From Candidatus Latescibacterota bacterium (lineage in GTDB: Bacteria; Krumholzibacteriota; Krumholzibacteriia; WVZY01), in NCBI GenBank assembly GCA_020352495.1, contig CP070677.1, forward strand, positions 3,059,296 through 3,123,295: a DNA stretch of 64,000 nt. The letters are read 5' to 3'. Positions 1 to 64,000 of the stretch are shown in pieces. Both the position numbers and the translations under genes were made by a program. Within the stretch, counting starts at the first letter, position 1, and every line of letters starts with the position of its first letter. Below the pieces are notes generated by a model. It was not told the origin of the DNA. It searched no databases and worked only from the letters and a program-made list of their open reading frames with translations.

Positions 1-302
1 ACACCACCGTGGAGCGAAACCCATGACCGCACGTCGTAACGAACCGAAGGCCTGATGTAAATCAGACTCCAATCCCCATCGGAAAGCGATTTGCGGGCGC
101 CTTGATCCCCGTTGTAGCGAAAACGATCGTTGAGGTGGTACGTTGTCGTCAGATCTACCCACGATTGAAAATCCGCTCCATCAATAGCCTGCGGCGCTGC
201 TCGTCGTGCCGCGGCTGTCATGAGAATAACGAACGACAAAACGAGAAAACCAATACGTCGCCCATCCGGACGCCGTATTCGGTTGTCAAACAATCCTCGC
301 AT
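1..302 (-). CDS. hypothetical signal-anchored protein, N-terminal 100 aa only (gene runs off the window start)
   Basis: My own reverse translation. ATG at 302-300 is preceded by AAGGA. The product reads MRGLFDNRIRRPDGRRIGFLVLSFVILMTAAARRAAPQAIDGADFQSWVDL... and stays open to position 1. It is missing from the ORF track because it has no stop in the window. The overlapping + ORF 102..407 looks like a shadow frame. Confidence 0.4.
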   Translation of the reverse strand, partial: MRGLFDNRIRRPDGRRIGFLVLSFVILMTAAARRAAPQAIDGADFQSWVDLTTTYHLNDRFRYNGDQGARKSLSDGDWSLIYIRPSVRYDVRSWVSLHGG

Positions 303-643
303 GCGGTCCTTCCCTTCTGCGTTATCTGCAGCGCGTCATTTGCCGATGTGAATTGGAACTCAGGTTCAGCAATATTTCGACCTGAAACGAAAATGCGTGC
401 TCGATAGGATTGGAGGTTACATGTCAACGCCGTTATGGGCAATCTTATCTTGACGACAGCCTTCCCGTGTCAGCAATTTCCCGCTGTCTGCAACGCTCCT
501 CCGCCGACAGTTGCCTCTGGCCGACAATTCTTTCCCTCGCGCGAGCCTTTCTCATATCGGCGGCCGTAGGCGAACGCACCAACACACGAGGCCCGCCCGC
601 GAAAATATTTCGCCCTGCCTCGACATCGAAGCCGTTTTTGTGT

Positions 644-671
644 GGAACCTTCTGTCGAGATTCTTGTCAAA
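644..671 (+). promoter_or_regulatory. candidate ECF (sigmaE-type) promoter GGAACCT-N16-TCAAA
   Basis: GGAACCT at 644-650, a 16 nt spacer, then TCAAA at 667-671. It lies about 45 nt upstream of the serpin ATG, at the head of an operon that encodes an ECF sigma. It matches the E. coli RpoE-type consensus GGAACTT-N16-TCAAA. Confidence 0.4.
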
Positions 672-716
672 CCATCGGATGTGGCAAGTTCAGACACAGT
701 GCCCAGGAGGTGTAAC

Positions 717-1784
717 ATGGAACAATCAAACAAGTTAGTGCTTTTTGCCATCGTTTTTGTGGGTTGGGCGGCCTTCATACCCCCCGTCGTCGCAGACACC
801 GCTAACATAGAGGCCACCCGAGTTACGCCCCACATGGAGGCGCCGATCAAACCGGGCCAAAATGTCGTTTTTTGCTCCACATTCCAGATCGCCTGGAATC
901 ATTTGAAAAACGACATCATCAAAGACGATATCCGTTTGGAAAAACCGTTGGAACTCATCCGGATCTTGAATTTGGAACGCACGGTGCGAACCGGTATCTC
1001 GGAAGGGGACTACCTGGCGGTGGCGGGTTATGGGAGCAAGAATATCGCGGACGAGATCAATCAAGCATTGAAAAGGAAATTTGGAGACGAAGCGCCGACT
1101 GTCGATAACGTATACAATCAAGATGACGTCATTCTGGCCTATGCGTTTCTTCTCAAGGTACTCCAGTTCGAAAACGCTTTCGAGGATTTCAAGGATCCCA
1201 TGACGTTCCACGGAGGAGACAACGAAGCACTCGTCGAATCATTTGGCATATATAAGTATTCGGAAGACCGTCACCGTTGGCTGGGTGACAAGGTCGAAGT
1301 GTTGGATTACGAACAACACGGTGACTTCATCGTGCGACTCGAATCCAAACACCCCGACGACGAGATCATTCTCGCTCGCGTCAAACCCGGAAAGACTCTT
1401 CTCCAAACATACGAACAGGTCGACACACGGATTGCCCGCAGCAAACCGGAAGGTCTGAGCAAGGGTGACCTCCTCATGATCCCGAAGATCGATTTTTCGT
1501 TGGATCACCAATACTCGTCTCTTGTTGGCCTCCACGTACTCAACAAGGGATTCGAGGATTATTTCGTACAGGAAGCAAGGCAGGACATCAGATTCACACT
1601 GGACGAATCCGGTGCCTCGGTCAAGTCCGCAGCGACACTTGCAATAAAAAAAGGCCCCCCCGTCGATTTCAAAATGCTTGTGTTCCATGACCCGTTTATG
1701 ATCTATCTAAAAAAGAGGGACGCCAAATATCCCTATCTTGCCATGTGGATCGGAAATCCCGACCTGATGGTTGAGAGTAATTGA
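717..1784 (+). CDS. secreted serpin-like protease inhibitor
   Basis: AGGAGG at 705-710 sits 6 nt before the ATG at 717, so the ORF-track start at 642 was trimmed. Signal peptide MEQSNKLVLFAIVFVGWAAFIPPVVA. Hinge-like reactive-centre-loop (RCL) segment DESGASVKSAATLAI. Serpin-like C-terminus FHDPFMIYLKKRD...YLAMWIGNP. Confidence 0.65.
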   Translation: MEQSNKLVLFAIVFVGWAAFIPPVVADTANIEATRVTPHMEAPIKPGQNVVFCSTFQIAWNHLKNDIIKDDIRLEKPLELIRILNLERTVRTGISEGDYLAVAGYGSKNIADEINQALKRKFGDEAPTVDNVYNQDDVILAYAFLLKVLQFENAFEDFKDPMTFHGGDNEALVESFGIYKYSEDRHRWLGDKVEVLDYEQHGDFIVRLESKHPDDEIILARVKPGKTLLQTYEQVDTRIARSKPEGLSKGDLLMIPKIDFSLDHQYSSLVGLHVLNKGFEDYFVQEARQDIRFTLDESGASVKSAATLAIKKGPPVDFKMLVFHDPFMIYLKKRDAKYPYLAMWIGNPDLMVESN

Positions 1785-1803
1785 TCACTGATTGTGAAGC
1801 TGG

Positions 1804-2409
1804 ATGCAAAAGCAAGACACCAAGGACGACATAGAGCTCGAAAGTATAGATCTCGCAAAATCGTTTCTTGCCGGTGACCGGCGATCGTTCGACAGATTGA
1901 TAATGCTGCATAAGAGACTGGTGTTCAACCTCTGCTATCGATCACTGGGGGATTACGATGAGGCCGACGACTGCGCACAAGACGTGTTCATCAAAGTCAG
2001 CCGTTCGCTCAAGGATTTCAGGTTCGGATCGAGGTTCACAACCTGGCTCTACCGCATCACCGTGAACACGTGCAAAAACAGGATCGGCTCGCTCGAGTAC
2101 AGGCTCAGATCGCGAACAGTCCGAATAGACACGGAGAGGGATATGGACGACAAACCCAAAGTGCTCGAGATCGAAAATCATAGACATACGCCCGTTGTCG
2201 AGTTCGCAAAAAAAGAGATCGACCATCTGATTCAGTGTGCCGTGAACACGCTGCCGGCCAAACAACGATTGGTTGTCGTACTCCGTGACATCGAGGGACG
2301 GTCATACAAGGAAATCGGCGAGATCATGGGATTTGAGCTGGGAACAGTGAAGTCTACGCTGTCTCGGGCGAGGGAGCAGTTACGAGAACTGCTAAAGGGA
2401 AAGATATGA
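1804..2409 (+). CDS. ECF-type RNA polymerase sigma-70 family factor
   Basis: Region 2 (DCAQDVFIKV...FTTWLYRITVNTCKNR) and region 4 (LPAKQRLVVVLRDIEGRSYKEIGEIMGFELGTVKSTLSRAR) are both present. Starts 19 nt after the serpin stop. Confidence 0.9.
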   Translation: MQKQDTKDDIELESIDLAKSFLAGDRRSFDRLIMLHKRLVFNLCYRSLGDYDEADDCAQDVFIKVSRSLKDFRFGSRFTTWLYRITVNTCKNRIGSLEYRLRSRTVRIDTERDMDDKPKVLEIENHRHTPVVEFAKKEIDHLIQCAVNTLPAKQRLVVVLRDIEGRSYKEIGEIMGFELGTVKSTLSRAREQLRELLKGKI

Positions 2410-2410
2410 G

Positions 2411-3112
2411 ATGGATTGTCGTGACGTAAAAGAGCATCTCTCCGAATATGTTGACGAGATGCTCCCGGAAAAAGAGGCGTCGGAGATCAAGGATCATCTC
2501 GCCCGGTGCGCTGATTGTCTGGGCGAATACGAGTCGACGCTCAAGATAATCAAACACATGAACGAGATGGAGACGATCGATGCACCCGCTGAATTCCTCG
2601 AAAAAGTAACCGCCAGACTCGAAAAGAGGTTTTCTTTTGGGGGTTGGCTTCGACGCCTCTTTGTGCCACTTCGCGTCAAGCTCCCGCTCGAACTTGCCGG
2701 TATCGCTGCCGCCGTTGCGCTGTTGGTCTATGTCTTTGGCGTCAGAGACGGTCGGGATCTATATGAAGTGACGATCTCGATGTCCGGCGAACGGGGGCAG
2801 ACGATCGTCGTCCCCGAAAAGCCCGGGGAAAAACGGGACGAACCCAAACGTCGCGACAAGAAGGGTGGTGAGAGGAGCCCAAGTCTGGAGGAAGTGATAA
2901 GAGCGGCGGGTTGGAGAATCGTGAGCACTGAACGTTGTGAAGACTCTAATATTCCGGCGAGCATGATTGTCGAACTACCGGCGGATGAATATCAAGATCT
3001 TCTCGGGGAGTTGAACCGTCTCGGCGTTGTCGAGACAAGACCTTCACCCGTGTTCGAAGAGGAGCAAGATGTCATCAAGGTGAAAATCGTGGTTCAGAAC
3101 GCGGGCCCCTAG
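2411..3112 (+). CDS. anti-sigma factor (zf-HC2, single TM)
   Basis: Starts 1 nt after the sigma stop. N-terminal H-x3-C-x2-C motif (DHLARCADC). One hydrophobic helix (LPLELAGIAAAVALLVYVF). Confidence 0.75.
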   Translation: MDCRDVKEHLSEYVDEMLPEKEASEIKDHLARCADCLGEYESTLKIIKHMNEMETIDAPAEFLEKVTARLEKRFSFGGWLRRLFVPLRVKLPLELAGIAAAVALLVYVFGVRDGRDLYEVTISMSGERGQTIVVPEKPGEKRDEPKRRDKKGGERSPSLEEVIRAAGWRIVSTERCEDSNIPASMIVELPADEYQDLLGELNRLGVVETRPSPVFEEEQDVIKVKIVVQNAGP

Positions 3113-3239
3113 CGCTCTCGGCTTTGTCTTGGCTCGGCTCGTCCCATCACGCCTCCCACGCAGCAGCGCAAATTCCGACAACCTGATGCGATACCGTCTG
3201 CTCGGTTCGCGCGTTGACAAGAATTGTGTGAGTGAGAAC

Positions 3240-4304
3240 TCAAAGCCACCGTTTCCTTTTGAAATAGGTAAGCATCGCTCCGCAAATCGCTGCAATCACC
3301 AACCAGAAAAATACGTAGCTCCATTTCCAACGCAACTCAGGCATGAAGTCGAAATTCATGCCGTAAATCCCGGCAACGAAGGTGAGCGGCACGAATATCG
3401 TCGCAATGATCGTTAGAACCTTCATCACCTCATTCATCCTGTTGCTCATGCTCGAGAGGTAGAGATCCTGCATTCCCGACACCATGTCCCTGAAGGATTC
3501 CACGACATCGATCACCTGAACGGTGTGGTCGTACACATCCCTCAAAAAGACGCGGGTTCCCTTCTTGATTAGAGACGACTCGCCGCGCTCCAAGGCACTC
3601 ACGGCCTCCCGCAACGGCCAGATGGATTTCCGCAAGAAGATTGTCTCCCTCTTGAGCTCGTGGATCATTTGGAGCGATTCGGGTGTGGCGCGATCGATGA
3701 GGTCACTTTCCAGACTTTCGATTTGCTCTCCGAAATTCTCGAGAATGACAAAATAGTTGTCCACAACAGCATCGATTAGCGCATACAACAGATAGTCCGG
3801 CCCCTGTTTTCGAATTCGCCGCCCTGTGGAACGGATTCGCTCGCGGACGGGTTCGAACACATCGCCGTACCTCTCTTGAAAGGAGAGAACGTAATGGCGT
3901 CCCAGAATAAAACTGACTTGTTCGGATGTTACGTGTTTCTTCTCCGGATCGTAGAATAGCATTCGCATGATGACAAAGAGATAGTCCTGGTAATCCTCAA
4001 CCTTGGGACGCTGGTTGGTGTTCATAACGTCTTCCATCACTAATGGATGAAGCCCGTATTGCTCACCAATTTTGGCAAGGACGTTGGTGTCGTGCAGACC
4101 ATCGATGTTGATCCAGGAAACCGTTCGAGTATCCCGATACGAACTGCATTCCTCGGCCGATGAGAGCTCTTTCTCCTCGAGAGACTCCGGTGAATAATCG
4201 ATGACTCTTATCCGCACCCGTTCAACCTTTTTTTCTCCGACATGTTCGAGCGTCCCCGGCGAGGCACCAATCTTTCTCCTCACTGGTCGCAAGAAACGAG
4301 GCAT
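3240..4304 (-). CDS. corA: CorA magnesium/cobalt transporter
   Basis: 354 aa with the C-terminal YGMNF signature followed by a second TM helix. Architecture is typical of CorA. Confidence 0.9.
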   Translation of the reverse strand: MPRFLRPVRRKIGASPGTLEHVGEKKVERVRIRVIDYSPESLEEKELSSAEECSSYRDTRTVSWINIDGLHDTNVLAKIGEQYGLHPLVMEDVMNTNQRPKVEDYQDYLFVIMRMLFYDPEKKHVTSEQVSFILGRHYVLSFQERYGDVFEPVRERIRSTGRRIRKQGPDYLLYALIDAVVDNYFVILENFGEQIESLESDLIDRATPESLQMIHELKRETIFLRKSIWPLREAVSALERGESSLIKKGTRVFLRDVYDHTVQVIDVVESFRDMVSGMQDLYLSSMSNRMNEVMKVLTIIATIFVPLTFVAGIYGMNFDFMPELRWKWSYVFFWLVIAAICGAMLTYFKRKRWL

Positions 4305-4515
4305 CTCGCATCACCTCCGAATATCCGAATTGCCAATCGAAGACGTCGCGGCACTTATGATGCCCTAAACGATCAACGCTTACCGCCAGTATTACGCACG
4401 ATTCGACAAAAGGGCAAATCAAATAGGCATTGCCATGCGTTGCCGAACACAAAAAATCAGTCAGTCTCGCACCCTCGTCACCACCACCTTGACGCTCACC
4501 GATAACTAGAGGATA

Positions 4516-4542
4516 CTTGACCGGAAATGTTTGGATGTCAAG
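4516..4542. promoter_or_regulatory. inverted repeat CTTGAC-N15-GTCAAG in the corA/mscS divergent intergenic region
   Basis: Sequence cttgaccGGAAATGTTTGgatgtcaag. On the minus strand it gives TTGACA-N17-AAGTAT, a possible corA promoter. It shares the exact 10-mer GAAATGTTTG and the TTGAC/TCAAG arms with the groES/marR palindrome at 14851-14872. Confidence 0.35.
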
Positions 4543-4609
4543 TGGTGTGTTAAGCGAAGTGACGAGCCGATCTCAACTACATTTAGCTGATCCATAAGGG
4601 AGGATTCCA

Positions 4610-5494
4610 ATGAAAGACGCGTTCCAAGCCATTCAAGACGTTCTTCAAAACAGACTCTTCACAATCGCGGGAACGCCGGTCGATCTGGCAACGCTTCTAA
4701 TTTTCCTGTTGATCATCGCCGCAACGTTATGGATTTCGCATGTCCTTCAACGTGGTCTCGTGAGATTCTTTCAGGCACGCGGCGTTCGGGATGAGGCCTC
4801 GATAGGGGTCGGGACCCGTCTCCTTCACTATCTCGTATTGATCATCGGGTTTGGTATAGCGATCCACACCATGGGTATCAATTTGACCGCCCTCTTCGCG
4901 GCTGGGGCCATTTTTGCCGTGGGTCTCGGGTTTGCGATGCAGAATATCGCTCAGAACTTTGTGTCCGGAATCATTCTTTTGGTAGAGCGTACGATAAAGC
5001 CGGCTGACATCCTGGAGGTCGACGGACGAATGGTCCGCGTTGTCCGGCTTGGAGCGCGTGCCACTGTAGTGCGGACCCTTGATGAGGAAGATTTGATCGT
5101 GCCGAATTCCACGCTCGTTCAGTCGACGGTGAAGAACTACACGCTCCGCGACGCGCTATATCGTCTCCGAGCCCCCGTTGGTGTTGTCTATGGTTCGGAC
5201 ATGGCCGTCGTGAGACAGGTACTCGAGGATGCGGCAAAGAAACTGGACTGGCGGTCGAAAGACAAAAACCCGGTCGTGTTGATGACGGAGTTCGGAGATT
5301 CATCCGTCAATTTTGAGGTGTCGGTCTGGGTGGATAACCCTTGGAAAACACGGGCGCTCCGGTCAGAGCTCAACGAGGCGATTTGGTGGGCACTCAAAAA
5401 CGCCGGGATCACGATCGCGTTCCCGCAGCTGGACGTTCATCTTGATCCGCCGGTCGTCGAGTCGTTGGAGTCACTGACGGCCGACGGCCGTTAA
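4610..5494 (+). CDS. small-conductance mechanosensitive channel (MscS family)
   Basis: GGGAGG sits upstream of the ATG. Three N-terminal TM helices are followed by the MscS beta-domain (GFAMQNIAQNFVSGIILLVERTIKPADILEVDG). Confidence 0.85.
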   Translation: MKDAFQAIQDVLQNRLFTIAGTPVDLATLLIFLLIIAATLWISHVLQRGLVRFFQARGVRDEASIGVGTRLLHYLVLIIGFGIAIHTMGINLTALFAAGAIFAVGLGFAMQNIAQNFVSGIILLVERTIKPADILEVDGRMVRVVRLGARATVVRTLDEEDLIVPNSTLVQSTVKNYTLRDALYRLRAPVGVVYGSDMAVVRQVLEDAAKKLDWRSKDKNPVVLMTEFGDSSVNFEVSVWVDNPWKTRALRSELNEAIWWALKNAGITIAFPQLDVHLDPPVVESLESLTADGR

Positions 5495-5523
5495 AAGATT
5501 TTTCGAAGGCGAGCACGAATCGT

Positions 5524-6111
5524 TCACCTGAACTTCGAAAACGATCTCAGCAGATGGAATTTGCGGCGGCCGACGAACAGCTCTCTTGCAGGAAATATTC
5601 CTTCCCTCGCAAAACGAACGTCTTCAATAGAATAAAACGCCTTTGGATTGAACTTGTTGACGAGTTCTATGACGTTGGGTAGGTCATGACGTTTGATCAC
5701 ACTGAAGAACAGATGCACCTTTCCGTCGCCGCCTTGAGCATCGACACTGGTGACACCATAGCCATGTTTCCGAAGTGTTTGTATCAGTTCAGTGGCATCG
5801 GCTTTGGTAATGACGCGTATGATCCTGCTGCCCAATGCCAATTTGTCCTCTAGGCGTAAACCCGCAAAGGTACCGGCAGCATATCCACCAGCGTAACTCG
5901 CGTAGAAGGCTACGTTGTCGAGGTTTCCTATGATTTGCCGAATTGCAAAAAGCCAGATGAGAATCTCAACAAAGCCGACAATCGGCGCGAGGATTTTTTG
6001 TCCGCGGGAGATGAACACGATGCGCATTGTGCCAAGCGACACATCCGCCACACGGGCCAAGAAAATTAAAACACTAAGGATAACAATCTGAAGAGGCTCC
6101 TCTCCCGCCAT
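5524..6111 (-). CDS. UPF0316/DUF2179 membrane protein
   Basis: 195 aa. N-terminal TM helices plus a C-terminal DUF2179-like alpha/beta domain (GYGVTSVDAQGGDGKVHLFFSVIKRHD). Confidence 0.7.
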   Translation of the reverse strand: MAGEEPLQIVILSVLIFLARVADVSLGTMRIVFISRGQKILAPIVGFVEILIWLFAIRQIIGNLDNVAFYASYAGGYAAGTFAGLRLEDKLALGSRIIRVITKADATELIQTLRKHGYGVTSVDAQGGDGKVHLFFSVIKRHDLPNVIELVNKFNPKAFYSIEDVRFAREGIFPARELFVGRRKFHLLRSFSKFR

Positions 6112-6240
6112 TTCGAACTACCTCCAGATAGAGACCCATCGCCTCTGTGTGTTTCCGACAACGATCAAGAGATGGTTTCCGATGACTTGCGCTCGTGTCA
6201 CGCCAAATTCACGGTATCGCTGGGTTCGCCAGGTAGCTTC

Positions 6241-7302
6241 TCAATCCAGGTTGTACCCGAGACCCGGCCTACCCGTCGGGTAGAGCGCCCCGTTCTTCAG
6301 AACGACGGCGCCGTGCGACGGATCCCCTTGAAGCCCGATGTGCCCGTCGAGATCACAGTAGGCGACGTTCGGACGGGCCAGCGCAAAGTGCAGCCCGGCG
6401 GCAATGGCCAGCGTTGCCTCGTCCATACAGCCGACCATGACCTCGAGTCCGGCGGATCTCGCCACCCCGTTTATGAGCAGCGCTTCGTAAATTCCTCCAA
6501 CTTTCATGAGCTTCACGTTGACCATGTCCACAAGTCCTCGCCGCGCCAGCCTGAAGGCGTCACGAAGACTCATCAGGCTTTCATCAGCCATCACGGGAAG
6601 AGGGACCTTCCGCGTAACCAGACCCAACGAGTCGGGCTTGCCGACCGATGTGGGTTGTTCGATGAGTTCGAGACGGATACTCTTCGTAGCCTCGACGAAT
6701 TGAAGTGTCTCTTCTACCGAGTACCCTTGGTTCGCGTCGAATCGAAGTTGGACGCGTTGCCCCACAGTTTGGCGAACCCGATGGACCCGATCGATATCCT
6801 CCTCCACATCCCGTCCACCTTTGATTTTGAGCGCGGTGAACCCCTCAGCCACCCACCGACGCGCGGACTCGACGGTCTCGGCCGGTGGGAGAATACCGAT
6901 GGTGACACTCGTCTTGAAGCTTCTTCGATATCCTCCGAGAAGCTTCCACAGTGGTAGACCCGCGCTCTTGCCAAGGATATCGTGAATCGCCATATCGATA
7001 GCGGCGATGGCAGCGGGTTGTCCCTTGAGTCGCGTTTTCAGCCGCTCGATCAGGCGGGCAATTCGGAGTGGGTCCGCGCCCAAGAGGAGAGGTGTGGCGT
7101 ATTCGACAGCTCTAAGAACGGATTCAGAGGTTTCTCCCGTGACCTCGAGATCCGGCGCTGCACAGCCGTACCCCGTGATGTCCGTGTTTGTCTCCACCCG
7201 AAGAAATACATTCGTCGTCGACTGGACCGTTTCGTAGGCGATCGTGTACGGTTCGGCAAGCTTCATCGTATGGGGCCAGGCTTCGATTTGTGTGATCTTC
7301 AT
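6241..7302 (-). CDS. dipeptide (L-Ala-D/L-Glu type) or N-acyl amino acid epimerase, enolase superfamily MLE subgroup
   Basis: Has the KxK motif (LKIKGG), metal ligands DANQG / EQP / MADES, the second catalytic Lys (KLMKVGG) and CDLDG. It is the last gene of the 4-gene operon. Confidence 0.85.
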
Positions 7303-7318
7303 GGCGGTTGCCCGACGA

Positions 7319-9736
7319 CTAGTACCGTCTCTGAAAAATCTCGTCCAGTGTCAGTTGTTTGAGGTCTTCGACAAATGCGACGAGATGGCGGATCATTACC
7401 CCCCACATTTTTTCCCCTTTTTCCGCGCTTGCCCGCGTGGGGTCTCCCATCACTCCGCTATCAGAGATCCGCTTCGTGAACGCGTACCATGAGATACCCC
7501 GTTTCGAGGTAAAATCCAGATAACGGCTCGAAAACTGTGGAACTAGTTTCTCGGCCTCTTTCATGTTGACCAATTCAGGTCTCGTGGCCAGGCTCGTACT
7601 CGTCTCGATTTCGCCCGCGTGGACGTCGTTGGGTGTCTCAATCATCGAATAGATGTCAACATCACTCGTCTCGCCGCTGTCCACGCACACAAATATGCGG
7701 GCGTCCCGGTTGATCATCTGGGCAGCGAAATTCAATGCCGGGTCGTTGCCGCCGTGGCCGTTGATGATGACGAGCTTGGTAACACCGTTTTTCGCCGCGC
7801 TCATGCCAATCTCGTAGACCAGTCGCGAGAGCGTCTCATTGCCAACGCTGATCGTACCACTGAACTCTTCGTGATGATAGGACACACCGTACGGCACGAG
7901 CGGCAATACGACCGGTTTTGGATCACTGCACTTCCGAGCCACTGCCATTGCGAGGTAGTACGCATCAAACGCGTCGGTATCCAACGGCAAATGTGGTCCG
8001 TGTTGTTCGATCGATCCCACGGGTAAAAGCGCGACGTCAACCTCCTTGAAACGTTTTTTCGCCACCGGCCATGTCATTTCGCCGAGGAGACATCCGTCAT
8101 CGGGGGTGTCGCGATCCATCGATCGGCCAGTTCCAGGTTTGCTTCTCTCGAACACATACGGTTGGTGCAGGGCAGCATCGGTCGGCAGATCGATTTCTGT
8201 CCACATTTTTCCCTTTCGCCGAACCGCACCGTCGGCGTGCTGAAGAAGGATACGGTAGAGGGGAAGCCGCAACTCTTGTGGAATGCCTTCCATCGGTGAT
8301 CGTTCCTGGTCGAACCGCAGCTTCATGATCTCGGGATGTTCTCTCGATGGTGCGGTGACTCGATCCGTGTCATCGAGTAGCCCGTTCTGCCGAAGCATCC
8401 AAACGAGGTGCTCCGCGCCGGCCTGTTCTTGGTGGGTGGGCTTGACAGCAAGCGCGGCCAGACACTCGTCCACCTGTGAGTGGTCGTACCCGCACACTAC
8501 GGGCGCTCCATCGTTTGCCAAAACCATTCCCACTATTCGACGGCATTTCTCGCATTTCCCGCACGGCCGGACCCGTGAGCCTGCCGTGTGAGCGGCGTGG
8601 CAAGACATTTGGTGTTTGAATAGCTCGGGATACCTTTTGACCAACACTTTCTCGATCAGCAGCTCGGATAACGGCCGCAAGATCGAAAACTGACTCATCG
8701 CCCAACGCTTCCTGGAGTAGTAACGGCTCAGTGCATTGTCGAAGTATCGGCTTTGATCATAAAGACCGTTGTAGTGCGTTATACCTTTATGTGTAAGACG
8801 CGCGGTTGTGTCGTATTCATCGCCAACGACAAGCCGGCCTACACCGCGCTTTCGAAGGATTGGGAGCGCACCAAAAAGAAATACCGCGACGGTCCAAAGC
8901 CGGATCGGGTACTCGTCGGACCGGACGGTGGCAAAGTCCTGCCTGACAAACGGGAGGTGACGGAGCATCCATGCGAACACCCGGTCGGAGTTCACCCACA
9001 CTCGCGAAGTGTTCGGCACGTCGGCCTTGAAGTAGCGAAACGCATTCAACGCCGTAAACCAGTGTCTTCCCGACTCGTTTACAAAAACGGGGTGGGTTTC
9101 GTATCCCATCTCACGGAGAAGCCCGAAACTGAGAAGGCTGTCCTTTCCACCGCTCGATAGGATTGCGATTCGATCCGGTTTGCTCTCGGTCGGACTCCAG
9201 GGCAAACTCGTTTTGAGTCCTGTGGAATCCGCAAAGGTCAAGGATGCATTCAAATACGACTTTTTCTTTGTTACCGACAAATTCCTCAACGCCGGAACGA
9301 GAAACGGGTTGGGTTCGAGGAACTTCTTGACGTAGATTTCCCTCGCCGTGTTTTCCGCCATTTCGGCGAGAAACTTTCTGTCTGCCGTGTCGTAGCCGCC
9401 TCTAAAAACGATTTCGTCGCATAAAAGACCGTAGTTCAACGCCACTTGGGCGGCTATCATGTTGGCCAAGTCGCGGTCATTTTCCGAGGAAGGCTCGAAG
9501 ACGTCCTCCTCGTACCGATAGACCAGCTCGGTCACGTCCCTGCGACCGTTTTGCGTTACCGAATAGGGAGCGGTAAGCCTACGTCGTTCCAGCTTGACGG
9601 GGCCAACCTCCAGACGTTCGATGACACGAAGTCTGTCGAGCGCGGGAGCCCCGTCTCGCCCGGCCGAGTTTTTGAAGGGCGACCCGTTATGTTTGGATTG
9701 TTTCACTTCCCCTCCCACGAGTGATGACCCGACCAA
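7319..9736 (-). CDS. fusion protein: PP-loop ATP pyrophosphatase-like domain + creatininase-family amidohydrolase domain
   Basis: 805 aa. SGGKDS PP-loop ([12 protein letters not shown]) and a QueC-like Cys knuckle (CHAAH...CGKCEKCRR) in the N-terminal two thirds. The C-terminal 250 aa carry creatininase motifs ([33 protein letters not shown]). Confidence 0.7.
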
Positions 9737-9751
9737 CTGCCATCGGAATCA

Positions 9752-10825
9752 TCACTTTGAATAATGGATCAGAGTGTCAACGAGCCTCCGCGCACCGTGG
9801 ACGAGCGTGTCCACAGTTGGCAGCCCGGTTGTCCTTTCCATGATCCCGCAGACGGTGTCGATTTCCTCGCGCGGGATACCCTCGTGGTTGACTGCGATCG
9901 CTACCACCGGCTTGCCCGATATGATTTCTAACGCTTGGATCTGTCTTGTCAGAGGATGAATGGGATAGCCCGGAAAACCGTCGTATTCCCGTCGAGCGGG
10001 GGCGTGTTGTAACACGATCACATCGGGGCGTGTAGCGGCCAGAATTTCGAATCCGCCGGGATAGGCGGGGTTGAGCAGGCTTCCTTGACCTTCGACGACA
10101 ATGACATCCGGTTTTCGTTCGTCCCAGGCCTTCACGATAACGTGCTCGATTTCGCCGGTGACAAAATCGTTGATCAACGAGTCGAGCATGACCGTGTACC
10201 GCGCACCTTGAAGCCAAGCTGTCTGTCCCGTGCCGATCATTTCGACCGTGTATCCCGCCTGTTCGAATCCTTCGACGATTCCCCACGCCGTCGTCCGTTT
10301 GCCGACGGCGGAGTCAGTCCCCAACACCGCAATCCGGAACGAAGAGACCTTTTCGATGCCGCCGGTGAAAAAGTGCATCTCCGCCCTGCTCGGCGTCTTG
10401 CGTACATCCCGGATCACGACGCCGTTTTCGGAAGCGATCGCGTTGAGCTCCGGATCCTCGGAGAGAAAATCGTGGAGACCGGAATCCACGTTCCATCCGA
10501 GCCTCAGTGCCTGCCCTACATCCTCTCTCGCCTTTTGGGAAAGGCGACCACTATCGGGCGCGAGTCCGACGACAAAGTGTGTGGCCCCTTGGCCGTGTGC
10601 GTCCGCCATACCCGCCGCCTCCTCCATCGAACCCAGGATCGGGATCCCACGGTTTGTTCCGTCCAGAACACTGCCAGCGTCTTGCCCGCGGTACCGGCTG
10701 TCCAGAATGGCAAGAATGTCGTACCGTCTCGTGAATCGCACGAGACCGTGCGCCGTCTTTCCGTTTGGGGTATTGAACGCCCCCTCACAATACACGATCG
10801 CCTTTTGTTTGCTTTCGCGGCTCAT
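9752..10825 (-). CDS. DUF1611 family protein (DgcN-like)
   Basis: 357 aa with the characteristic IAVLGTDSAVGKRTTA segment. Its ATG overlaps the upstream gene's stop in an ATGA junction at 10822-10825. Confidence 0.8.
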   Translation of the reverse strand: MSRESKQKAIVYCEGAFNTPNGKTAHGLVRFTRRYDILAILDSRYRGQDAGSVLDGTNRGIPILGSMEEAAGMADAHGQGATHFVVGLAPDSGRLSQKAREDVGQALRLGWNVDSGLHDFLSEDPELNAIASENGVVIRDVRKTPSRAEMHFFTGGIEKVSSFRIAVLGTDSAVGKRTTAWGIVEGFEQAGYTVEMIGTGQTAWLQGARYTVMLDSLINDFVTGEIEHVIVKAWDERKPDVIVVEGQGSLLNPAYPGGFEILAATRPDVIVLQHAPARREYDGFPGYPIHPLTRQIQALEIISGKPVVAIAVNHEGIPREEIDTVCGIMERTTGLPTVDTLVHGARRLVDTLIHYSK

Positions 10826-11940
10826 TTTTTTCCCGTTAACACGGCAACGAAACGGTCATTTGGCAAAGGCTCTCTCACGTGTCGCTCCAAGAGTGCGATG
10901 AGGCCGGCTGTAGACGCGGGAAGGATATTGAGACCCTCTCGTTCGCGGATGAGTCTTGAATACGTCATCATTTTTTTGTCCGACGCGTTCTCGGCCCATC
11001 CATCGGTCGCTCTTATAGACCGAAGGGCATACTCTCCGTCAATCGAATGCCAGTTGATCAACGGTTCATTTACGCTTGTTTCCCGTATGCCCTCAGGCTG
11101 GAGATCTTCACAATGCGGACTCTTCTTGAGCCACGAGTGCACGATCGGGTTTTTTCGCGACGACGACCCTGCGACCATACGTGGCATCCGTGAGGTCTTC
11201 CCCCTCCTGTATAGGCTTAGGAACCCTTTGTGAATCCCCGCCAACGTTGTCCCGTTCGACACGGGTACGGCGACCACCGACGGAGCGTCGCGCATCTCGT
11301 CATAGATCTCGTATGCAATCTGCCCGTACGCCCTGAGTTGTGTCAGTGTGTTCGCCCCGCCCGGGTTTGCATCATAGATTTCGTCGTCCCTCGCCCGTTT
11401 TTGCGAGGCAAGGACGGTGCGCTCATAATCCCCTCCCTCACGGATGATGACAGCTCCAAAGCTTTCCATTTCCTCGATCCGTTGACTCTTGTAACCCAAG
11501 GGGACGTAGATGTAGCACTTCAATCCAACCACCGACGCGGCCAACGCCGTGGCCACCCCGTAGTTGCCGCAGGTAGCGACGGTGACGGCATCGTATCCTC
11601 TCCGGAGTGCATCACCGGCTTGTACAAAGGCGATGCGGTCTTTCTGGGTACCGGTGGGGTTCCCACCCTCGAACTTGAGGTACAGCTGACGGATTTTTGC
11701 CTCGCGTTCTATGTTTCTCGCTCGGGAGAGCGTTGTATCACCAACCTCGGATTCGAGAATATCATCGAAGGCTTCAAGTCGCTCTTCGAGGGGAAGGGAC
11801 GGGTCTTTGACCGTCTCGGCAGTCGGTGTCAGATCTTCGGAGAATAGCTGTTCCTGTGAAGAAGCTCCATCCAAGACAATGTCGAGGCGTGCACCCCCGG
11901 CATCGGTGGTTGTTTCTCTATCCAATTTGTCGTCCCGCAT
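10822..11940 (-). CDS. fold-type II PLP-dependent enzyme (threonine synthase / cysteine synthase-like)
   Basis: PLP-lysine motif FEGGNPTGTQKDRIA and the Gly-rich GNYG loop. An acidic 70-aa N-terminal extension is unusual. No SD sequence. A TATAAT hexamer lies 9 nt upstream of the ATG. Confidence 0.8.
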   Translation of the reverse strand: MRDDKLDRETTTDAGGARLDIVLDGASSQEQLFSEDLTPTAETVKDPSLPLEERLEAFDDILESEVGDTTLSRARNIEREAKIRQLYLKFEGGNPTGTQKDRIAFVQAGDALRRGYDAVTVATCGNYGVATALAASVVGLKCYIYVPLGYKSQRIEEMESFGAVIIREGGDYERTVLASQKRARDDEIYDANPGGANTLTQLRAYGQIAYEIYDEMRDAPSVVAVPVSNGTTLAGIHKGFLSLYRRGKTSRMPRMVAGSSSRKNPIVHSWLKKSPHCEDLQPEGIRETSVNEPLINWHSIDGEYALRSIRATDGWAENASDKKMMTYSRLIREREGLNILPASTAGLIALLERHVREPLPNDRFVAVLTGKK

Positions 11941-11976
11941 GATTAGGGCATTATAATGTGCCTTGAACCCGACGAT

Positions 11977-12435
11977 TTACCCGATTTTCACTTCGATAGC
12001 TTTCGGCTTGGCCGTGGCCGACTTTGGCACATGGAGATAGAGCATCCCATTGTCGAAATTCGCCTGGATCTTCGGCTCGTCTGCGTCGTCGGGCACCTCG
12101 AAAGAGCGCACGAATTTACCGTAAGACCGTTCGATCCTGTGGTGTTTCTTGCCCTTCTCCTCTTTCTCCTGCCTGCGCTCACCCTGTATGGTAAGAACAC
12201 CGTCTTGGACGGTGATCTTAACGTCTTCCTTCCTGATCTCCGGAAGCTCCGCCTTGATCAGGTACTCCTCTACACTCTCGGTGATATCAACGGTAGGTGC
12301 CCAGTCTGCGACGCTCAACGACTCTTTTCTCTCTCCAGATCGAGTCAGTTGGCGCCCGCCGAACACCCGGTTCAAACGCTCGGAAAGCTCCAGGAGTTCC
12401 CTGAATGGATCCCAACGCGTGATGTTTGTCATCAC
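11977..12435 (-). CDS. Hsp20/alpha-crystallin small heat-shock protein
   Basis: 152 aa with an alpha-crystallin domain (PTVDITESVEEYLIKAELPEIRKEDVKITVQDGVLTIQGER...FVRSFEVP). Confidence 0.9.
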   Translation of the reverse strand: MMTNITRWDPFRELLELSERLNRVFGGRQLTRSGERKESLSVADWAPTVDITESVEEYLIKAELPEIRKEDVKITVQDGVLTIQGERRQEKEEKGKKHHRIERSYGKFVRSFEVPDDADEPKIQANFDNGMLYLHVPKSATAKPKAIEVKIG

Positions 12436-12775
12436 ATCCCCCTTCGCACCACCGGCGTTCCCAGGCCGGGATCAGAAAAAAACGACAACAAAACCATCCG
12501 CCGTGAGGCTACTGCGGACTCGCCTCGATGTATCACCTGGAAACGAAATGAGGCTCGTAGCTTGGGGGTGTTGGGGCTGCGTCGGTTCAGAGAGTCCCCC
12601 GCGCTTTGTGACATGGACGTCGGTATTCTTGCCATATCCAATGGCATCGGCGCGCCGCGGAACTCGGTGGCGCAGTCCCAACACGCCTTCGCTAGATCCC
12701 CTCTATGCAACGTGCAGCTCTGACGCATCGGGGTAAGTCGTCCTACAAATACAGTCACCAAAGCCTCAACGGCAA

Positions 12776-14401
12776 CTAGTACATGTCACCCATACCGGCT
12801 CCGCGACCAACAGTCGGCGTTTTTTCCTTATCGGGTTTGTCCGTGACTACCGCTTCCGTCGTCAGGAGAAGACCGGCGACACTACCGGCATTCTGAAGGG
12901 CAGACCGCGCCACCTTTGTCGGGTCGACAATGCCCGCCTTGAGCATGTCTTCATACTCACCGGTCGCGGCATTGAAACCGACGTCGATGGGCCCCTTGAG
13001 GAGATGCTCCACAACGAGCGACCCCTCGGCACCGGCGTTCGTCGCGATCTGGCGAACCGGCTCCTCGAGCGCGCGGCGAACCATGTCGCGGCCGACCGCT
13101 TCATCACCGGAGAGTTGGAGCTTGGCAAGAGCCTTGCCCGCACCGAGCAAAGTGATGCCGCCACCCGGGACGATACCCTCGTCGACCGCGGCGCGAGTTG
13201 CCGACAACGCGTCTTCGACACGCGCCTTCTTCTCTTTCAACTCGACTTCGGTGGCGGCACCCACATTGATCACGGCCACGCCGCCGGCCATCTTCGCCAA
13301 ACGCTCCTGGAGCTTCTCCTTGTCATACTCCGAGGTCGTGTCCTCGATCTGTCGGCGAATTTGAGCAACCCTTGCCTTGATATCAGCTGTCTTACCGCCG
13401 CCCTCGACGATCGTCGTGTCTTCTTTGTTGATCGTCACGCGCTTGGCCTTACCCAGATCGGCCACGGTCACGTTTTCCAGTTTGAAACCGGCCTCCTCAC
13501 TGATCACACGGCCACCGGTCAGGATCGCGATGTCTTCGAGCATCGCCTTCCGCCGGTCACCAAAACCCGGAGCCTTGACCGCAGAGACCTGAAGCGTCCC
13601 GCGAAGCTTGTTGACCACCAAGGTCGCCAACGCCTCGCCCTCCACATCCTCTGCTATGAGGAGAAACGGCTTTGAAAGCTGCGCCACCTTCTCGAGGATG
13701 GGAAGCAGATCCTTCATCGAGCTGACCTTCTTGTCATGGATCAGAACGAACACGTCTTCGAGTACGACTTCCATCCGCTCGGCATCGGTGACAAAGTACG
13801 GTGAGAGATACCCGCGGTCGAACTGCATCCCTTCGACCACTTCCAACGTCGTCTCCATGCTCTTGGCCTCTTCGACCGTGATGACGCCGTCTTTTCCCAC
13901 CTTCTCCATCGCATCGGCAATCAGATTTCCGATCTCGGGATCGTTGTTCGCGCTGATCGTCGCAACGTTGCTGATCTCTTCACGGTTCTTGATCTGTTTC
14001 GACCGCTTGCGGATCTCCTCGACCACGACTTCGACGGCCTTGTTGATCCCGCGTTTGATCGCCATGGGGTTGGCCCCCGCGGTGACGTTCTTGATCCCCA
14101 GATGGATCAGCTTTTGCGCGAGAATCGTCGCCGTCGTCGTCCCATCGCCGGCCACGTCCTGAGTCTTGGTGGCCACTTCTTTGACCATTTGGGCGCCCAG
14201 GTTTTCGTACGGATCGTCCAGCTCGATCTCCTTGGCAATGGTCACGCCGTCGTTGGTCACCGTGGGGCTACCAAACTTTTTGTCGATAACAACGTTTCGC
14301 CCTTTGGGACCGAGAGTGATCTTGACCGCATTGGTGAGCTGGTCCACACCGGACTTGAGCTTCTCTCTTGCCTCGACGTCATAAACCAATTGTTTTGCCA
14401 T
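12776..14401 (-). CDS. groL: chaperonin GroEL
   Basis: 541 aa. Near-canonical GroEL sequence ([12 protein letters not shown], ends GMGDMY). Confidence 0.98.
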
Positions 14402-14440
14402 AAGCTGGCCCTCCTTTCACCTCGAACCCGAACTCAACCT

Positions 14441-14725
14441 TCATATCGTAGCGAGAATGTCGCTCTCTTGAAGAACGATGTATTTTTTGTCATCGATGTT
14501 GATTTCGGTACCTGAGTATTTCCTGAACAAAATCTTGTCGCCTTTTTTGACCTCGGGTTTGACACGCTCTCCTTTATCGGTGAGGCGACCCTTGCCGACT
14601 GCTATTACTTCTCCCTTTTGGGGTTTTTCTTTCGCGGTGTCAGGAATGATGATCCCGCCCTTCTTTCTGTCGGCCTCTTCAATCGGTTCCACCAATACGT
14701 GATCGGATAAAGGACGCATAACCAT
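14441..14725 (-). CDS. groS: co-chaperonin GroES
   Basis: The ORF-track start was trimmed to the ATG at 14725, which is preceded by GGAGGTG. Product MVMRPLSDHVLVEPIEE...GGIIIPDTAKEKPQKGEVIAVG, 94 aa. Ends 39 nt upstream of groEL. Confidence 0.95.
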   Translation of the reverse strand: MVMRPLSDHVLVEPIEEADRKKGGIIIPDTAKEKPQKGEVIAVGKGRLTDKGERVKPEVKKGDKILFRKYSGTEINIDDKKYIVLQESDILATI

Positions 14726-14843
14726 GATTTCACCTCCGTCCATCGCTCGCCCGCGTTTTTGACCCCACCCGGCACCCTGGCAGTGGGCCTGCGCTTTGCC
14801 ATCCAGGCCTCCACTCAACGTCGCAGGCGTGAATTTCGAGACA

Positions 14844-14872
14844 ATATTATTTGACATCGAAATGTTTGTCAA
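14844..14872 (-). promoter_or_regulatory. near-consensus sigma70 promoter for groES-groEL (TTGACA-N17-TAATAT)
   Basis: Reverse complement of 14867-14872 is TTGACA, followed by a 17 nt spacer; reverse complement of 14844-14849 is TAATAT. About 115 nt upstream of the groES ATG. Confidence 0.6.
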
Positions 14873-14879
14873 GTATTAT
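14851..14879 (+). promoter_or_regulatory. overlapping divergent sigma70 promoter towards marR (TTGACA-N17-TATTAT)
   Basis: TTGACA at 14851-14856 and TATTAT at 14874-14879. The two -35 boxes form the palindrome TTGACA-N10-TGTCAA (14851-14872). A second TTGACG-N17-TAGGCT lies at 14911-14939. Confidence 0.5.
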
Positions 14880-14946
14880 TTTGATATCTGATATTACCTA
14901 ACAAAAAATCTTGACGTGGAAATATATATCTGTTAGGCTCAATGAT

Positions 14947-15456
14947 ATGAAGCATGTGCAAGATCGCTTTGACATCGTCCGTCAGCAATGGAAGCAGGAG
15001 CGACCCGATTTGGACGCCTCCGGTATCGAAGTCGTCGGTCGTATCTTGTTTCTTTCTAGGAAGTTAAGGCGAAGTGCCGCCCGTAAGCTGGCTCGGCTCG
15101 GGCTGAATCTCTGGGGGTACGACGTGCTGGCGAGCCTGAGGCGGCAGGGTCCTCCCTTTCGGATGTCCCCGACCGAACTCAGTCGCACGACACTGCTCTC
15201 GCCCGCAGCCATGACCAATCGCCTTGACCGTCTCGAGGCTGCAGGATGGGTCCAGCGCCAGCCCGACCCCGTCGACCGCCGGAGTCTGCTCATCGAGCTC
15301 ACACCCGAGGGACGCGATCTCGTCGATGAGGCCGCCGGCGTTCGACTCAAGGAGGCTATCGACTCGTTGAACCCCTTGTCCGAGTCCGAACGGCGGGATC
15401 TCGGCGACTTGCTGCGAAGACTCCTCAACGAGTCCGACGAGACGGAACATCTGTAG
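14947..15456 (+). CDS. MarR family transcriptional regulator
   Basis: The TTG start in the track was trimmed to the ATG at 14947 (MKHVQDRF...). Winged-helix region LTRTTLLSPAAMTNRLDRLEAAGWVQRQPDPVDRRS. Confidence 0.85.
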   Translation: MKHVQDRFDIVRQQWKQERPDLDASGIEVVGRILFLSRKLRRSAARKLARLGLNLWGYDVLASLRRQGPPFRMSPTELSRTTLLSPAAMTNRLDRLEAAGWVQRQPDPVDRRSLLIELTPEGRDLVDEAAGVRLKEAIDSLNPLSESERRDLGDLLRRLLNESDETEHL

Positions 15457-15619
15457 CGGGAGTCGGGCTATGGTAGACCAATGCGGCGCACACGAGTGCA
15501 TGGTTTACAGGCGCCTGCTCGCACGGGCAGAACGAGACGCCAGGATTTTGTATTCGACCCGGCGGGGCACGCGTGGCCGTACTGGTATCAATACTCTTCC
15601 TGGCTGAGTTGATGAACCG

Positions 15620-16570
15620 ATGCACCACCAAGAGTTGTTCCGGCGTTGCCCGGATAACCCGATACTCACCGTTGACGACTGGCCCTACCCGGCCAATTCC
15701 GTTTTCAATGCCGCAGCGGCCACGATGGCGAATCGGACGGTGCTACTCGTGCGCGTCGAAGATTTCAGGGGGATCTCCCACCTAACCACCGCCAAAAGCA
15801 AGAACGGCATAGACGGCTGGCAAATCGATCACAAACCCACTTTCGCACCCGATCCGGATTCATGCCCCGAAGAGGTCTGGGGGATCGAAGACCCACGGGT
15901 CACATGGCTTAATGATCAGGAGGAGTGGGGAGTCGCTTACACCGCATATTCCGAAGGTGGCCCTATGGTGTCTCTCGCCACGACGAGAGATTTTTGCAGC
16001 TTCGTTCGGATTGGGCCCGTTCTACCTCCCGAAGACAAAGACGCCGCACTGTTTCCCGTAAGGTTCAATGATCAGTGGGCCATGGTACACCGACCCATCT
16101 CCACACACGTGCGTCTGGGAGCACATATTTGGGTGTCGTTTTCTCCCGATCTCAAGCATTGGGGAGATCATCAGCACGTCATACTCGCTCGCCACGGCAG
16201 CTGGTGGGACGCAAACAAGATCGGTCTTTCCGCGCCACCGATGGAGACTTCCGAGGGGTGGCTGATCCTCTACCACGGGGTAAGGACAACCGTTTCGGGA
16301 TCGATATACCGGTTGGGACTCGCGCTGCTCGATCTCGATAACCCAACAAGACTCACCCATCGAACCGATGAATGGATCTTTGGGCCCAAGGCTCCATACG
16401 AACGCGAGGGGGATGTGGATGAAGTCGTCTTTCCCTGTGGTTGGCTGCGAGACGGCGATGACGTGAGAATGTACTATGGCGCCGCGGACTTGTCGATAGC
16501 ACTGGCGACGGCCAGCCTTCAAGATTTGCTGGATTTTGTGCTCAGATTCCCGTATCCCCAGCGTAAGTGA
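15620..16570 (+). CDS. glycoside hydrolase family 130 (beta-mannoside phosphorylase/glycosidase-like)
   Basis: 316 aa five-bladed-propeller type sequence (NPILTVDDWPYPANSVFNAAA, EDPRVTWL, GWLILYHGV, YYGAADLSIALA). Confidence 0.8.
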   Translation: MHHQELFRRCPDNPILTVDDWPYPANSVFNAAAATMANRTVLLVRVEDFRGISHLTTAKSKNGIDGWQIDHKPTFAPDPDSCPEEVWGIEDPRVTWLNDQEEWGVAYTAYSEGGPMVSLATTRDFCSFVRIGPVLPPEDKDAALFPVRFNDQWAMVHRPISTHVRLGAHIWVSFSPDLKHWGDHQHVILARHGSWWDANKIGLSAPPMETSEGWLILYHGVRTTVSGSIYRLGLALLDLDNPTRLTHRTDEWIFGPKAPYEREGDVDEVVFPCGWLRDGDDVRMYYGAADLSIALATASLQDLLDFVLRFPYPQRK

Positions 16571-16710
16571 ACAGTCATTATATCCGTCACTACTCAGAGA
16601 GGGAGATCACTCTTGTCACACTGGGCAGAATTGAGTGATATAATGAATCGACGTAAACGTGCCGACACCAGGACGATTCCCCCGGGGTAATTGACATACT
16701 TGGAGCAAGA

Positions 16711-18861
16711 ATGAAGATCGCAGTGGTCTATAACCGTGCCAGCAAGAATGTCATCAATTTGTTCGGAATGCCAAACCAGGAACGTATCGGTCTGAAGACC
16801 GTCAAACGTATCGTCGATGCGCTCAAGGCGGGTGGTCATCAGGCCGTCGCCTTGGAGGGCGACAAAGAGCTGGTGGAAAAACTCGAAGAGTTCATGCCAC
16901 GGGTGCTCAAAGGAGAAATCCCGGGTATGGTGTTCAATCTCTCCTACGGGATCCAGGGGCAGGCCCGCTACACCCACGTGCCGAGCATTTTGGAGATGGT
17001 CGGGATTCCATATGTGGGGTCGGGGCCATTGGCGCACTCGCTTGCTTTGGACAAGTTCATCTCGAAAATGATATTTCGCCAACATGGTGTGCCCACCGCT
17101 GATTTCTCGGTATTGAGAGACCGGGATTTCGAACCACCGGAACTCGACTATCCGTTGATCGTGAAACCACAAAGCGAAGCCGTTTCGTTTGGAATAAAAG
17201 TAGTAAAAACCGCCAAGGAGCTTCGAGAAGCCGCTGATGTGATTTTTGCCGAGTACTCACAACCGGTTTTGGTGGAAAAATATATCGACGGTCGTGAGAT
17301 CAACGTCGGCTTGCTTGGAAACCACCCCGCCGAAGCGCTTCCACCAGCCGAAATATCGTTTGGCCGCACCGGCCCAAAGATTTACCGGTACGAGGACAAA
17401 ACCGGAAGATCAGGACGAACGATCGGAGTTGACTGCCCCGCCAAGCTGACCCGGTCGCAGGTGACCAAGGCGCAGGACATCGCAAAAGCCGCGTTCAGCG
17501 CGCTGGGGTGCTATGACTGCGCGCGCGTCGACATGCGTCTGGATGAACAAGGTAAATTCTATGTTCTAGAGGTAAACAGCCTCCCCAGCCTTGGTGAGCA
17601 CGGATCGTACACACATGCTGCGGAGGTCGCGGGACTCGACTACACGGCTCTCGTCAACCGGCTGGTTGCCGTGGCCAGCGCTCGGTATTTCGGGACGCCG
17701 CACCCACCGCAAATCCCCGCAAAGACGGACGATCCAGGGAAGTTCACGTTCTCCTACATCACACAACGACGGGACGCGATCGAAAAACGTCTAAAGGAGT
17801 GGATTTCGTTATCCAGTCGTACATCGGACCCTGTCGGTCTCCGGGAAGCCCGCACCAAGTTCGAAACCGTGCTTACGCAAATGGGGCTTGGCCGTGTTGA
17901 TGATCTGAGCAACGAGCACTCCGCGTGGACTTGGGTGACCAAAAAGGGTTTGGATAATGGGACTCTGCTCGTTTGTCACCTGGACGTGCCGCTCTCAGCG
18001 GAATCCCCACCGGAGGTGTTTCGAAGGGATCCGGAATGGTTATTCGGTGAAGGAGTGGCAAGTTCGCGCGCCCCGGTGGTCATGTTGGAGTTCGCGTTGC
18101 AGGCGCTACGCACCCAACGACAATTGCGCAGACGCCGTATCGGAGTGTTATTCTACACCGACGAAGGCAGAGATGCCCTCTACAGCGAAAACGTAGTTCG
18201 ACGCGCCGCGGCGAAGGCCAAACAGGTACTCGTCCTTCGGCCTGGCCGCACGGGGCATCAGATTCTGACTCAACGCCGTGGTCAAAGAAAATACGAACTC
18301 ACGGTGGACGGGCCGTCCAGACGAGTCGGACAAGTCCGTACGCAGCCCGAAGCGCTTCTGTGGTTTAGCGAGAAGCTCGCCGCGATCACGAAGCTGTCAT
18401 CGAGGAAGGAGCGGCTTGCCGTCGCCGCCGTGGACGTGAGAAGTGAGAACTTCCCGACGCTGACACCCCACCGCGTCAGAGCGACCCTGCTCATGAGCTA
18501 TCTTGACGGTCGCAAGGCTGACGACTTGGAGAAACAGATCCGTGCGATCCTTGGCAAACGTCCTGTTCGATGGAGACTCGAGGTCGTCTCGGATCGACCG
18601 CCGATGAAAGACCGCGTAATAAACAAACGACTGGCCAAGGCCCTTTTGTCAACAGCCTCCGAATGGGAAATTGAACTTGATAAGGGCTCTTCCCTTTGGC
18701 CGTCTGTAGCCGGGCTGGTAGCGGGAAAGACGGCTGTCGTGTGTGGCGTGGGCCCCGTTGCCCGAGACCTCTATACGCCCCGCGAGGCCATTCAACGGAT
18801 CAGCTTGGTTCAGCGGGCGATCGTCCTCGCCCAGTTTCTTTTGAAGATCGAAACGAGGTGA
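16711..18861 (+). CDS. fusion protein: D-Ala-D-Ala ligase-like ATP-grasp + M20-like peptidase domain
   Basis: The N-terminal 330 aa are Ddl-like (PYVGSGPLAHSLALDKFISK, PLIVKPQSEAVSFGI, YVLEVNSLPSL). The C-terminal half resembles M20/ArgE (LLVCHLDVPL, GEGVASSRAP, FYTDEG), with some metal ligands apparently substituted. Confidence 0.7.
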   Translation: MKIAVVYNRASKNVINLFGMPNQERIGLKTVKRIVDALKAGGHQAVALEGDKELVEKLEEFMPRVLKGEIPGMVFNLSYGIQGQARYTHVPSILEMVGIPYVGSGPLAHSLALDKFISKMIFRQHGVPTADFSVLRDRDFEPPELDYPLIVKPQSEAVSFGIKVVKTAKELREAADVIFAEYSQPVLVEKYIDGREINVGLLGNHPAEALPPAEISFGRTGPKIYRYEDKTGRSGRTIGVDCPAKLTRSQVTKAQDIAKAAFSALGCYDCARVDMRLDEQGKFYVLEVNSLPSLGEHGSYTHAAEVAGLDYTALVNRLVAVASARYFGTPHPPQIPAKTDDPGKFTFSYITQRRDAIEKRLKEWISLSSRTSDPVGLREARTKFETVLTQMGLGRVDDLSNEHSAWTWVTKKGLDNGTLLVCHLDVPLSAESPPEVFRRDPEWLFGEGVASSRAPVVMLEFALQALRTQRQLRRRRIGVLFYTDEGRDALYSENVVRRAAAKAKQVLVLRPGRTGHQILTQRRGQRKYELTVDGPSRRVGQVRTQPEALLWFSEKLAAITKLSSRKERLAVAAVDVRSENFPTLTPHRVRATLLMSYLDGRKADDLEKQIRAILGKRPVRWRLEVVSDRPPMKDRVINKRLAKALLSTASEWEIELDKGSSLWPSVAGLVAGKTAVVCGVGPVARDLYTPREAIQRISLVQRAIVLAQFLLKIETR

Positions 18862-18865
18862 CGGA

Positions 18866-20479
18866 TTGACGAGGCCACCCAAGAAAACAAAAACCATCAA
18901 CGTTTCGTCCACCGCGCTTCCGTGGCGTAGTCTCCAGCGAGCCTCGGTATCACGACACGGGATGATCGCGACCGCGCACCACCGGGCTACCGAGATTGGT
19001 ATCGAGATTCTGGAGAGGGGTGGAAATGCCATCGATGCTGCCGTGGCTTCGGCCTTCGCCCTCGGAGTGTGCGAGCCCGCCGCGAGCGGACTCGGTGGTC
19101 AAACGATGATGCTCATCTTCCACGCCCCCACCCGCAAGAAGATTGCGTTGGACGGGTCATCGCGGGCGCCGTACCGCGCGGTGCCAAACTCGCTTGCCCG
19201 CGAGGATGTCCGGCGGGGATACACAGCGACGACTGTCCCGAGCACCCCCGCCGTCCTCGACTATGCGCTTCGTACTTACGGCACCCTCAGTCTCAAGCGA
19301 GTCCTCGCTCCCGCGATCGAGCTTGCCGAAGACGGATACGAAGTCACCCCGTTGCACCGAACGCTCACCATGCGAGAGCGCAAATACCTGAAGTTGACCA
19401 ACGCCGCGAAGTTTTTTTTGACCGATATGAAAAAGAGCCCGCCCGTCGGGTACCGACTGCGTCAACCCATTCTCGCCGAGACGTTCCGGAGGCTCGGGCG
19501 CAAAGGCGTCAAGGATTTCTACACTGGGGCTATGGCGACTTCGATTCACCGCGATATGGTCCGTAATGGCGGACTCATCCGAAAGGATGATCTCGCCCAA
19601 ATCCCTTGGCCGATCGAGCGTCGTCCGCTTGCGGGCCGACTGGGACCGGCGCGACTCTTTACGATGCCGCCCCCCGGGGCCGGACGAACGTTGATCGAGA
19701 TGCTCAATATACTGAGCCACTTTCAACCACATCAATACGATCCCGACACGGCGAAAGGAGCGGTCTGTTTCGCCGAGGTCAATCGTCGGGCGTTCCTCGA
19801 CCGCCGGGACCGCCCATTTGATCCAAACTTCTATCCACAGGTCGAAGAACGCAAAATGCTCGATATCGACTACGCAAAGCGGGTGGCGCGGCAGACGCGA
19901 AACCGGATCCGGTCACACGGAGAGACAACTCACCTGTCGGTAATGGACCGAGATGGAAATGCCGTCGCGCTCACACAGTCTATCGAGAATGTATTTGGCG
20001 CGTGTGTGGTCAACGAAGAGCTCGGTTTCCTTTACAACAATTATATGTACGCATTCGAGTATAGTGACTACAGTCATCCGTATTTCATGCGGCCGGGTGC
20101 GGTACCCTGGGCGAGCGTCGCCCCCACTATCGTTTTTCACGGGCGGCAACCGTGGCTCGTTATCGGTTCGCCCGGGAGTGAGCGTATCACGCCCTCGATC
20201 ACCCAAGTCCTCATCCGTCTGTTGAAAGGATACTCCCTTTACGAGGCCATCGAGGCACCGAGGCTCCATTGTTCGCTCGACGGCAGGGTTTCTCTGGAAG
20301 CAGATCGGTTTGGCCCCCGCACGATTCCGGCACTCCAACGGCTCGGCTTCGACATCGATGAGCGTGAGTCGTACTCGTTCTATTTGGGCTGCGTTCAGGC
20401 CGTCCAAAGAAACGGAAAGCTCTTTCACGGGGCCGCCGATCCCAGACGGGACGGCGCCGCGGGAGGGCCTCGGAAGTGA
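18866..20479 (+). CDS. ggt: gamma-glutamyltranspeptidase family protein, no signal peptide
   Basis: GNAIDAAVASAFALGVCEPAASGLGG, plus the autoprocessing/catalytic Thr context HGETTHLSVMDRDGNAV. TTG start at 18866, 4 nt after the upstream stop. An alternative start is the ATG at 18962. Confidence 0.85.
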   Translation: MTRPPKKTKTINVSSTALPWRSLQRASVSRHGMIATAHHRATEIGIEILERGGNAIDAAVASAFALGVCEPAASGLGGQTMMLIFHAPTRKKIALDGSSRAPYRAVPNSLAREDVRRGYTATTVPSTPAVLDYALRTYGTLSLKRVLAPAIELAEDGYEVTPLHRTLTMRERKYLKLTNAAKFFLTDMKKSPPVGYRLRQPILAETFRRLGRKGVKDFYTGAMATSIHRDMVRNGGLIRKDDLAQIPWPIERRPLAGRLGPARLFTMPPPGAGRTLIEMLNILSHFQPHQYDPDTAKGAVCFAEVNRRAFLDRRDRPFDPNFYPQVEERKMLDIDYAKRVARQTRNRIRSHGETTHLSVMDRDGNAVALTQSIENVFGACVVNEELGFLYNNYMYAFEYSDYSHPYFMRPGAVPWASVAPTIVFHGRQPWLVIGSPGSERITPSITQVLIRLLKGYSLYEAIEAPRLHCSLDGRVSLEADRFGPRTIPALQRLGFDIDERESYSFYLGCVQAVQRNGKLFHGAADPRRDGAAGGPRK

Positions 20480-21171
20480 GTCTCCCGATCCTGATCTCGG
20501 TCCCCCACGCGGGACTTCGCATCCCCGAGGAGATCACCACGCTGGTTGAACTAGATCAAGCCGAGATTCGCCGTGATGGGGACGAACAGGCGGCAGAAAT
20601 ATATGGTCCGCTCGAACCGGATGTTGCCGCATACGTGACCACCGATATCGCACGGGCTTTTGTCGACTTGAACCGCGCAGAGGACGACCGCCGAGCGGAC
20701 GGGGTCGTCAAGACGCATACGTGCTTCAACGTCAAGGTCTACAACACGGAGCTCGGCGAAGACCTCATCGAAACACTGCTCGAGAAATATCATCGGCCCT
20801 ATCACAAGAAGCTCACCGAACTTGCGGCTCGAGGTGAGGCTCGGGTCGGCATCGACTGTCATACGATGCTTGCCACAGGCCCCCCGGTGGGGCCGGATCC
20901 CGGTCGACCACGCCCCGCGGCGTGCGTGAGCAACCTCGATGGAATATCGTGTCCTACGCCTTGGCTGACTTCGTTGGCCGCGCGATTGGAGGAGGCCCTC
21001 GGACACGAGATCGCGTTAAACGATCCGTTCAAAGGTGGATTCATAACAAGGACCCATGCTGCGGAGATACCGTGGTTACAACTCGAGATGTCGCGGGGTC
21101 CATTCGCGACCGTTCGCGAAAAGAGCCACGCGGTGAGAGAAGCAATCGCGAAATGGGCGGCGGAGCTATGA
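20476..21171 (+). CDS. N-formylglutamate amidohydrolase (FGase) family protein
   Basis: GTGA start/stop overlap with ggt. FGase-like motifs ISVPHAGLRIPEE and GIDCHTM. Confidence 0.7.
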   Translation: MSLPILISVPHAGLRIPEEITTLVELDQAEIRRDGDEQAAEIYGPLEPDVAAYVTTDIARAFVDLNRAEDDRRADGVVKTHTCFNVKVYNTELGEDLIETLLEKYHRPYHKKLTELAARGEARVGIDCHTMLATGPPVGPDPGRPRPAACVSNLDGISCPTPWLTSLAARLEEALGHEIALNDPFKGGFITRTHAAEIPWLQLEMSRGPFATVREKSHAVREAIAKWAAEL

Positions 21172-21353
21172 GAATCTTCCATTGCGAGTCACCGGTATCA
21201 ACGCGGCTATCCACTCTCGTAACAACCGAACATCCCCATGAATTGCGCACTACCTATCGTTTTCACGTTACGCTTGCCCACCGCAAACCCAGATGCGAGA
21301 ATTGGAGCGTCTCACCTATGGGCGTGTGGTATCTAGATTGACAGGTGACAATT

Positions 21354-22292
21354 ATGTCGGAACTGTTGTCGGAATTTGCGGATTGGAGCCAACGGTTTCT
21401 CGGGGTTTCACCGACAGTGGTGGAACGAATCGCGTGGAGCATCTTGGCATGGCTTATCTACCTCGCACTCCGCGTCGTTGTCTCAGCAGTGGTCGACCGG
21501 CGCGTGAGCGATGTCGGAAAAAAGTACCTGTTGGCCAAATCGTTCAATTACATTCTCGGTTTTGCAGTAATCATCGTAACGATGATCATATGGTTTGGCA
21601 ATGTCACCGGTTGGGCCGCCTATCTCGGAATCCTCTCAGCGGGTCTGGCAATCGCGCTGCAGGACCCTGTCACCAACCTTGCGGGCTGGATCTTCATCAC
21701 CGTCCGCAAACCATTTGGTGTCGGCGACCGCATCCAAATCGGGGAACACCGGGGTGATGTGATCGACATGCGACTCTTTCAATTCACTCTAGTCGAGATC
21801 GGAAACTGGGTCGATGCCGATCAAAGCACGGGACGAATCATCCACATACCCAACGGGTGGGTGTTCAAACACAGTACCGCAAATTACACGGCTGGATTCA
21901 ATTTCATATGGAACGAACTGCCAATCACGATCACTTTCGAAAGTAATTGGGAAAAGGCCAAACAGATATTGACAGACATTGCGGCCAGACATTCGATTCT
22001 CGAAGATCGTGAAGCGCAGGAACAGGTTCGTCGCGCGGCCCGTAAATACCTGATCTATTTCCAGCACCTCACCCCAATCGTCTGGACGTCGGTGGCAGAC
22101 AACGGTGTGACCTTGACTGTGCGTTACATATGCGAGCCCCGTAAACGCCGCTCCAGCGAAGGAGCCATCTGGGAAGAAGTGCTCAGGGGTTTTGGATCGG
22201 CGGATGACATAGACTTCGCCTACCCGACCACCCGGTTCTATAACAACATATCCGAGGGAAAACCAGAGGCAAGAGCCGCGCCTGAGGAGTGA
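21354..22292 (+). CDS. mechanosensitive ion channel (MscS family)
   Basis: The ATG at 21354 is preceded by AGGTGA, so it is preferred over the GTG at 21345. TM helices plus the motif ALQDPVTNLAGWIFITVRKPFGVGDRIQIGEHRGDV. Confidence 0.8.
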   Translation: MSELLSEFADWSQRFLGVSPTVVERIAWSILAWLIYLALRVVVSAVVDRRVSDVGKKYLLAKSFNYILGFAVIIVTMIIWFGNVTGWAAYLGILSAGLAIALQDPVTNLAGWIFITVRKPFGVGDRIQIGEHRGDVIDMRLFQFTLVEIGNWVDADQSTGRIIHIPNGWVFKHSTANYTAGFNFIWNELPITITFESNWEKAKQILTDIAARHSILEDREAQEQVRRAARKYLIYFQHLTPIVWTSVADNGVTLTVRYICEPRKRRSSEGAIWEEVLRGFGSADDIDFAYPTTRFYNNISEGKPEARAAPEE

Positions 22293-22343
22293 GCTACCGG
22301 CTCATCGACCGAAAATAGAATGTGGTAGGGCTATTGTGAGATA

Positions 22344-23183
22344 CTACGTTTCCCGTTTCGCAACGACAATGTCCTGCACGTCGGTGAATTTCTCTCTTCC
22401 GGACCACGATCCAAACCGGATCGGCTCGACAATACTGAGATTCTGTTTTTCAAATAACGTTCTGATATGATCTTCCTCATAGGCCACGGCCCGCTCCGGC
22501 ACCTGTTCATCGATGGACCAACAGCCATCCAACTCTACTCGAAAGTCAAAAGAACTCGATCCATCGGCGATGAGTCGCCGCGACTCGTCATTCAACAAGA
22601 AGAAGGTGACAAAGATCGTTCCGCCGATCCTCAGTACTCGTACGATCTCGCTCAGGTAGTTCGCCATATCTTTGGGCAGCATGTGTGTAAACACCGATCC
22701 GAGAAAGACAAAGTCGAACCTGTTGCTCTCGTACGGGAATTTGTAGTCCGCGGCCGAATACTTGCCCGTGGGAAGATACTGTTTGTTGTAGATGTCGGCC
22801 ACGAGGAAACGAAAGTTGGGAAATCTGGATGTGATATTCTCGCGACACCACTTTATGCCCTCGGGGACTATGTCGAACCCGTCGTAGCTCCCGTCTTCTT
22901 CCAAGTACGCCGTCAGCGGAACCGCCATGCGGCCAATCCCACATCCGACGTCGAGTATTTTGTCCTCCTTTTTTAGTCCACCGAGTGTGATGAGATACTC
23001 GACGTATTTCTCCCCGACCGCTTTGAAATCACCTTCGCCGATGTACCGGCTCAACCCTCTCGGTGGTGTCAGGGGATCTCGTTTTCCCAATACTGAGTCG
23101 GTCAAATCCTTTGGATAGTAGTAGAGTCTTCGAAGTGTTTTTACAATCGGCCACGGCACATATTGACGGATGATACTTTTCAT
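22344..23183 (-). CDS. class I SAM-dependent methyltransferase
   Basis: Motif I ILDVGCGIGR and post-I DGFD. 279 aa. Confidence 0.8.
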   Translation of the reverse strand: MKSIIRQYVPWPIVKTLRRLYYYPKDLTDSVLGKRDPLTPPRGLSRYIGEGDFKAVGEKYVEYLITLGGLKKEDKILDVGCGIGRMAVPLTAYLEEDGSYDGFDIVPEGIKWCRENITSRFPNFRFLVADIYNKQYLPTGKYSAADYKFPYESNRFDFVFLGSVFTHMLPKDMANYLSEIVRVLRIGGTIFVTFFLLNDESRRLIADGSSSFDFRVELDGCWSIDEQVPERAVAYEEDHIRTLFEKQNLSIVEPIRFGSWSGREKFTDVQDIVVAKRET

Positions 23184-23370
23184 GCTGCGTCACCAATACG
23201 GACAACGTTTGCACATAATTCTACAACGTCACCCGCAACACCTTACCAGAATCGAACCGATGAGACAATCGATCCTGATCGGCGGCGGACAACAAGACCC
23301 GGATCTCCAAAATGCAGACGGGGGGGCCGTCGTCCCCTCCGGACGCTGGGAGATCGCGTTTGTGGGTTCG

Positions 23371-24486
23371 TTATTTCAATAATATGAGCTTTCTGGTCTC
23401 TGAGACACCGCCCGCTTCGATTCTGCAGAAATACATTCCAATGGGTGCCGCATGGGCATCCCACGTGACAACATATTCCCCGGCGGGCTGAACCTCGGTT
23501 ACCAAATGCTCGACCAACTTCCCCGTGACAGTGTAAACGGATAACCGCACGAACGCTTCTTTGGGCAATACATACTTGATCCGTGTGACCGGGTTGAACG
23601 GATTGGGCATCGGTCGCCGAAGCACCACACGGTTTTCACCGGACATGTGGGGGATCGGTGGATCCAAAAGCCCCCCGTGTATCCGCACACAGTCGGTGGA
23701 CTCGAAAGGTGTTCCATCCAACAGCTGGCCGGTGAGTCTCAGTGATTTTGTCTCACCGTCGAAAACCGGTCCCATCGCCGTGACAATCTGCTGTTTGCGA
23801 AACTTGAGTGTCAGATCCATGATCCCGTCCGGCCCGTCTTCCGTACACGCGCACGGTTCTTGGTTGTCCACCGGGGTCGTAACGTCCTCATAACCATATC
23901 GAAGCGGCGCCACACCCTCAAGCATAAGTGTCGTCACATCGATCGTGTTGACGTCGAAAACTGGGTTCCCAACCACGGCTACCGGCAGGACCCCGCCTTT
24001 TATCAGCTCAGCGTTGACGTCCTCCTCACCGTCACCCATCCCGTCCATCCACTTGATATTCAGCGGATTGGGGCACGAACCCGGTTTGATGTCCAAAGAA
24101 AACATCTCACCGACAATCAGATTCACCTTTTTCACATCCCCATTCGTGGACCAGATCGGGGCTTCGGGTCCGATCGGTGTCGCGGGGACGTCATCTATGG
24201 TAAACGAAATCACATCCCCCGGGTCGGCGCCTTCATCGACACCTGGGGTCGTAAAATCGTCCCGATAGACCGCCATGAGTCCATACGACCCCGCGGTCGT
24301 CACCGTAAACTCCCCACACTGGACGCCATCCGGGTCGTATGCGCGCACCACGGCACCCGGCTCTACAAACCCGAGATCGACAATCGACCCATCGCTCCAA
24401 AAGCTCACCCATTCGTTTGTCGGAACGACGTCCGCGTTTGCCGTGACCGGCAAGAGCAAACAGATAATCATCAGCAACCTTTTCAT
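23371..24486 (-). CDS. secreted protein with T9SS C-terminal sorting domain
   Basis: Trimmed to the ATG at 24486 (MKRLLMIICLLLPVTANA signal peptide). C-terminus NPFNPVTRIKYVLP...GMYFCRIEAGGVSETRKLILLK. The N-terminal domain is paralogous to the penultimate domain of the adjacent S8 peptidase. Confidence 0.75.
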   Translation of the reverse strand: MKRLLMIICLLLPVTANADVVPTNEWVSFWSDGSIVDLGFVEPGAVVRAYDPDGVQCGEFTVTTAGSYGLMAVYRDDFTTPGVDEGADPGDVISFTIDDVPATPIGPEAPIWSTNGDVKKVNLIVGEMFSLDIKPGSCPNPLNIKWMDGMGDGEEDVNAELIKGGVLPVAVVGNPVFDVNTIDVTTLMLEGVAPLRYGYEDVTTPVDNQEPCACTEDGPDGIMDLTLKFRKQQIVTAMGPVFDGETKSLRLTGQLLDGTPFESTDCVRIHGGLLDPPIPHMSGENRVVLRRPMPNPFNPVTRIKYVLPKEAFVRLSVYTVTGKLVEHLVTEVQPAGEYVVTWDAHAAPIGMYFCRIEAGGVSETRKLILLK

Positions 24487-24576
24487 GAAAATCGACCCCC
24501 TGTGGCTGTTGAGTGGTTCACCGTCCGTGTTGTAAGATCCGGGAGACATACTCTGCCCTCCAAACATGACAAACGA

Positions 24577-27500
24577 CTATTTCAGAAAGACCATCTTTCG
24601 TGTGTTCACATACTCCCCAGCTTTGATCCTGTAGAAATACACCCCGCTGGCAACGGCGTCACCCGATGCGTTTGTCCCATCCCACGTGGCCGTGTACCGC
24701 CCCGCGGGCTGCCACTTTCTCACCAACTCTCGAACGACCTGCCCCTTGATGTTGTATATCACCAGGCGAACATCCGAAGCCGTTGGTAGCTCGTATTTGA
24801 TCGTCGTGGCCGGATTGAACGGGTTCGGATAGTTGTTATGAAGCGCGTACGTCTTGGGCAACGACTGCACAGGATCTTCAGTTGATGTGACGACGTCGCC
24901 CAAGTCGATGACATCCCCCATCGCCGTCCATGTCACTCCCGCCGGGATCTCGTAGTCCCCCAGATAGAGTGTTATCTCTTCTCCCACCCCTGGCCCTTCG
25001 TCGGTCTCGGTTTGCGGATCATCCTTGTAGACCGTCATGAGTCCAAACTTCCCTTCCGTTGTTACCGTAAAACGTCCGCATACCACGTCATCATTATCGA
25101 CGGCTTCGACCACCGTCCCCACGGGGAGAAGCTCTCCTCCCACCCGCACTCCATCGCCCCAGATCCCAATCCACTCTCTCGTGGGGGTCACGTTGGCGGC
25201 ACCACTGCTTTGGGTAACCTCGGTCTTCTGCGCCACGGTAACCATCCCACCCGGGTGAATGGATGACGAGGGGTAAGTCAGCTCGCAGTCGGTCGTGGTT
25301 TTCACCCAGTACCCAAACCCAGGTTTCATCAGCTGGAGTGAATTGAATTCAGGAGGTATGCTCGGGTCGAACATCAGCCCGCCGCCCTCGTAGCCCAAAA
25401 CAACGATGGTGTTAGCAAGGATACTCCCGATTGCATGCGCTGTCGAATCGGCCTCATCCGGGAGGTAGCTCACGAGATTCCAACCCGATGAGAGGGGTAT
25501 CGGTGTTTCGTGTGGCACCGGATCCCCAATGACAACGAGTTCGTCACCCTCGCTCATACCAAGCCAATACCCGTGCATGTGATCCATCGTATTGAGCGTA
25601 TTGAACTGAGGAGGGATAGTCGGATCGAATGTCAACCCGCCCCCGTCAAATCCAAGAGCGATTGTGAGATGATCCATGATTCCTGAGAGAACCTCTGGGG
25701 TGGCGTCGTCCGCCGTATCGAGATTCCAACTGACGAGATTCCAGTTGGCCGAGAGAGGTAATATCCGACGCGCTGTGACTTGGAGCTCGACGGGCACCGT
25801 CAAACGCAACTCGTCCGGGTCATTGCTTCTGACAACGAGGATATCGGTGTACGTACCACCACCCGCGCAACCAATACTCGCGTCAAACCCAATCGTTACT
25901 TCTGCCGTACCGTGTGGTGGTACCATCCCGTAGGTGGGACTTGGCGACACCCAACAAACCCTCTCCCCCGTGCTCCAAAGGACGGCGTTTCGGAGGATCA
26001 GTGGTATGTCACCCATCCAGGACGGCACACTCGTGTCCAAAAAGACGTTCATCCCAACTACCGCGGCACCCTGGGTGGCGACAAATGGCACTCCGTTGTG
26101 CCAACTGGCAACCCATTCTGCCCCGGGAGCAACGCTCGTGGCGGTAAGTAGAGCGGCATACGCAAACTCCGCTCCTTGCATGATGGGATGACTCTCGTCA
26201 AACTCCCCCAATACCCCGGTTCCCATGTACCAAATACCTATTTCAAGCGGCGTGTATCCCTCATCCATGAACCGCCCATGTATGGCGTAGTCGGTCCCAA
26301 AAACCACCATAAACGCCCCTTCGGTCAGAATCACCGCACCGCCTATATCCACATAGTCGGCGAGAACGTCACCGATCGCGACGGGATCCTGAAAGGGCAC
26401 ATTGACGATGACAATCACACAGTGATAATCGCGGAGTGTTTCGAGTGTCGGCGTGGCGACCTCACCCGCGAAGCGATCCACGATTGCAATCTCTTCGAAA
26501 GCAGCAAGCAGACTCTGGATGTTGGCGTCATTGAGACCGCTGTCCAGCAGTAGAACCCGTCGCTGTTCCCCTGTTGAAATATTCTCGAGGATTGGCCATC
26601 TCGAATCCGGACGGGACGCCGCGGAGGTTTTGACACCGGCGTCTCCACTTTGATCAGCCGCCAGGCTCGTGAGCCGCGGGATGTCCCGGGCTTTTTGGTG
26701 TGACGAAAAATTGTTTTGGGAGGTGTTCGCGGAGTTCTTGATTTCAGGTCGGTCAGCGTAATCATTTGACGAGGTCGTCTGAACCCCGAGAATCGAGAGC
26801 CCCGCCTCCCCCTCAAAGACCTCGAAAAACAGATCACCGTTGCCGGTGTTTTCGATCGTCAAAATATGCGTGGACGTCTCTCCGGTAAACAGCTCGTCGC
26901 TCAGGGAACCTGGTGTAACGGCGATGTCCGATGATATCACACCCTTCCCTCGGAGTTGCACGCCAACCTCCGCTTCGTCCGGATCGTTACTGCTGACGGT
27001 CAGGGTTCCCTCGATAACTCCCTCCGAACTCGGCGTAAACGTCACTTCCAGCTCATGGGTTTCGAAGGGTGCCAGAACAAATCCACTCGGGTCTGTTACA
27101 AAATCGGTGTTATCGACCGTAATCCCACTGACGACGAGAGGATCCGCACCCTCGTTTGTGATCATCAATGTATCCGTTTCGACCGAATCCACAAACACCG
27201 ACCCGTAGTCGATGAGGTCGCGCGATACGGCGATATCGGGCAGAGGCGTAACACTCAAATGCAGGGTTATTCTTACTTCGGGTTGATTTGGATCGTTGCT
27301 CGATACGATGAGCGTGTCATCGTATTCGCCACCCAAGACGCACCGGGCTCCGGCATCAAACGTCACCTCAATAAACAGACTCTCGTCCGCCGGGACGGTG
27401 TCAAAGTCCGGACAGGCCGACACCCAACAGTTCCACTGCCCAACCCCCGTACTCCAGAGCACCGCGTTGCGGATCACTTCCGGCACGTCGTCGATCCAGT

Positions 27501-30500
27501 AACCCGTGAAGAGAAAGATGTTGACCGCGGCCACCCTTTCCCCTTTTGTCGCAATGAAATGCTCTCCGTCTTCATAATCGGCAACCCAGACTGCACCGGG
27601 GGCCAGAATGGGTTCGGTAACGGTAAAGCTGACTATGTCTTCGACGCAGTTCATGATGGGATGATAAGGGTCATATACGCCAAGCTCTGAAAATGACACG
27701 ACAGGACCGGGGAGAAACGGCGAGTAACCCTCATCCATAAATCGCCCCTGAAGCGCGAAGTCAAACGGAGGATGGGTTGTGAACGCGCCCTCCGTAACGA
27801 CAACCGCACCACCGGCGTCGACATAGTCGGCCAACACGTCACCCATGGCTGCCGGGCTCCCCATCGGCGTGTTGATACACACAATCACACAATCGTATTC
27901 CAGAAGGGTTTCGAGTGACGGAACCAACTGTTGACCATCGAAAATGTCTACAACTGCAATCTGGGGATAGGCCAACAAAGCGATTTGAATGGCATCGAGG
28001 TCGACGTTGCTCTCAATGATCAGAACACTGACCTGTTCACCCAGGTCCAAGGATGCCGCTTGCTCGTTTTGACCGCTCGCTACGTTTATTTTTGAGAACG
28101 GCTGGTGTTTCCCCCGCGGGGCAGCTCCCACCAGATCCTTCAACGACCTCACTTCGGTCCCAACTTGGCGCACAAGATCGTTTCCCCGTGCAACCGGCAC
28201 GCTACTTTGGTGGAGATGATCACCGGGGCGGCGGCTCCCAAACGAAACGATACGGATATCGGTCGCCTGGACACCCGTCGCCCCTTCCGAAATACTGAAA
28301 ATGAGATCACTCCCCCCGACATTCTCAATCGTCAGGATCTGAGTCGACCTCTCACCCGTCATCAGGTCCGCGCTAAAGGCGTCCGGATATGCCAAGATAA
28401 CCGGCGCTGTGCCCCCGATGCCTCTCAACGACACATCGATCACAGGCTCGAACGGATCATCACTTGTTATTGTAAGCGTCCCCAGCTTAAGTCCCTCGCT
28501 AACCGGGCTGAACGTCACCTCCAGTTCCCAGAATTCTCCGGGTGCCACGACAAATCCACCGGTATCCGCACCGAACTCTGCGTTGTCCAAGCCAATCGAA
28601 CTCACGTTGAGAACGTCCGACCCCAGGTTTGAGATCACAAGAGTGTCCCTTGCCGTTTCACCGATCCACGTCGGTTCAAAATCCAGCTCGATGGGCGAAA
28701 CCGCGATATCCGGTGCCGCCGTGACATGAAGCACGACGGGCACGGGGTAGTCCGGTTCGTCCGGATCGTTGCTGGAGACGACGAGAATGTCCTCGTGGTC
28801 GCCACCGGCTAGACCCGTCGCATCGAACAGCACATCAACTGTTGCGCTTTCACCCGTCCACACCGTTCCCGACGGAGGAGCCGCGGTCATCCATGGACGG
28901 TCGGCAATGTCGAAATCCAAAGTCCCTTCTCCGATATTTCGAATCGTGAGACTCTGCGTGGATGTTCCACCCGTTAGCAGACTCTCTTCCAATGAGAGCG
29001 GGTCCACCGATATGTCCGGCGGCCCCAATGTGGTCCCGGACGGCGAATTGGACACATCGGAGACATTGTCCCGTTTGTCGATCACCTTCAGTGCAAAATA
29101 GTACATCGTGTCGAAGTCCAAACCGCCCACAGTGAACGTTTCGTACGAGCCCGGAGGGCTTGGTTGAGGTTCGCCGGGGACCTCCGTGGCCAGATCGAAA
29201 TTTGTTCCAGCGATCGGCGAGAGCGAATAACGAATGTCGTACGAGTCGGCGGTCCATTGGGTGCCATCGTCGCCCGAAGCCGTCCAGGTGAGCGTTATCG
29301 AGTTCGATGTGGGAGCGGTGGTTGCCAAATCGGTCACAGCCGCCGGGGGGATCGTATCGACCAACGCACGAAGCGCTCCAAAAACGTTCAGTCTTCCCCC
29401 GGTCACCGAACGTCCGACCAGATCGGGTATCGAATCGACTGATGAAAGAATGAGTTCCTTCACCTCGAGGTTGCCAAGACCCGGTGAATCCGCCCAGAGA
29501 AGACTCGCAGCGCCTGATACGTGGGGGGCTGCCATGGAGGTCCCGTTGTAATACCCGTATGTATTGCCCGGAAGCGAGCTGTAAATGCCCTGGCCGGGCG
29601 CACCGAGATCGACGGTTGTTGCGCCGTAGTTGGAGTTCATCGCCAATCCGTCATTGTGGTTCGTCCAGGCGACGGTGATGATATTTTCCAAATCGTACGC
29701 CGCTGGATACTGCGGAAAGACATCGGTGTCCCGCCCCGCGTTTCCCGCTGATGCAACAAACAGCATCCCAGCGTTTCCCGATGCCTCGATAGCATCACGC
29801 AGGGCTTCTGATGCACCGCCGCCACCCCAGCTGTTGTTGGTGAGCTTGGCCCCCATCATCGTTGCGTATTCGACGGCCGAAATGGCACCCGACGTGTAAC
29901 CCTGTCCCTCACTGTTGAGAAACTTCAGCGCCATTATTCGAGCGGACCAGCTGACACCGACCACCCCGATCCCGTTGTTCCCAACGGCGGCGATGGTTCC
30001 TGAGACGTGGGAACCGTGACCGTGATCGTCCATGGGGAGTTCGTCGTTGCCCACAAAGTCCCAACCTCTGACATCGTCGACGTAGCCGTTGCCGTCGTCG
30101 TCGGTGTCGTTGCCCGGTATCTCCCCGGGATTGATCCACATGTTGGCCGCCAGATCCTCATGAGTCCAATCGACACCGGTATCGATCACACCAACCAATA
30201 CGGTGTCCCCCGTTTCGATCTGCCAGGCCTCCGGCGCATCGATATCCGCATCCGGTGTACCACCGGTTTGACCGGTGTTATGCAGCCCCCAGAGCCGCTC
30301 GAACTCCGGATCATCCGGAAAGAGGTCATCCGCATAAACGATGTAATCCGGTTCGATGTACTCGATCCGGGGATCGTTGGAGAAACGTTCGACCGCGTCC
30401 TCGGGAGACAATCCCGAGATTTGCCAGAGTTCGGCATCAATCAATGAAAAATGCCTGATAACCGAGGCCCCGAGATTTGCCAGGACAGCGTCTTTATCAG

Positions 30501-30642
30501 TGGGCGCGGATCCCGGTCTCATCTTCACGATGACCTGGTTTGGGGCGTGCCCGATGACTTCCTGTGATCCCAAATCCCGGCCTGTCATCGTCAACACTGC
30601 GAAGACACCCATCGCGAGCAGTGATAGACCTATCCGTTTCAT
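24577..30642 (-). CDS. giant (2021 aa) subtilisin-like S8 serine peptidase, multi-domain, T9SS C-terminal sorting domain
   Basis: AGGAGG RBS, signal peptide and I9-like propeptide. Catalytic triad contexts VIDTGVDWTHEDL / HGHGSHVSGTIA / GTSMAAPHVSGAA. An Fn3 domain, repeated Ig-like and flavodoxin-like modules, and the C-terminal sorting domain NYPNPFNPATTIKY...GVYFYRIKAGEYVNTRKMVFLK. Confidence 0.9.
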   Translation of the reverse strand: MKRIGLSLLAMGVFAVLTMTGRDLGSQEVIGHAPNQVIVKMRPGSAPTDKDAVLANLGASVIRHFSLIDAELWQISGLSPEDAVERFSNDPRIEYIEPDYIVYADDLFPDDPEFERLWGLHNTGQTGGTPDADIDAPEAWQIETGDTVLVGVIDTGVDWTHEDLAANMWINPGEIPGNDTDDDGNGYVDDVRGWDFVGNDELPMDDHGHGSHVSGTIAAVGNNGIGVVGVSWSARIMALKFLNSEGQGYTSGAISAVEYATMMGAKLTNNSWGGGGASEALRDAIEASGNAGMLFVASAGNAGRDTDVFPQYPAAYDLENIITVAWTNHNDGLAMNSNYGATTVDLGAPGQGIYSSLPGNTYGYYNGTSMAAPHVSGAASLLWADSPGLGNLEVKELILSSVDSIPDLVGRSVTGGRLNVFGALRALVDTIPPAAVTDLATTAPTSNSITLTWTASGDDGTQWTADSYDIRYSLSPIAGTNFDLATEVPGEPQPSPPGSYETFTVGGLDFDTMYYFALKVIDKRDNVSDVSNSPSGTTLGPPDISVDPLSLEESLLTGGTSTQSLTIRNIGEGTLDFDIADRPWMTAAPPSGTVWTGESATVDVLFDATGLAGGDHEDILVVSSNDPDEPDYPVPVVLHVTAAPDIAVSPIELDFEPTWIGETARDTLVISNLGSDVLNVSSIGLDNAEFGADTGGFVVAPGEFWELEVTFSPVSEGLKLGTLTITSDDPFEPVIDVSLRGIGGTAPVILAYPDAFSADLMTGERSTQILTIENVGGSDLIFSISEGATGVQATDIRIVSFGSRRPGDHLHQSSVPVARGNDLVRQVGTEVRSLKDLVGAAPRGKHQPFSKINVASGQNEQAASLDLGEQVSVLIIESNVDLDAIQIALLAYPQIAVVDIFDGQQLVPSLETLLEYDCVIVCINTPMGSPAAMGDVLADYVDAGGAVVVTEGAFTTHPPFDFALQGRFMDEGYSPFLPGPVVSFSELGVYDPYHPIMNCVEDIVSFTVTEPILAPGAVWVADYEDGEHFIATKGERVAAVNIFLFTGYWIDDVPEVIRNAVLWSTGVGQWNCWVSACPDFDTVPADESLFIEVTFDAGARCVLGGEYDDTLIVSSNDPNQPEVRITLHLSVTPLPDIAVSRDLIDYGSVFVDSVETDTLMITNEGADPLVVSGITVDNTDFVTDPSGFVLAPFETHELEVTFTPSSEGVIEGTLTVSSNDPDEAEVGVQLRGKGVISSDIAVTPGSLSDELFTGETSTHILTIENTGNGDLFFEVFEGEAGLSILGVQTTSSNDYADRPEIKNSANTSQNNFSSHQKARDIPRLTSLAADQSGDAGVKTSAASRPDSRWPILENISTGEQRRVLLLDSGLNDANIQSLLAAFEEIAIVDRFAGEVATPTLETLRDYHCVIVIVNVPFQDPVAIGDVLADYVDIGGAVILTEGAFMVVFGTDYAIHGRFMDEGYTPLEIGIWYMGTGVLGEFDESHPIMQGAEFAYAALLTATSVAPGAEWVASWHNGVPFVATQGAAVVGMNVFLDTSVPSWMGDIPLILRNAVLWSTGERVCWVSPSPTYGMVPPHGTAEVTIGFDASIGCAGGGTYTDILVVRSNDPDELRLTVPVELQVTARRILPLSANWNLVSWNLDTADDATPEVLSGIMDHLTIALGFDGGGLTFDPTIPPQFNTLNTMDHMHGYWLGMSEGDELVVIGDPVPHETPIPLSSGWNLVSYLPDEADSTAHAIGSILANTIVVLGYEGGGLMFDPSIPPEFNSLQLMKPGFGYWVKTTTDCELTYPSSSIHPGGMVTVAQKTEVTQSSGAANVTPTREWIGIWGDGVRVGGELLPVGTVVEAVDNDDVVCGRFTVTTEGKFGLMTVYKDDPQTETDEGPGVGEEITLYLGDYEIPAGVTWTAMGDVIDLGDVVTSTEDPVQSLPKTYALHNNYPNPFNPATTIKYELPTASDVRLVIYNIKGQVVRELVRKWQPAGRYTATWDGTNASGDAVASGVYFYRIKAGEYVNTRKMVFLK
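25765..28710. repeat. diverged internal tandem duplication, 2 x 1473 bp (491 aa) inside the S8 peptidase gene
   Basis: Unit 1 starts at the DIAVSPIELDF codon (28710). Unit 2 starts at DIAVSRDLIDY (27237) and ends at ...VELQVTARR (25765). Each unit holds Ig-like, Ig-like, linker and flavodoxin-like (DYVDAGGAVVVTEGAF / DYVDIGGAVILTEGAF) domains, then an Ig-like SSNDP domain. Confidence 0.7.
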
Positions 30643-31168
30643 GATTCCTCCTGAGTAGTCGGCCGCTCATCTCTCGAGTAGTAGGAGACACAACCAATCG
30701 AATGTTGTGGTGAGTCCTCCTCCGACATCTGCAGGCGGAGCCCGCCAATGGCACTGTTTCCACAGGCCGGAGAGAGAACCAGTCGATTCAATCCTAATTG
30801 TGCAGAATTGCGTGGGGCGACGGTCAGAGGCGGCTGTCGAGAATTGCCGCAACTCGACTCGTCCATTCTCGGTAGAGGTTCGAAGACCACCACAAGCTCC
30901 CGCACTTGTGAGGTGAAATGCAATAACTCACACCGGTCGCTGCCCAAGCCGGTGTGGTTGTGTGAGGCAGGGCTCAATTGTACTCGAAGCACGCACGAAA
31001 GTCAATGGAGCGGAACAAAGACGAAAAGACCGACAGGTGTTACGACCGTATTGTGGAACTTTGTCGTGACCGTCGGTGGACAATCGGGGTAGCCGCCACG
31101 TAGGGTGGTGTTGGCAAATCGGGTGAGGTTCAAATCGAGACGGTTTGTCGGGATCTGGAAAGTTGGCG

Positions 31169-33334
31169 TCACCCGTCCGTTCGCTGGTCTTGCTGTTCCA
31201 TTCCATCAACGAGCGCCCGAAATCTCGGATCGTCTTTTATGGGATCGAAATCGCTGTCGTGCTCGACCCAATCCTTATGGGCAAACCCCGCACCAAACGC
31301 TTTCTCGAGATAACGAACAGCCTCATCGGCATCACCCAACCGGGAGTGAAAACAGGCAACGCCGTACAAAAGATACGGATCTTCGGGATCGATGGCCTCC
31401 GCTCTTCGAACCCATCGACGCGCGCGTTCCGGCTCCCCCAAATCGATGAGCGCAGTGGCCCCGAGGTAAATCGCACGGGAGTCATCCGGGTTGAAATCTA
31501 GGTGCTTCTCGATCGCCTCAAGACTCCGCCGATAGACCTCTTTTGCTTCTTCCATACGTTTCATGGTTCTGTACGTAAATGCTTCGAGCGACGGTGCCTG
31601 ATAGTCCTCCGGGTTGACCTCACCGGCCCGGTGATACATCTCTATTGCTTTCTCGAACTTACCCTGGGCGAAACACGTACGAGCGTAGAAATAATAGCCT
31701 TCGAACAACTTGGGATCGAGCAAGATCGCAATATTGAACTCGCGCTCCGCCTCATCGTATCGTTTGCCGACTGAAAGCGCGAGCCCCCGTGCCGCGTGAG
31801 CTTCGGCGAGTTCGGGGTCGAGCTCAAGAGCCGTCGCGCTCGACTCCTGCGCCTTACTCATGTGTTCTTCACCACCACCGAAATATAGGCATAGATAAGA
31901 ATGACAGTCAGCAAGACCGGCGTGGGCGAGCGCATAGTCGGGATCCGTCTTGATCGCCTTCGAAAACATCTCACACGCAAACTCAATCCCACTCCGCTTG
32001 GATTGATAAAAGAACTTACGGCCACGGAGATAATAGTCGTATGCCTGTACGTTTTTGGTCGGGGCGCGTTCGATCGCCCGTTTCTCCCTTTCCGTGAGCT
32101 GGAGCTTGAGTGCTTGGACAATACTCTCTGCAATCTCTTCTTGGATAACAAAAATGTCTTCCAGTTCGCGGTTGTACTGATCCGACCACAGGTGATAGCC
32201 GTCGGACACATTTATCAGCTGTCCTGTGACCCGTACGCGGTTCTCCACCCTCCTTACGCTGCCTTCGAGCACGGTTTCAACGTTCAGTTTTCGTCCAATC
32301 TCACGGATGTCTTGGTTTTTCTCTTTGAACGAAAAAGATGAGGTCCGCGCGGTCACGCGAAGGTCGTCTACCTTGGCTAAAGCATTGATGATCTCGTCCG
32401 CGATCCCGTCGCAGAAGTAGTCTTGATCCTTGTCAGCGCTCATGTTGACGAATGGCAAGACGGCGATCGACCGTTCCGGCTTCTTTGGAGCAGCGACCTC
32501 AGGCGTCCATCCGGAGTCGGTGACTGTGGCGGGGGCACGGAGATGCTCCAACATTCGACCCACGTCTTGGTAACGGTGGACGCGATCCTTTGTCATTGCC
32601 CTTTCGACAATTCGGCGAACCTCAACGGATATGTCCGGCCGAAGTTCCTCCAGCGGAACGGGATCGCCATGTAGGATCGCATAAACAACGGCTGGGCCGA
32701 AATCACCCTTAAACGGGAGTTCGCCTGTGAGCATCTCGTACAACAAAATACCAAGAGACCAAATGTCTGTCCGGTGATCGATCTTGTCGCCCCGCGCCTG
32801 CTCGGGTGAAAGGTACGAGGCGGTTCCCAGCACCGTACCCGTCCTCGTTACCTCTGTCACTCCAGTCAGCTTCGCCACGCCAAAATCCAGAATTTTCACA
32901 ACGTTGTCTTCCGTTACCATGATGTTCGCCGACTTGATGTCACGGTGAACCATTCCGGCCCGATGAGCTCTGGCAAGCCCCTCCGCGACTTGAATGGCGA
33001 ACCCGATTGCCTCATCTACCGGCATTGGCCCCCTGGCTGTTTTGTCCTTTAGCGTCTCACCACGGTAAAAATCCATACACATGAAAAAGCGACCGTCCGG
33101 GGTTTCGTCTATTTCGTGGATCGTGCAGATGTTGTTGTGCTGAAGTGCCGACGCACCTTGGGCTTCGCGGAGAAACCGCTTCTTCGCGTCCTCGTCTTGG
33201 GTAAGACCGGTTGGGAGAAACTTGAGAGCGACGATTCGTTTGAGTTTGAGATCCTTTGCTCTGTACACGACACCCATCCCACCCTCGCCCAACATTTCAA
33301 GTATTTTGTAGTGCGATATCGTCTGTCCAATCAT
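31169..33334 (-). CDS. Ser/Thr protein kinase with TolB-N-like and TPR domains
   Basis: Trimmed to the ATG at 33334 (GGAG upstream), by analogy with the paralog. MIGQTISHYKILEMLGEGGMGVVYRAKD, HRDIKSAN, DFGVAK. Central SIAVLPFVNMSADKDQDYFCDG module. C-terminal TPR repeats. Confidence 0.85.
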   Translation of the reverse strand: MIGQTISHYKILEMLGEGGMGVVYRAKDLKLKRIVALKFLPTGLTQDEDAKKRFLREAQGASALQHNNICTIHEIDETPDGRFFMCMDFYRGETLKDKTARGPMPVDEAIGFAIQVAEGLARAHRAGMVHRDIKSANIMVTEDNVVKILDFGVAKLTGVTEVTRTGTVLGTASYLSPEQARGDKIDHRTDIWSLGILLYEMLTGELPFKGDFGPAVVYAILHGDPVPLEELRPDISVEVRRIVERAMTKDRVHRYQDVGRMLEHLRAPATVTDSGWTPEVAAPKKPERSIAVLPFVNMSADKDQDYFCDGIADEIINALAKVDDLRVTARTSSFSFKEKNQDIREIGRKLNVETVLEGSVRRVENRVRVTGQLINVSDGYHLWSDQYNRELEDIFVIQEEIAESIVQALKLQLTEREKRAIERAPTKNVQAYDYYLRGRKFFYQSKRSGIEFACEMFSKAIKTDPDYALAHAGLADCHSYLCLYFGGGEEHMSKAQESSATALELDPELAEAHAARGLALSVGKRYDEAEREFNIAILLDPKLFEGYYFYARTCFAQGKFEKAIEMYHRAGEVNPEDYQAPSLEAFTYRTMKRMEEAKEVYRRSLEAIEKHLDFNPDDSRAIYLGATALIDLGEPERARRWVRRAEAIDPEDPYLLYGVACFHSRLGDADEAVRYLEKAFGAGFAHKDWVEHDSDFDPIKDDPRFRALVDGMEQQDQRTDG

Positions 33335-33607
33335 CTCTCGCTCCGTGGGATATCGGACGCGTGACGCCAAGACACGTGGGCTTCGGAAGGTCCCGAGGCT
33401 TCATCTATTTTAACAGGAGACGGATCACTATCAAAGAGGGGATTCCGAAATCTCGCGATATGGTTGTCGGCTCTACCGATAGTCGGCAATCATTGCAGAT
33501 CGTATTTGCTTTCTCGAGAGTTTCAGAGATGCTAGAATTCGACTGTCGAGGCCTGTCGACACCAAATCCGATTTCTGGGTTTAGCCAAAGGACGATGGGA
33601 GAGATCA

Positions 33608-35074
33608 ATGATTGAGGATCAAACACGCGGCGGTTTCTTTCGCGGCTCTTTGAGAAAGGCGATTTTCTCGATCCTGCTGACAGCGATCGTCTTTTCCCTC
33701 AACGCTTGCTCGACCCGAGAGCGCGCCCACGAGGTATATCCGGAAACACATTGGCTCATGTACGAGACGCCCGGTGAGGCGGGATGGTCGTCCGAGAGCC
33801 TGGCGAAGGCAAAGCGTCTGTGGGAAGAGATCGACTCTGACGCCTTTATGGTCGTTCATGATGGCGCGATTCTCGTCGCATGGGGTGAGGTGGGCCGGCG
33901 ATTCATGTGTCACTCGGTTCGAAAAAGCTTTCTCAGCGCGCTCTATGGAATCCATGTCGCCGAGGGAAAGATCGACATTCACAGCACACTCGAGGAACTC
34001 GAAATCGATGACGACCCTCCGTTAACCCGTGACGAGAAACAGGCACAGATCATCCATCTTCTCAAATCCCGATCGGGTGTCTATCACCCCGCCGCCTATG
34101 AGACCCCGGGTATGAAGGATCGCAGACCCGCGCGGGGCAGCAAGAAACCCGGCGACTTCTGGTACTACAACAACTGGGACTTCAACGCACTGTGCACGAT
34201 TTTCGAGCAAGAAACCCAAACCAAGATCTTCGAAGAATTCAAAAGACGTATTGCCGATCCTCTTCAAATGGAGGACTTTCGGCTCATGGATACGTATTAC
34301 CATTTGGAGGACCAGCATTCGATTCATCCCGCCTATCCATTCAAGATGTCCGCGCGCGACATGGCGCGTTTTGGGCTGTTGTTCCTCAGGGATGGCAGAT
34401 GGACCGACCAGCAGATCATTTCCCCGGAGTGGATCAAACAGAGCAGTTACGCATATTCGGGTGTGCCGGATCGAGACGGTTATGGTTACGGGTACATGTG
34501 GTGGATCGTGACGGACAAAGAAGACTCAAAATACGGGATGTACTCCGCATTGGGCGTGGGGCGTCAGATGATCGGGGTTCTCCCGGAGTATGATATTGTG
34601 TTTGTCAACCGAGCCGACACATACTACGGGGAGATGACGGACAGAGATGACCTGGATCGGCTGATGGACGCGATCCTCGAGGCGAGATCATCGGCTCCGA
34701 AGACACGACCAAAATTCGTGCCCTTTGAAATCCCCGAGAAGCCGAGTACAATTCGTGAATCAATGCCATCTCTCGAACACTATGAATCAGACTTCCGGCT
34801 CGACCACGAAGAGATTTTTGTCGAAACGATTCCTTACGTGATTGGGGATATGATCGGAGACACAATTCGCCTGCGAGTGACGGGATCGAATCTATTGGTG
34901 ACCGACAATCTTGGTCAGAGACTGATACTTATTCCTCGCTCGAAAAGAGAATTCGAACTGGAAGACTCACAAATCCCCGTTTTCTTCGAGTTCGACGAAA
35001 AGGATCAGCCCGCGGGTATCATCCTCGATGCGTCCCCCGCGTGGAAGGTTTCAGGACAAATCATCTCACCGTAG
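33608..35074 (+). CDS. serine hydrolase, beta-lactamase/D-aminopeptidase-like lipoprotein
   Basis: Lipobox FSLNAC. SxxK motif (CHSVRKSF). 488 aa with an extra C-terminal domain. Confidence 0.7.
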   Translation: MIEDQTRGGFFRGSLRKAIFSILLTAIVFSLNACSTRERAHEVYPETHWLMYETPGEAGWSSESLAKAKRLWEEIDSDAFMVVHDGAILVAWGEVGRRFMCHSVRKSFLSALYGIHVAEGKIDIHSTLEELEIDDDPPLTRDEKQAQIIHLLKSRSGVYHPAAYETPGMKDRRPARGSKKPGDFWYYNNWDFNALCTIFEQETQTKIFEEFKRRIADPLQMEDFRLMDTYYHLEDQHSIHPAYPFKMSARDMARFGLLFLRDGRWTDQQIISPEWIKQSSYAYSGVPDRDGYGYGYMWWIVTDKEDSKYGMYSALGVGRQMIGVLPEYDIVFVNRADTYYGEMTDRDDLDRLMDAILEARSSAPKTRPKFVPFEIPEKPSTIRESMPSLEHYESDFRLDHEEIFVETIPYVIGDMIGDTIRLRVTGSNLLVTDNLGQRLILIPRSKREFELEDSQIPVFFEFDEKDQPAGIILDASPAWKVSGQIISP

Positions 35075-35087
35075 CTGGCCGCGAAGC

Positions 35088-36914
35088 TCACTCGCCCCCA
35101 AACACCTCATCGGTCGATTCAGCGGTGGCGGCGCGCACCAACCACCTCTCGAGCTCACCGGACTTCTCGTTGTTGAGGATGCGATCCCTTGCCTCGTCAC
35201 CGACTTCGACACCACGCGCATCGAGAAGCGATAGAAGGCTCTCGGCAATCTTCCGCGCTTTTTGTTTTCTCTCTTCTTCGGCTTTTCTCTCGGCTTCGAG
35301 CTTACGGACCCGCAGGTGATCCCCCGTTGCATCGGCCACCTTTTCGTACCACGATTCGGGATAACCGGGGTGTGTGACCTCACCCAGCTCGTTCTTGACG
35401 TTGCCGTCGAGGTATTTGTAGAGCAGGAACTTCCCAAGCTCCCGCCAACGCGTGACCACCGTTTCACCGGCAGTTTTTGTGTAGTCAGTCAGGTAGTCCT
35501 TGGCCAACCGCGGGGATTGTTCGTAAAGAGCAAGAGCACCCGAGTCGATTTCCGATTGGTCAGCAAGGAACTTGCACTCGAGCTCGCTCTGTACGGTCTG
35601 GATGTCCTTGATCATGTCTCTGTAACGAAGGTAGGCGAAATTGGACACGGAGTTGAACACCCAGAAAGCCGACTCCCACGTCACTTCGCGCCAGGATCCC
35701 GTGCCCACGGCGTAGTTGTGGGGCACTTCCCTGACACCACAGTACACCGGAAAGTAGACCGTGCTGTACGTGTCATCGACGCCAAACCAAAGCACACCAC
35801 CGATGGGATCCGGGAGCCACGATCGCGCCTGAGCGACAAAGGAGAAACCCGTTTGTTGTGTCGACGTGGCTCGTTCGTTGAAGTACCGCTCATCACCCGC
35901 CTTCCATGTCAAGGGGCGCCAGCGATAAGGCAGGTCGTAGGGTCCGGCCCCGAGATCCTTCGTCATGTCGAGTTCGGTGCCTTCGAAGTGGTCACGCATA
36001 AATCCCATAACGTCTGCCACGGTCAGCTTCCGGTCGGGTTTGACCCACAGGGGATACGGCTCCGCGCCCTCCTTACCCAACGCTCGATCTGCCGGTAGAT
36101 CGAGCGACGGCGCCGCACGGTTATACATACACCAAACACGCGCATCGCAAAAACGCCGCGCACCAAATCTCGCCGGGCTGTAAGCGTCGGCGAAGCTGAA
36201 GTCCTCGTCGTCCCCCTCGAAGTAACCTTTTTCACGGGCAAAGGAAATCACGTCGGGGGCGTAGAGGGTGTTCTTCCGGTCCTTTAGGGGAAACTGTGTG
36301 ATTCTTGGAGAGTTGGCGTGCGCGCAGATGTAACCGTCCGGCACTCTCCGGGCCACCCATACCGCTCCCTTGTTATCGGGGCCTTTGCCGATCATCTCCA
36401 TGATCCACACCTCGTTGGGATCCGCGATCGAAAAAGACTCACCGGAGCTGTAGTAACCGTGCTCGGCCACCAGATCGGTCATGACCTTGATTGCTTCACG
36501 GGCGGTTTTTGCCCTCTGCAGGGCGATGTACATCAGGCTCCCATAGTCCATGCCCGCTTTGGGATCCCTCAGTTCGCTGCGGCCACCCCATGTCGTCTCA
36601 CCGATGGACACCTGATGCTCGTTCATGTTGCCGGCGACGGAGTATGTCTCGGGTACCTGATCGATCTTGCCCAGGTACTTCCCCGTGTCCCACTCGTAAA
36701 CATCCAATTTGGATCCAACGGGATGTTTGCCGGCCGGGGTGAAATACAGCTCACCGTAGAGCACGTGCGAGTCGGCCGCGTATGTGATCATCGTCGAACC
36801 ATCGGCCGAGGCACCTTTTGAGATCAGAAAATTCGTGCACGCCCACAGGGGTGCTCCCGACAGAGCGATCGCAAGGATCAGGACTGGCAGAATGATCGGA
36901 ATCGCTTTCTTCAT
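35088..36914 (-). CDS. peptidase family C69 dipeptidase, secreted
   Basis: Signal peptide followed by the nucleophile Cys (WACTNFLISKGASADGSTM). 608 aa with a charged coiled-coil-like C-terminal tail. Confidence 0.85.
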   Translation of the reverse strand: MKKAIPIILPVLILAIALSGAPLWACTNFLISKGASADGSTMITYAADSHVLYGELYFTPAGKHPVGSKLDVYEWDTGKYLGKIDQVPETYSVAGNMNEHQVSIGETTWGGRSELRDPKAGMDYGSLMYIALQRAKTAREAIKVMTDLVAEHGYYSSGESFSIADPNEVWIMEMIGKGPDNKGAVWVARRVPDGYICAHANSPRITQFPLKDRKNTLYAPDVISFAREKGYFEGDDEDFSFADAYSPARFGARRFCDARVWCMYNRAAPSLDLPADRALGKEGAEPYPLWVKPDRKLTVADVMGFMRDHFEGTELDMTKDLGAGPYDLPYRWRPLTWKAGDERYFNERATSTQQTGFSFVAQARSWLPDPIGGVLWFGVDDTYSTVYFPVYCGVREVPHNYAVGTGSWREVTWESAFWVFNSVSNFAYLRYRDMIKDIQTVQSELECKFLADQSEIDSGALALYEQSPRLAKDYLTDYTKTAGETVVTRWRELGKFLLYKYLDGNVKNELGEVTHPGYPESWYEKVADATGDHLRVRKLEAERKAEEERKQKARKIAESLLSLLDARGVEVGDEARDRILNNEKSGELERWLVRAATAESTDEVFGGE

Positions 36915-37176
36915 GGTTTGGTGGTACTCCTTTCTAGCGTTTTTGTACGTTGAAATTATGTTGTGGAATCGTCGGGCGCCCCCGAGCCGCCGTTTTTGGC
37001 ACCCGGGCCCGACTTGCCGGTTGGGCTTGAGAGGACCGGCAGTTGATTGTAGCGCGAAAATGGTGCCTGATCAACAACTAACCGTTGCACTGTAAAACGC
37101 GGTTTACAGGTGTATTAACGGCTGAATCGTACTCTGTGTCGCAGGCAGACAAAGATACTCGAGGTGACCAACGCCG

Positions 37177-37371
37177 GTGTTACCGGTTGCCGGGTCTGCT
37201 CTGCACCGTGTATTCGGATTTTTGCGTCAGTTTTATCTGACACTCTCAACGAGTCCGGCAAGACATTCCTCGGCCACCTGGGATGTGGCAAAACACGCAT
37301 CCGGCATCTACTTCTACCGTTTGAAAGCGGGTAGTTTTATCCAGACCAAGAAGATGATTTTGCTGCGATAG
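37177..37371 (+). pseudogene. relic of a T9SS C-terminal sorting domain (orphan, frameshifted)
   Basis: Ends ...ATWDVAKHASGIYFYRLKAGSFIQTKKMILLR, i.e. only the last 30 aa of a sorting domain. An upstream piece (IRIFASVLSDTLNES) reads in another frame. Only 456 bp of space exists, with no gene body, signal peptide or NPFNP motif. Confidence 0.6.
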
Positions 37372-37437
37372 GACAGGTCGCATAACGAATGAGGCTTCTG
37401 TACGCTGAAGTCTCATTTGTTCATCTTCGAGTGAAAA

Positions 37438-37478
37438 GAACCGGCGGGGCCCTTAAAGGCTCCGCCGGTTCTTATTTG
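37438..37478. terminator. bidirectional rho-independent terminator
   Basis: 14-bp stem GAACCGGCGGGGCC / GGCTCCGCCGGTTC (one G.U pair) with a 6-nt loop. TTATTTG follows on the + strand and TTTTCAC on the - strand. It lies between the convergent sorting-domain relic and paralog 1. Confidence 0.7.
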
Positions 37479-37580
37479 TGTCCCGGTGAGTCAATGCCAA
37501 CTGTGCGGATTTGAAAACTGGTGAAAACGTGTGTTACTCGGTTTTAGTCGTCCCTGCCACAAATGATCCGAGTAAATCGT

Positions 37581-38186
37581 TTACTCTGCCTCGTATATCT
37601 CCTTTATCCGACCCCACGTGCTCGGTTCGACGGCCACGCCTGTTAGGTTGACCGAAATCGAATTGTTGTCCTCATCCGCTTCCTCAACCATATTTCCGAG
37701 ATCCAACTCGAACGAGGCAAAATCCTCTCCCGAATAATGAATCGTCTGGGGAGGGGTCAAGTACGATTCCTCACAAACGCAATACCAGGACGGGGGTAAT
37801 GTATCCAAACCGTTCGGGGCACGCGGGACCCACTTGCACTCCCCGTACTCGATTGGAGGTCCTGCTGAATAGACACAGTCACCCTTGCACTCTTCTTCAG
37901 TCTGGAAGTTGTAGCAGTCGTTGGTCGACATTGTGACGTCGATCGGCTCGCCATACACGGGGACCCCGTCGAGAAAGAGCCCAATGTCGCTCACGATAAT
38001 CGTATCCATGAGCATACCATTGAGAATCGAATAGTGGGCGGTGAGCCGGATAGAATCCGGTGCTGGAAAACCAAAGGTGATCGAGTCGGCTCTGATATCG
38101 ACCCAGAAAGCGGGGTCGTCCTGCGCGACTGGCAGATACACGAGAGCAGTCAAAACGGCCAAAACCACTAACAAGACGTACCTCAT
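37581..38186 (-). CDS. small secreted Cys-rich CARDB-like protein, paralog 1
   Basis: 201 aa. Signal peptide MRYVLLVVLAVLTALVYLPVAQ, six Cys, CARDB-like end motif DLGNMVEEADEDNNSISV, C-terminal PSTWGRIKEIYEAE. RBS GGGGGTGA. Confidence 0.8.
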   Translation of the reverse strand: MRYVLLVVLAVLTALVYLPVAQDDPAFWVDIRADSITFGFPAPDSIRLTAHYSILNGMLMDTIIVSDIGLFLDGVPVYGEPIDVTMSTNDCYNFQTEEECKGDCVYSAGPPIEYGECKWVPRAPNGLDTLPPSWYCVCEESYLTPPQTIHYSGEDFASFELDLGNMVEEADEDNNSISVNLTGVAVEPSTWGRIKEIYEAE

Positions 38187-38272
38187 ACGTCACCCCCCCG
38201 TTTAGTGATTCATTGTGGATGGGCCGGTTCGTCCCGGCTGCAAATACGGAGCGCATGTCCCCATGCGCCCCG

Positions 38273-38878
38273 TCACTCCTCGTCGAACAGAGCCTTAATC
38301 CGACCCCACGTGCTCGGTTTGACGGCCACGCCGGTTACGTTGACCGAAACCGAATTGTTCGATTCATCCGGCTCCTCTACCATATTACCGGGATCCAACT
38401 CGAACGAGGCAAAATCCTCACCCGAATAATGAACCGTACACGATTTCTGGGCCTTTTTCTCGCAAGCGCACCACTCAGTACCGGGTATTGTGTCTCCCGG
38501 AGGTCCGAAAGCTTCGTTCCACACGCACTCCCCGATTTCGATCGGAGGTACCGATGAATAGTAACACTCGCCCTTGCATTCAGCCTCGGTCTTGAAAACA
38601 TGGCAGTTGTTGTACGACCTTGTGACGTCGATCGGCTCGCCATACACGGGAGCATCGTCGAGAAAGAACCCAATGTCGCTCACGATGATCGTATCCATGG
38701 GCATGTGGCTAAAGAACGTGTAGTGCGCTGTAAGCCGAATCGAATCCGGTGCTGGAAAGCCAAAGGTGATCGAGTCGGCTCTGATGTCGACCCAGGGAAC
38801 AGTGTCGTCTTCCTGTGCCGCCGGCAGATAAACCAGGGCCGTCAAAACGGCCAAAACCACTAACATTACGTATTTCAT
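38273..38878 (-). CDS. small secreted Cys-rich CARDB-like protein, paralog 2
   Basis: 201 aa. Same signal peptide and N- and C-terminal blocks as paralog 1, with a divergent central 30-60 aa. Seven Cys. Confidence 0.8.
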   Translation of the reverse strand: MKYVMLVVLAVLTALVYLPAAQEDDTVPWVDIRADSITFGFPAPDSIRLTAHYTFFSHMPMDTIIVSDIGFFLDDAPVYGEPIDVTRSYNNCHVFKTEAECKGECYYSSVPPIEIGECVWNEAFGPPGDTIPGTEWCACEKKAQKSCTVHYSGEDFASFELDPGNMVEEPDESNNSVSVNVTGVAVKPSTWGRIKALFDEE

Positions 38879-38965
38879 ACGTCACCCCCCTTTTGCGACT
38901 CTTTGCGGATGGGCCGGTTCGTCCCGGCCAGAAATACAAAAGTACGTGCCCCGATAGGCCCCTCA

Positions 38966-39562
38966 CTACTCTTCGAAAAGAGCCTTTATCCGACCCCATG
39001 TGCTCGGTTCGGTGGCGACCGATCCCACTGACACGGTGATCGAGTTGTTCCATTCTCTAAGTTCTTCTACCACACCGCCTGGATCCAACTCGAAGGTTGC
39101 CATATCCTCTCCCGAGTAGAGAACGGTCCGAGTTTTTGAAAAAGATTTTGTACAGACACACGGTTCCGCTATGAATATCGTGTCCATCGGATCGGACTCG
39201 AACCACTCGCACTCACCGAATTCGATCGGAGGCACCGAGCTGAAGTAACACTCCCCCTTGCAGTCCTCGGGCGTCGTGAACACATAGCAGTTGTTTAGTG
39301 ACTTTGTGACGTCGATCGGTTCCCCACCTACCGGAACCCCATCGAGCCAGAAACCCACATCGCTCACGATGATCGTATCCATTAACATACCGTTAAAAAC
39401 CGTATAATGGCCGGTGAGCCGAATAGAATCCGGCGCTGGAAAACCAAAGGTAAGAGAATCGGCTCTGATGTCGACCCAGGAAGGTGGGTCGTCTCCTTGT
39501 GCGGACGGAAGATACACGAGAGCCGTCAGAACCGCTAGCATAACTAGTAACACATATTTCAC
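38966..39562 (-). CDS. small secreted Cys-rich CARDB-like protein, paralog 3
   Basis: 198 aa. GTG start with GAGGGGG upstream. Same architecture as paralogs 1 and 2. Confidence 0.75.
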   Translation of the reverse strand: MKYVLLVMLAVLTALVYLPSAQGDDPPSWVDIRADSLTFGFPAPDSIRLTGHYTVFNGMLMDTIIVSDVGFWLDGVPVGGEPIDVTKSLNNCYVFTTPEDCKGECYFSSVPPIEFGECEWFESDPMDTIFIAEPCVCTKSFSKTRTVLYSGEDMATFELDPGGVVEELREWNNSITVSVGSVATEPSTWGRIKALFEE

Positions 39563-39710
39563 GCTGTACCCCCTCTTGTGCTGCTCCTTGCCGGCGACCG
39601 GGATAGGCCCTGAAGGATGACCACTAACCAGTGCCGAGCGTCAACGTCAGGAATGTGGAAACAGAAGACCAACGATCCGCCGCTGCAAAACGAACCGTCT
39701 TTACGTACTA

Positions 39711-39739
39711 ATTTTATCACCTACATCCCCCTGTTACAA
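39711..39739 (-). promoter_or_regulatory. candidate sigma70 promoter for the paralog array (TTGTAA-N17-TGaTAAAAT)
   Basis: Reverse complement of 39734-39739 is TTGTAA, followed by a 17 nt spacer; reverse complement of 39711-39716 is TAAAAT, with an extended -10 TG. It lies in the 358-bp gap after the RND gene. Confidence 0.45.
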
Positions 39740-39920
39740 CCCGTCGACCGGTGTAATGTGGAGCAGGGCACGGTGCTCTTGTCTGGGTTTTTGCACAGTG
39801 CTCGGGTCTACAATTGCGGTCCAACGACGAGCCAAGTGGGCTGAACCGACATAAGTTATTGGTATTGTTGCAAGTGAGTGTTACGCGGGTGTCGAGAGTC
39901 AGACTACCGGCACACGCGCC

Positions 39921-42900
39921 CTACCCACTCCTGGCGGGAGACCCGACAGATCGTTTTAAGTGTCTTTCGGCCATCCAGCAGTAGAGAACGGGCACGGTTA
40001 GCACCCGAACGACGACAAAGACCATCCCACCAAAGGATGGAATCGCCATCGGGACCATGATGTCGGAACCTCGACCGGTGGATGTCAGGACGGGGATCAA
40101 GGCAAGGAGTGTGGTGGCTGCAGTCATCAGAGCCGGCCGGACACGGCGCTTTCCCGCCTCGATGGTAGCGGTTCGAACCGCTTTTACTGTCGATGGTTTT
40201 CTGTGCGTGAAGCTTTGTTTCAAATAGGTGGATATGATGACACCGTCATCGGTGGCGATTCCAAAAAGAGCGAGAAAGCCGACCCACACGGCTACGGAGA
40301 GATTGTAGTTTCGGATTTGAAACAGTTCGCGCATGTCGACGCCAAGAATTGAAAAATTCAAAAACCAATCCTGGGAGTACAGCCAGATCATAAGAAATCC
40401 GCCCGACCAGGCGATGAAGATTCCCGAGAAAACGAGAAACGTCGTCGGGACGTGTTTGAACTGAAAGTAGAGGATCAAGAATATGATGATCAGGGCCAAG
40501 GGCAAGACGATCGTCAATCTATTCTCAGAACGGATTTGACTCTCGTAACTTCCCGCAAATGCGTAGCTGACTCCCGCCGGGAGGTCGAGCTCACCGTTGT
40601 TGATCTTGCCTCGCAGATATTTCTGGGCGTCTTCGACAACGTCCACCTCAGCGTACCCCGGTCTCTTATCAAAGATGACATAACCGACCAGAAAGGTATC
40701 CTCGGATTTGATCACCATCGGTCCGCGGACGAATCGAATCTCCGAGAGTTCCAAAAGTGGAATCTGCGTGCCGTCCGGAGCGGGTACGAGTATGTTGCCG
40801 AGATCCTCGATGGAGTTACGCAGTTCACGTTGATAACGGACTCTAACCGGATACCGTTCACGCCCCTCGACTGTCGTCGTGAGCCGTTTGCCCCCGATGG
40901 CGACTTCGATCACGTCTTGCACCCCTTGGATGCTTATTCCATACCTTGCGATGGCCTCCCTGTCGATGCCGATCTCGAGATATGGTTTTCCGACGATCCG
41001 ATCCGCCACTACTGCGGCCGGCTCTATTGACGGCACTTCTTTGAGGAACCGCTCGATTTGCAGACCGATGTGTTCGATCGTCTCCAGATCGGGGCCCTTT
41101 ATCTTGACGCCCAGCGGCGCACGCATTCCCGACTGGAGCATGACGATACGCGCCGCGATCGGCTGGAGTTTTGGTGCGGAGGTTGTTCCTATCAATTTGC
41201 CCGCTTTGATGATTTCGTCCCAAATATCCGTTGGCGTCTTTATGTGATCTCTCCAATTTCGATACGGCCGCCCATGATCGTCGGGTATCAGCTCGCCATG
41301 ATCATCCCGTGCGAACTCCCCATCTTTTTTGTTGTATTTGAATTTGATGCGGCGCCCGTTCTCGCCGACGATGTATTCCGGCTTGTAGTTGATGACGGTT
41401 TCAATCATCGATATCGGGGCGGGGTCCAGGGGTGACTCCGCCCGGCCGAGTTTTCCAACAACGGTCTCGATCTCCGGAATCGACGTGAATGCCTTGTCCT
41501 GCGTCTGGAGAACATCCAGAGCTTCACCGATCGATGCGTGAGGCATCGTCGTCGGCATATACAAAAAGGAACCCTCATCCAGATCGGGCATGAACTCTTT
41601 TCCCAACCCCGGGAAGGCGTGGTTCAACGAAACGTAAGCTGGCGTCGAGCGGACAAAGTTCGGCACAAAACCAAAGAGTCGATCGAACCCCAACCACACC
41701 GCTGTACCGACAAGCACGAGCACGAGCGGCAATACGAGAAACAAGAACTTGTGGTCGAGACACCAACGAAGAATCGGTTCGTATCCCTTGATAAAAAGCT
41801 GAACCAGCACGAGGATGCTTCCCAGAAGGATGACAACAAAAAAGAAGTTCAAAATGACTCCCGACCGCACACCCAAAGGCATCCAATGGGAGGCGAGGAC
41901 CCACGCAACAATAATGACGACAATATAATTGAGCATCGCGGGAGCTCTCGCCGCGATAGGCGTCGGAATGCGACTTTTGAATTGTAGGTACGCCGCCACG
42001 AGAATCAGACCAAATCCCGTAAGCCACAACGACCAGTACATCGCCGCGGCGGCCGCGATGAGCAACCCAACCCGCCACATCCGTCGGGAACGTATCGCGG
42101 CCTGCCCTTTTGTGAAGAGCAGATGCGCGAACGGCGGAACGAGTGTGAGCGCGACGATGATAGACGCGACGAGCGCGAACGTTTTCGTATAGGCCAGGGG
42201 CTTGAACAGCTTTCCCTCGGCCGCTTCCAATGTGAACACTGGGAGGAATGACACAACCGTGGTTGCCACGGCGGTCAACACGGCACCCCCGACCTCCGAT
42301 GCCGCTGCAAAGATAACGTTTCTCCGGGGTATCTCCGGCGGGGCGCGATCGAGATGTTTCACTATGTTTTCGGAGATCACGATACCCATATCGACGATCG
42401 TGCCGATCGCAATTGCGATCCCCGAGAGGGCAACGATGTTGGCATCCACCCTGAACGCTTTCATCGCGATAAACACGATCAGGACGGTCAGCGGCAAAAG
42501 TCCCGATATCAGAAGAGAACTGCGAAGGTTCATCATCATGATCACAACGACTATGATCGTGACCAGAATCTCATCGATAAGCGCCGTGTTGAGCGTTCCA
42601 AGAGTTTCGTGAATCAATCCGGTGCGATCGTAGAATGGTATGATCGTTACCTGAGAGACTCGGCCGTCCGGGAGTGTTTTTCTGGGAAGACCGGCCGAGA
42701 TCTCCTGAATTCTTTTCTTTACGTTCTTGATCGCCTCGAGTGGGTTCTCGCCATAACGTACGACAACCACCCCGCCGACGACCTCGGCACCCCCCTTATC
42801 CAAAGCCCCTCGACGAAGGGAGGGGCCAAGCGACACCGTGCCCACATCTGCGATTCGAATTGGCACATTTTCGCTTTGCCTGATAACGGTGTTCTCGATA

Positions 42901-43721
42901 TCCGAGATACTCTCGATGAAACCCAACCCGCGAATGACATACTCCGCTTTATTGATCTCGATCGTACGCGCACCGACATCGATATTGGACGTTTTGACCG
43001 CCCGAAACACGTCGGTAAGCGCCACGTTGTGCGCCCGCATCGCCTCGGGGTTCACGTCGATCTGATACTCCTGGACAAAACCACCTGCCGAAGCGACTTC
43101 GGCCACACCACGCGCCGAGAGAAGTGCGTACCTAACCGTCCAGTCTTGGATCGAACGAAGCTCATGGAGATCCCACCCTCCCGTGGGATTTCCGTCTTTG
43201 TCGCGGCCCTCCAGCGTATACCAGAAGATCTGACCGAGCGCGGTCGCGTCGGGGCCAAGGGCGGGCTGAACACCCGAGGGAATCGTGCCGGGCGGCAATG
43301 AATTGAGTTTTTCCAATACGCGGCTTCGAGACCAATAGAAGTCGATGCCGTCGTCAAAAATGACATAGACGCTGGAAAATCCGAAGTAGGAGTAACTTCG
43401 AATGGTCTTGACCCCGGAGATACCGAGCAGGGCGGTCGTCAAAGGATAGGTGACTTGATCCTCGACGTCCTGAGGAGATCTGCCCCTCCATTCGGTGAAG
43501 ACGATTTGCTGATTCTCACCGATATCCGGGATCGCATCGACCGGCACGGGATCACGAGGCAATCCACCAAGATCCCAATCGAATGGCGCAACCATGATGC
43601 CCCATCCAATGATCACCAGGGTCACCATCGTAACAACGAATTTGTTGTCGATGCAGTACCGGATGACGCGGTCGATCGGAGAGAGTCGACGACCGTCGGT
43701 GTCGTACAACTGGTTCGTCAT
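39921..43721 (-). CDS. CusA/CzcA-family heavy-metal efflux RND pump, enlarged (1266 aa)
   Basis: Typical heavy-metal-efflux (HME) RND sequence throughout. An extra hydrophobic block of about 110 aa lies between TM6 and TM7 (RMWRVGLLIAAAAAMYW...LVQLFIKGYEPILRW). An insert of about 45 aa lies in the second periplasmic loop. Confidence 0.9.
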   Translation of the reverse strand: MTNQLYDTDGRRLSPIDRVIRYCIDNKFVVTMVTLVIIGWGIMVAPFDWDLGGLPRDPVPVDAIPDIGENQQIVFTEWRGRSPQDVEDQVTYPLTTALLGISGVKTIRSYSYFGFSSVYVIFDDGIDFYWSRSRVLEKLNSLPPGTIPSGVQPALGPDATALGQIFWYTLEGRDKDGNPTGGWDLHELRSIQDWTVRYALLSARGVAEVASAGGFVQEYQIDVNPEAMRAHNVALTDVFRAVKTSNIDVGARTIEINKAEYVIRGLGFIESISDIENTVIRQSENVPIRIADVGTVSLGPSLRRGALDKGGAEVVGGVVVVRYGENPLEAIKNVKKRIQEISAGLPRKTLPDGRVSQVTIIPFYDRTGLIHETLGTLNTALIDEILVTIIVVVIMMMNLRSSLLISGLLPLTVLIVFIAMKAFRVDANIVALSGIAIAIGTIVDMGIVISENIVKHLDRAPPEIPRRNVIFAAASEVGGAVLTAVATTVVSFLPVFTLEAAEGKLFKPLAYTKTFALVASIIVALTLVPPFAHLLFTKGQAAIRSRRMWRVGLLIAAAAAMYWSLWLTGFGLILVAAYLQFKSRIPTPIAARAPAMLNYIVVIIVAWVLASHWMPLGVRSGVILNFFFVVILLGSILVLVQLFIKGYEPILRWCLDHKFLFLVLPLVLVLVGTAVWLGFDRLFGFVPNFVRSTPAYVSLNHAFPGLGKEFMPDLDEGSFLYMPTTMPHASIGEALDVLQTQDKAFTSIPEIETVVGKLGRAESPLDPAPISMIETVINYKPEYIVGENGRRIKFKYNKKDGEFARDDHGELIPDDHGRPYRNWRDHIKTPTDIWDEIIKAGKLIGTTSAPKLQPIAARIVMLQSGMRAPLGVKIKGPDLETIEHIGLQIERFLKEVPSIEPAAVVADRIVGKPYLEIGIDREAIARYGISIQGVQDVIEVAIGGKRLTTTVEGRERYPVRVRYQRELRNSIEDLGNILVPAPDGTQIPLLELSEIRFVRGPMVIKSEDTFLVGYVIFDKRPGYAEVDVVEDAQKYLRGKINNGELDLPAGVSYAFAGSYESQIRSENRLTIVLPLALIIIFLILYFQFKHVPTTFLVFSGIFIAWSGGFLMIWLYSQDWFLNFSILGVDMRELFQIRNYNLSVAVWVGFLALFGIATDDGVIISTYLKQSFTHRKPSTVKAVRTATIEAGKRRVRPALMTAATTLLALIPVLTSTGRGSDIMVPMAIPSFGGMVFVVVRVLTVPVLYCWMAERHLKRSVGSPARSG

Positions 43722-43724
43722 TCG

Positions 43725-45782
43725 TTATCTCGTCCCTTCAACCGCAGGTTTCAGAGTCTTCTTGATGGCCCCACACCGGAGCATGGTTTTGCCATAGAAC
43801 GAGTTCCACACCACATCCACTGTCTGAAGCCAGTACGCGCCGTTGTCATACGGCGCCATCGGACAATACGTGAGGTAGTAGTTCAGCTGTCCTGCGTGAC
43901 CGACCGATTCGTGTAGCTTAATGGTGGCTTTCGAAAGATAAAAAAAAGCATCGCGAGCGGTCTCGATACCCTCCGCGTTCGAGGTTTTTTTCGCCCACTT
44001 TGTCAGCTGCTCGGAACTCTTCGTCCATTGCTCTTTCCCGGCGCGTGAAAATGTAGACGCGTTGACGTCTTTTGTGGCAGTGAGGAGTCTCCTCGCGGCC
44101 GATTTGGCTTTCTCCAGGTCATCTTTTGCCAACGCCATCTGAACAGCGAAATAGGAATCATATACGGGTGTCAGCGTCTTCCGGGCCTCGTCACTCTCGT
44201 TCAATCGTCCGCGACCCAACTCACCACCGTTCGGTGAGACCGATGTCGTTTCGTCCCGATCATGCCGATGACCAATACCCGCTGCGTTTGCCTCGGAAGA
44301 CATCATGCTGGGTTTGGCTTGGATCTGGAGCTCGCTGTCGATCTTGAAGGCGCCGCTGGAAACGACGAGCTCTCCTTCCTCGATACCCGACTTGACCACA
44401 TAAAAATCTCCGGCCCGGGGTCCCAGCTCGATTTCGCGTCCCTCGAAGAGCGGTCCGTCGTCGTTGGGAATTTCTACATACACTACGGCGCGTTTACCGG
44501 TGATGAGCGGCGCGCTCGCCGGGATCAAAATCGGCGCTTTGTTGATGTCGATCGCTTTTCCGACATAACCAAGCGACGTCGCGGGCACCAGATCCATACC
44601 GCAGACATCACACTTACCGGGTCCATCCTTGACGACCTCGGGATGCATCGGTGATATCCACTTGTTGGCCAGGTAATCGTCAACGATATTTCCGTGGCCG
44701 TCGATCCGCGACTTGACGACACCACGGACGAACATATCCGGTTTGAGTTTTTTGCTCTTGTTGTCGACGATCGCCCTTACCTTGACGGTCCGGGTTTTTG
44801 GGTCTACGAGTGGATCGATGAAACTCACTATCGCCTCAAAGGTCTCGCCGGGAAATGACTGGGAGGTAAACTCCACACGTTGACCGTAGCGTAGCCACGG
44901 CAGATCCGATTCATAGGCCTCGAGCATCACCCAAAGCGTGGTGAGATCGGCTATACCATAGATACGGGTGCCCGTTGTGACATACATGCCCTCCCTTGCC
45001 TCTTTCTGGACGACGACACCGCCAACGGGGGCGTATATCGTCAGGTGATCCGATGCTTCGTGCGTGGCTTGTATTCGCTCGATTTGCCGGGGAGTAAGAC
45101 CAAAAAGCCGGAGTTTTTCTCGCGTGGCTTCCAGCGTGGCCTTCGCCGTGTATCGCAAGACCGGGCTCGCCGTGTTATCCAAAGCCGATACCGCGGTGTG
45201 CGCCTGGATCAATTCCTCCTGGGCGGCCAACAGTTCCGGGGAATACATCTGCACCAAGTGATCCCCTTTCTTGACGGTTATACCGGTGTAGTCGGCGAAC
45301 AGCCGGTCCAGTCTGCCAGGAACCCAGGCCGTGATGTATGCGAGCTTGGTCTCGTCGTAGGCAATTCTTCCCACCATACGCACCTCTGCCTCGGCGTACG
45401 CTCGCGTGGCCGGTGTCGTCTGAAGCCGCGCCAGTTGTCTGGCCGCCTGCGACATCCTGAGTTGACGGGGCGCGAGTCCGTCCCCGGCTCGCGATTCCAG
45501 TGGTATGAGATCCATAAAACAGATCGGGCACTTGCCCGACTTGGGCAGCTTGATCTGCGGGTGCATCGAACAGGTCCACATCGTTGACTCGGGAGGCCGG
45601 TCCACCGCGTGGTCTGCGTGTGGGTCTTCCGTTTTGACCGCTCTTTGATCACTGCTCCCAAACATCACGGCGCCAAGCACAAAGGCAAACACGGCAACAG
45701 CTCCCAGGGCAACGAGACCTCTTGACCCCCGAAGCGCGAACCTATCGATTGGTGTCCGAAATATTCTGCGTGACGTCATCAC
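43725..45782 (-). CDS. RND periplasmic adaptor (CusB-like) with two Cys4 heavy-metal-binding modules and a DUF3347-like tail
   Basis: WTCSMHPQIKLPKSGKCPICFMDL and WISPMHPEVVKDGPGKCDVCGMDL. Membrane-fusion-protein (MFP) barrel/lipoyl core. C-terminal YCPMAPYDNGAYWLQ. Stop is 3 nt before the RND start. Confidence 0.8.
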   Translation of the reverse strand: MMTSRRIFRTPIDRFALRGSRGLVALGAVAVFAFVLGAVMFGSSDQRAVKTEDPHADHAVDRPPESTMWTCSMHPQIKLPKSGKCPICFMDLIPLESRAGDGLAPRQLRMSQAARQLARLQTTPATRAYAEAEVRMVGRIAYDETKLAYITAWVPGRLDRLFADYTGITVKKGDHLVQMYSPELLAAQEELIQAHTAVSALDNTASPVLRYTAKATLEATREKLRLFGLTPRQIERIQATHEASDHLTIYAPVGGVVVQKEAREGMYVTTGTRIYGIADLTTLWVMLEAYESDLPWLRYGQRVEFTSQSFPGETFEAIVSFIDPLVDPKTRTVKVRAIVDNKSKKLKPDMFVRGVVKSRIDGHGNIVDDYLANKWISPMHPEVVKDGPGKCDVCGMDLVPATSLGYVGKAIDINKAPILIPASAPLITGKRAVVYVEIPNDDGPLFEGREIELGPRAGDFYVVKSGIEEGELVVSSGAFKIDSELQIQAKPSMMSSEANAAGIGHRHDRDETTSVSPNGGELGRGRLNESDEARKTLTPVYDSYFAVQMALAKDDLEKAKSAARRLLTATKDVNASTFSRAGKEQWTKSSEQLTKWAKKTSNAEGIETARDAFFYLSKATIKLHESVGHAGQLNYYLTYCPMAPYDNGAYWLQTVDVVWNSFYGKTMLRCGAIKKTLKPAVEGTR

Positions 45783-45848
45783 TCGTCTCCTTGAGTGCCC
45801 AGTCTTCTGTTTCTTCGACTGCTTTTCTGACCACGTTCTTGGCGTGCC

Positions 45849-47237
45849 CTATCGTTCAAATCCTTCAATCGGAGTCCCCGTAAGTCCTCGACCAATGACC
45901 ATCTCGATCTCCGCCCTGCTTACGGCCAAATCGGACTTGGCGCGTTCGTACTCGAGCTGGAAGTCGAGCAGCTGGCGTTGGGCGTCCAGCACGCTCAAGA
46001 AATCCGCCTCTCCGGCCTGATAGGACGTGTAGCTCGTGTTGAGCGATTGCTCGGCCTTAGGTATCAGTCCGTCGCGGTACAACCGAGTTTTTCTCAACGC
46101 GTCTTCGTACTCGAAAACGATCTTCTCCGTTAGCGCCTTCAGATGGTTTTGCGCATTTGCATAATCGTTCCGGGCTTTTCGGTATTGGGCTTCGGCTTCC
46201 TTTTTTCGCGACTGGTTCGCCCCAAACCAGATCGGCAGACTCACGCCAACGCTTGCCATCCACGCATCTTCACCGCTGTCCAACACGCCGGGACCACGTG
46301 CTTCGCCCGTTTCGATATAGTCCACTCCAATCGTGAAATTGGGATACGACATCTTGGAAGCGAGTCGCTTTGCCGCTGTAGTTTTATCAATGATGGACAA
46401 AAGCGACTTCAGATCGGGATTGTTTGCCAGCGCGGCTGTCACGATGCTGTCACGATCTACCGCGGTCTCCACCACTTCGATATTGGTCGGCACCGGGAGC
46501 TGAACGCTGTCCGGCAGATTCGTAACCGCCCTGAGCTTTGCCATGACCGGCTCCATCATGTCCTCCGCAGTGTGTAGCCGATCTTCGAGCTTCACAAGCT
46601 CGACCTGTGCTTTGATCACGTCCGGGTGTTGTTTCAGCGCGACTCGATACTTGGCCCGCGCGACCGACTCCCAGAACTTGAGCAGTTCGAGATTCTCCTT
46701 TGTGATGGCAATGTCTCTTCCCAGAAAGTAGAAGTCGTAATACGCGGACTTCACCTGATAGAAAAGCTTTAGTTTCTCCGAGCGGAACGCCTGATATGCG
46801 GCGTTTGCCGCTTCGAGTGTTACATCTTTTCGCGCACTCAGCGTTCCAAACCACGGGAACGTCTGCATCAGCTTGAACCGTTGGTTCTGCGGTCCCACTC
46901 GTGTTTCAACGTTCTCGATAAAATACGTGTAGGTAAACACGGGGTCGGGTAGAGTACCCGCGTAACCTGATCTCTCGACGACGGACTTCCATTGATAGAA
47001 GGCCGCCTTCAAGGCGGGGCTTTGTTTGGCGGCATAGACGAGATAATCTTTCAGACGGGCATCCGGAGCGAAACGTCCCGGGGCATGGCCGGCCGACTCG
47101 TAAACGGTCGCCAGAGAATCAGTGAGGTGGCGGGTCTGCCTTTGATCCAACGCCTTCGCCGATCCGGAGATCATGGCAACCGCCAGAAATGCCAGACTGG
47201 CTGATTTGATGAATCCGCGGGGCTTGTTTGGTCTCAT
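45849..47237 (-). CDS. TolC-family outer-membrane efflux protein
   Basis: Trimmed to the ATG at 47237 (MRPNKPRGFIKSASLAFLAVAMISGSAKA signal peptide). Two OEP repeats. Confidence 0.8.
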   Translation of the reverse strand: MRPNKPRGFIKSASLAFLAVAMISGSAKALDQRQTRHLTDSLATVYESAGHAPGRFAPDARLKDYLVYAAKQSPALKAAFYQWKSVVERSGYAGTLPDPVFTYTYFIENVETRVGPQNQRFKLMQTFPWFGTLSARKDVTLEAANAAYQAFRSEKLKLFYQVKSAYYDFYFLGRDIAITKENLELLKFWESVARAKYRVALKQHPDVIKAQVELVKLEDRLHTAEDMMEPVMAKLRAVTNLPDSVQLPVPTNIEVVETAVDRDSIVTAALANNPDLKSLLSIIDKTTAAKRLASKMSYPNFTIGVDYIETGEARGPGVLDSGEDAWMASVGVSLPIWFGANQSRKKEAEAQYRKARNDYANAQNHLKALTEKIVFEYEDALRKTRLYRDGLIPKAEQSLNTSYTSYQAGEADFLSVLDAQRQLLDFQLEYERAKSDLAVSRAEIEMVIGRGLTGTPIEGFER

Positions 47238-47303
47238 GACGATTCTATTTCCTTTTATGGCTCTCCCGAACGCCCGGTACCGGGATCTCTCGCAAGAGTC
47301 AAA

Positions 47304-47319
47304 TACAAATAACATGCCA
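47304..47319 (-). promoter_or_regulatory. weak sigma54-type -24/-12 candidate TGGCATgttatTTGTA upstream of the efflux operon
   Basis: The GG to TTG spacing is correct and the -24 element is good, but -12 reads GT instead of GC. About 55 nt upstream of the TolC ATG. A sigma70 alternative, TTGATT-N18-TAATAA, lies just upstream. Confidence 0.3.
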
Positions 47320-47382
47320 CAGTTCATAACTTATTAATTGTCAATGTATTACCGAATCAACACCTGGTCTCCATCGCGGGAA

Positions 47383-47440
47383 ACAGAGAATATTGTCTAT
47401 TCTGTGTTGACTATTCTTCGGTTATGGCGAATATTCTCTG
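47383..47440. promoter_or_regulatory. nested inverted repeats built on AGAGAATATT / TATTCT in the divergent cus / two-component intergenic region
   Basis: ACAGAGAATA-N5-TATTCTGTGT (47383-47407). An 11-bp perfect inverted repeat, CAGAGAATATT (47385-95) paired with AATATTCTCTG (47430-40). Four TATTCT/GAATA copies in total. Confidence 0.4.
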
Positions 47441-47612
47441 CGATTCACTCGAGACCCCGTGTGGTGCCGATGGCGTCATCCATCAGGCGGCGTCTCGACG
47501 GCCATTACTGATTGATTTATTTGAAGTCACGTATTCTGATTTCCGCAGGGTCATGCGTGGCATACGTGTTGCGTTGCCCCGCAAGACACACCCAGTCTGG
47601 AGGCAGAACCGC

Positions 47613-48665
47613 ATGCGGACCGCTGGATCAATCACCACAAAAATCGCCGTTATCGCGGGTGTATCCGTGCTCACGTTGGCCGTGCATTATGGCTGGTTGT
47701 TGGAGCCGATCTTTGGGCATGTCCACTGGGTCCATGCGATTCACGGGCGGCTTTGTTACATACCAATTGTAATCGCCGCCGCCTGGTTCGGGCTCCGTGG
47801 AGGTTTGATCACAGCCGCTGCAATCTCTCTTCTGGTTCTCCCCTACGTCGTCGGATCGGTTGAGAATTCACGCGACTTGGCGTCTGAAACGGTGGAGATC
47901 GTGTTCTATTTTGCGATAGCCACCCTGGCGGGACTGCTCTTTGATCGAGAACTCAGCGCGCGCCGAAGACGACAAGAAGCAGAGCTGCAGATGGAACGTT
48001 CACAAAAGTTGTCACTCGCCGGTCAGATTGCCGCCGGGGTTGCACACGAGATCAAAAACCCCTTGGCTTCCATAAAAGGAGCCGCCGATATTCTGGCGGA
48101 CGATGGGACGTCACACGAGGATCGCGAAGAATTCAAGGGTATCCTTCGAACCGAAATCAAGCGCATCGACACAACCGTGGCCGAGTTTCTCGAGTTCGCC
48201 CGCCCGAAGGAATCGAGACTCCGGAAGATCAATCTGACCGACACGCTTCGAAGTACGATACGGCAAATCGAAACCCACGCCAAACGGCAACACGTCTCGA
48301 TCGACTCCCAGCTGGAGGACGGCATCATCGTCAAAGGCGATCCGGACAAGCTGCACCAGATGACTCTCAATCTTGTGTTAAACGCCATTCAGGCGTCCCG
48401 CGAGGGTGACTTAATCAACGTAAATTTGAAAACTTCAACCGGCGCGGCGGCACAGCTTACCGTCACGGATTCCGGCGTCGGCATAGCCAAATCGGACATC
48501 GAACATGTTTTTGAACCATTTTTCACGACAAAAACGAGCGGCACGGGATTGGGGCTTGCCATAGTCAAAACCATTGTAGACGGTCACCGGGGTGATATAT
48601 CCATCGAAAGCAGGGAACACCACGGAACGACAATAACCGTCACGCTTCCTTTATATACGGAGTGA
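47613..48665 (+). CDS. membrane sensor histidine kinase (HisKA + HATPase_c)
   Basis: The start is uncertain (the track ORF begins at 47424). The ATG at 47613 precedes the first TM helix. His/Cys-rich membrane segment GHVHWVHAIHGRLCY. H-box GVAHEIKNPL. N, G1 and G2 boxes are present. Confidence 0.75.
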   Translation: MRTAGSITTKIAVIAGVSVLTLAVHYGWLLEPIFGHVHWVHAIHGRLCYIPIVIAAAWFGLRGGLITAAAISLLVLPYVVGSVENSRDLASETVEIVFYFAIATLAGLLFDRELSARRRRQEAELQMERSQKLSLAGQIAAGVAHEIKNPLASIKGAADILADDGTSHEDREEFKGILRTEIKRIDTTVAEFLEFARPKESRLRKINLTDTLRSTIRQIETHAKRQHVSIDSQLEDGIIVKGDPDKLHQMTLNLVLNAIQASREGDLINVNLKTSTGAAAQLTVTDSGVGIAKSDIEHVFEPFFTTKTSGTGLGLAIVKTIVDGHRGDISIESREHHGTTITVTLPLYTE

Positions 48666-48674
48666 GAATTTGCC

Positions 48675-50039
48675 ATGAAGATTCTACTCGCAGACGATGA
48701 CAACTCATTACGAAGAGTCGTTCAATTCAAGTTGAAACAGCATGGCCACGACGTGACCACGGTCGAGGACGGTCAACAGGCGCTCGGTCGGATCAAAAAA
48801 GATCGATGGGATCTTCTCCTGTCTGATATTCGAATGCCCAACGTCGACGGGATCGAGCTACTCCAACAGGCGAGACAACTCCAGCCTGATCTAAAGGTGA
48901 TACTGATCACCGCCTACGCCACCGTCTCTCAGGCGGTGCAGGCGGTCAAACTCGGCGCGTTCGACTACATTACAAAACCATTCGAGGACGATGAGCTTTT
49001 TGCCGCCATCGACAAGGCGGCGGCTTTTCGAAAACTCGAGACCGAGAACAAACGTCTCAGAGGCCGTTTGGAACAAAGCGAGCGCACGGGGAAGCTTCTT
49101 GGTGTTTCAAGACCGTTCAAAGACATGATGTCGATCGTTGACAAAATCGCAGCGACCGATGCCACTGTCCTACTCACCGGGCCATCCGGCACGGGAAAGG
49201 AACTCGTCGCCCGAACGATTCATACAAAGAGCACGCGTGCCGACGGCGATTTCGTGGCGATCAACTGTGGCGCGATACCATCGGAGCTTGTCGAGTCCGA
49301 GCTTTTTGGCCACAAAAAGGGAGCATTTACCGGAGCTGTAAACGACAAGAAAGGGAAATTCGAGCTTGCTGAGGGCGGAACGATTTTATTGGACGAGGTA
49401 GGTGAACTCCCGAACGAGCTTCAGGTAAAACTCCTGCGTGTCCTTCAAGAACGGGTTGTCGAACCCGTTGGCTCCGAAGAGTTGAGACAAATCGATGTTC
49501 GAGTTATCGGCGCCACGAACGCCGATTTGCAGATGCGGGTTGCCAAGGGTGAGTTTCGAGAGGATTTGTTTTACCGTCTCAACGTCATTCCCATTCGGGT
49601 CCCAAGCCTCGCGGATCGGAGGGAAGACATCCCGATCCTTGTGAAGGAATTTGTGGACAGGTACGCACCCGGTGACAAAGTGGTCGTTTCACGCGAACTC
49701 ATCGGCCGACTCGAAGAATACTCTTGGCCCGGTAACATCCGCGAACTCGAAAACCTGATAGAAAGAATGGTGATCCTCCGCATATCCGATGAATTGTCGA
49801 TCAGGGACCTCCCAACTGATTTTGGCGAGACAGGGATCGATGCGGTTGGATCCCCCGTCGCAGATCGGCCACTCCACCTCACCTTCCACGAGGCAGAAGA
49901 AAAAATGGTAAGAGAGGCTCTCGACAGGTGCGGATGGAATCGAACACGCGCGGCAAAATACCTAGACATCCCCCGCCACGTGCTGCTCTACCGAATGAAG
50001 AAATACAAGATCGAAGAAGAACGTTCTCGCCAGGACTGA
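48675..50039 (+). CDS. sigma54-dependent response regulator (REC + AAA+ + Fis HTH; NtrC/ZraR-like)
   Basis: Phosphoacceptor DLLLSDIRMP. Walker A GPSGTGKE. GAFTGA sigma54-contact motif. C-terminal HTH RAAKYLDIPRHVLLYRMKKY. Confidence 0.9.
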   Translation: MKILLADDDNSLRRVVQFKLKQHGHDVTTVEDGQQALGRIKKDRWDLLLSDIRMPNVDGIELLQQARQLQPDLKVILITAYATVSQAVQAVKLGAFDYITKPFEDDELFAAIDKAAAFRKLETENKRLRGRLEQSERTGKLLGVSRPFKDMMSIVDKIAATDATVLLTGPSGTGKELVARTIHTKSTRADGDFVAINCGAIPSELVESELFGHKKGAFTGAVNDKKGKFELAEGGTILLDEVGELPNELQVKLLRVLQERVVEPVGSEELRQIDVRVIGATNADLQMRVAKGEFREDLFYRLNVIPIRVPSLADRREDIPILVKEFVDRYAPGDKVVVSRELIGRLEEYSWPGNIRELENLIERMVILRISDELSIRDLPTDFGETGIDAVGSPVADRPLHLTFHEAEEKMVREALDRCGWNRTRAAKYLDIPRHVLLYRMKKYKIEEERSRQD

Positions 50040-50169
50040 TTGGTGAGCTGTCGGCGAGCTCGATCAATGTGCGCGACCCCGCCGGGCGGCTCACACGGAT
50101 CGTACCAATACGCTTCATACGAGTCGAATCGATCCTGACCAGTGAGGTCGTTTATCAGATGTTTCTCTT

Positions 50170-51099
50170 CTACTCGGGCGTTGTCTCGTCCCCTGTCTCT
50201 TCTTCTTTTGTTTTGTGTTCACCGGCCCGTTCCCCCTCGCTGACCTGTTGCTCATCTGGTGGGCGTATGTTCTCATTCTTTTGTTCGTCTTGTTTTCTGT
50301 TCCTATGCAGGATCTCCTCACAGAGATGGAGATAATCCTCCGCGCCATGACTCCTCGGCCGATAAGTGAAGATGTCGGCGCCGCATCTAGGAGCCTCTGC
50401 GAGGGCGATGTTCTCGCGAATCGTTGTCTCGAACGGCACCCCACCGAGCTTCTCCTGGAGCTCGGCGACAATTTCCCTGTTGAGAATCTTCCGGCCGTCA
50501 TACCGGGTTACAATGATACCGGCGAGTTCAAGACCGGGGTTTAGCCGTTTTCGCACCACGTCGATCATATGCTCCAGCTTGTCCAGGCTTTCCAACGCAA
50601 GATACTCGGCCTGAACCGGAATGACGACCTTGGTCGCGGCCACGAGCGCGTTGACGGCGAGTAGCCCCAGGCTTGGCGGACAGTCGATGAGGATACCATC
50701 GAACTCCCCCGAGTACTCGGCGAGCACGTCCCGAAGCAAGCACTCTTTGCCCCTTACGTTTGCCAACGTCGCCTCAGCCCCGGCAAGGCTCAGGTTTGAG
50801 GGGATGACCCCCACAGAGAGCTCCCCTTCCCGGTCCGCAAAACGGATTTTTGCCCCGAGGCGTCTTCGAACGACCACGTCTTCGACGCTTGCCTCACCTC
50901 GTATGACTTCGTAGATGGTTCCCCTTACCTCGTGGTCCAATATACGGAGAGAGTGGGTCAAGTGGGCCTGCGGATCAAAATCGATGAGCAGGACGCGTTC
51001 ACCTAGGATCGCAAGCCCGGCGCCGATGTTTACCACAGATGTTGTTTTGCCCACACCACCTTTTTGACTGAGGAACGCCACCGTTTCGGTTTTGCGCAT
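50170..51099 (-). CDS. ParA/Soj-family P-loop ATPase with charged C-terminal tail, orphan (no parB)
   Basis: Trimmed to the ATG at 51099 (GGTGGA upstream). Deviant Walker A SQKGGVGKTT. The 55-aa tail is rich in E/K/Q (RNRKQDEQKNENIRPPDEQQVSEGERAGEHKTKEEETGDETTPE). Confidence 0.85.
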   Translation of the reverse strand: MRKTETVAFLSQKGGVGKTTSVVNIGAGLAILGERVLLIDFDPQAHLTHSLRILDHEVRGTIYEVIRGEASVEDVVVRRRLGAKIRFADREGELSVGVIPSNLSLAGAEATLANVRGKECLLRDVLAEYSGEFDGILIDCPPSLGLLAVNALVAATKVVIPVQAEYLALESLDKLEHMIDVVRKRLNPGLELAGIIVTRYDGRKILNREIVAELQEKLGGVPFETTIRENIALAEAPRCGADIFTYRPRSHGAEDYLHLCEEILHRNRKQDEQKNENIRPPDEQQVSEGERAGEHKTKEEETGDETTPE

Positions 51100-51378
51100 G
51101 CTTCCACCTGTCGTTCCCACGCCGTGCACAGAACTCCACGTGCACGCGTCACTTATCCGGAGCACAGGGCCTATCGGGCCTATTGTGAAGAGTCTGTATA
51201 CGATGCGCGCAATGTTCACAAGAACAATTTTTTCTCGTATCCGGTGTGGGTTGACAGGAGTGTCGCATTATGACGGAGAAGATTCCCGGGAGGAGAACCA
51301 CGAGATGGTTGTACTCGAGGATTTCTGGATGACGGGATTAGCGCTCCAAGAACGAGTTCGGGGAATTCGGCACTCGTA

Positions 51379-54306
51379 TCAGGAATCGGTTTTCAACGAG
51401 GTCAATCGGCGGCGTGCATCCGCCAATTGCCATAGATTTTCGTCCGCGTCCGACCACATCTCAAGAAATGTGGTGTATTCCTGAACCGCATCGGCGGGAC
51501 GCCCCATTTCGTCGTAAATCTTTCCCAATTCATAGTGTGACAAAGCGTGCGCCCCATAGATGCGAAGCAGGTCCTGGTTCACCCGGGCGGCCTCCTCCAA
51601 CTGACCGTCCATCCGGTAGGCCATTGCCCGGGCTTCTCTGAACTCGATGTCGTAGAGCCCTCCATAGAATACGCCGCGTTGTTTGATCTCCTCCAGCGCC
51701 CGGAGAGCCGACTGTGGATCGTTCGAGGCAAGTTCTATCTCCGCGGTTATCTTGAGAGTGAGGAACCGCACGAGACCACCCCCACGATCTTCCATCGCGC
51801 GAAGCTCTACTACCGCCACACGTGCGGCTTCCACTGAATCTAGTGCGGCCAGCGACCTCGCTCGATAGCGCGCAGCCATCATCCGCGCGTAACGTGAGTC
51901 GTCGCGGCTCTCGAGCTGTCGGGCCCATTCGAGCACGTCGTCCGCACGTCCCATTCTCAACAAAAAAAGGTTTCGTTGGCTCTCCAGCCGTGTTACCGAT
52001 TCCAGACCGGAAAGGTCTTGTCGGGCTTCTTCAAATAGATCGAGCGCCTTCTCGAATCGCCCCGCCTCGGCGTGAAGGAGTGAAAGACCAGGCCAAAAAG
52101 CGCTGTTTACAAGAATGGGCAATCGCTCGCCGACCCCGAGATCCCTCTCGATCAGTATCTGCTCGAAGATGTCAATGGCCCCCTCGACATCACCCCTGCT
52201 GTACGCGCAATACCCAAGACCTTGTTGAGACGACAGGAAGTCGGGATCGATCTCAAGCGCTTTGCGAAAAGCCGATTCCGCGCTGTCGGGGAGACCCGCC
52301 TCCAAATATCGCAATGCCAGCTCGTCCCACGCATTCGGGTTATTCGGATGCTGATCGATGTACGAGCGGGCCACTGCAATTGCTTCATCCGCAGGGCCCG
52401 TGATTCCGAGACACGTCCCGTAGGTGATACCAAAGAATAGATCGTCGGGGTAGAGCTCGAACCCTTGCTTGGCGATCTTCTTCGCCTCATCGAAATCCCA
52501 AAACTGGTAGAGGATTTCGCTGAGGTCGGTGAGACCCCTGCGATCATCCGGCCAACGCGCAAGCAGCTCCTTGAATGTGCCCATGGCACCTTCCAGCCGA
52601 TAATCTAATTGGTGCCGCCATGCTTCCAGACGCAGCCGGTCTTTTATACCAAGCCGCATTCGCAGCTCCCACGCCTTGTCGGCGTAATCACGTGGGATCT
52701 CGACTTCCGAAGCGTCTGACTTTAGCGAGTACTGGACACGGCTGAGCTCGAAGAACGCCAGAGCGAAGGTAGAATCGAGCCGCACGGCAAGCTCCAGTTC
52801 GAGAGCTGCCTCGAGCAGACGATTCTCTCCAAACGCCCGAACTCCCGCCACATAATGCCGATGAGCTTCCGGCGAGGATGTGGTGAGCGCAGTGACGGAC
52901 CATGGTGGGCTCGTAACCTCGACCCCGCTCTCGCTCGCGAGAAGAGGTATTACTTCGGCGATGATCTGGTCGGCGAGAAAGACAATGTCGTCTCCGTCCA
53001 CACGACGTGCGGCGAAGTTTCTACCGGTGCGGGTGTCAACCAACCGCCAGGTCACGTACGGGCTGCCTCTCGCCCTGGATATCTGTCCCGATAGGAGCAT
53101 CGTCGCCCCTGCCTGGCGCGCTACCTCGAGCGCCTGGTTTTGATTGATAGGGCCTTGCTCATCGCCGAACAACCGGCGACGCAGATCGTACAGATACTCG
53201 GGACTCACTACACGGACAGGGCTGCTCTCTACGAGCCCGACATTTACGAGACCCGTCATTCCGGCGGACACCGTGGGATCCTCAACGCTCGCCAGATCCC
53301 GAAAGTCCATCACGGCAAGAGCCAGACCCTCATCCGACGATGGCGCAAGATGCCGCCACAAGAGCAACGAAACGCCGATGAGCGCGACGGCGGCCACACC
53401 CGCGATAACGACCACGCCTCTGCGTCCTACCTCCGTTCTAAATCTCCGTGCACGGGCGGTTTTCAACCGGCGCACCGGTTCACCGGTGTCCAGGGTCGCG
53501 AGCAATATCTCCAGGTCGTTCACCAGATCCGCTGCGTTTTGATGCCGTTTTTCCACATCCTTTTGCAGAGCTTTGTCAACGATTTGTCCCAACGCTTCGG
53601 GAATATCACTTCTAGATGTGGAGAGCGGCTCAGGGTCTTTGTGGACGATCCCGTACAGAATGGCGGCTTCATGATCGCCTCCAAAGGGAGGTCGGCCTGC
53701 CAGCAGCTCATAAAGAACTAGGCCCAAAGAGAAGACGTCCGAACGCACGTCCACTTCTTCACCCCGTGCCTGTTCAGGCGACATGTAGGACACAGTTCCG
53801 AGAGTGGTTCCGGTCTTGGTGAATTTCGTCGTCCCCGCAAGCTTTGCCAGACCAAAGTCCAAAAGCTTGACTTGGCCGTCGTCGGTGACAAAAACATTGC
53901 CCGGTTTGACATCCCGGTGAACGATACCTTTGTCGTGTGCCACGGCAAGCCCGGACGCTACTTGACGCACGATGTCGATCGCATCCTCAATGCCAAAAGG
54001 TCCGTTCTCGAGCTTCTTGTCAAGGGGTTCCCCTTCATAATGGGGCATGACGATAAACGTCTGTCCTTCGGGGGTCTCGTCGATCTCGTGGATGGCACAG
54101 ATGTTTGGGTGGTCCAAAGATGAGGCGGATTTGGCTTCGTGGATAAATCGTCTCTTTGCGTCCTCGTCGGTATCCTGTTGACTCGGTAGAAACTTCATGG
54201 CAACGAAACGGTCGAGCTTGAGGTCTCGGGCCTTGTAGACGACACCCATTCCTCCTTCACCGAGTCTCTCAAGGATTTTATAATGCGATACGATGCGGCC
54301 GATCAT
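51379..54306 (-). CDS. Ser/Thr protein kinase with TM segment, TolB-N-like module and long TPR array (975 aa)
   Basis: MIGRIVSHYKILERLGEGGMGVVYKARD, HRDVKPGN, DFGLAK. TM helix VVVIAGVAAVALIGVSLLLW. C-terminal TPRs. Confidence 0.85.
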   Translation of the reverse strand: MIGRIVSHYKILERLGEGGMGVVYKARDLKLDRFVAMKFLPSQQDTDEDAKRRFIHEAKSASSLDHPNICAIHEIDETPEGQTFIVMPHYEGEPLDKKLENGPFGIEDAIDIVRQVASGLAVAHDKGIVHRDVKPGNVFVTDDGQVKLLDFGLAKLAGTTKFTKTGTTLGTVSYMSPEQARGEEVDVRSDVFSLGLVLYELLAGRPPFGGDHEAAILYGIVHKDPEPLSTSRSDIPEALGQIVDKALQKDVEKRHQNAADLVNDLEILLATLDTGEPVRRLKTARARRFRTEVGRRGVVVIAGVAAVALIGVSLLLWRHLAPSSDEGLALAVMDFRDLASVEDPTVSAGMTGLVNVGLVESSPVRVVSPEYLYDLRRRLFGDEQGPINQNQALEVARQAGATMLLSGQISRARGSPYVTWRLVDTRTGRNFAARRVDGDDIVFLADQIIAEVIPLLASESGVEVTSPPWSVTALTTSSPEAHRHYVAGVRAFGENRLLEAALELELAVRLDSTFALAFFELSRVQYSLKSDASEVEIPRDYADKAWELRMRLGIKDRLRLEAWRHQLDYRLEGAMGTFKELLARWPDDRRGLTDLSEILYQFWDFDEAKKIAKQGFELYPDDLFFGITYGTCLGITGPADEAIAVARSYIDQHPNNPNAWDELALRYLEAGLPDSAESAFRKALEIDPDFLSSQQGLGYCAYSRGDVEGAIDIFEQILIERDLGVGERLPILVNSAFWPGLSLLHAEAGRFEKALDLFEEARQDLSGLESVTRLESQRNLFLLRMGRADDVLEWARQLESRDDSRYARMMAARYRARSLAALDSVEAARVAVVELRAMEDRGGGLVRFLTLKITAEIELASNDPQSALRALEEIKQRGVFYGGLYDIEFREARAMAYRMDGQLEEAARVNQDLLRIYGAHALSHYELGKIYDEMGRPADAVQEYTTFLEMWSDADENLWQLADARRRLTSLKTDS

Positions 54307-54616
54307 GGGACACCATCCAATGCCACGCTAAAGAAAGACATACAAACAGCTGTGTTGTCGTGTTCTCAGCGCTGCTGTTCACAAGCGATGGTAGCCCCCG
54401 TGGCGCTGGCCCTTCAATCCAAAAGACGCGGGCAGGACCACCGTGAACGTAACGGAAGAACACGCCACGTCGACCCAAGGCACACCGCAATTGTTGGCCC
54501 GATCCGCGGTATTCCCCACCCACAAGAGGAGACAAACAGGTTGCTCAAAGGGTTCGGTCGACATGAATCGTGCCCGACGTCCCGGATCGGCCCATAAGAT
54601 GGTGAAAAAAAACCTT

Positions 54617-54645
54617 TTCCCAGCTCGAACCACCCGTGTTATAAT
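54617..54645 (+). promoter_or_regulatory. candidate extended -10 sigma70 promoter for the cytochrome gene (TTCCCA-N17-TGtTATAAT)
   Basis: TATAAT at 54640-54645 with TG at 54637-38. A weak -35 at 54617-22. About 78 nt upstream of the ATG; AAGGAG RBS at 54709-14. Confidence 0.4.
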
Positions 54646-54722
54646 CACCGAGTCTCCCACTCAATTGCCCTTTCGGCACTCAATCACTCCGCGCCTTTGT
54701 CTCTGTCAAAGGAGCCCCTGCC

Positions 54723-57386
54723 ATGCGAGCCCGTAGTCGTCTTTTACCCGTTTTGTTCTCAATACTCATCGCGTTGCTGATCACATCCGATGCCTACACC
54801 CGAAACCCTATCCGCAATGCATTCTTTAACGTGTACCCGGGAGCGGAAGGATCGAGACTCGACGACCTTCCAAGCAACGCCGGTCACTGCGGTCTTTGTC
54901 ACTACGATTTCGATGGGGGTGGAACCCGTAACTGGTACGGCGCCGCCGTCGAGGTCGCACGTCAAAGCGCCGGCACCGATGAAGAAGCCATCAGCGTGGT
55001 CGCATTGTTCGATCAGGATAACGACGGATATTTGAGCGAAACCGAGATCACCGATCTTGTGAACTTCGCCAACACACCGACGTTTCCCGGTCTTGCCGCA
55101 GGCGACACCAACCTGGTGGCCAACGTCGACCTCTCAGACATACGCGATTATCTGACACCGTCCGGATCCACTGATACGACACCGCCCGACGTCACCGTGC
55201 TCACTCCCGCCGGTGGTGAGAACTGGAACGCCTTGTCGACTCACTCGGTCACATGGACGGCAACCGACGCCAGCGGCATCGCGCACGTCGATATTTATCA
55301 TTCGGACGACAACGGTATGACGTTCAAGCAGGTCGGTATGAACGAACCCAACGATGGGAGCTTTGACTGGTTTGTTCCCAACCGCCCCGGTGTGTCGAAT
55401 ATCATCCGTGTCGTCGCCCGTGACAATCCGGGCAACTATGGCTCCAACTGGAGCGCGTCGTTTTCGATCACCGGGACCCTTGGTGGTCTGGCACCCACGA
55501 CGATGCGTGACATGGATCTCCCCGGGTCGCAGCCGTTCGAAGCACGAACATTCGAGGACCCGGATGCCAACTGCAAGACCTGCCACGGCGAATACAACTA
55601 TCTCGTCGAGCCTTGGTACCAGTGGAAGGGCAGCATGATGGGACAGGCGATGAGGGATCCGCTCTTCCTGGCATGTGTGGCGATTGCCGAGCAGGACGCG
55701 CCGTCGGTCGGCGATTTGTGTCTGCGGTGTCATTCACCGGGTGGTTGGCTCGAAGGCCGTTCGGTCGACACCGGCGGTGGTTTGATGACGGCAAAAGACC
55801 GGCAAGGTATCCACTGTGACTTCTGTCACCGGGCCGTCGACCCGATATATGAAGCTGGAATCAGCCCGGCAGAGGACCAGGCGGTGCTCGATTCGCTTTC
55901 CACCGGGCCACCACTCGTGTCCGCAAATGGTCAATTTGTGGCCGACCCGGCGCCGATAAGACGTGGCCCATATGACGACGCCATCGCGAGTCACGCGTTT
56001 CTCGAGTCTCCTTATCATCGTGAAGCCGACATATGCGGCACGTGTCACGATGTGAGCAACCCCGTTTACGTAGCCGGTGCGACACCGGGCGATTATGTGC
56101 TGAACTCGTTTGACACACCGCACCCCGATGGCGACTTGCGCAACATGTTCCCGATCGAGCGCACATACAGTGAGTGGACGGAGACCGCCTATGCGAAGGG
56201 TGGTGTATTCGCCCCACAGTTCGCCGGCGCCAAACCTGACGGTATCGTGTCGACTTGTCAGGACTGTCATATGCGTGACATTGCGGGTAAAGGCTGCAGC
56301 GAGCCCGGCTCGCCGAGCCGTTCAGACCTACCGTTGCACGATCTGACCGGTGGCAATCACTTTATCGGGGACATCCTTCCATCGTTTTTCCCCACCGAGG
56401 TAGATTCGGCTCATCTGAACGCCGCCAAACAGAGGGCCATCTCTATGCTTCAGCTGGCGGCCACGATGGCGCTGGCAACCGGTCAGGTGAGCAACCAGCC
56501 GACCGTCACGGTGACGATCACCAACGAGACGGGCCACAAGCTCCCATCGGGGTATCCCGAAGGCCGCCGGATCTGGCTCAATCTGAAGGCGTACGACAGC
56601 GAGAATAACCTGATCTACGAATCCGGTGTGTACGACCCGGTGACCGGGGTCCTCACCAAGGACGCTGACATAAAGGTCTATGAGATCAAGCCTGGACTCT
56701 CTCCGGCTCTCGGAACGGCCCTTGGATTACCAGCAGGTGAATCGTTCCACTTTGTCGTGAACGATACGGTGTACAGTGATAACCGGATCCCACCGAGGGG
56801 ATTCACCAACGCGTCGTTCGAGACGATTCAATCGCCGCCGGTGGCTTACGCGTACGCGGACAGCCAGTACTGGGACGAGACGACGTATCTTCTCCCTGCT
56901 GAGGCGGTCTTCGCCGAGGCGACACTCTACTACCAGACAGTCTCCAAAGAGTACATCGAGTTCCTCCGCGATGAGAACGTCACGAATACCGCAGGCTTAG
57001 ATCTCTACAATGCATGGGTTGCGCAGGGCAGGTGCGCACCCGTGGCGATGGTATCCGACTTTACCAACATCGAGATCGATCCGAGCGGCATCGGGGACAT
57101 ACCAAGAATGGAGACCGCTCTGTATCAGAACGCGCCAAACCCGTTCAACCCCTCCACCACGATCCGTTACTCGCTTAGCGAGCGTCAGCGGGTAACGATA
57201 CAGGTCTATGATGTGGCGGGACGCCTGGTCCGGACCCTCGTCGACGACGAGCGTCCTGCCGGTGTGCAAAAAGTCCAATGGCACGGCGTGAACGACCACG
57301 GAGAACGGGTTGCGTCCGGTGTCTACTTCTTTGTGATGCGGGCAAACGGATTCAAGGATGTAAAGAAGGCCGTGTTCCTGAAGTAG
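54723..57386 (+). CDS. six-heme c-type cytochrome with EF-hand loop, Ig-like domain and T9SS C-terminal sorting domain
   Basis: Signal peptide. Six CxxCH motifs (CGLCH, CKTCH, CLRCH, CDFCH, CGTCH, CQDCH). EF-hand loop DQDNDGYLSETE. C-terminal sorting domain NAPNPFNPSTTIRYSL...GVYFFVMRANGFKDVKKAVFLK. Confidence 0.8.
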   Translation: MRARSRLLPVLFSILIALLITSDAYTRNPIRNAFFNVYPGAEGSRLDDLPSNAGHCGLCHYDFDGGGTRNWYGAAVEVARQSAGTDEEAISVVALFDQDNDGYLSETEITDLVNFANTPTFPGLAAGDTNLVANVDLSDIRDYLTPSGSTDTTPPDVTVLTPAGGENWNALSTHSVTWTATDASGIAHVDIYHSDDNGMTFKQVGMNEPNDGSFDWFVPNRPGVSNIIRVVARDNPGNYGSNWSASFSITGTLGGLAPTTMRDMDLPGSQPFEARTFEDPDANCKTCHGEYNYLVEPWYQWKGSMMGQAMRDPLFLACVAIAEQDAPSVGDLCLRCHSPGGWLEGRSVDTGGGLMTAKDRQGIHCDFCHRAVDPIYEAGISPAEDQAVLDSLSTGPPLVSANGQFVADPAPIRRGPYDDAIASHAFLESPYHREADICGTCHDVSNPVYVAGATPGDYVLNSFDTPHPDGDLRNMFPIERTYSEWTETAYAKGGVFAPQFAGAKPDGIVSTCQDCHMRDIAGKGCSEPGSPSRSDLPLHDLTGGNHFIGDILPSFFPTEVDSAHLNAAKQRAISMLQLAATMALATGQVSNQPTVTVTITNETGHKLPSGYPEGRRIWLNLKAYDSENNLIYESGVYDPVTGVLTKDADIKVYEIKPGLSPALGTALGLPAGESFHFVVNDTVYSDNRIPPRGFTNASFETIQSPPVAYAYADSQYWDETTYLLPAEAVFAEATLYYQTVSKEYIEFLRDENVTNTAGLDLYNAWVAQGRCAPVAMVSDFTNIEIDPSGIGDIPRMETALYQNAPNPFNPSTTIRYSLSERQRVTIQVYDVAGRLVRTLVDDERPAGVQKVQWHGVNDHGERVASGVYFFVMRANGFKDVKKAVFLK

Positions 57387-57404
57387 ACATTTGCCGTGTT
57401 GACG

Positions 57405-57446
57405 AAAAGCCCCGGTTCCGGATTTCCGGGACCGGGGCTTTTTTTG
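57405..57446. terminator. bidirectional rho-independent terminator
   Basis: AAAA, then GCCCCGGTTCCGG, loop ATTT, CCGGGACCGGGGC, then TTTTTTT. It lies between the convergent cytochrome and TPR genes. Confidence 0.85.
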
Positions 57447-57470
57447 CCTCTTTTGAATCAACAACCAAGA

Positions 57471-58574
57471 TTATTGTTCGTCGCCGTTCTTGGTCGAGTC
57501 GGCATCACTGACGACGGGTGTCGTTTTCGGTTCGGTTTCGTCGGGTTGTTGCGTGACGACGACGGCATCGACAGAGTCAGGCTGTTTGCCCGCAACCACC
57601 GCGTCGCCCCAGCTTTCGATTTCATCGACAAAGCTCTGGGCAACAACCGCGAGGTCCACCGGTTCGAGATCGGGGTCTTCGAGGACGGCTGCCACACGCT
57701 CCAAATTGGCGGATGCCTTCTCGTACGATTCGTCGATCTCGACGGCCAACTGATACGTTTCCTCGGCCGCTCGAAAGTGTCCCGTGCACTCGAGTGCCAT
57801 CCCGAGGTTGTTGAGAAAAACTGCATTGTCGGGTTGAAGCTCAGCGGCGCGCGCCAACGGCGGCAGCGCTTTGTCGAAGAGTTCTTGTTCGATGTAGACC
57901 AGACCAAGATTGTTCATCGACCACGCGTCCTGGTTATCGATCTGGATCGCCCGTTGGTACGACTCGATGGCCTGGGGCCGTTGCCGGATCTCGCGAAAAA
58001 CACGACCCTTGAGACGATACGCGACATTTGACTCCGGATCGATCTCGAGTGCCGCCCGGATCTTATCCAAGGCATCCATGGGTTTGCCCATTTCCAGATA
58101 AACACGGCCGAGGTTGAGATAGCTTTTAACATGATGCGGGTCGAGCTCGAGCGCGTGTGTGAGAGCTTCTACCGCGCGGTCATTATCTCCTGCTTTCCAC
58201 GCCGAAAGACCCAGCATGTAGTAACCCCATGGGTTTTCACTTTTGCGGTTGGTGTACCGGGTGAAAAGCTCCACAGCCATATCGTAGCGCTTCTCATGAA
58301 AAGCTGCCTCCGCCTCTTCGTACGTAACTTCCTTTGGCGGTTCCGGCACCGACGCCGTTGTGTCTTCCCCTTCGCTCGACTCCTGTGTCGCAACAATGAC
58401 GGGTGGTGGTGCGGTCGTCGTTGGCGTGGAGTTCATTGCGGTCCGCACGGCGAGGTTTGGTGCGACCGTGCTCTCACCACTGCCCCAGTCATACATCGCG
58501 ATGAACACAATTACCATAACGACGAGAGTGACGCCGGCGACCAAGACGCCTCGGATTTTCGAGCTGCTCAACAT
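57471..58574 (-). CDS. membrane-anchored TPR repeat protein
   Basis: Trimmed to the ATG at 58574 (AGGAGG upstream). TM anchor GVLVAGVTLVVMVIVFIAM. Low-complexity linker, then about 6 TPRs. Confidence 0.75.
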   Translation of the reverse strand: MLSSSKIRGVLVAGVTLVVMVIVFIAMYDWGSGESTVAPNLAVRTAMNSTPTTTAPPPVIVATQESSEGEDTTASVPEPPKEVTYEEAEAAFHEKRYDMAVELFTRYTNRKSENPWGYYMLGLSAWKAGDNDRAVEALTHALELDPHHVKSYLNLGRVYLEMGKPMDALDKIRAALEIDPESNVAYRLKGRVFREIRQRPQAIESYQRAIQIDNQDAWSMNNLGLVYIEQELFDKALPPLARAAELQPDNAVFLNNLGMALECTGHFRAAEETYQLAVEIDESYEKASANLERVAAVLEDPDLEPVDLAVVAQSFVDEIESWGDAVVAGKQPDSVDAVVVTQQPDETEPKTTPVVSDADSTKNGDEQ

Positions 58575-58643
58575 GGTGAGCCTCCTTTCGGTTCGAGCCC
58601 ATCCGGGCTCACGTCCACAGATCTGTCCTTGATCCCCCAATAA

Positions 58644-58659
58644 GGCAAGTCGAGGACCA
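58644..58659 (-). promoter_or_regulatory. candidate sigma54 promoter TGGTCCtcgacTTGCC
   Basis: Reverse complement of 58644-58659. GG and TTGC sit at exact consensus spacing (TGGCACG-N4-TTGCW). About 70 nt upstream of the TPR ATG and about 100 bp downstream of the tandem palindromes. Confidence 0.45.
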
Positions 58660-58753
58660 GACCGGGGCGAACCGCGGTTTGGCTCGAAACCGTTTATTAT
58701 ATAATTGGTTATGGGAGTGAAAAAACGGACCGCGGGTTTGTCGAGAGGGCTTT

Positions 58754-58803
58754 GTGTCCAATTGGACACACACACGACCGATCAATTGTGTCCGAACGGA
58801 CAC
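58754..58803. promoter_or_regulatory. two tandem palindromes GTGTCC-N4-GGACAC (candidate enhancer-binding-protein upstream activating sites)
   Basis: GTGTCCAATTGGACAC (58754-58769) and GTGTCCGAACGGACAC (58788-58803), with centres 34 bp apart. Both are flanked by TT...AC. They begin 7 bp after the stop of the sigma54 activator gene. Confidence 0.55.
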
Positions 58804-58809
58804 ACGTGA

Positions 58810-60171
58810 TCACGGTCGCTTTAGCTTGTGGCGTCGCATGATCTTCAGAAGGCTAGCGTGGTCGGCGAGCCCGAGTGCCTTCGCGGTGCGGCTGATGTGC
58901 CAATCATTACGCTCGAGCGCGGTGACAATGATCTGTCGCTCGGCTTCCGTCTTCAACTCCTGAAGTGTCTTGGGCTCCGCGTCCGTCGTGGGTGACACCT
59001 GCTCTCGTACCTCAACAGGCACCTGATCGACTCGGATGAAGTCGTCATCGGTGGCAATGATCATCCGCTCGATGATGTTCCTTAGCTCGCGGACGTTGTT
59101 TCGCTTCCACTCATAGCCCATGAGAAGCCCAAGCGCCTTGGGATCGATCCGCTTTCTGCGAACACCAAGACGGGCACCGATACTGGCGGTGAAGTGATCT
59201 GCAAGTTCGGAGATGTCGGAAAGGCGATCTCGCAGTGGTGGCACATGAAGCATGTGCACGTTGAGTCGATAATAAAGGTCTTGTCGAAAACGGTTGGACT
59301 CCACCTCGGACTCGAGATTGCGGTTGGTCGCGGCAACGACTCTGCCGGTCACTTCGATCGGGCGCTCACCACCGACTCGTGTCACCTGGCGTTCTTCGAG
59401 AACCCGAAGTAACCTCGCCTGCGCCGAGGGCGGCAGCTCGCCGATCTCATCGAGAAACAGCGTTCCGCCGGCGGCCAGCTCGAACGCCCCTTTGTGTGTT
59501 CGATTCGCCCCGGTGAACGCTCCGCGCTCATGCCCAAAAAGCTCGCTTTCGATCAGGTTCTCGGGGAGCGCGGCACTATTGATCGCCACAAACGGTTTCT
59601 TTGGGTCGGACCCCACGCGGTGGAGTTCGCGTGCAACGAGCTCCTTCCCCGTGCCGCTCTCACCCACTATCAACACGGGGCTGGGAATGGGTGCCACACG
59701 TGCAATCTGTTCCTTCAGTTGTCGCATCGCCTGGCTCGAGCCGATGAGTGGCGTCTCGGTTCCGAGATCCCTCTTGAGTGCTTTGATCTCGATCTCCAGT
59801 TTCGCACGTTCGAGAGCGTTCTCCACCTCTTGAGCCACCCGCTCCATCGATTCGGTCTTATCGATAAAGCTGTACGCACCGAGTTTGATCGCCTTGACAC
59901 ATCGATCGTAGCTGCCGGTGCCCGTGTAGACGATGACAGGAATCTGGATGTCCTCCTTCTTTAGCGCGCGGAGCACCTCGAATCCATCGATATCCGGCAT
60001 CTCGAGATCCAAAATCACACAGTCCACCGCGTGGCTCATAACGGCTTCCAACGCCTCTCTACCACCGGTCGCGACGAGCGTCTCGAAACCACCGATTCTT
60101 TTCAAGTCGTAGGCGTACTGTTCCGCCAAGGCGGCGACATCATCCACGACCAACACCAGTGCCATTTTCAT
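58810..60171 (-). CDS. sigma54-dependent response regulator (REC + AAA+ + HTH)
   Basis: DCVILDLEMPDIDG, GESGTGKE, GAFTGA. C-terminal HTH RTAKALGLADHASLLKIMRRHKL. Confidence 0.9.
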   Translation of the reverse strand: MKMALVLVVDDVAALAEQYAYDLKRIGGFETLVATGGREALEAVMSHAVDCVILDLEMPDIDGFEVLRALKKEDIQIPVIVYTGTGSYDRCVKAIKLGAYSFIDKTESMERVAQEVENALERAKLEIEIKALKRDLGTETPLIGSSQAMRQLKEQIARVAPIPSPVLIVGESGTGKELVARELHRVGSDPKKPFVAINSAALPENLIESELFGHERGAFTGANRTHKGAFELAAGGTLFLDEIGELPPSAQARLLRVLEERQVTRVGGERPIEVTGRVVAATNRNLESEVESNRFRQDLYYRLNVHMLHVPPLRDRLSDISELADHFTASIGARLGVRRKRIDPKALGLLMGYEWKRNNVRELRNIIERMIIATDDDFIRVDQVPVEVREQVSPTTDAEPKTLQELKTEAERQIIVTALERNDWHISRTAKALGLADHASLLKIMRRHKLKRP

Positions 60172-60298
60172 TACTCCCGGTTTGTGATTCCGATCCCTTC
60201 ACTGCCGACGGAGCCACCGTGGCGCTCCGACCAAACCGCTCACGCATTCCGGCAGCGTCATGCGTCATTCGAAACGCCATCGCAGGGCGGTGCGACGT

Positions 60299-62041
60299 CT
60301 ATATTTCGCGCCCTCCGGGCAGATCGACCAAAAAACGACTCCCTTTGCCCTTCTCGCTCTCTACATCGATTGTGCCATCGAGATCCATGACCAGTCTTCG
60401 CACGATTGAAAGACCCAACCCCGTACCATCGTCTTTTGTCGTGTAGAAATCGTCAAAGATTTTCGCTCGTTGCTCCTCACTCATTCCGATTCCCGTGTCG
60501 GCCACGGTAATCCTAACTCGTGGTCGGTCCGCCTCTCCAGATACGAGTGCCGTCGATATTGTAACGTTGCCGGGTCGGGACTCGAGGCTGTCGATCGCGT
60601 TGTCGACGAGGTTCTCGAGTACACGCCGCAGTGACACGGGATCGCCCAGAACGATAACGTTGTCACCCAGCTTCATCTTCAAGTCCGCCCGCCCCGAGCC
60701 CCGATAATCCCTGATGACACGCCGCACGATGTCGTTAACATCGCAAGAGCGGTGCTCGCTCCTCGGATATAGGCGAGCGTAGTTGGATGCGAGATTCTCC
60801 AAATAGGAAATGCTGGAATCGAGAGTAGTCTGTCTCTCCTGGAAGACCCTGGGTAATTGCCTCGGGTCGTTTCGTGCCGATTGGATCAGGTGACGGAATA
60901 CGTTGCGGATCGGTGTGAGTCCGTTTTTGATATCGTGGTTCACCTGTCTCGCCAAATCTCCGAGCGTGGCACGCCGCTCTGCATCTTTGATCAGAACCGC
61001 GCTCGCACGCAGCCGTTCGGTCATAGTGCCGAGTATTCTCGAGAGAACGCCTATTTCATCCTTGCGGCGAGTCTCAAAATCGATGTCCAAACGATCGAGA
61101 TCGATGCGTGACGTTTTGTCAGCGAGCTCGACCAGGGGCCGGCTGATCCGTGAGGCAAGCCAGCTTACTAATATGATAGCGAGCACACCGGAAGCGGCCA
61201 CGGCGAGGAGAAACCATCGATCGATGCTGCTGCGAAGAGCGTGCAGATCGGTCAGCTGGTGTGTAACGCGAAACCTTGCGTTGACCAGCTTCCCACGTTC
61301 TGAATCGATGAACGGTATGTTCAACTCCCGCACGATCGCATCGGTCGCGTCAGAACTCCGCGCCACTTCGTCTTCCGGTGATGGCACATCCGTGGTTGGC
61401 TCATCCTGACCCGCATCCGAACTCAGCATCCCGCCCGGATACACCAGCGTCACCGTCAGTTCCGCCTCACGTGCCAGACGAACAAGAAGACGTCGTCCCA
61501 CCTTCGACCCCGCGACGATGTGGAACTGCCTGTTCCCCATCTGTACGGAGTCGACACGGGCCAAAGCAAGAAACGGTGCTTCGGGAGCCCGCGCCTGCAC
61601 GAGTGCAATCCCATCGGGGGTTGCCGCCAGTAGTCTCGGCAACTGGGGTTCCATTCGATCGAACTCGTTGCGGAAATGTCCGGAACTGATAATGCGGCCG
61701 GTTTCATCCTGGATCTGGAGCATAGAGAGCCCGGTGAGCCGCATTACACGACCTGCATAATCGAGAAGGTAACGCCGCTCCTGCTCCGCACGGTCCACCG
61801 CGGCCCGGCGAAACCGGTTGTCGTCGACGACCGCTGTTCGAAGAGCGGCAAGCGAATTGGCGATTGCATCGCTTTGATACGCCGCATCCTCCTCGATAAC
61901 GGCGATCAGTGACTCGACCCGCCGCTCATACTGCGCGGTCAGGCGATCCGTCATTTCATCGCGAACGAACAGTGTGAGCGCGATCATCGGGAGGAGAACC
62001 GCCAAGAGAAACGTAACAAGCATTCGGGTGCGAAAGGTCAA
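60299..62041 (-). CDS. sensor histidine kinase with large periplasmic domain, HAMP, HisKA, HATPase_c
   Basis: Two TM helices flank a 270-aa extracytoplasmic domain. H-box ARQVNHDIKNGL. G boxes DTGIGM / GTGLGLSIV. Confidence 0.85.
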   Translation of the reverse strand: MTFRTRMLVTFLLAVLLPMIALTLFVRDEMTDRLTAQYERRVESLIAVIEEDAAYQSDAIANSLAALRTAVVDDNRFRRAAVDRAEQERRYLLDYAGRVMRLTGLSMLQIQDETGRIISSGHFRNEFDRMEPQLPRLLAATPDGIALVQARAPEAPFLALARVDSVQMGNRQFHIVAGSKVGRRLLVRLAREAELTVTLVYPGGMLSSDAGQDEPTTDVPSPEDEVARSSDATDAIVRELNIPFIDSERGKLVNARFRVTHQLTDLHALRSSIDRWFLLAVAASGVLAIILVSWLASRISRPLVELADKTSRIDLDRLDIDFETRRKDEIGVLSRILGTMTERLRASAVLIKDAERRATLGDLARQVNHDIKNGLTPIRNVFRHLIQSARNDPRQLPRVFQERQTTLDSSISYLENLASNYARLYPRSEHRSCDVNDIVRRVIRDYRGSGRADLKMKLGDNVIVLGDPVSLRRVLENLVDNAIDSLESRPGNVTISTALVSGEADRPRVRITVADTGIGMSEEQRAKIFDDFYTTKDDGTGLGLSIVRRLVMDLDGTIDVESEKGKGSRFLVDLPGGREI

Positions 62042-62047
62042 ATCGGA

Positions 62048-63514
62048 CTACCTCCCCGCCGACGTTCTGTTGACGACGAAAACGTTGCCGTACCAGTCGG
62101 TGGTCAATCCAAACTTGTCTTGCTTCGCTATGACGTACGGGCGTGTGTCCACGAGTGGAATCAAAGCCTCGGATAATTCGAACCCCAGGGCCGCCAACCA
62201 AGGTGCGCGCTTCAACAGTTCGCACGCCTCATAACACGGATCCGGGGGCCGCCGGGGAACTGAGACCATGTAGGCGAAGTCATCACCGCTTCGGAGGCTC
62301 CGGCTCAATTCACTCGTCGTCGTACCTTCCGCAACCATTTCGAAGGTGTTGCCCTTTGGAGCGCAGACTGCCGATATGACGGCAGCCGCGTCGGGAGAAG
62401 CGCCAGGATCCGTTGTGGCGAGCGCGACGATCCTCTCGGCGAGATCCCGGGCAACTCCATCGTTCGAATCGTAGACGATACGGAGCACGCCGGACGACGC
62501 ATGCACAGGTGTAGGTCCAGAGTGGGCGGTCACAAGCTCACCGCAACGGTCGAGATCATCCCACCATGACGGCGGTCGATACCCCCGAGCATCGCCTCTT
62601 ACCGCATCCCTCGCCAGTCCGTCCAATAGATCCGAAGGGATCGTCTCGGGTACGGTGCCGTTCCTGAGTCTCACGACCCGCGATGTCGAGAGAAGCACGT
62701 AGGTTCTCTCCCACGGGAGCGCGACCGTGACAAACTGTGGCCGGCGCCGTGCGTACTCGACTACGGCGGGATCTGCCGTGACCAACATTTCGATAACGCC
62801 CTCTAACAGATCTCGTGGGTCATCCGCGGAAGTCTCCATGAACTGGATGTGCGGACACTCTGCGCCAAAGGCCGCGTGGGCCGAGAACATGTGTCCCACC
62901 ATCGGGGTGGAGACTCTCTTTGATGACGTAATCCGATAGGGTCCGGTACCAAGAGGCCATTGTGAAGTGGTAGAGGGTTTCCGCACCGCAAAGACGGATG
63001 CAGTAAGCGTACGTGGAACCTCGCGTGAAGGTTGTTTGAGATACACGTGCACGGTTCTTTTACCAGCAACGCTGGCTGAATCGATGACGGTGTCGAGCGT
63101 CACGGCGTCTTGCCAACTCAACACGACGTCGCTGGCGGTCACAGGCGTGCCATCCCAGAAACGCGCACCCTCACGCAACTCAAACGTCCAATGCAAACCG
63201 CCTTCCCCACTCTTCCACGACTCAGCAAGACCTCGCCGTACCTCGCCGAGGCAGTCGACATTGATCATGGTCTCGTAAAGATGACCGAATAGGAGCTGCT
63301 CGCCGGCGTTGCCCGCCCACGGAGCGCGACCCGGCTCAATTGCGTCAAGCAGCGCGATTATTATCGTGTCCGCGCGTTCCGTAGGTGCCTGAAGGATCTC
63401 ACATTCCGACGGGAGCACCGACACCGGCCTCACGACGGGCCGCTTGCCACAGTCGGCCAAGGCAACGAGCGTAACCACCCCGATGATTTTCAAAAGGACT
63501 GACGCGCGCATCAT
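62048..63514 (-). CDS. family-5 solute-binding lipoprotein (peptide/nickel type), not linked to an ABC transporter
   Basis: Lipobox LVALADC. SBP_bac_5-like LAESWKSGEGGLHWTFELREGARFWDGTPVTASDV. Stop is 6 nt before the kinase start. No permease or ATPase genes nearby. Confidence 0.75.
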   Translation of the reverse strand: MMRASVLLKIIGVVTLVALADCGKRPVVRPVSVLPSECEILQAPTERADTIIIALLDAIEPGRAPWAGNAGEQLLFGHLYETMINVDCLGEVRRGLAESWKSGEGGLHWTFELREGARFWDGTPVTASDVVLSWQDAVTLDTVIDSASVAGKRTVHVYLKQPSREVPRTLTASVFAVRKPSTTSQWPLGTGPYRITSSKRVSTPMVGHMFSAHAAFGAECPHIQFMETSADDPRDLLEGVIEMLVTADPAVVEYARRRPQFVTVALPWERTYVLLSTSRVVRLRNGTVPETIPSDLLDGLARDAVRGDARGYRPPSWWDDLDRCGELVTAHSGPTPVHASSGVLRIVYDSNDGVARDLAERIVALATTDPGASPDAAAVISAVCAPKGNTFEMVAEGTTTSELSRSLRSGDDFAYMVSVPRRPPDPCYEACELLKRAPWLAALGFELSEALIPLVDTRPYVIAKQDKFGLTTDWYGNVFVVNRTSAGR

Positions 63515-63692
63515 AGAATAGAAGCCCCAAGAATTTGCGGTGCCATCGGAATGCCGGGCATTACAAGAATCGTAGGATTCTTAGGAACCTTGGGAGTTTC
63601 AGGATTTCCCATTTCCTGAGACGAAGATAACAGGACGAGAGGGTCTGTCAATGGTGAGGGCGTTCCTTTATACAGGCGTTTTGGAATTTCGT

Positions 63693-64000
63693 TTACGGTA
63701 ATTGATTCAAACGACTTCGTGCATCCTCGACCTGGCGCAACCCGTCGTCTGCCCCAGCCCACATCTCTAGAAACGTTGTGAACGCCCGTTTGGCGTCGTT
63801 AAAACGGTTCATTTCCCGATAAATCTTACCCAGCTCGTAGTGCGCAAGAGCGTGGCCCCCGAATTTCCGGAGCAACTCTTGATTCGCCCGTACGGCCTCA
63901 TCCAACTGCCCCGCCATTCGATGGGCGCGGGCGCGGGCCTCAATGAGCTCAATCGCATACAGCCCGCTGGGCGGTGCTCCATGTCGCTCCATATCGCCAA
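63693..64000 (-). CDS. C-terminal end of a third Ser/Thr kinase-TPR paralog (5' part beyond window end)
   Basis: The frame is open to the window edge. The last 100 aa align with the C-terminus of the 51379..54306 product (HALAHYELGKIYREMNR...FTTFLEMWAGADDGL versus HALSHYELGKIYDEMGR...YTTFLEMWSDADENL). Confidence 0.6.
   Translation of the reverse strand, partial: GDMERHGAPPSGLYAIELIEARARAHRMAGQLDEAVRANQELLRKFGGHALAHYELGKIYREMNRFNDAKRAFTTFLEMWAGADDGLRQVEDARSRLNQLP

Follow-up and report, generated by a model that had tools for sequence, protein, structure and literature searches.

Several of the closest described systems involve inversion of amino acid stereocentres or activation of carboxylates. 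D-Glutamate is catabolized by the DgcN/DgcA pathway (Yu et al. 2023, ISME J 17:537, as cited in PMC12363236), in which DgcN acetylates and DgcA racemizes (PMC12363236, PMC10845958). In peptidoglycan synthesis, MurD2-MurL is an alternative route to D-Glu (Feng et al. 2017; reviewed in PMC5808125 and PMC8788868). MurL is ATP-dependent, forms AMP, converts a peptide C-terminus one-way from L to D, and is proposed to adenylate the C-terminal alpha-carboxylate. Members of the QueC family, including Cap9 and QatC, which branched off into defence, adenylate a carboxylate, which an amine then attacks (PMC13279940, PMC13329287). We describe here four minus-strand genes (6241-11940) that encode five enzyme activities and constitute one operon. 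By analogy with these systems, we tentatively propose a pathway via an N-acylated amino acid or dipeptide, which would be acylated, activated, epimerized and hydrolysed.

Organization and conservation of the operon

Positions are those of the window, the whole stretch of 64,000 nucleotides that was analysed. An ORF check recovered the four tightly packed minus-strand ORFs of the initial annotation, and the ATGA overlap it reported was read directly in the sequence. The genes and their immediate neighbours are as follows.

11977..12435, minus strand: Hsp20 gene (HSP20, 93 bits), ending 36 bp upstream of the PLP gene
10822..11940, minus strand: ThrC-like PLP enzyme gene (372-aa ORF)
10822..10825, minus strand: ATGA stop/start overlap of the PLP and DUF1611 genes
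9752..10825, minus strand: DUF1611 gene (357-aa ORF)
7319..9736, minus strand: PP-loop::creatininase fusion gene (805-aa ORF from a TTG start)
6241..7302, minus strand: dipeptide-type enolase-superfamily epimerase gene (353-aa ORF)
5524..6111, minus strand: small DUF5698/DUF2179 membrane protein (Pfam and NCBIfam PRK04164), 129 bp downstream of the epimerase gene

The expected domain assignments (PALP, DUF1611, creatininase and MR_MLE) were each confirmed by Pfam. The gap between the fusion stop and the epimerase ATG was confirmed as 16 bp, but the 15-bp gap annotated between the DUF1611 and fusion genes presupposes a start at TTG 9736. GGGAGG (Shine-Dalgarno) precedes a GTG at 9706, and a start there agrees with the 795-aa database product P0001. 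This GTG is the probable start, with TTG 9736 as an alternative, and the gap is therefore probably 45 bp.

The operon is self-contained, and the order PLP-DUF1611-fusion-epimerase recurred, with little change, in 83 dereplicated contexts with unrelated flanks from many uncultured bacterial phyla, so the arrangement occurs far beyond chance. Among the contexts with a flank long enough to judge, presence was 62/63 for the PLP enzyme, 73/76 for DUF1611, 75/82 for creatininase and 67/71 for the epimerase, and the stop of the PLP gene overlapped the start of the DUF1611 gene in all 33 scorable contexts. The four genes were thus a single co-conserved, translationally coupled unit as first annotated, and co-conservation, the test set by that annotation, was decisive in its favour. 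Conservation of the operon proteins was 57-81%, and that of GroEL between the same loci was 64-70%.

Linkage was also examined among more distant relatives of the N-terminal domain of the fusion protein (N-domain). In one Rosetta-stone variant (P0151), DUF1611 is fused to the N-domain, and creatininase and epimerase follow as separate genes; N-domain::creatininase fusions persisted at 30-35% identity (P0174, P0187), and linkage of PALP, DUF1611 and the N-domain persisted at 36% identity. On an archaeal contig, DUF1611 and N-domain genes lay 4 bp apart. The oldest linked pair is DUF1611 and the QueC-like N-domain, the archaeon included, which creatininase and epimerase joined later. The key pairing is thus not DUF1611 with the epimerase, as the initial annotation had it; the conserved core is DUF1611 with the N-domain (and the PLP enzyme). 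Variants without creatininase, without the epimerase or without DUF1611 occurred, and the PLP and N-domain genes were still adjacent in two loci without DUF1611 (L086, L091). An N-domain::methyltransferase fusion also exists. The N-domain family was absent from the viral contigs searched.

The neighbouring genes were recurrent but not universal. The DUF5698/DUF2179 protein is a possible transporter; its family was found in 8 dereplicated contexts and YitT+DUF2179 in 8-9 more (~17 together), usually directly after the epimerase gene. The Hsp20 gene, which lies downstream of groES-groEL (12776-14401), may be co-transcribed with the operon. Hsp20 was found near the operon in 6-7 dereplicated contexts and GroEL in 6, in varying arrangements; MFS was found in 13 and MscS in 6-7. 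These membrane, transport and stress genes fit biosynthesis of a small metabolite (an N-acyl amino acid, a dipeptide or an amide), e.g., a compatible solute or stress protectant, an alternative that we consider rather unlikely. In such a route the PLP enzyme would make an unusual amino acid, the DUF1611 protein would N-acylate it and the QueC-like domain would form an amide, a reaction known from QueC, Cap9 and AsnO-type enzymes; maturation or recycling of the product would fall to the hydrolase and epimerase, and its transport to the MFS, YitT or MscS proteins. The structurally closest proteins, QueC, Cap9 and QatC, join an amine to a carboxylate that they first adenylate (PMC13279940), the methyltransferase fusion is consistent with biosynthesis, and the GroEL-like conservation suggests a constrained, housekeeping-like role. 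However, a hydrolase fused to an activating enzyme and a reversible dipeptide epimerase would be unusual in a purely biosynthetic route, no neighbour is universal and no product can be named, and the stress-gene adjacency is a minority pattern that may reflect shared ancestry of the genomes.

The encoded enzymes

The fusion protein contains the following features.

8102..9706, minus strand: N-domain (~535 aa), a QueC-fold PP-loop, MurL-related, putative carboxylate-adenylating domain
9137..9154, minus strand: PP-loop motif SGGKDS (from the translation)
8543..8602, minus strand: four-Cys motif C-x12-C-x2-C-x2-C, a QueC-like putative zinc site (from the translation)
7319..8101, minus strand: C-terminal creatininase-family metal amidohydrolase domain (PF02633)

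No Pfam family, PF06508 included, matched the N-domain, whose PP-loop went undetected by Pfam. In an alignment of 18 relatives (A3), S-G-G-K-x-S was invariant down to 26% identity, and across 25 N-domain relatives C369, C382 and C385 were invariant and C388 nearly so. Foldseek with the AF2 model of the N-domain returned QatC (9y01_B, E 1e-4) as well as Cap9, MnmA, MJ0690, QueC (2pg3 and 3bl5), YcfA and TtuA, and the modelled domain is QueC-like. The only related NCBIfam family was the MurL model NF041275 (E 4e-7), which was matched by 10 of the 25 family members (best E 7e-10). The scores of the family, 28-38 bits against a 700-bit cut-off, make this link a weak one, which counts against the pathway that we favour. 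The PP-loop of the initial 'ATP-pyrophosphatase' call was supported by SGGKDS and the predicted QueC-type fold, and we refine the label to a QueC-fold domain that is putatively a MurL-related carboxylate-adenylating one. A UDP-MurNAc-peptide as its substrate was ruled out on present evidence.

The hydrolase domain matched PF02633 with 231.8 bits over residues 553-789 (805-aa numbering) and contained the creatininase family motifs, including HAGEIETS. Foldseek returned creatininases (E 1e-9, TM ~0.66). Its top NCBIfam match was the peptidyl-dipeptidase MftE (160 bits, cut-off 172), and the creatininase model scored 102 (cut-off 235). That MftE, the best match within the family, is a peptidase speaks for the favoured pathway.

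The 357-aa DUF1611 protein consists of a Rossmann-like N domain and a P-loop C domain (Pfam DUF1611_N, 88 bits; DUF1611, 202 bits), with a Walker-A-like GTDSAVGKRTT in its translation, and it matched PDB 2g0t, 7xrj and 2obn (E 1e-39 to 1e-32). DgcN was the only NCBIfam family matched, at 159 bits against a cut-off of 480; orthology was rejected on this score. By its sequence the protein is paralogous to DgcN, the D-Glu N-acetyltransferase.

The 372-aa PLP enzyme matched PALP (fold-type II PLP, 181 bits) and, at 423.6 bits against a cut-off of 266, NCBIfam PRK06381 'threonine synthase', and its best PDB matches were threonine synthases (E 1e-24). Its Schiff-base Lys lies within NPTGTQKDR and aligns with that of ThrC, as do the residues corresponding to the phosphate-binding Arg and Asn. 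The automatic name threonine synthase is nevertheless doubtful, because TIGR00260 thrC scored 83 bits (below the 167 cut-off), the ThrC substrate loop S-T-G-N-T is replaced by T-C-G-N-Y, there is a conserved extra N-terminal element, and the enzyme is always embedded in this operon and not with hom/thrB. Only residues 1 to ~20 were the variable tail expected of the annotated 'acidic 70-aa N-terminal extension'; residues ~20-64 bear LLDGA...RLEAYEDI, conserved in 56 orthologues. An acylate/epimerize/deacylate logic does not account for the PLP enzyme, although no partner is more constant (62/63), and this counts against the favoured pathway.

The constancy of the PLP and N-domain pairing, including the two loci without DUF1611, would suit sulfur insertion, in which the PP-loop domain would adenylate a carbonyl or carboxylate and the PLP enzyme would supply or release cysteine sulfur, giving a thio-acid, thioamide or sulfur amino acid. 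Precedents are YcfA/YcfC (6-thioguanine), CysM/CysO and MetM/MetO; YcfA, MnmA and TtuA are among the fold matches, and ThrC-like enzymes using thiocarboxylate carriers are known. We regard this reading as highly improbable: sulfur-carrier protein, cysteine desulfurase and rhodanese were none of them recurrent in the neighbourhood, the four-Cys spacing, that of QueC, argues for a zinc site rather than Fe-S, and the epimerase and DUF1611 would be left unexplained.

The 353-aa epimerase belongs to the MLE subgroup of the enolase superfamily (Pfam MR_MLE_N, 69 bits; MR_MLE_C, 175 bits). It matched the dipeptide epimerases 3jva (E 4e-75), 3rit (E 5e-73) and YkfB 1jpm (E 8e-65) in the PDB, and its KxK, D/E/D, K and DxD all aligned with theirs. 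Its relevant sites are listed below.

6343..6357, minus strand: CDLDG (from the translation)
7231..7233, minus strand: Glu24 codon (56 E and 4 Q among 60 sequences)

Ala-Glu epimerases bind the Glu side-chain carboxylate via Arg24. The Arg24 position of YkfB is Glu24 here, and the MDE motif is common with 3rit, which presumably binds cationic dipeptides. A lysine-ketoglutarate reductase (LKR) homologue lies inside the operon in L037 and L040 (E 9e-84 to the LKR domain of human AASS), and in L015 and L018 it directly borders a second operon, with genes for LKR, saccharopine dehydrogenase and a class-III aminotransferase; lysine-catabolism genes are in or beside the operon in only these 4 of 83 contexts. 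Because Glu24 replaces Arg24 and LKR genes occur in four contexts, the evidence, by analogy with YkfB Arg24 and with the presumed specificity of 3rit, points to a cationic substrate, and D-Glu is an unlikely one.

These results bear on the DgcN/DgcA-type catabolism of D-glutamate (an acidic D-amino acid) with added steps, as initially proposed. DgcN is the sole NCBIfam match of the DUF1611 protein, DgcA is among those of the epimerase, and MurL and AEE, the other closest characterized relatives, act on Glu stereocentres (PMC5808125). However, both scores are far under the equivalog cut-offs (159 vs 480 for DgcN; 166 vs 400 for DgcA, whose orthology was rejected), the DxD is a dipeptide-epimerase motif that binds a free N-terminal ammonium, a Glu is conserved where Ala-Glu epimerases hold the carboxylate, and the accompanying catabolic genes serve lysine, not glutamate. 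D-Glutamate catabolism is thus quite improbable; of the resemblance first noted, the pathway is real (PMC12363236) and the family kinship stands, but orthology does not.

Recycling of peptidoglycan peptides, analogous to the YkfA-D/AEE route for L-Ala-D-Glu, would have an imported stem-peptide fragment (Lys/DAP with a D-centre) epimerized and hydrolysed and its lysine passed to the saccharopine pathway. It agrees with the 'small-peptide salvage' of the initial annotation, with dipeptide epimerases including YkfB as the nearest structures, and with the lysine-catabolism genes in four contexts. Directly upstream of the operon in L037 and L040 are genes for an L,D-transpeptidase (YkuD and a PG-binding domain), an M15-like peptidase and an MFS permease, and YkuD is also nearby in L025 and L059. 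We nevertheless judge it unlikely, as cell-wall genes occur in only ~4 of 83 contexts, and amidase, LD-carboxypeptidase and oligopeptide ABC transporter were none of them recurrent among the immediate neighbours. The PLP enzyme, DUF1611 and the ATP-consuming step would be left unexplained, and the archaeal DUF1611 and N-domain pair hints at a core in lineages without peptidoglycan.

Proposed pathway

None of the four proteins reached the DgcN, DgcA, MurL, MftE or creatininase cut-offs, and their catalytic residues were intact (PP-loop and Cys4; creatininase motifs; epimerase KxK/D/E/D/K/DxD). Gene structure, co-conservation, fusions, family and fold assignments and active-site motifs were established by the analysis, and each catalytic step, the substrate and the direction are inferred from family chemistry. 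In the favoured pathway via an N-acylated intermediate, the DUF1611 protein, as a DgcN relative, would add an acyl or aminoacyl group to the alpha-amine of an amino acid. The QueC-fold, MurL-related domain would then use ATP to adenylate a carboxylate of the acylated intermediate, leading either to one-way C-alpha inversion, the MurL reaction, or to amide-bond formation, the reaction of QueC and Cap9. The enolase-type enzyme would invert the C-terminal residue of the intermediate in its dipeptide-like form, the creatininase-type metal hydrolase fused to the activating domain would take off the acyl or aminoacyl handle, and the ThrC-like PLP enzyme would make or consume the free amino acid through beta- or gamma-carbon chemistry. 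Overall, the pathway would most likely spend ATP to edit the stereochemistry of, or to salvage, an amino acid or dipeptide that is non-acidic and probably cationic (lysine-type).

Not all five steps are needed in every such operon, because variants without creatininase, epimerase or DUF1611 exist. If both inverted the same centre, the MurL-like domain, driven by ATP, and the reversible epimerase of the enolase type would look redundant. Both points count against the scheme.

Comparison with described systems

No paper in the literature searched describes this gene combination or route. The PLP enzyme and the PP-loop::amidohydrolase do lie outside the DgcN/DgcA scheme, as annotated, and a 2026 survey of the QueC family did not mention a link to creatininase, MurL or DUF1611. 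The hydrolase shares with the MftE/creatininase family a full-length PF02633 match and the metal-binding motifs, and MftE shows that this family includes peptide-bond hydrolases. It differs in missing both cut-offs and in its fusion to an ATP-dependent domain, with no mycofactocin genes present. The epimerase is ~40% identical to dipeptide epimerases over its full length, with catalytic, metal-binding and DxD ammonium-binding residues aligned, but it has Glu rather than Arg at position 24 and a more acidic pocket, with MDE as in 3rit, and its genomic partners are not those of the ykfABCD murein-peptide operon.

The N-domain has in common with QueC, Cap9 and QatC the PP-loop SGGxDS, the C-x(n)-C-x2-C-x2-C site and the overall fold, aligning with QatC over 467 columns (E 1e-4) and with QueC at TM 0.62-0.69. 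In contrast to the QueC family, it has no PF06508 or PADLOC model match and carries ~170 extra N-terminal and ~130 extra C-terminal residues, and the operon lacks QatA, QatB, QatD or CBASS partners. MurL is the only characterized sequence family related to the N-domain; unlike in MurD2-MurL, there is no Mur-ligase partner, and the domain instead has a fused hydrolase and the DUF1611 and PLP enzymes as partners.

As in DgcN-DgcA, an enolase-superfamily racemase/epimerase has a DUF1611-family partner, and the proposed logic is the same: N-acylate an amino acid, invert C-alpha and remove the acyl group. The operon differs in that its epimerase is of the dipeptide type (DxD), with Glu24 in place of the carboxylate-binding Arg, that the DUF1611 and epimerase genes are separated by the fusion gene, and that it adds a ThrC-like PLP enzyme, a MurL/QueC-like ATP-dependent domain and a creatininase-type hydrolase.

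Organization and conservation of the operon

The four genes of the operon were read from the sequence and lie in the order listed.

10822-11940, minus strand: PLP enzyme, similar to threonine synthase (ThrC)
9752-10825, minus strand: DUF1611 protein
7319-9736 (TTG start), minus strand: fusion of an N-terminal PP-loop domain (N-domain) to a creatininase domain
6241-7302, minus strand: epimerase of the enolase superfamily

The TGA of the PLP gene and the ATG of the DUF1611 gene share an ATGA at 10825-10822, which agrees with the overlap at 10822-10825 in the initial annotation, and the fusion stop is separated from the epimerase ATG by the 16 bp that the annotation had also given. Its 15-bp gap after the DUF1611 stop did not stand. 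The first start of the fusion ORF is the TTG at 9736; an alternative GTG at 9706, with GGGAGG ahead of it, yields a 795-aa product, the same as database protein P0001, and a gap of 45 bp is therefore more likely. On the same strand, groES-groEL and then hsp20 lie upstream, the latter ending 36 bp ahead of the PLP gene, and a gene for a DUF5698/DUF2179 membrane protein is found 129 bp downstream of the epimerase gene. No Shine-Dalgarno sequence was obvious at the hsp20-PLP junction in the window. Rfam scanning of the whole window produced no match, indicating that a riboswitch is absent, and promoter and terminator scans yielded no more sites than shuffled sequence.

To examine co-conservation, the window was compared by tblastn with five genome loci, homologue-bearing contigs and 80 metagenome loci, which collapsed to 83 dereplicated contexts. 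Among the contexts with enough flank to be judged, the PLP gene was present in 62 of 63, DUF1611 in 73 of 76, the creatininase domain in 75 of 82 and the epimerase in 67 of 71. The order PLP, DUF1611, N-domain::creatininase, epimerase was nearly constant, and the flanks differed between loci. The PLP stop overlapped the DUF1611 start in all 33 scorable contexts, and the gap between fusion and epimerase was mostly 1-22 nt. This synteny excludes chance juxtaposition and bears out the earlier claim that the four genes form a single unit. The operon is widespread, with carriers that by source name include Gemmatimonadota, Latescibacteria, Eisenbacteria, Chitinivibrionia, Deltaproteobacteria, Phycisphaerales, Zixibacteria, Acidobacteria, Aminicenantes, Ignavibacteriaceae and "Cytophagia" MAGs. 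Operon proteins were 57-81% identical to those of the window, and GroEL on the same loci was 64-70% identical to the window GroEL, suggesting that the operon proteins evolve about as slowly as the chaperonin. When 1.84 billion representative proteins were searched exhaustively, 483 relatives of the N-domain were found at E values up to 1e-3. Hits of an N-domain search formed more than 3000 clusters of proteins at 90% identity, and more than 579 metagenome contigs were matched.

Several loci carried a reduced or rearranged gene set. Only PLP, DUF1611 and N-domain genes were present in L005 (Zixibacteria) and L011 (Phycisphaerales), DUF1611 was missing from L086 and L091, and creatininase was missing from five contexts. 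An N-domain of only 36% identity still lay near PALP and DUF1611 genes. On the archaeal contig L096 (5313-7841), which also has Rpb4, L21e, Pus10 and family-B polymerase, DUF1611 and N-domain genes lie 4 bp apart without PALP, creatininase or epimerase. This set of variants suggests that the DUF1611 and N-domain genes are the older core, and we therefore conclude that PLP joined this ancestral pair in bacteria and that creatininase and epimerase were added later and became nearly fixed.

The fusions varied as well. P0151 (a protein from JGI contig 3300042731) is a DUF1611::N-domain fusion, with creatininase encoded by a gene of its own downstream and the epimerase gene after it, and P0150 (L095 506-2983) has a SAM-dependent methyltransferase joined to the N-domain in place of creatininase. 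P0174 (L012 245-2725) and P0187 are N-domain::creatininase fusions of just 30-35% identity with degenerate PP-loops. Degenerate loops (e.g., VSGSAES and VDGTRES) occurred among the distant members P0174, P0187, P0158 and P0241, which, judged by these motifs, may have lost ATP use. A GNAT acetyltransferase gene adjoins the N-domain gene in the distant bacterial relatives L013, L014 and L097. L037 (10433-11365), L036 and L040 encode a protein of ~310 aa after the creatininase domain and ahead of the epimerase; this protein replaces the epimerase in L076 and had no match in Pfam, NCBIfam or the PDB.

No universal extra enzyme was found next to the operon among the contexts. DUF2179-containing membrane proteins recurred (DUF5698 type in 8 contexts; YitT type in 8-9, usually right after the epimerase), as did MFS transporters (13 contexts), sigma-54 activators (12), Hsp20 (6-7), GroEL and GroES (6), MscS (6), NIF3-like proteins (6) and Ser/Thr kinases. 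The neighbouring transport, MscS and chaperone genes and the strong conservation of the operon proteins would fit the making of a small stress metabolite (an N-acyl compound, a dipeptide or an amide), and we regard this as a secondary and rather unlikely explanation. A sigma-54 promoter, an idea that came from the activators, was not supported: -24/-12-like elements were present upstream of the PLP gene in 6 of 54 loci, versus 2 of 54 coding controls. A role for a sulfur carrier was rejected, as no recurrent small carrier gene was present, and sulfur insertion as the function of the operon is highly improbable. An ORF of ~100 aa lies upstream in 8 contexts; it belongs to no family, and in L009 it is absent from the gene calls.

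Other genes around the operon were also recorded. The groES-groEL and hsp20 genes of the window occupy 11977-14872 (minus strand), and heat-shock genes also lie next to the operon in L021, L043, L056, L058, L066, L084, L086, L090 and L011, the last with Lon, in arrangements that vary between contexts. An MscS channel (4610-5494, plus strand) and a CorA transporter (3240-4304, minus strand) flank the operon, each recurring in 4-6 other contexts; this could reflect a link to osmotic stress or mere shared ancestry. TrkA-linked channels, permeases and exchangers were found at other loci. Farther out, on the plus strand, the window encodes a 380-aa ORF without a family match (642-1784), an ECF-type sigma factor followed by a zf-HC2 anti-sigma protein (1804-3112), and a MarR regulator followed by a GH130 phosphorylase (14911-16570). 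At 16711-20479 (plus strand), a 716-aa protein combines a D-Ala-D-Ala-ligase-like ATP-grasp region (residues 13-326; 195 bits versus a Ddl cut-off of 243) with a C-terminal part (residues 346-541) that bears a weak resemblance to carboxypeptidase G2, an M20 peptidase, making it the second ligase fused to a hydrolase in this neighbourhood. A gamma-glutamyltranspeptidase gene follows after 4 bp, and 4-5 other contexts (L001, L043, L085 and L092) have the two genes near the operon as well.

Family assignment of the DUF1611, fusion and PLP proteins

The DUF1611 protein contains both Pfam domains (202 and 88 bits) and matches three solved DUF1611 structures. The sole NCBIfam model it matched was DgcN (NF041892), an N-acetyltransferase whose activity is the acetyl-CoA-dependent N-acetylation of D-Glu; the score was 159.3 bits, below the equivalog cut-off of 480, and the protein is a paralogue of DgcN within DUF1611.

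No Pfam family was found for the N-domain (~535 residues), and the QueC family PF06508 did not match it at E values up to 0.01. The N-domain contains an intact PP-loop, SGGKDS, and a C-x12-C-x2-C-x2-C motif. An AlphaFold2 model of the fusion was built on 30 homologues (mean pLDDT 76.5, with most of the N-domain above 85). Foldseek aligned the N-domain of this model with QatC (E 1e-4 over 467 columns) and also with Cap9, MnmA, MJ0690, QueC and YcfA; TM-scores to the QueC structures 2pg3 and 3bl5, normalised to target, were 0.62 and 0.69. The N-domain thus combines the SGGxDS PP-loop, the four-Cys site and, in the predicted model, the QueC-like fold of a QueC-type protein. A defence system, which the fold matches to QatC and Cap9 had brought to mind, was rejected: PADLOC models matched no operon protein, and no relative was found in viral contigs. 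Unlike QatABCD and type IV CBASS, the operon has no QatA/B/D or CD-NTase partners, and its neighbours are metabolic or membrane genes.

The N-domain also matched the model of MurL (NF041275), an enzyme of ATP-dependent, AMP-forming one-way epimerisation, at 27.8-28.8 bits (E 4e-7), far below the equivalog cut-off of 700. This model was matched independently by 10 of 25 N-domain family members, with the best score (37.9 bits, E 7e-10) for database protein P0284, which is related to the N-domain at 108 bits; a search seeded with P0284 found six relatives only, no MurL among them. Descriptions of MurL state that it has no known domains (PMC5808125, PMC8788868). These matches suggest that MurL and the N-domain both belong to a QueC-like PP-loop clade, a placement that we infer through the shared model. 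In contrast to MurL systems, no MurD2 (the Mur ligase that adds L-Glu) or other Mur-ligase partner was found among the recurrent neighbours or the 25 commonest Pfam families of 98 immediate neighbours.

The C-terminal domain of the fusion scored 231.8 bits against PF02633 (gathering score 31.3), its metal-binding motifs are present, and Foldseek matched it to creatininases (E 1e-9). Its closest equivalog is the peptidase MftE, at 160 bits (cut-off 172), and it scored 101.8 bits against creatininase sensu stricto (cut-off 235); it therefore falls below both equivalog cut-offs.

The PLP enzyme contains a PALP domain (181 bits in Pfam) and scored above the cut-off of the NCBIfam "threonine synthase" model PRK06381 (423.6 versus 266 bits), but below that of TIGR00260 (83.3 versus 167) and likewise below those of four other ThrC models. 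Its closest solved structures are threonine synthases (E 1e-24). The S-T-G-N-T loop after the PLP lysine binds the substrate in ThrC structures. Alignment with 2zsj, 2d1f and 1uim showed retention of the Schiff-base lysine (NPTGTQKDR) and of the phosphate-binding Arg and Asn of ThrC, whereas the canonical loop is replaced by T-C-G-N-Y-G. The acidic N-terminal extension noted in the initial annotation is mostly a conserved, family-specific element, since residues ~20-64 bear a motif conserved in 56 orthologues; only residues 1 to ~20 are variable.

The epimerase and hints to the substrate

The epimerase aligned over its full length with 3jva, 3rit and YkfB (1jpm), with all catalytic residues and the DxD motif present. 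The acid/base pair (KxK and a second Lys) and the D/E/D metal ligands are invariant in 60 orthologues. In dipeptide epimerases the DxD motif binds the N-terminal ammonium of the dipeptide; here it reads CDLDG (6343-6357), and D319 occurs in 60 of 60 sequences. The top model was the Thermotoga-type Ala-Glu epimerase (230 bits, under its 500-bit cut-off), and the model of the N-acetyl-D-Glu racemase DgcA (NF042940) gave 166.3 bits, below its equivalog cut-off of 400. Arg24 of YkfB holds the gamma-carboxylate of Glu in L-Ala-D/L-Glu epimerases. Unlike these epimerases (YkfB/YcjG type), the operon epimerase has Glu24 at this position (56 E and 4 Q in 60 sequences). It shares an MDE motif with 3rit, which was reportedly crystallised with L-Arg-D-Lys.

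Lysine-catabolism genes lie in or beside the operon in 4 of the 83 contexts. In L037 and L040, the gene between DUF1611 and the fusion encodes a close homologue of the lysine-ketoglutarate reductase (LKR) domain of human AASS (E 9e-84). In L015 and L018, LKR stands together with saccharopine dehydrogenase and a class-III aminotransferase in an operon that converges on the cluster.

L037, 6656-7996: LKR-homologue insert in the operon
L040, 6624-7949: LKR-homologue insert in the operon
L015, 11417-15288: LKR/saccharopine dehydrogenase/class-III aminotransferase operon
L018, 8105-11565: LKR/saccharopine dehydrogenase/class-III aminotransferase operon

These contexts and the acidic epimerase pocket favour a substrate with a cationic, lysine-type side chain and make D-Glu unlikely. 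A true DgcN/DgcA-type D-Glu route, the likeness drawn in the initial annotation from the DUF1611 and epimerase genes, is accordingly very unlikely, as neither protein reaches its equivalog cut-off, and Glu24 and the lysine genes argue against D-Glu. Directly upstream in L037 and L040 are genes for an L,D-transpeptidase, an M15-like peptidase and an MFS protein; recycling of peptidoglycan peptides, a further explanation, appears quite improbable.

Candidate pathways and relation to known systems

We tentatively put forward, at somewhat less than even confidence, a pathway whose intermediate is an N-acyl compound or a dipeptide; this model draws on the largest part of the evidence. Every step is drawn from family chemistry, the observations themselves being the linkage, the fusions and the intact active-site motifs. 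The DUF1611 protein would acylate an amine, on the precedent of DgcN. The MurL/QueC-like N-domain would then adenylate a carboxylate, leading either to one-way inversion, as for MurL, or to an amide, for which QueC and Cap9 are precedents (PMC13279940). The enolase-type epimerase would invert the C-terminal residue, the creatininase domain would take off the handle, as MftE offers a precedent for, and the PLP enzyme would supply or drain the free amino acid. However, two epimerising activities look redundant, the role of the PLP enzyme is not accounted for, and the MurL link scores low.

The gene combination was not found described in the searchable literature, in line with the earlier claim of an undescribed route. 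DUF1611 appeared in unrelated papers only; searches for creatininase with PP-loop, for creatininase with threonine synthase and epimerase, and for COG3367 returned nothing; and no link to creatininase, MurL or DUF1611 is mentioned in a survey of the QueC family from 2026. Among environmental bacteria the operon is abundant, and automatic annotation goes no further than the names "threonine synthase", "DUF1611", "creatininase family protein" and "dipeptide epimerase". Solving it would give a DUF its function and would show a role of the MurL/QueC-like clade beyond peptidoglycan synthesis and phage defence. It may also reveal a new ATP-paid control of amino-acid chirality, a matter relevant to biocatalytic deracemisation and to the cycling of D-amino acids in soils and sediments.

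A bolder and unlikely reading is that the DUF1611 protein, the MurL-like domain and the fused creatininase constitute a new ATP-driven one-way stereoinverter, a housekeeping source or sink of a lysine-type D-amino acid in carriers that include Gemmatimonadota, Latescibacteria, Eisenbacteria, Zixibacteria and Acidobacteria, with the core pair also in an archaeon. The amino acid would be acylated, adenylated and inverted, possibly through an oxazolone-like intermediate, and then deacylated. All parts of the operon belong to known superfamilies, and by analogy its logic resembles known acylation-dependent stereoinversion routes; as a stereoinverter, it would be the free-amino-acid counterpart of MurD2/MurL.

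Follow-up and report, generated by a model that had tools for sequence, protein, structure and literature searches.

A short motif that closes well over a hundred unrelated exported proteins, and of which the tails of three tandem genes in a 64-kb stretch of Latescibacterota DNA (the window) carry a local variant, may be a sorting tag not yet described. The three genes, duplicated long ago and kept by purifying selection, each encode a protein with a signal-peptide-like N-terminus, a predicted CARDB-type sandwich interrupted by a module of six invariant cysteines, a variable core and the tail. The explanation that best accounts for these features jointly is that the genes are old Sec-exported CARDB paralogues with a six-Cys insert, in which the tail would act in sorting or retention and the variable loop would form a binding surface; we see about as much reason to believe this explanation as to doubt it.

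All three ORFs lie on the minus strand and are transcribed in the order A, B, C (Table 1). In the ORF list their starts are 684 and 692 bp apart, confirming the head-to-tail trio with a period of 684-692 bp described in an earlier note on this DNA; of the limits proposed there, 37581-39648, the start holds and the end overshoots the start of gene A by 86 bp. The motifs quoted in that note, namely M[RK]YV..LAVLTALVYLP, WVDIRADS.TFGFPAPDSIRLT, YSGED..FELD, NNS and PSTWGRIK followed by acidic residues, were all recovered. Each N-terminus is made up of K or R at position 2, about 15 uncharged hydrophobic residues and then P-x-A-Q with acidic residues; the segment satisfies a crude signal-peptide rule, and residues 3-16 are a helix in the AlphaFold2 model. 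The unit of duplication takes in the spacers of about 86 bp, with their common hairpin and ribosome-binding site. A strong terminator-like hairpin beyond gene C is likely the end of the transcription unit. The sigma-70-like match upstream of gene A is weak and of uncertain status, because chance alone predicts 1.8 such matches against the 1 observed. A search for sigma-54 promoters at the array yielded none above chance, and no Rfam family was found in or around it.

Table 1. Features of the three-gene array and its upstream neighbour in the window.
Feature	Position	Strand	Description and basis
Terminator-like hairpin	37436..37473	-	3' of gene C; 16-pair stem followed by a U-run; folding z-score -4.84
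Gene C	37581..38186	-	201 aa; last gene of the array; ORF list, alignment
C-terminal tail of C	37584-37625	-	PSTWGRIKEIYEAE
Variable core of C	37740..37835	-	residues 118-149
Signal-peptide-like N-terminus of C	38121-38186	-	equivalent of that of A
B-C spacer	38187-38272	-	homologue of the A-B spacer
Gene B	38273..38878	-	201 aa; extra seventh, non-conserved Cys (C147); ORF list, alignment
C-terminal tail of B	38276-38317	-	PSTWGRIKALFDEE
Variable core of B	38432..38524	-	residues 119-149
Signal-peptide-like N-terminus of B	38813-38878	-	equivalent of that of A
A-B spacer	38879..38965	-	homologous to the B-C spacer; shared GCCGGGACGAACCGGC hairpin and GGGGGGTGA ribosome-binding site
Gene A	38966..39562	-	198 aa, GTG start; transcribed first; ORF list, alignment with B and C
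C-terminal tail of A	38969..39007	-	PSTWGRIKALFEE
Variable core of A	39122..39208	-	residues 119-147; includes the conserved C-x-C
Signal-peptide-like N-terminus of A	39497..39562	-	residues 1-22; read from the sequence
Ribosome-binding site of gene A			AAGAGGGGG, upstream of A
Sigma-70-like promoter match	39711..39739	-	TTGTAA-17-TAAAAT, TG upstream; within the 358-bp gap between the RND pump gene and gene A
Cus/Czc-like tripartite efflux operon	39921..47327	-	upstream neighbour; Pfam OEP, HlyD_D23 + HMBD, ACR_tran
RND pump gene	39921-43721	-	Pfam ACR_tran
Membrane-fusion protein gene	43725-45782	-	heavy-metal-binding domains; Pfam HlyD_D23 + HMBD
Outer-membrane factor gene	45849-47327	-	Pfam OEP

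In an alignment the copies are 66-70% identical to the first-listed one, and their differences are concentrated as the earlier note had described, with conserved ends around a variable core. Alignment columns 119-148, the most divergent 30-column window, show a mean pairwise amino-acid difference of 71% versus 26% outside, a contrast not equalled in any of 20,000 column permutations; likewise, pN in sliding windows is 0.48-0.49 in the core versus 0.02-0.30 elsewhere. The copies are nevertheless old, with dS of 0.59-1.58, and under purifying selection, with whole-gene dN/dS of 0.17-0.37. These dN/dS values, together with matches from the profile search described below, identify the array genes as real and constrained. 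Given the dS values, the term "locally amplified" used in the earlier note should not be taken to mean recent; tandem paralogues are common among genes bearing the tail generally, and nothing marks the amplification here as a special event. Nor did the suggestion of diversifying selection find support: in addition to the low whole-gene dN/dS, pN/pS in the core is about 0.6, the core codons are saturated and essentially unalignable, and relaxed constraint on the core fits equally well. The possibility that the cores are targets of a diversity-generating retroelement was tried by blastn of all three against the 64-kb window; they matched only themselves and short chance sequences, and no template repeat was found.

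The earlier note did not recognise the proteins as a described family, and this has stood. The family lacks an entry of its own: no Pfam or NCBIfam model matches any of the three, even at E ≤ 10, and the source names read "hypothetical protein". Family profiles with copy B as their first sequence were searched against 1.84 billion cluster representatives and gave 86 matches, approximately 50 of them of the small full-length type; the family is therefore rare, at about 50 clusters of small members. Some tail-bearing ORFs matched at E ~1e-4 through the tail alone and were rejected as family members. A scan of genome contigs brought up only an already known Latescibacteria MAG. A four-gene array of the same family was found in another lineage. 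Forty-three members, of which those outside the array have only 20-57% identity to copy B, share invariant cysteines at six positions along with D162, E169, E172 and N175. The six-Cys frame claimed earlier thus extends to all 43 members, with the qualification that copy B carries its seventh cysteine inside the core.

The assignment of a CARDB-like, Ig-type scaffold, also made in the earlier note, was reached through intermediates only, namely the comparison of a family profile with solved CARDB domains and a structure model. The window copies themselves score below detection by the Pfam CARDB model (PF07705) and fall short of its gathering score. Among the 43 members, 23 match that model at E ≤ 0.01, and two, P0015 (34.1 bits) and P0055 (40.2 bits), exceed its cut-off of 22.7 bits. 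Searched against PDB sequences, family profile A3 matched 2l0d_A (E 3.4e-5), 2kl6_A (9.2e-4) and 3idu_A (2e-3). The alignment to 2l0d_A is colinear, with profile positions 47-86 corresponding to chain residues 22-60 and positions 148-181 to residues 76-109, so that about 60 profile positions stand in the place of about 15 residues. The family accordingly has no contiguous CARDB domain of ~100 aa; the domain is interrupted by ~60 positions that contain the six invariant cysteines, and the six-Cys module is an insertion within the CARDB sandwich. An AlphaFold2 model of B from a 7-sequence alignment was too poor (pLDDT 44); when repeated with 22 sequences it reached a pLDDT of 78.8 and a pTM of 0.69, with a predicted beta-sandwich that superimposes on CARDB. 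The top Foldseek match of this model in the PDB is 3idu_B, the CARDB domain of PF1109, with a probability of 1.0 and a target-normalised TM-score of 0.68; its E-value is just 8e-3 and the query-normalised TM-score is 0.40, the latter because the query also contains the insertion, the signal peptide and the tail. The variable core of B is predicted to be the tip of a beta-hairpin formed by strands 115-122 and 135-150, with a loop pLDDT of ~63. An even number of invariant cysteines in Sec-exported proteins usually indicates disulfides, and the six cysteines of the module most likely form three.

It is quite possible, if short of probable, that the core is an unconstrained surface loop of no adaptive meaning, between flanks kept alike by gene conversion or by constraint. 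Such a loop would agree with a core pN/pS below 1, with the variation in length of the C4-C5 loop across the family, from 6 to 28 residues, and with the lower model confidence at this position. Synonymous divergence also peaks in the core (pS 0.75-0.85 versus 0.38-0.71 in the flanks), which fits indel misalignment, homogenised flanks or both. Against this, invariant cysteines flank the loop in every member, one subfamily has gained two extra cysteines within it, and 3-4 diverged copies per array have been kept in two lineages, although none of these observations is decisive.

The location of the array, 358 bp downstream of an outer-membrane factor/membrane-fusion/RND operon on the same strand, raises the possibility that its products are periplasmic metal-handling accessories of a Cus/Czc-like pump, similar to CusF, in which the Cys-rich insert (C-x3-C, C-x-C) would be the binding site for a soft metal such as Cu or Ag. 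Cysteine spacings of these types can bind metals, and 3idu, the nearest CARDB domain of known structure, was according to its title crystallised together with di-metal ions. We consider this role distinctly improbable, since the neighbourhood is not conserved. Orthologues at L001 and L142 lie between two small membrane proteins that have no homologue in the window, another subfamily adjoins an Fe/Mn superoxide dismutase, and the heavy-metal RND operon, found beside the family only in the window, is absent at L001, L142, L003, L004, L007, L140, L141 and L139. No neighbours of the family genes were conserved across lineages. Moreover, the cysteines are not accompanied by conserved His or Met, their even number speaks for disulfides rather than metal ligation, a promoter-like site and a long gap precede gene A, and no metallochaperone family was matched. 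The metal-binding role raised in the earlier note has as its only support the adjoining Cus-like pump of this one genome and is not borne out around homologues; the efflux operon is probably context outside the system of the array.

Most was gained on the suggestion that the conserved C-terminus might serve in sorting or processing. No other segment of the family is as conserved as the tail (entropy 1.60 bits), and PSTWGRIK proved to be the local version of ...PVExx[ST]WGx[IV]K[AS]LYR-COOH, a putative tag of about 17 residues with the form ...P-[VT]-[EQ]-x-x-[ST]-W-G-x-[IV]-K-[AS]-L-Y-R-COOH. A DNA pattern consisting of the motif and a stop codon was found at no fewer than 120 metagenomic loci, and at least 132 ORFs, with a median length of 214 aa, end in the motif. 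Positions left free in the search pattern are conserved as well, such as P at -15 in 72 of 124. When a relaxed motif was sought in long ORFs of 757 kb of DNA, all 169 occurrences fell at most 3 residues from the stop, with no internal one among them. Signal-peptide-like N-termini are present on 78 of the 88 full-length tail ORFs versus 68 of 449 control ORFs. The passengers are mutually unrelated and include an NHL propeller, CHRD, a phosphoesterase and unknowns; their hosts are Latescibacteria, Krumholzibacteria and unclassified MAGs, which also use type IX secretion (T9SS). The element is thus strictly C-terminal, modular and carried by many unrelated exported proteins of a lineage. A tail profile 42 aa long, run against an index of 5.8 billion proteins, gave 38 candidates and 4 matches. 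In a viral collection the pattern matched 11 times: eight matches come from one phage sequence that recurs, in ORFs of 25-33 aa, and have no bearing here, while in the other three the tail ends longer ORFs. Two of these begin with signal-peptide-like N-termini, and the remaining one is a fragment similar to one of the two.

The same distribution bears on the notion that the array encodes secreted, Cys-rich antagonistic peptides or toxins, similar to bacteriocins and diversified in tandem. The proteins are indeed small, exported, Cys-rich, variable and arranged in tandem arrays; yet an Ig-like fold and a length of ~180 aa set them apart from bacteriocins, no immunity, ABC-exporter or maturation genes adjoin them, and enzymes and propeller proteins bear the same tail. 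We regard this as highly implausible.

Several searches bear on whether the tail corresponds to a known signal. No Pfam or NCBIfam model matched the tails of seven tail-bearing proteins and of the three window proteins, NCBIfam sorting-signal models matched neither the window proteins nor other tail-bearing ones, and the literature searched for the motif, or for sorting signals in these phyla, contained nothing relevant. Por_Secre_tail and FlgD_ig domains were not detected in the array proteins, but other window proteins have them. In the window tails only 8-12 mostly polar residues follow PST, unlike the C-termini of PEP-CTERM or IPTL-CTERM proteins. An amphipathic-helix anchor was considered and rejected, as shuffling the tail does not lower its hydrophobic moment; since it also has no hydrophobic helix, the tail matches no known anchor mechanism. 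Confidence in its modelled structure is low (pLDDT 40-60). In the window copies and the relatives closest to them the last residues are Y/F-x-E(E) instead of Y-R; this form of the tag may have drifted or may act in another way. No sorting enzyme or receptor emerged as a candidate. In 45 loci the only recurrent neighbour family near tail genes was a set of proteins linked through their T9SS C-terminal domains, and it was rejected as an artefact of these common domains.

What stands at its position in related proteins is suggestive of a choice between anchors. In family members P0017 and P0030 the tail gives way to an IPT(L)-like motif with a transmembrane helix; in P0017 a basic cluster comes after the helix, and the match of this protein to IPTL_CTERM is below threshold (10.7 versus 20.5 bits). 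Tail-bearing L033 is homologous to the passenger of L066, a protein with a T9SS C-terminal domain, and the top NCBIfam match of the NHL passenger is a PEP-CTERM protein family. From these substitutions and the distribution of the motif, the best inference makes the tail a putative sorting or retention tag. We think it unlikely that the tail is instead a C-terminal docking or regulatory peptide common to many periplasmic proteins of these phyla, for instance as a ligand of PDZ or TPR carboxylate-clamp domains, as the point where a tail-specific protease takes hold, or as a strand used in oligomerisation. In favour of docking, the C-terminus must strictly be free and at a fixed distance, as is typical of peptides read by domains that recognise the terminal carboxylate, and the tail is neither membrane-spanning nor amphipathic. 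A terminal arginine, however, would be unusual for a PDZ ligand, and homologous passengers carry sorting modules (a T9SS C-terminal domain, the IPTL-like motif with its helix, and the best match to PEP-CTERM) at the same position. The docking and sorting readings are inseparable on present data, because a sorting receptor could be such a domain.

The data presented above have led us to propose a model in which the proteins would be exported by the Sec pathway, the mature form being a CARDB-type beta-sandwich of ~180 aa. The six-Cys module of ~60 aa would sit between strands of the sandwich, probably held by three disulfides, and the hairpin tip between Cys4 and C-x-C would vary freely in sequence and length, giving the "hypervariable core". 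After Sec export, the tail may be recognised as a signal for sorting or retention, through which the protein would come to lie in the cell envelope or on the surface. There the variable hairpin, stapled by disulfides and displayed on the sandwich, would form a binding surface, and the array of paralogues could supply several specificities. Our wider proposal is tentative: ...P-[VT]-E-x-x-[ST]-W-G-x-[IV]-K-[AS]-L-Y-R-COOH would be an undescribed minimal linear sorting signal, lacking both a transmembrane helix and a folded domain and read at the free C-terminus. Latescibacterota, Krumholzibacteriota and related uncultured phyla would use it alongside T9SS to direct a large and varied set of small exported proteins to the envelope or the surface, with the six-Cys CARDB-like arrays as a client family bearing variable binding loops. 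The scaffold, as a variation on a known surface-protein domain, is of modest interest by itself. The tail matters more. C-terminal sorting signals such as LPXTG, PEP-CTERM and the T9SS C-terminal domains have in each case brought to light an envelope machinery dedicated to them. If the proposal is true, the tail would mark the client set of an unknown recognition system in phyla of which few or no members have been cultured, and it would offer a simple sequence rule for annotating many "hypothetical proteins" in soil and sediment metagenomes.

Comparison with known systems places each part of these proteins. With CARDB domains (PF07705; 3IDU and 2KL6 from Pyrococcus furiosus PF1109, and 2L0D, a "cell surface protein") the family has in common the beta-sandwich frame, N-terminal strands of the ..V.lylDG..v.. 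type, the C-terminal signature D-x-x-N-x-V-x-E-x-x-E-x-N-N and occurrence in exported or surface proteins. It differs in the module of ~60 aa with six invariant cysteines that takes the place of ~15 mid-domain residues, in being a single domain of ~200 aa whereas CARDB forms repeat arrays inside large proteins, and in its dedicated C-terminal tail. CusF, like the window proteins, is a small exported protein encoded beside a Cus-like RND system, but no relation of sequence or fold was detected and the neighbourhood is not kept in the homologues of the window proteins. The conserved residues of CusF are Met, His and Trp, whereas the window family conserves Cys.

The tail resembles the PEP-CTERM/exosortase and IPTL-CTERM signals in its extreme C-terminal position, in the short signature that follows a Pro/Thr/Glu-rich stretch, and in its presence on many unrelated exported proteins and tandem paralogues; the consensus TPVEPSTW is, to our eye, reminiscent of VPEPST in PEP-CTERM. 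It differs in that neither a transmembrane helix nor a basic cluster follows the motif and in having no known cognate sortase. The C-terminal domains of T9SS substrates (Por_Secre_tail PF18962, FlgD_ig PF13860) are folded beta-sandwiches of 70-100 aa, whereas the tail is a linear motif without a domain-sized fold and is found mostly on smaller proteins. Like the tail, these domains are C-terminal modules on diverse Sec-exported proteins, many per genome; they occur in tail-bearing genomes, this window included, and at least one passenger domain is common to both kinds of C-terminus.

The three tandem genes A, B and C, which encode six-cysteine CARDB-like proteins, are arranged head to tail with start-to-start distances of 684 and 692 bp, and their products share 66–70% identity with the first-listed copy in the alignment. 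Both array spacers contain a GCCGGGACGAACCGGC hairpin, which lacks a U-run, and a strong GGGGGGTGA ribosome-binding site; given that the spacers are homologous, the duplicated unit is therefore a gene plus its spacer. The B–C spacer carries an additional strong hairpin immediately 3' of the gene B stop codon (fold z-score −2.65), and the spacer hairpins may influence mRNA processing or stability and so tune how strongly the three genes are expressed relative to one another. The transcription unit probably ends at the hairpin and U-run 3' of gene C. Upstream, gene A is separated from the RND pump gene by an intergenic gap of 358 bp containing a single sigma-70-like match, which is within chance expectation. 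Searches for a sigma-54 promoter in the array region and for an Rfam element in and around the array found none.

Coordinates of the features discussed (window positions, or positions in the locus named; L numbers are loci from other genomes or contigs)
Feature	Position	Strand	Description
Gene A	38966-39562	-	ORF, 198 aa, GTG start
Gene B	38273-38878	-	ORF, 201 aa
Gene C	37581-38186	-	ORF, 201 aa
Array spacers	38187-38272 (B-C); 38879-38965 (A-B)	-	~86 bp each, mutually homologous
Hairpin then U-run	37436-37473	-	16 pairs, 3' of gene C
Efflux operon and divergent regulators	39921-50039		Cus/Czc-like, complete; domain matches
Ser/Thr protein kinases (two)	31169-33370; 51379-54306	-	Long TPR regions; within 20 kb of each other
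887-aa protein	54723-57386	+	MtrC/MtrF-like multihaem cytochrome domain (E 1.6e-7), C-terminal FlgD_ig of T9SS type
2021-aa subtilase	24577-30642	-	HYDIN/ASH Ig-like domains, FlgD_ig C-terminal domain
398-aa protein after subtilase	23371-24567	-	Weak Por_Secre_tail match, 26.5 bits, just under the 27-bit cut-off
SOD-linked six-Cys CARDB-like genes	L003 10001-13175; L004 6561-9732; L007 8001-8588; L140 1252-1842		Four tandem copies or one
204-aa cysteine-rich exported protein	L001 16072-16686	+	Ends ...PVEQTSWGKVKEMYR-stop

The earlier note had described conserved ends around a variable core, and had taken the pattern to fit either diversifying selection on a binding surface or a family of metal- or ligand-binding modules. 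All of the motifs it quoted are present in A, B and C, and the contrast itself is real: columns 119–148 form the most divergent 30-column window of the alignment, with a mean difference of 71% versus 26% outside, a value reached by none of 20,000 column permutations. Divergence along the genes is likewise not uniform, as pN in 20-codon windows peaks in the core (0.48–0.49 versus 0.02–0.30 elsewhere). The copies are old and constrained, with dS of 0.59 for B–C and 1.35–1.58 for pairs with A, and dN/dS over whole genes of 0.17–0.37; the proposed local amplification thus stands as a tandem array, but an ancient one of a kind typical for tail-bearing genes. The selective explanation fares less well. 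Core pS (0.75–0.85) equals the expectation for unaligned codons and core pN/pS is ~0.6; therefore, positive selection is not demonstrated. The same pattern would arise from an indel-prone loop free of constraint, or from homogenization of the flanks by gene conversion.

None of the three proteins matched any Pfam or NCBIfam model, even at E ≤ 10, in line with their having been described as an unrecognised family. A word-indexed search of 5.8 billion proteins yielded only four close homologues besides A, B and C, one of them a single-copy gene from a Candidatus Latescibacteria MAG, while a profile search of 1.84 billion cluster representatives gave 86 matches. About 50 of these share the build of A, B and C, being small proteins (mostly 180–215 aa) or fragments; the remainder are large multi-repeat proteins, whose repeats are CARDB domains, aligned only at profile positions ~145–185. 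Across 43 diverse members (identity to copy B, the family reference, only 20–57% outside the array), six cysteines are invariant along with D162, E169, E172 and N175, which make up the CARDB signature D..N.V.E..E.NN, and the tail residues W191 and K195 are at least 90% conserved. Pfam CARDB was matched by 23 of the 43 at E ≤ 0.01.

The Ig-like, CARDB-like scaffold proposed for these proteins is supported by matches of the family profile to solved CARDB domains (2l0d_A, E 3.4e-5; also 2kl6 and 3idu) and by an AlphaFold2 model (22-sequence alignment; pLDDT 78.8, pTM 0.69) whose top Foldseek match in the PDB is 3idu_B, the CARDB domain of PF1109 (probability 1.0, target-normalised TM-score 0.68, E 8e-3). 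The alignment to 2l0d_A is colinear, profile positions 47–86 and 148–181 corresponding to chain residues 22–60 and 76–109; therefore, the six cysteines lie in an insertion of ~60 residues that takes the place of ~15 in a canonical CARDB domain. The family is a new variant of the known CARDB domain. In the predicted model, strands 115–122 and 135–150 form a hairpin with the core at its tip. The loop from Cys4 to C-x-C ranges from 6 to 28 residues across the family and holds two extra cysteines in one subfamily. With Sec-type export and invariant cysteines that are even in number, disulfides between them would be expected. Of the disulfide-framed insert put forward earlier, the invariant frame and variable loop are observed and the bonds predicted; the six-cysteine framework is kept, but the core of copy B holds a seventh.

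Gene neighbours were compared across the family. In the window, the efflux operon encodes three components: an outer-membrane factor, a membrane-fusion protein (two heavy-metal-binding domains, DUF3347) and an RND pump of 1266 aa. Genes for a histidine kinase and a sigma-54-dependent response regulator run divergently from it, and no sigma-54 promoter consensus stood out at the operon or its regulators. A, B and C could accordingly be read as a metal accessory of the adjacent efflux system, but this neighbourhood is limited to the window genome. Arrays also occur in a second lineage (MAG GCA_014382975.1 and related contigs), as four tandem copies with 36–41% identity to the first copy; the remaining genomes have one copy each. 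At L001 and L142, the array homologue adjoins two small membrane proteins, homologues of which were not found in the window. At L003, L004, L007, L140 and L141, family genes lie beside a divergent Fe/Mn superoxide dismutase, a neighbour constant within that one subfamily, which may be inherited from a common ancestor of these closely related genomes or may point to a link with oxidative/nitrosative stress. The next genes in L007 encode an Rrf2 regulator and a NorB-like nitric-oxide reductase. Since neighbours differ by lineage, gene context offers no consistent functional lead, and the metal binding once suggested for these proteins is not shown.

The first sign that the tail is modular is the 204-aa L001 protein from a Latescibacteria MAG, which is unrelated to the six-cysteine family and terminates in ...TSWGKVKEMYR-stop. 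Outside the clade of the window copies, [ST]W[GS]x[IV]K[AS][LM][YF]R is the ending of most family members, whereas the window copies and their nearest relatives terminate in Y/F-x-E(E) rather than Y-R; further small variants are ...SLYRE and ...ATYAP. A DNA pattern coding for [ST]-W-[GS]-x-[IVM]-K-[AS]-[LF]-Y-R-stop was matched by at least 120 loci of a metagenome collection. Among the matches listed, 132 ORFs end at the sites (117 of at least 80 aa; median 214 aa), none of them a true six-cysteine family member. The pattern forces Y-R-stop, so the dominance of terminal R is only partly independent evidence, backed by the unforced tails. Unforced positions are also conserved among the listed matches (P at −15 in 72 of 124, V/T at −14, E/Q at −13), giving a consensus ..TPVExx[ST]WGx[IV]K[AS]LYR, to which VAVEPSTWGRIK of the window conforms well. 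When the stop requirement was dropped and all six frames of 757 kb of DNA from the loci were scanned, the relaxed motif had 169 occurrences in long ORFs, all of them at most three residues from the stop and none internal. By a crude rule, not SignalP, 78 of 88 full-length tail ORFs have a signal-peptide-like N-terminus, compared with 68 of 449 control ORFs from the same loci. The passengers are mutually unrelated and include an NHL beta-propeller, a CHRD domain, a phosphoesterase and several proteins without a match. Together, these four observations show that the tail matches are not due to chance.

A sister pattern applied to a viral collection gave three tail-ending ORFs, two with signal-peptide-like N-termini. 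Viral matches L008–L012, L014, L015 and L017 were rejected as accidental, as they are near-identical ...SSWRNIKSFYS-stop sequences ending ORFs of only 25–33 aa; this sequence is a conserved element of the eight phage contigs. Among the listed loci, 29 of 118 contain two to four tail-bearing genes, mostly tandem paralogues with 24–86% identity, making the window triplication one instance of a general habit of tail genes. Where a source is named, it is Candidatus Krumholzibacteria, Candidatus Latescibacteria or an unclassified "bacterium" MAG, and the proteins are called "hypothetical protein" in every case.

FlgD_ig-type T9SS C-terminal domains are abundant in the tail loci, as they are in the window, where the 887-aa protein may be an outer-surface cytochrome sorted by T9SS. 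In the window genome the type of C-terminus appears to go with protein size, large proteins bearing T9SS C-terminal domains and small ones the short WGRIK tail. Judged by sequence comparison, homologous passengers bear a recognised sorting module in place of the tail in three cases. In family members P0017 and P0030, the C-terminus is formed by an IPT(L)-like motif and a hydrophobic helix, after which P0017 also has a basic cluster; the IPTL_CTERM match is below threshold (10.7 versus 20.5 bits). A tail-bearing protein of L033 shows homology (30% over 188 aa, E 7e-9) with the passenger of an L066 protein that terminates in a T9SS C-terminal domain, and the top NCBIfam match of the NHL passenger is a PEP-CTERM protein family. 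These swaps, the strictly terminal position and the signal-peptide-like N-termini of unrelated proteins lead us to infer, as the best reading, that the tail would direct sorting or retention and would be recognised at the free C-terminus, and the sorting or processing tag suggested in the earlier note thus holds as an idea. As a live alternative, the tail may serve a periplasmic partner as a docking or regulatory peptide. The amphipathicity of the tail is unremarkable.

No Pfam or NCBIfam model matched the tail of any tail-bearing protein tested, and a full-text literature search on the motif strings and on sorting signals in these phyla returned nothing relevant. That the tail is a new type of sorting signal is a tentative proposal, which we consider somewhat improbable; it is nevertheless the part that could be new in kind. 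Compared with known sorting signals, the tail has neither a transmembrane helix nor a basic cluster nor a domain-sized fold, and it falls in none of their classes.
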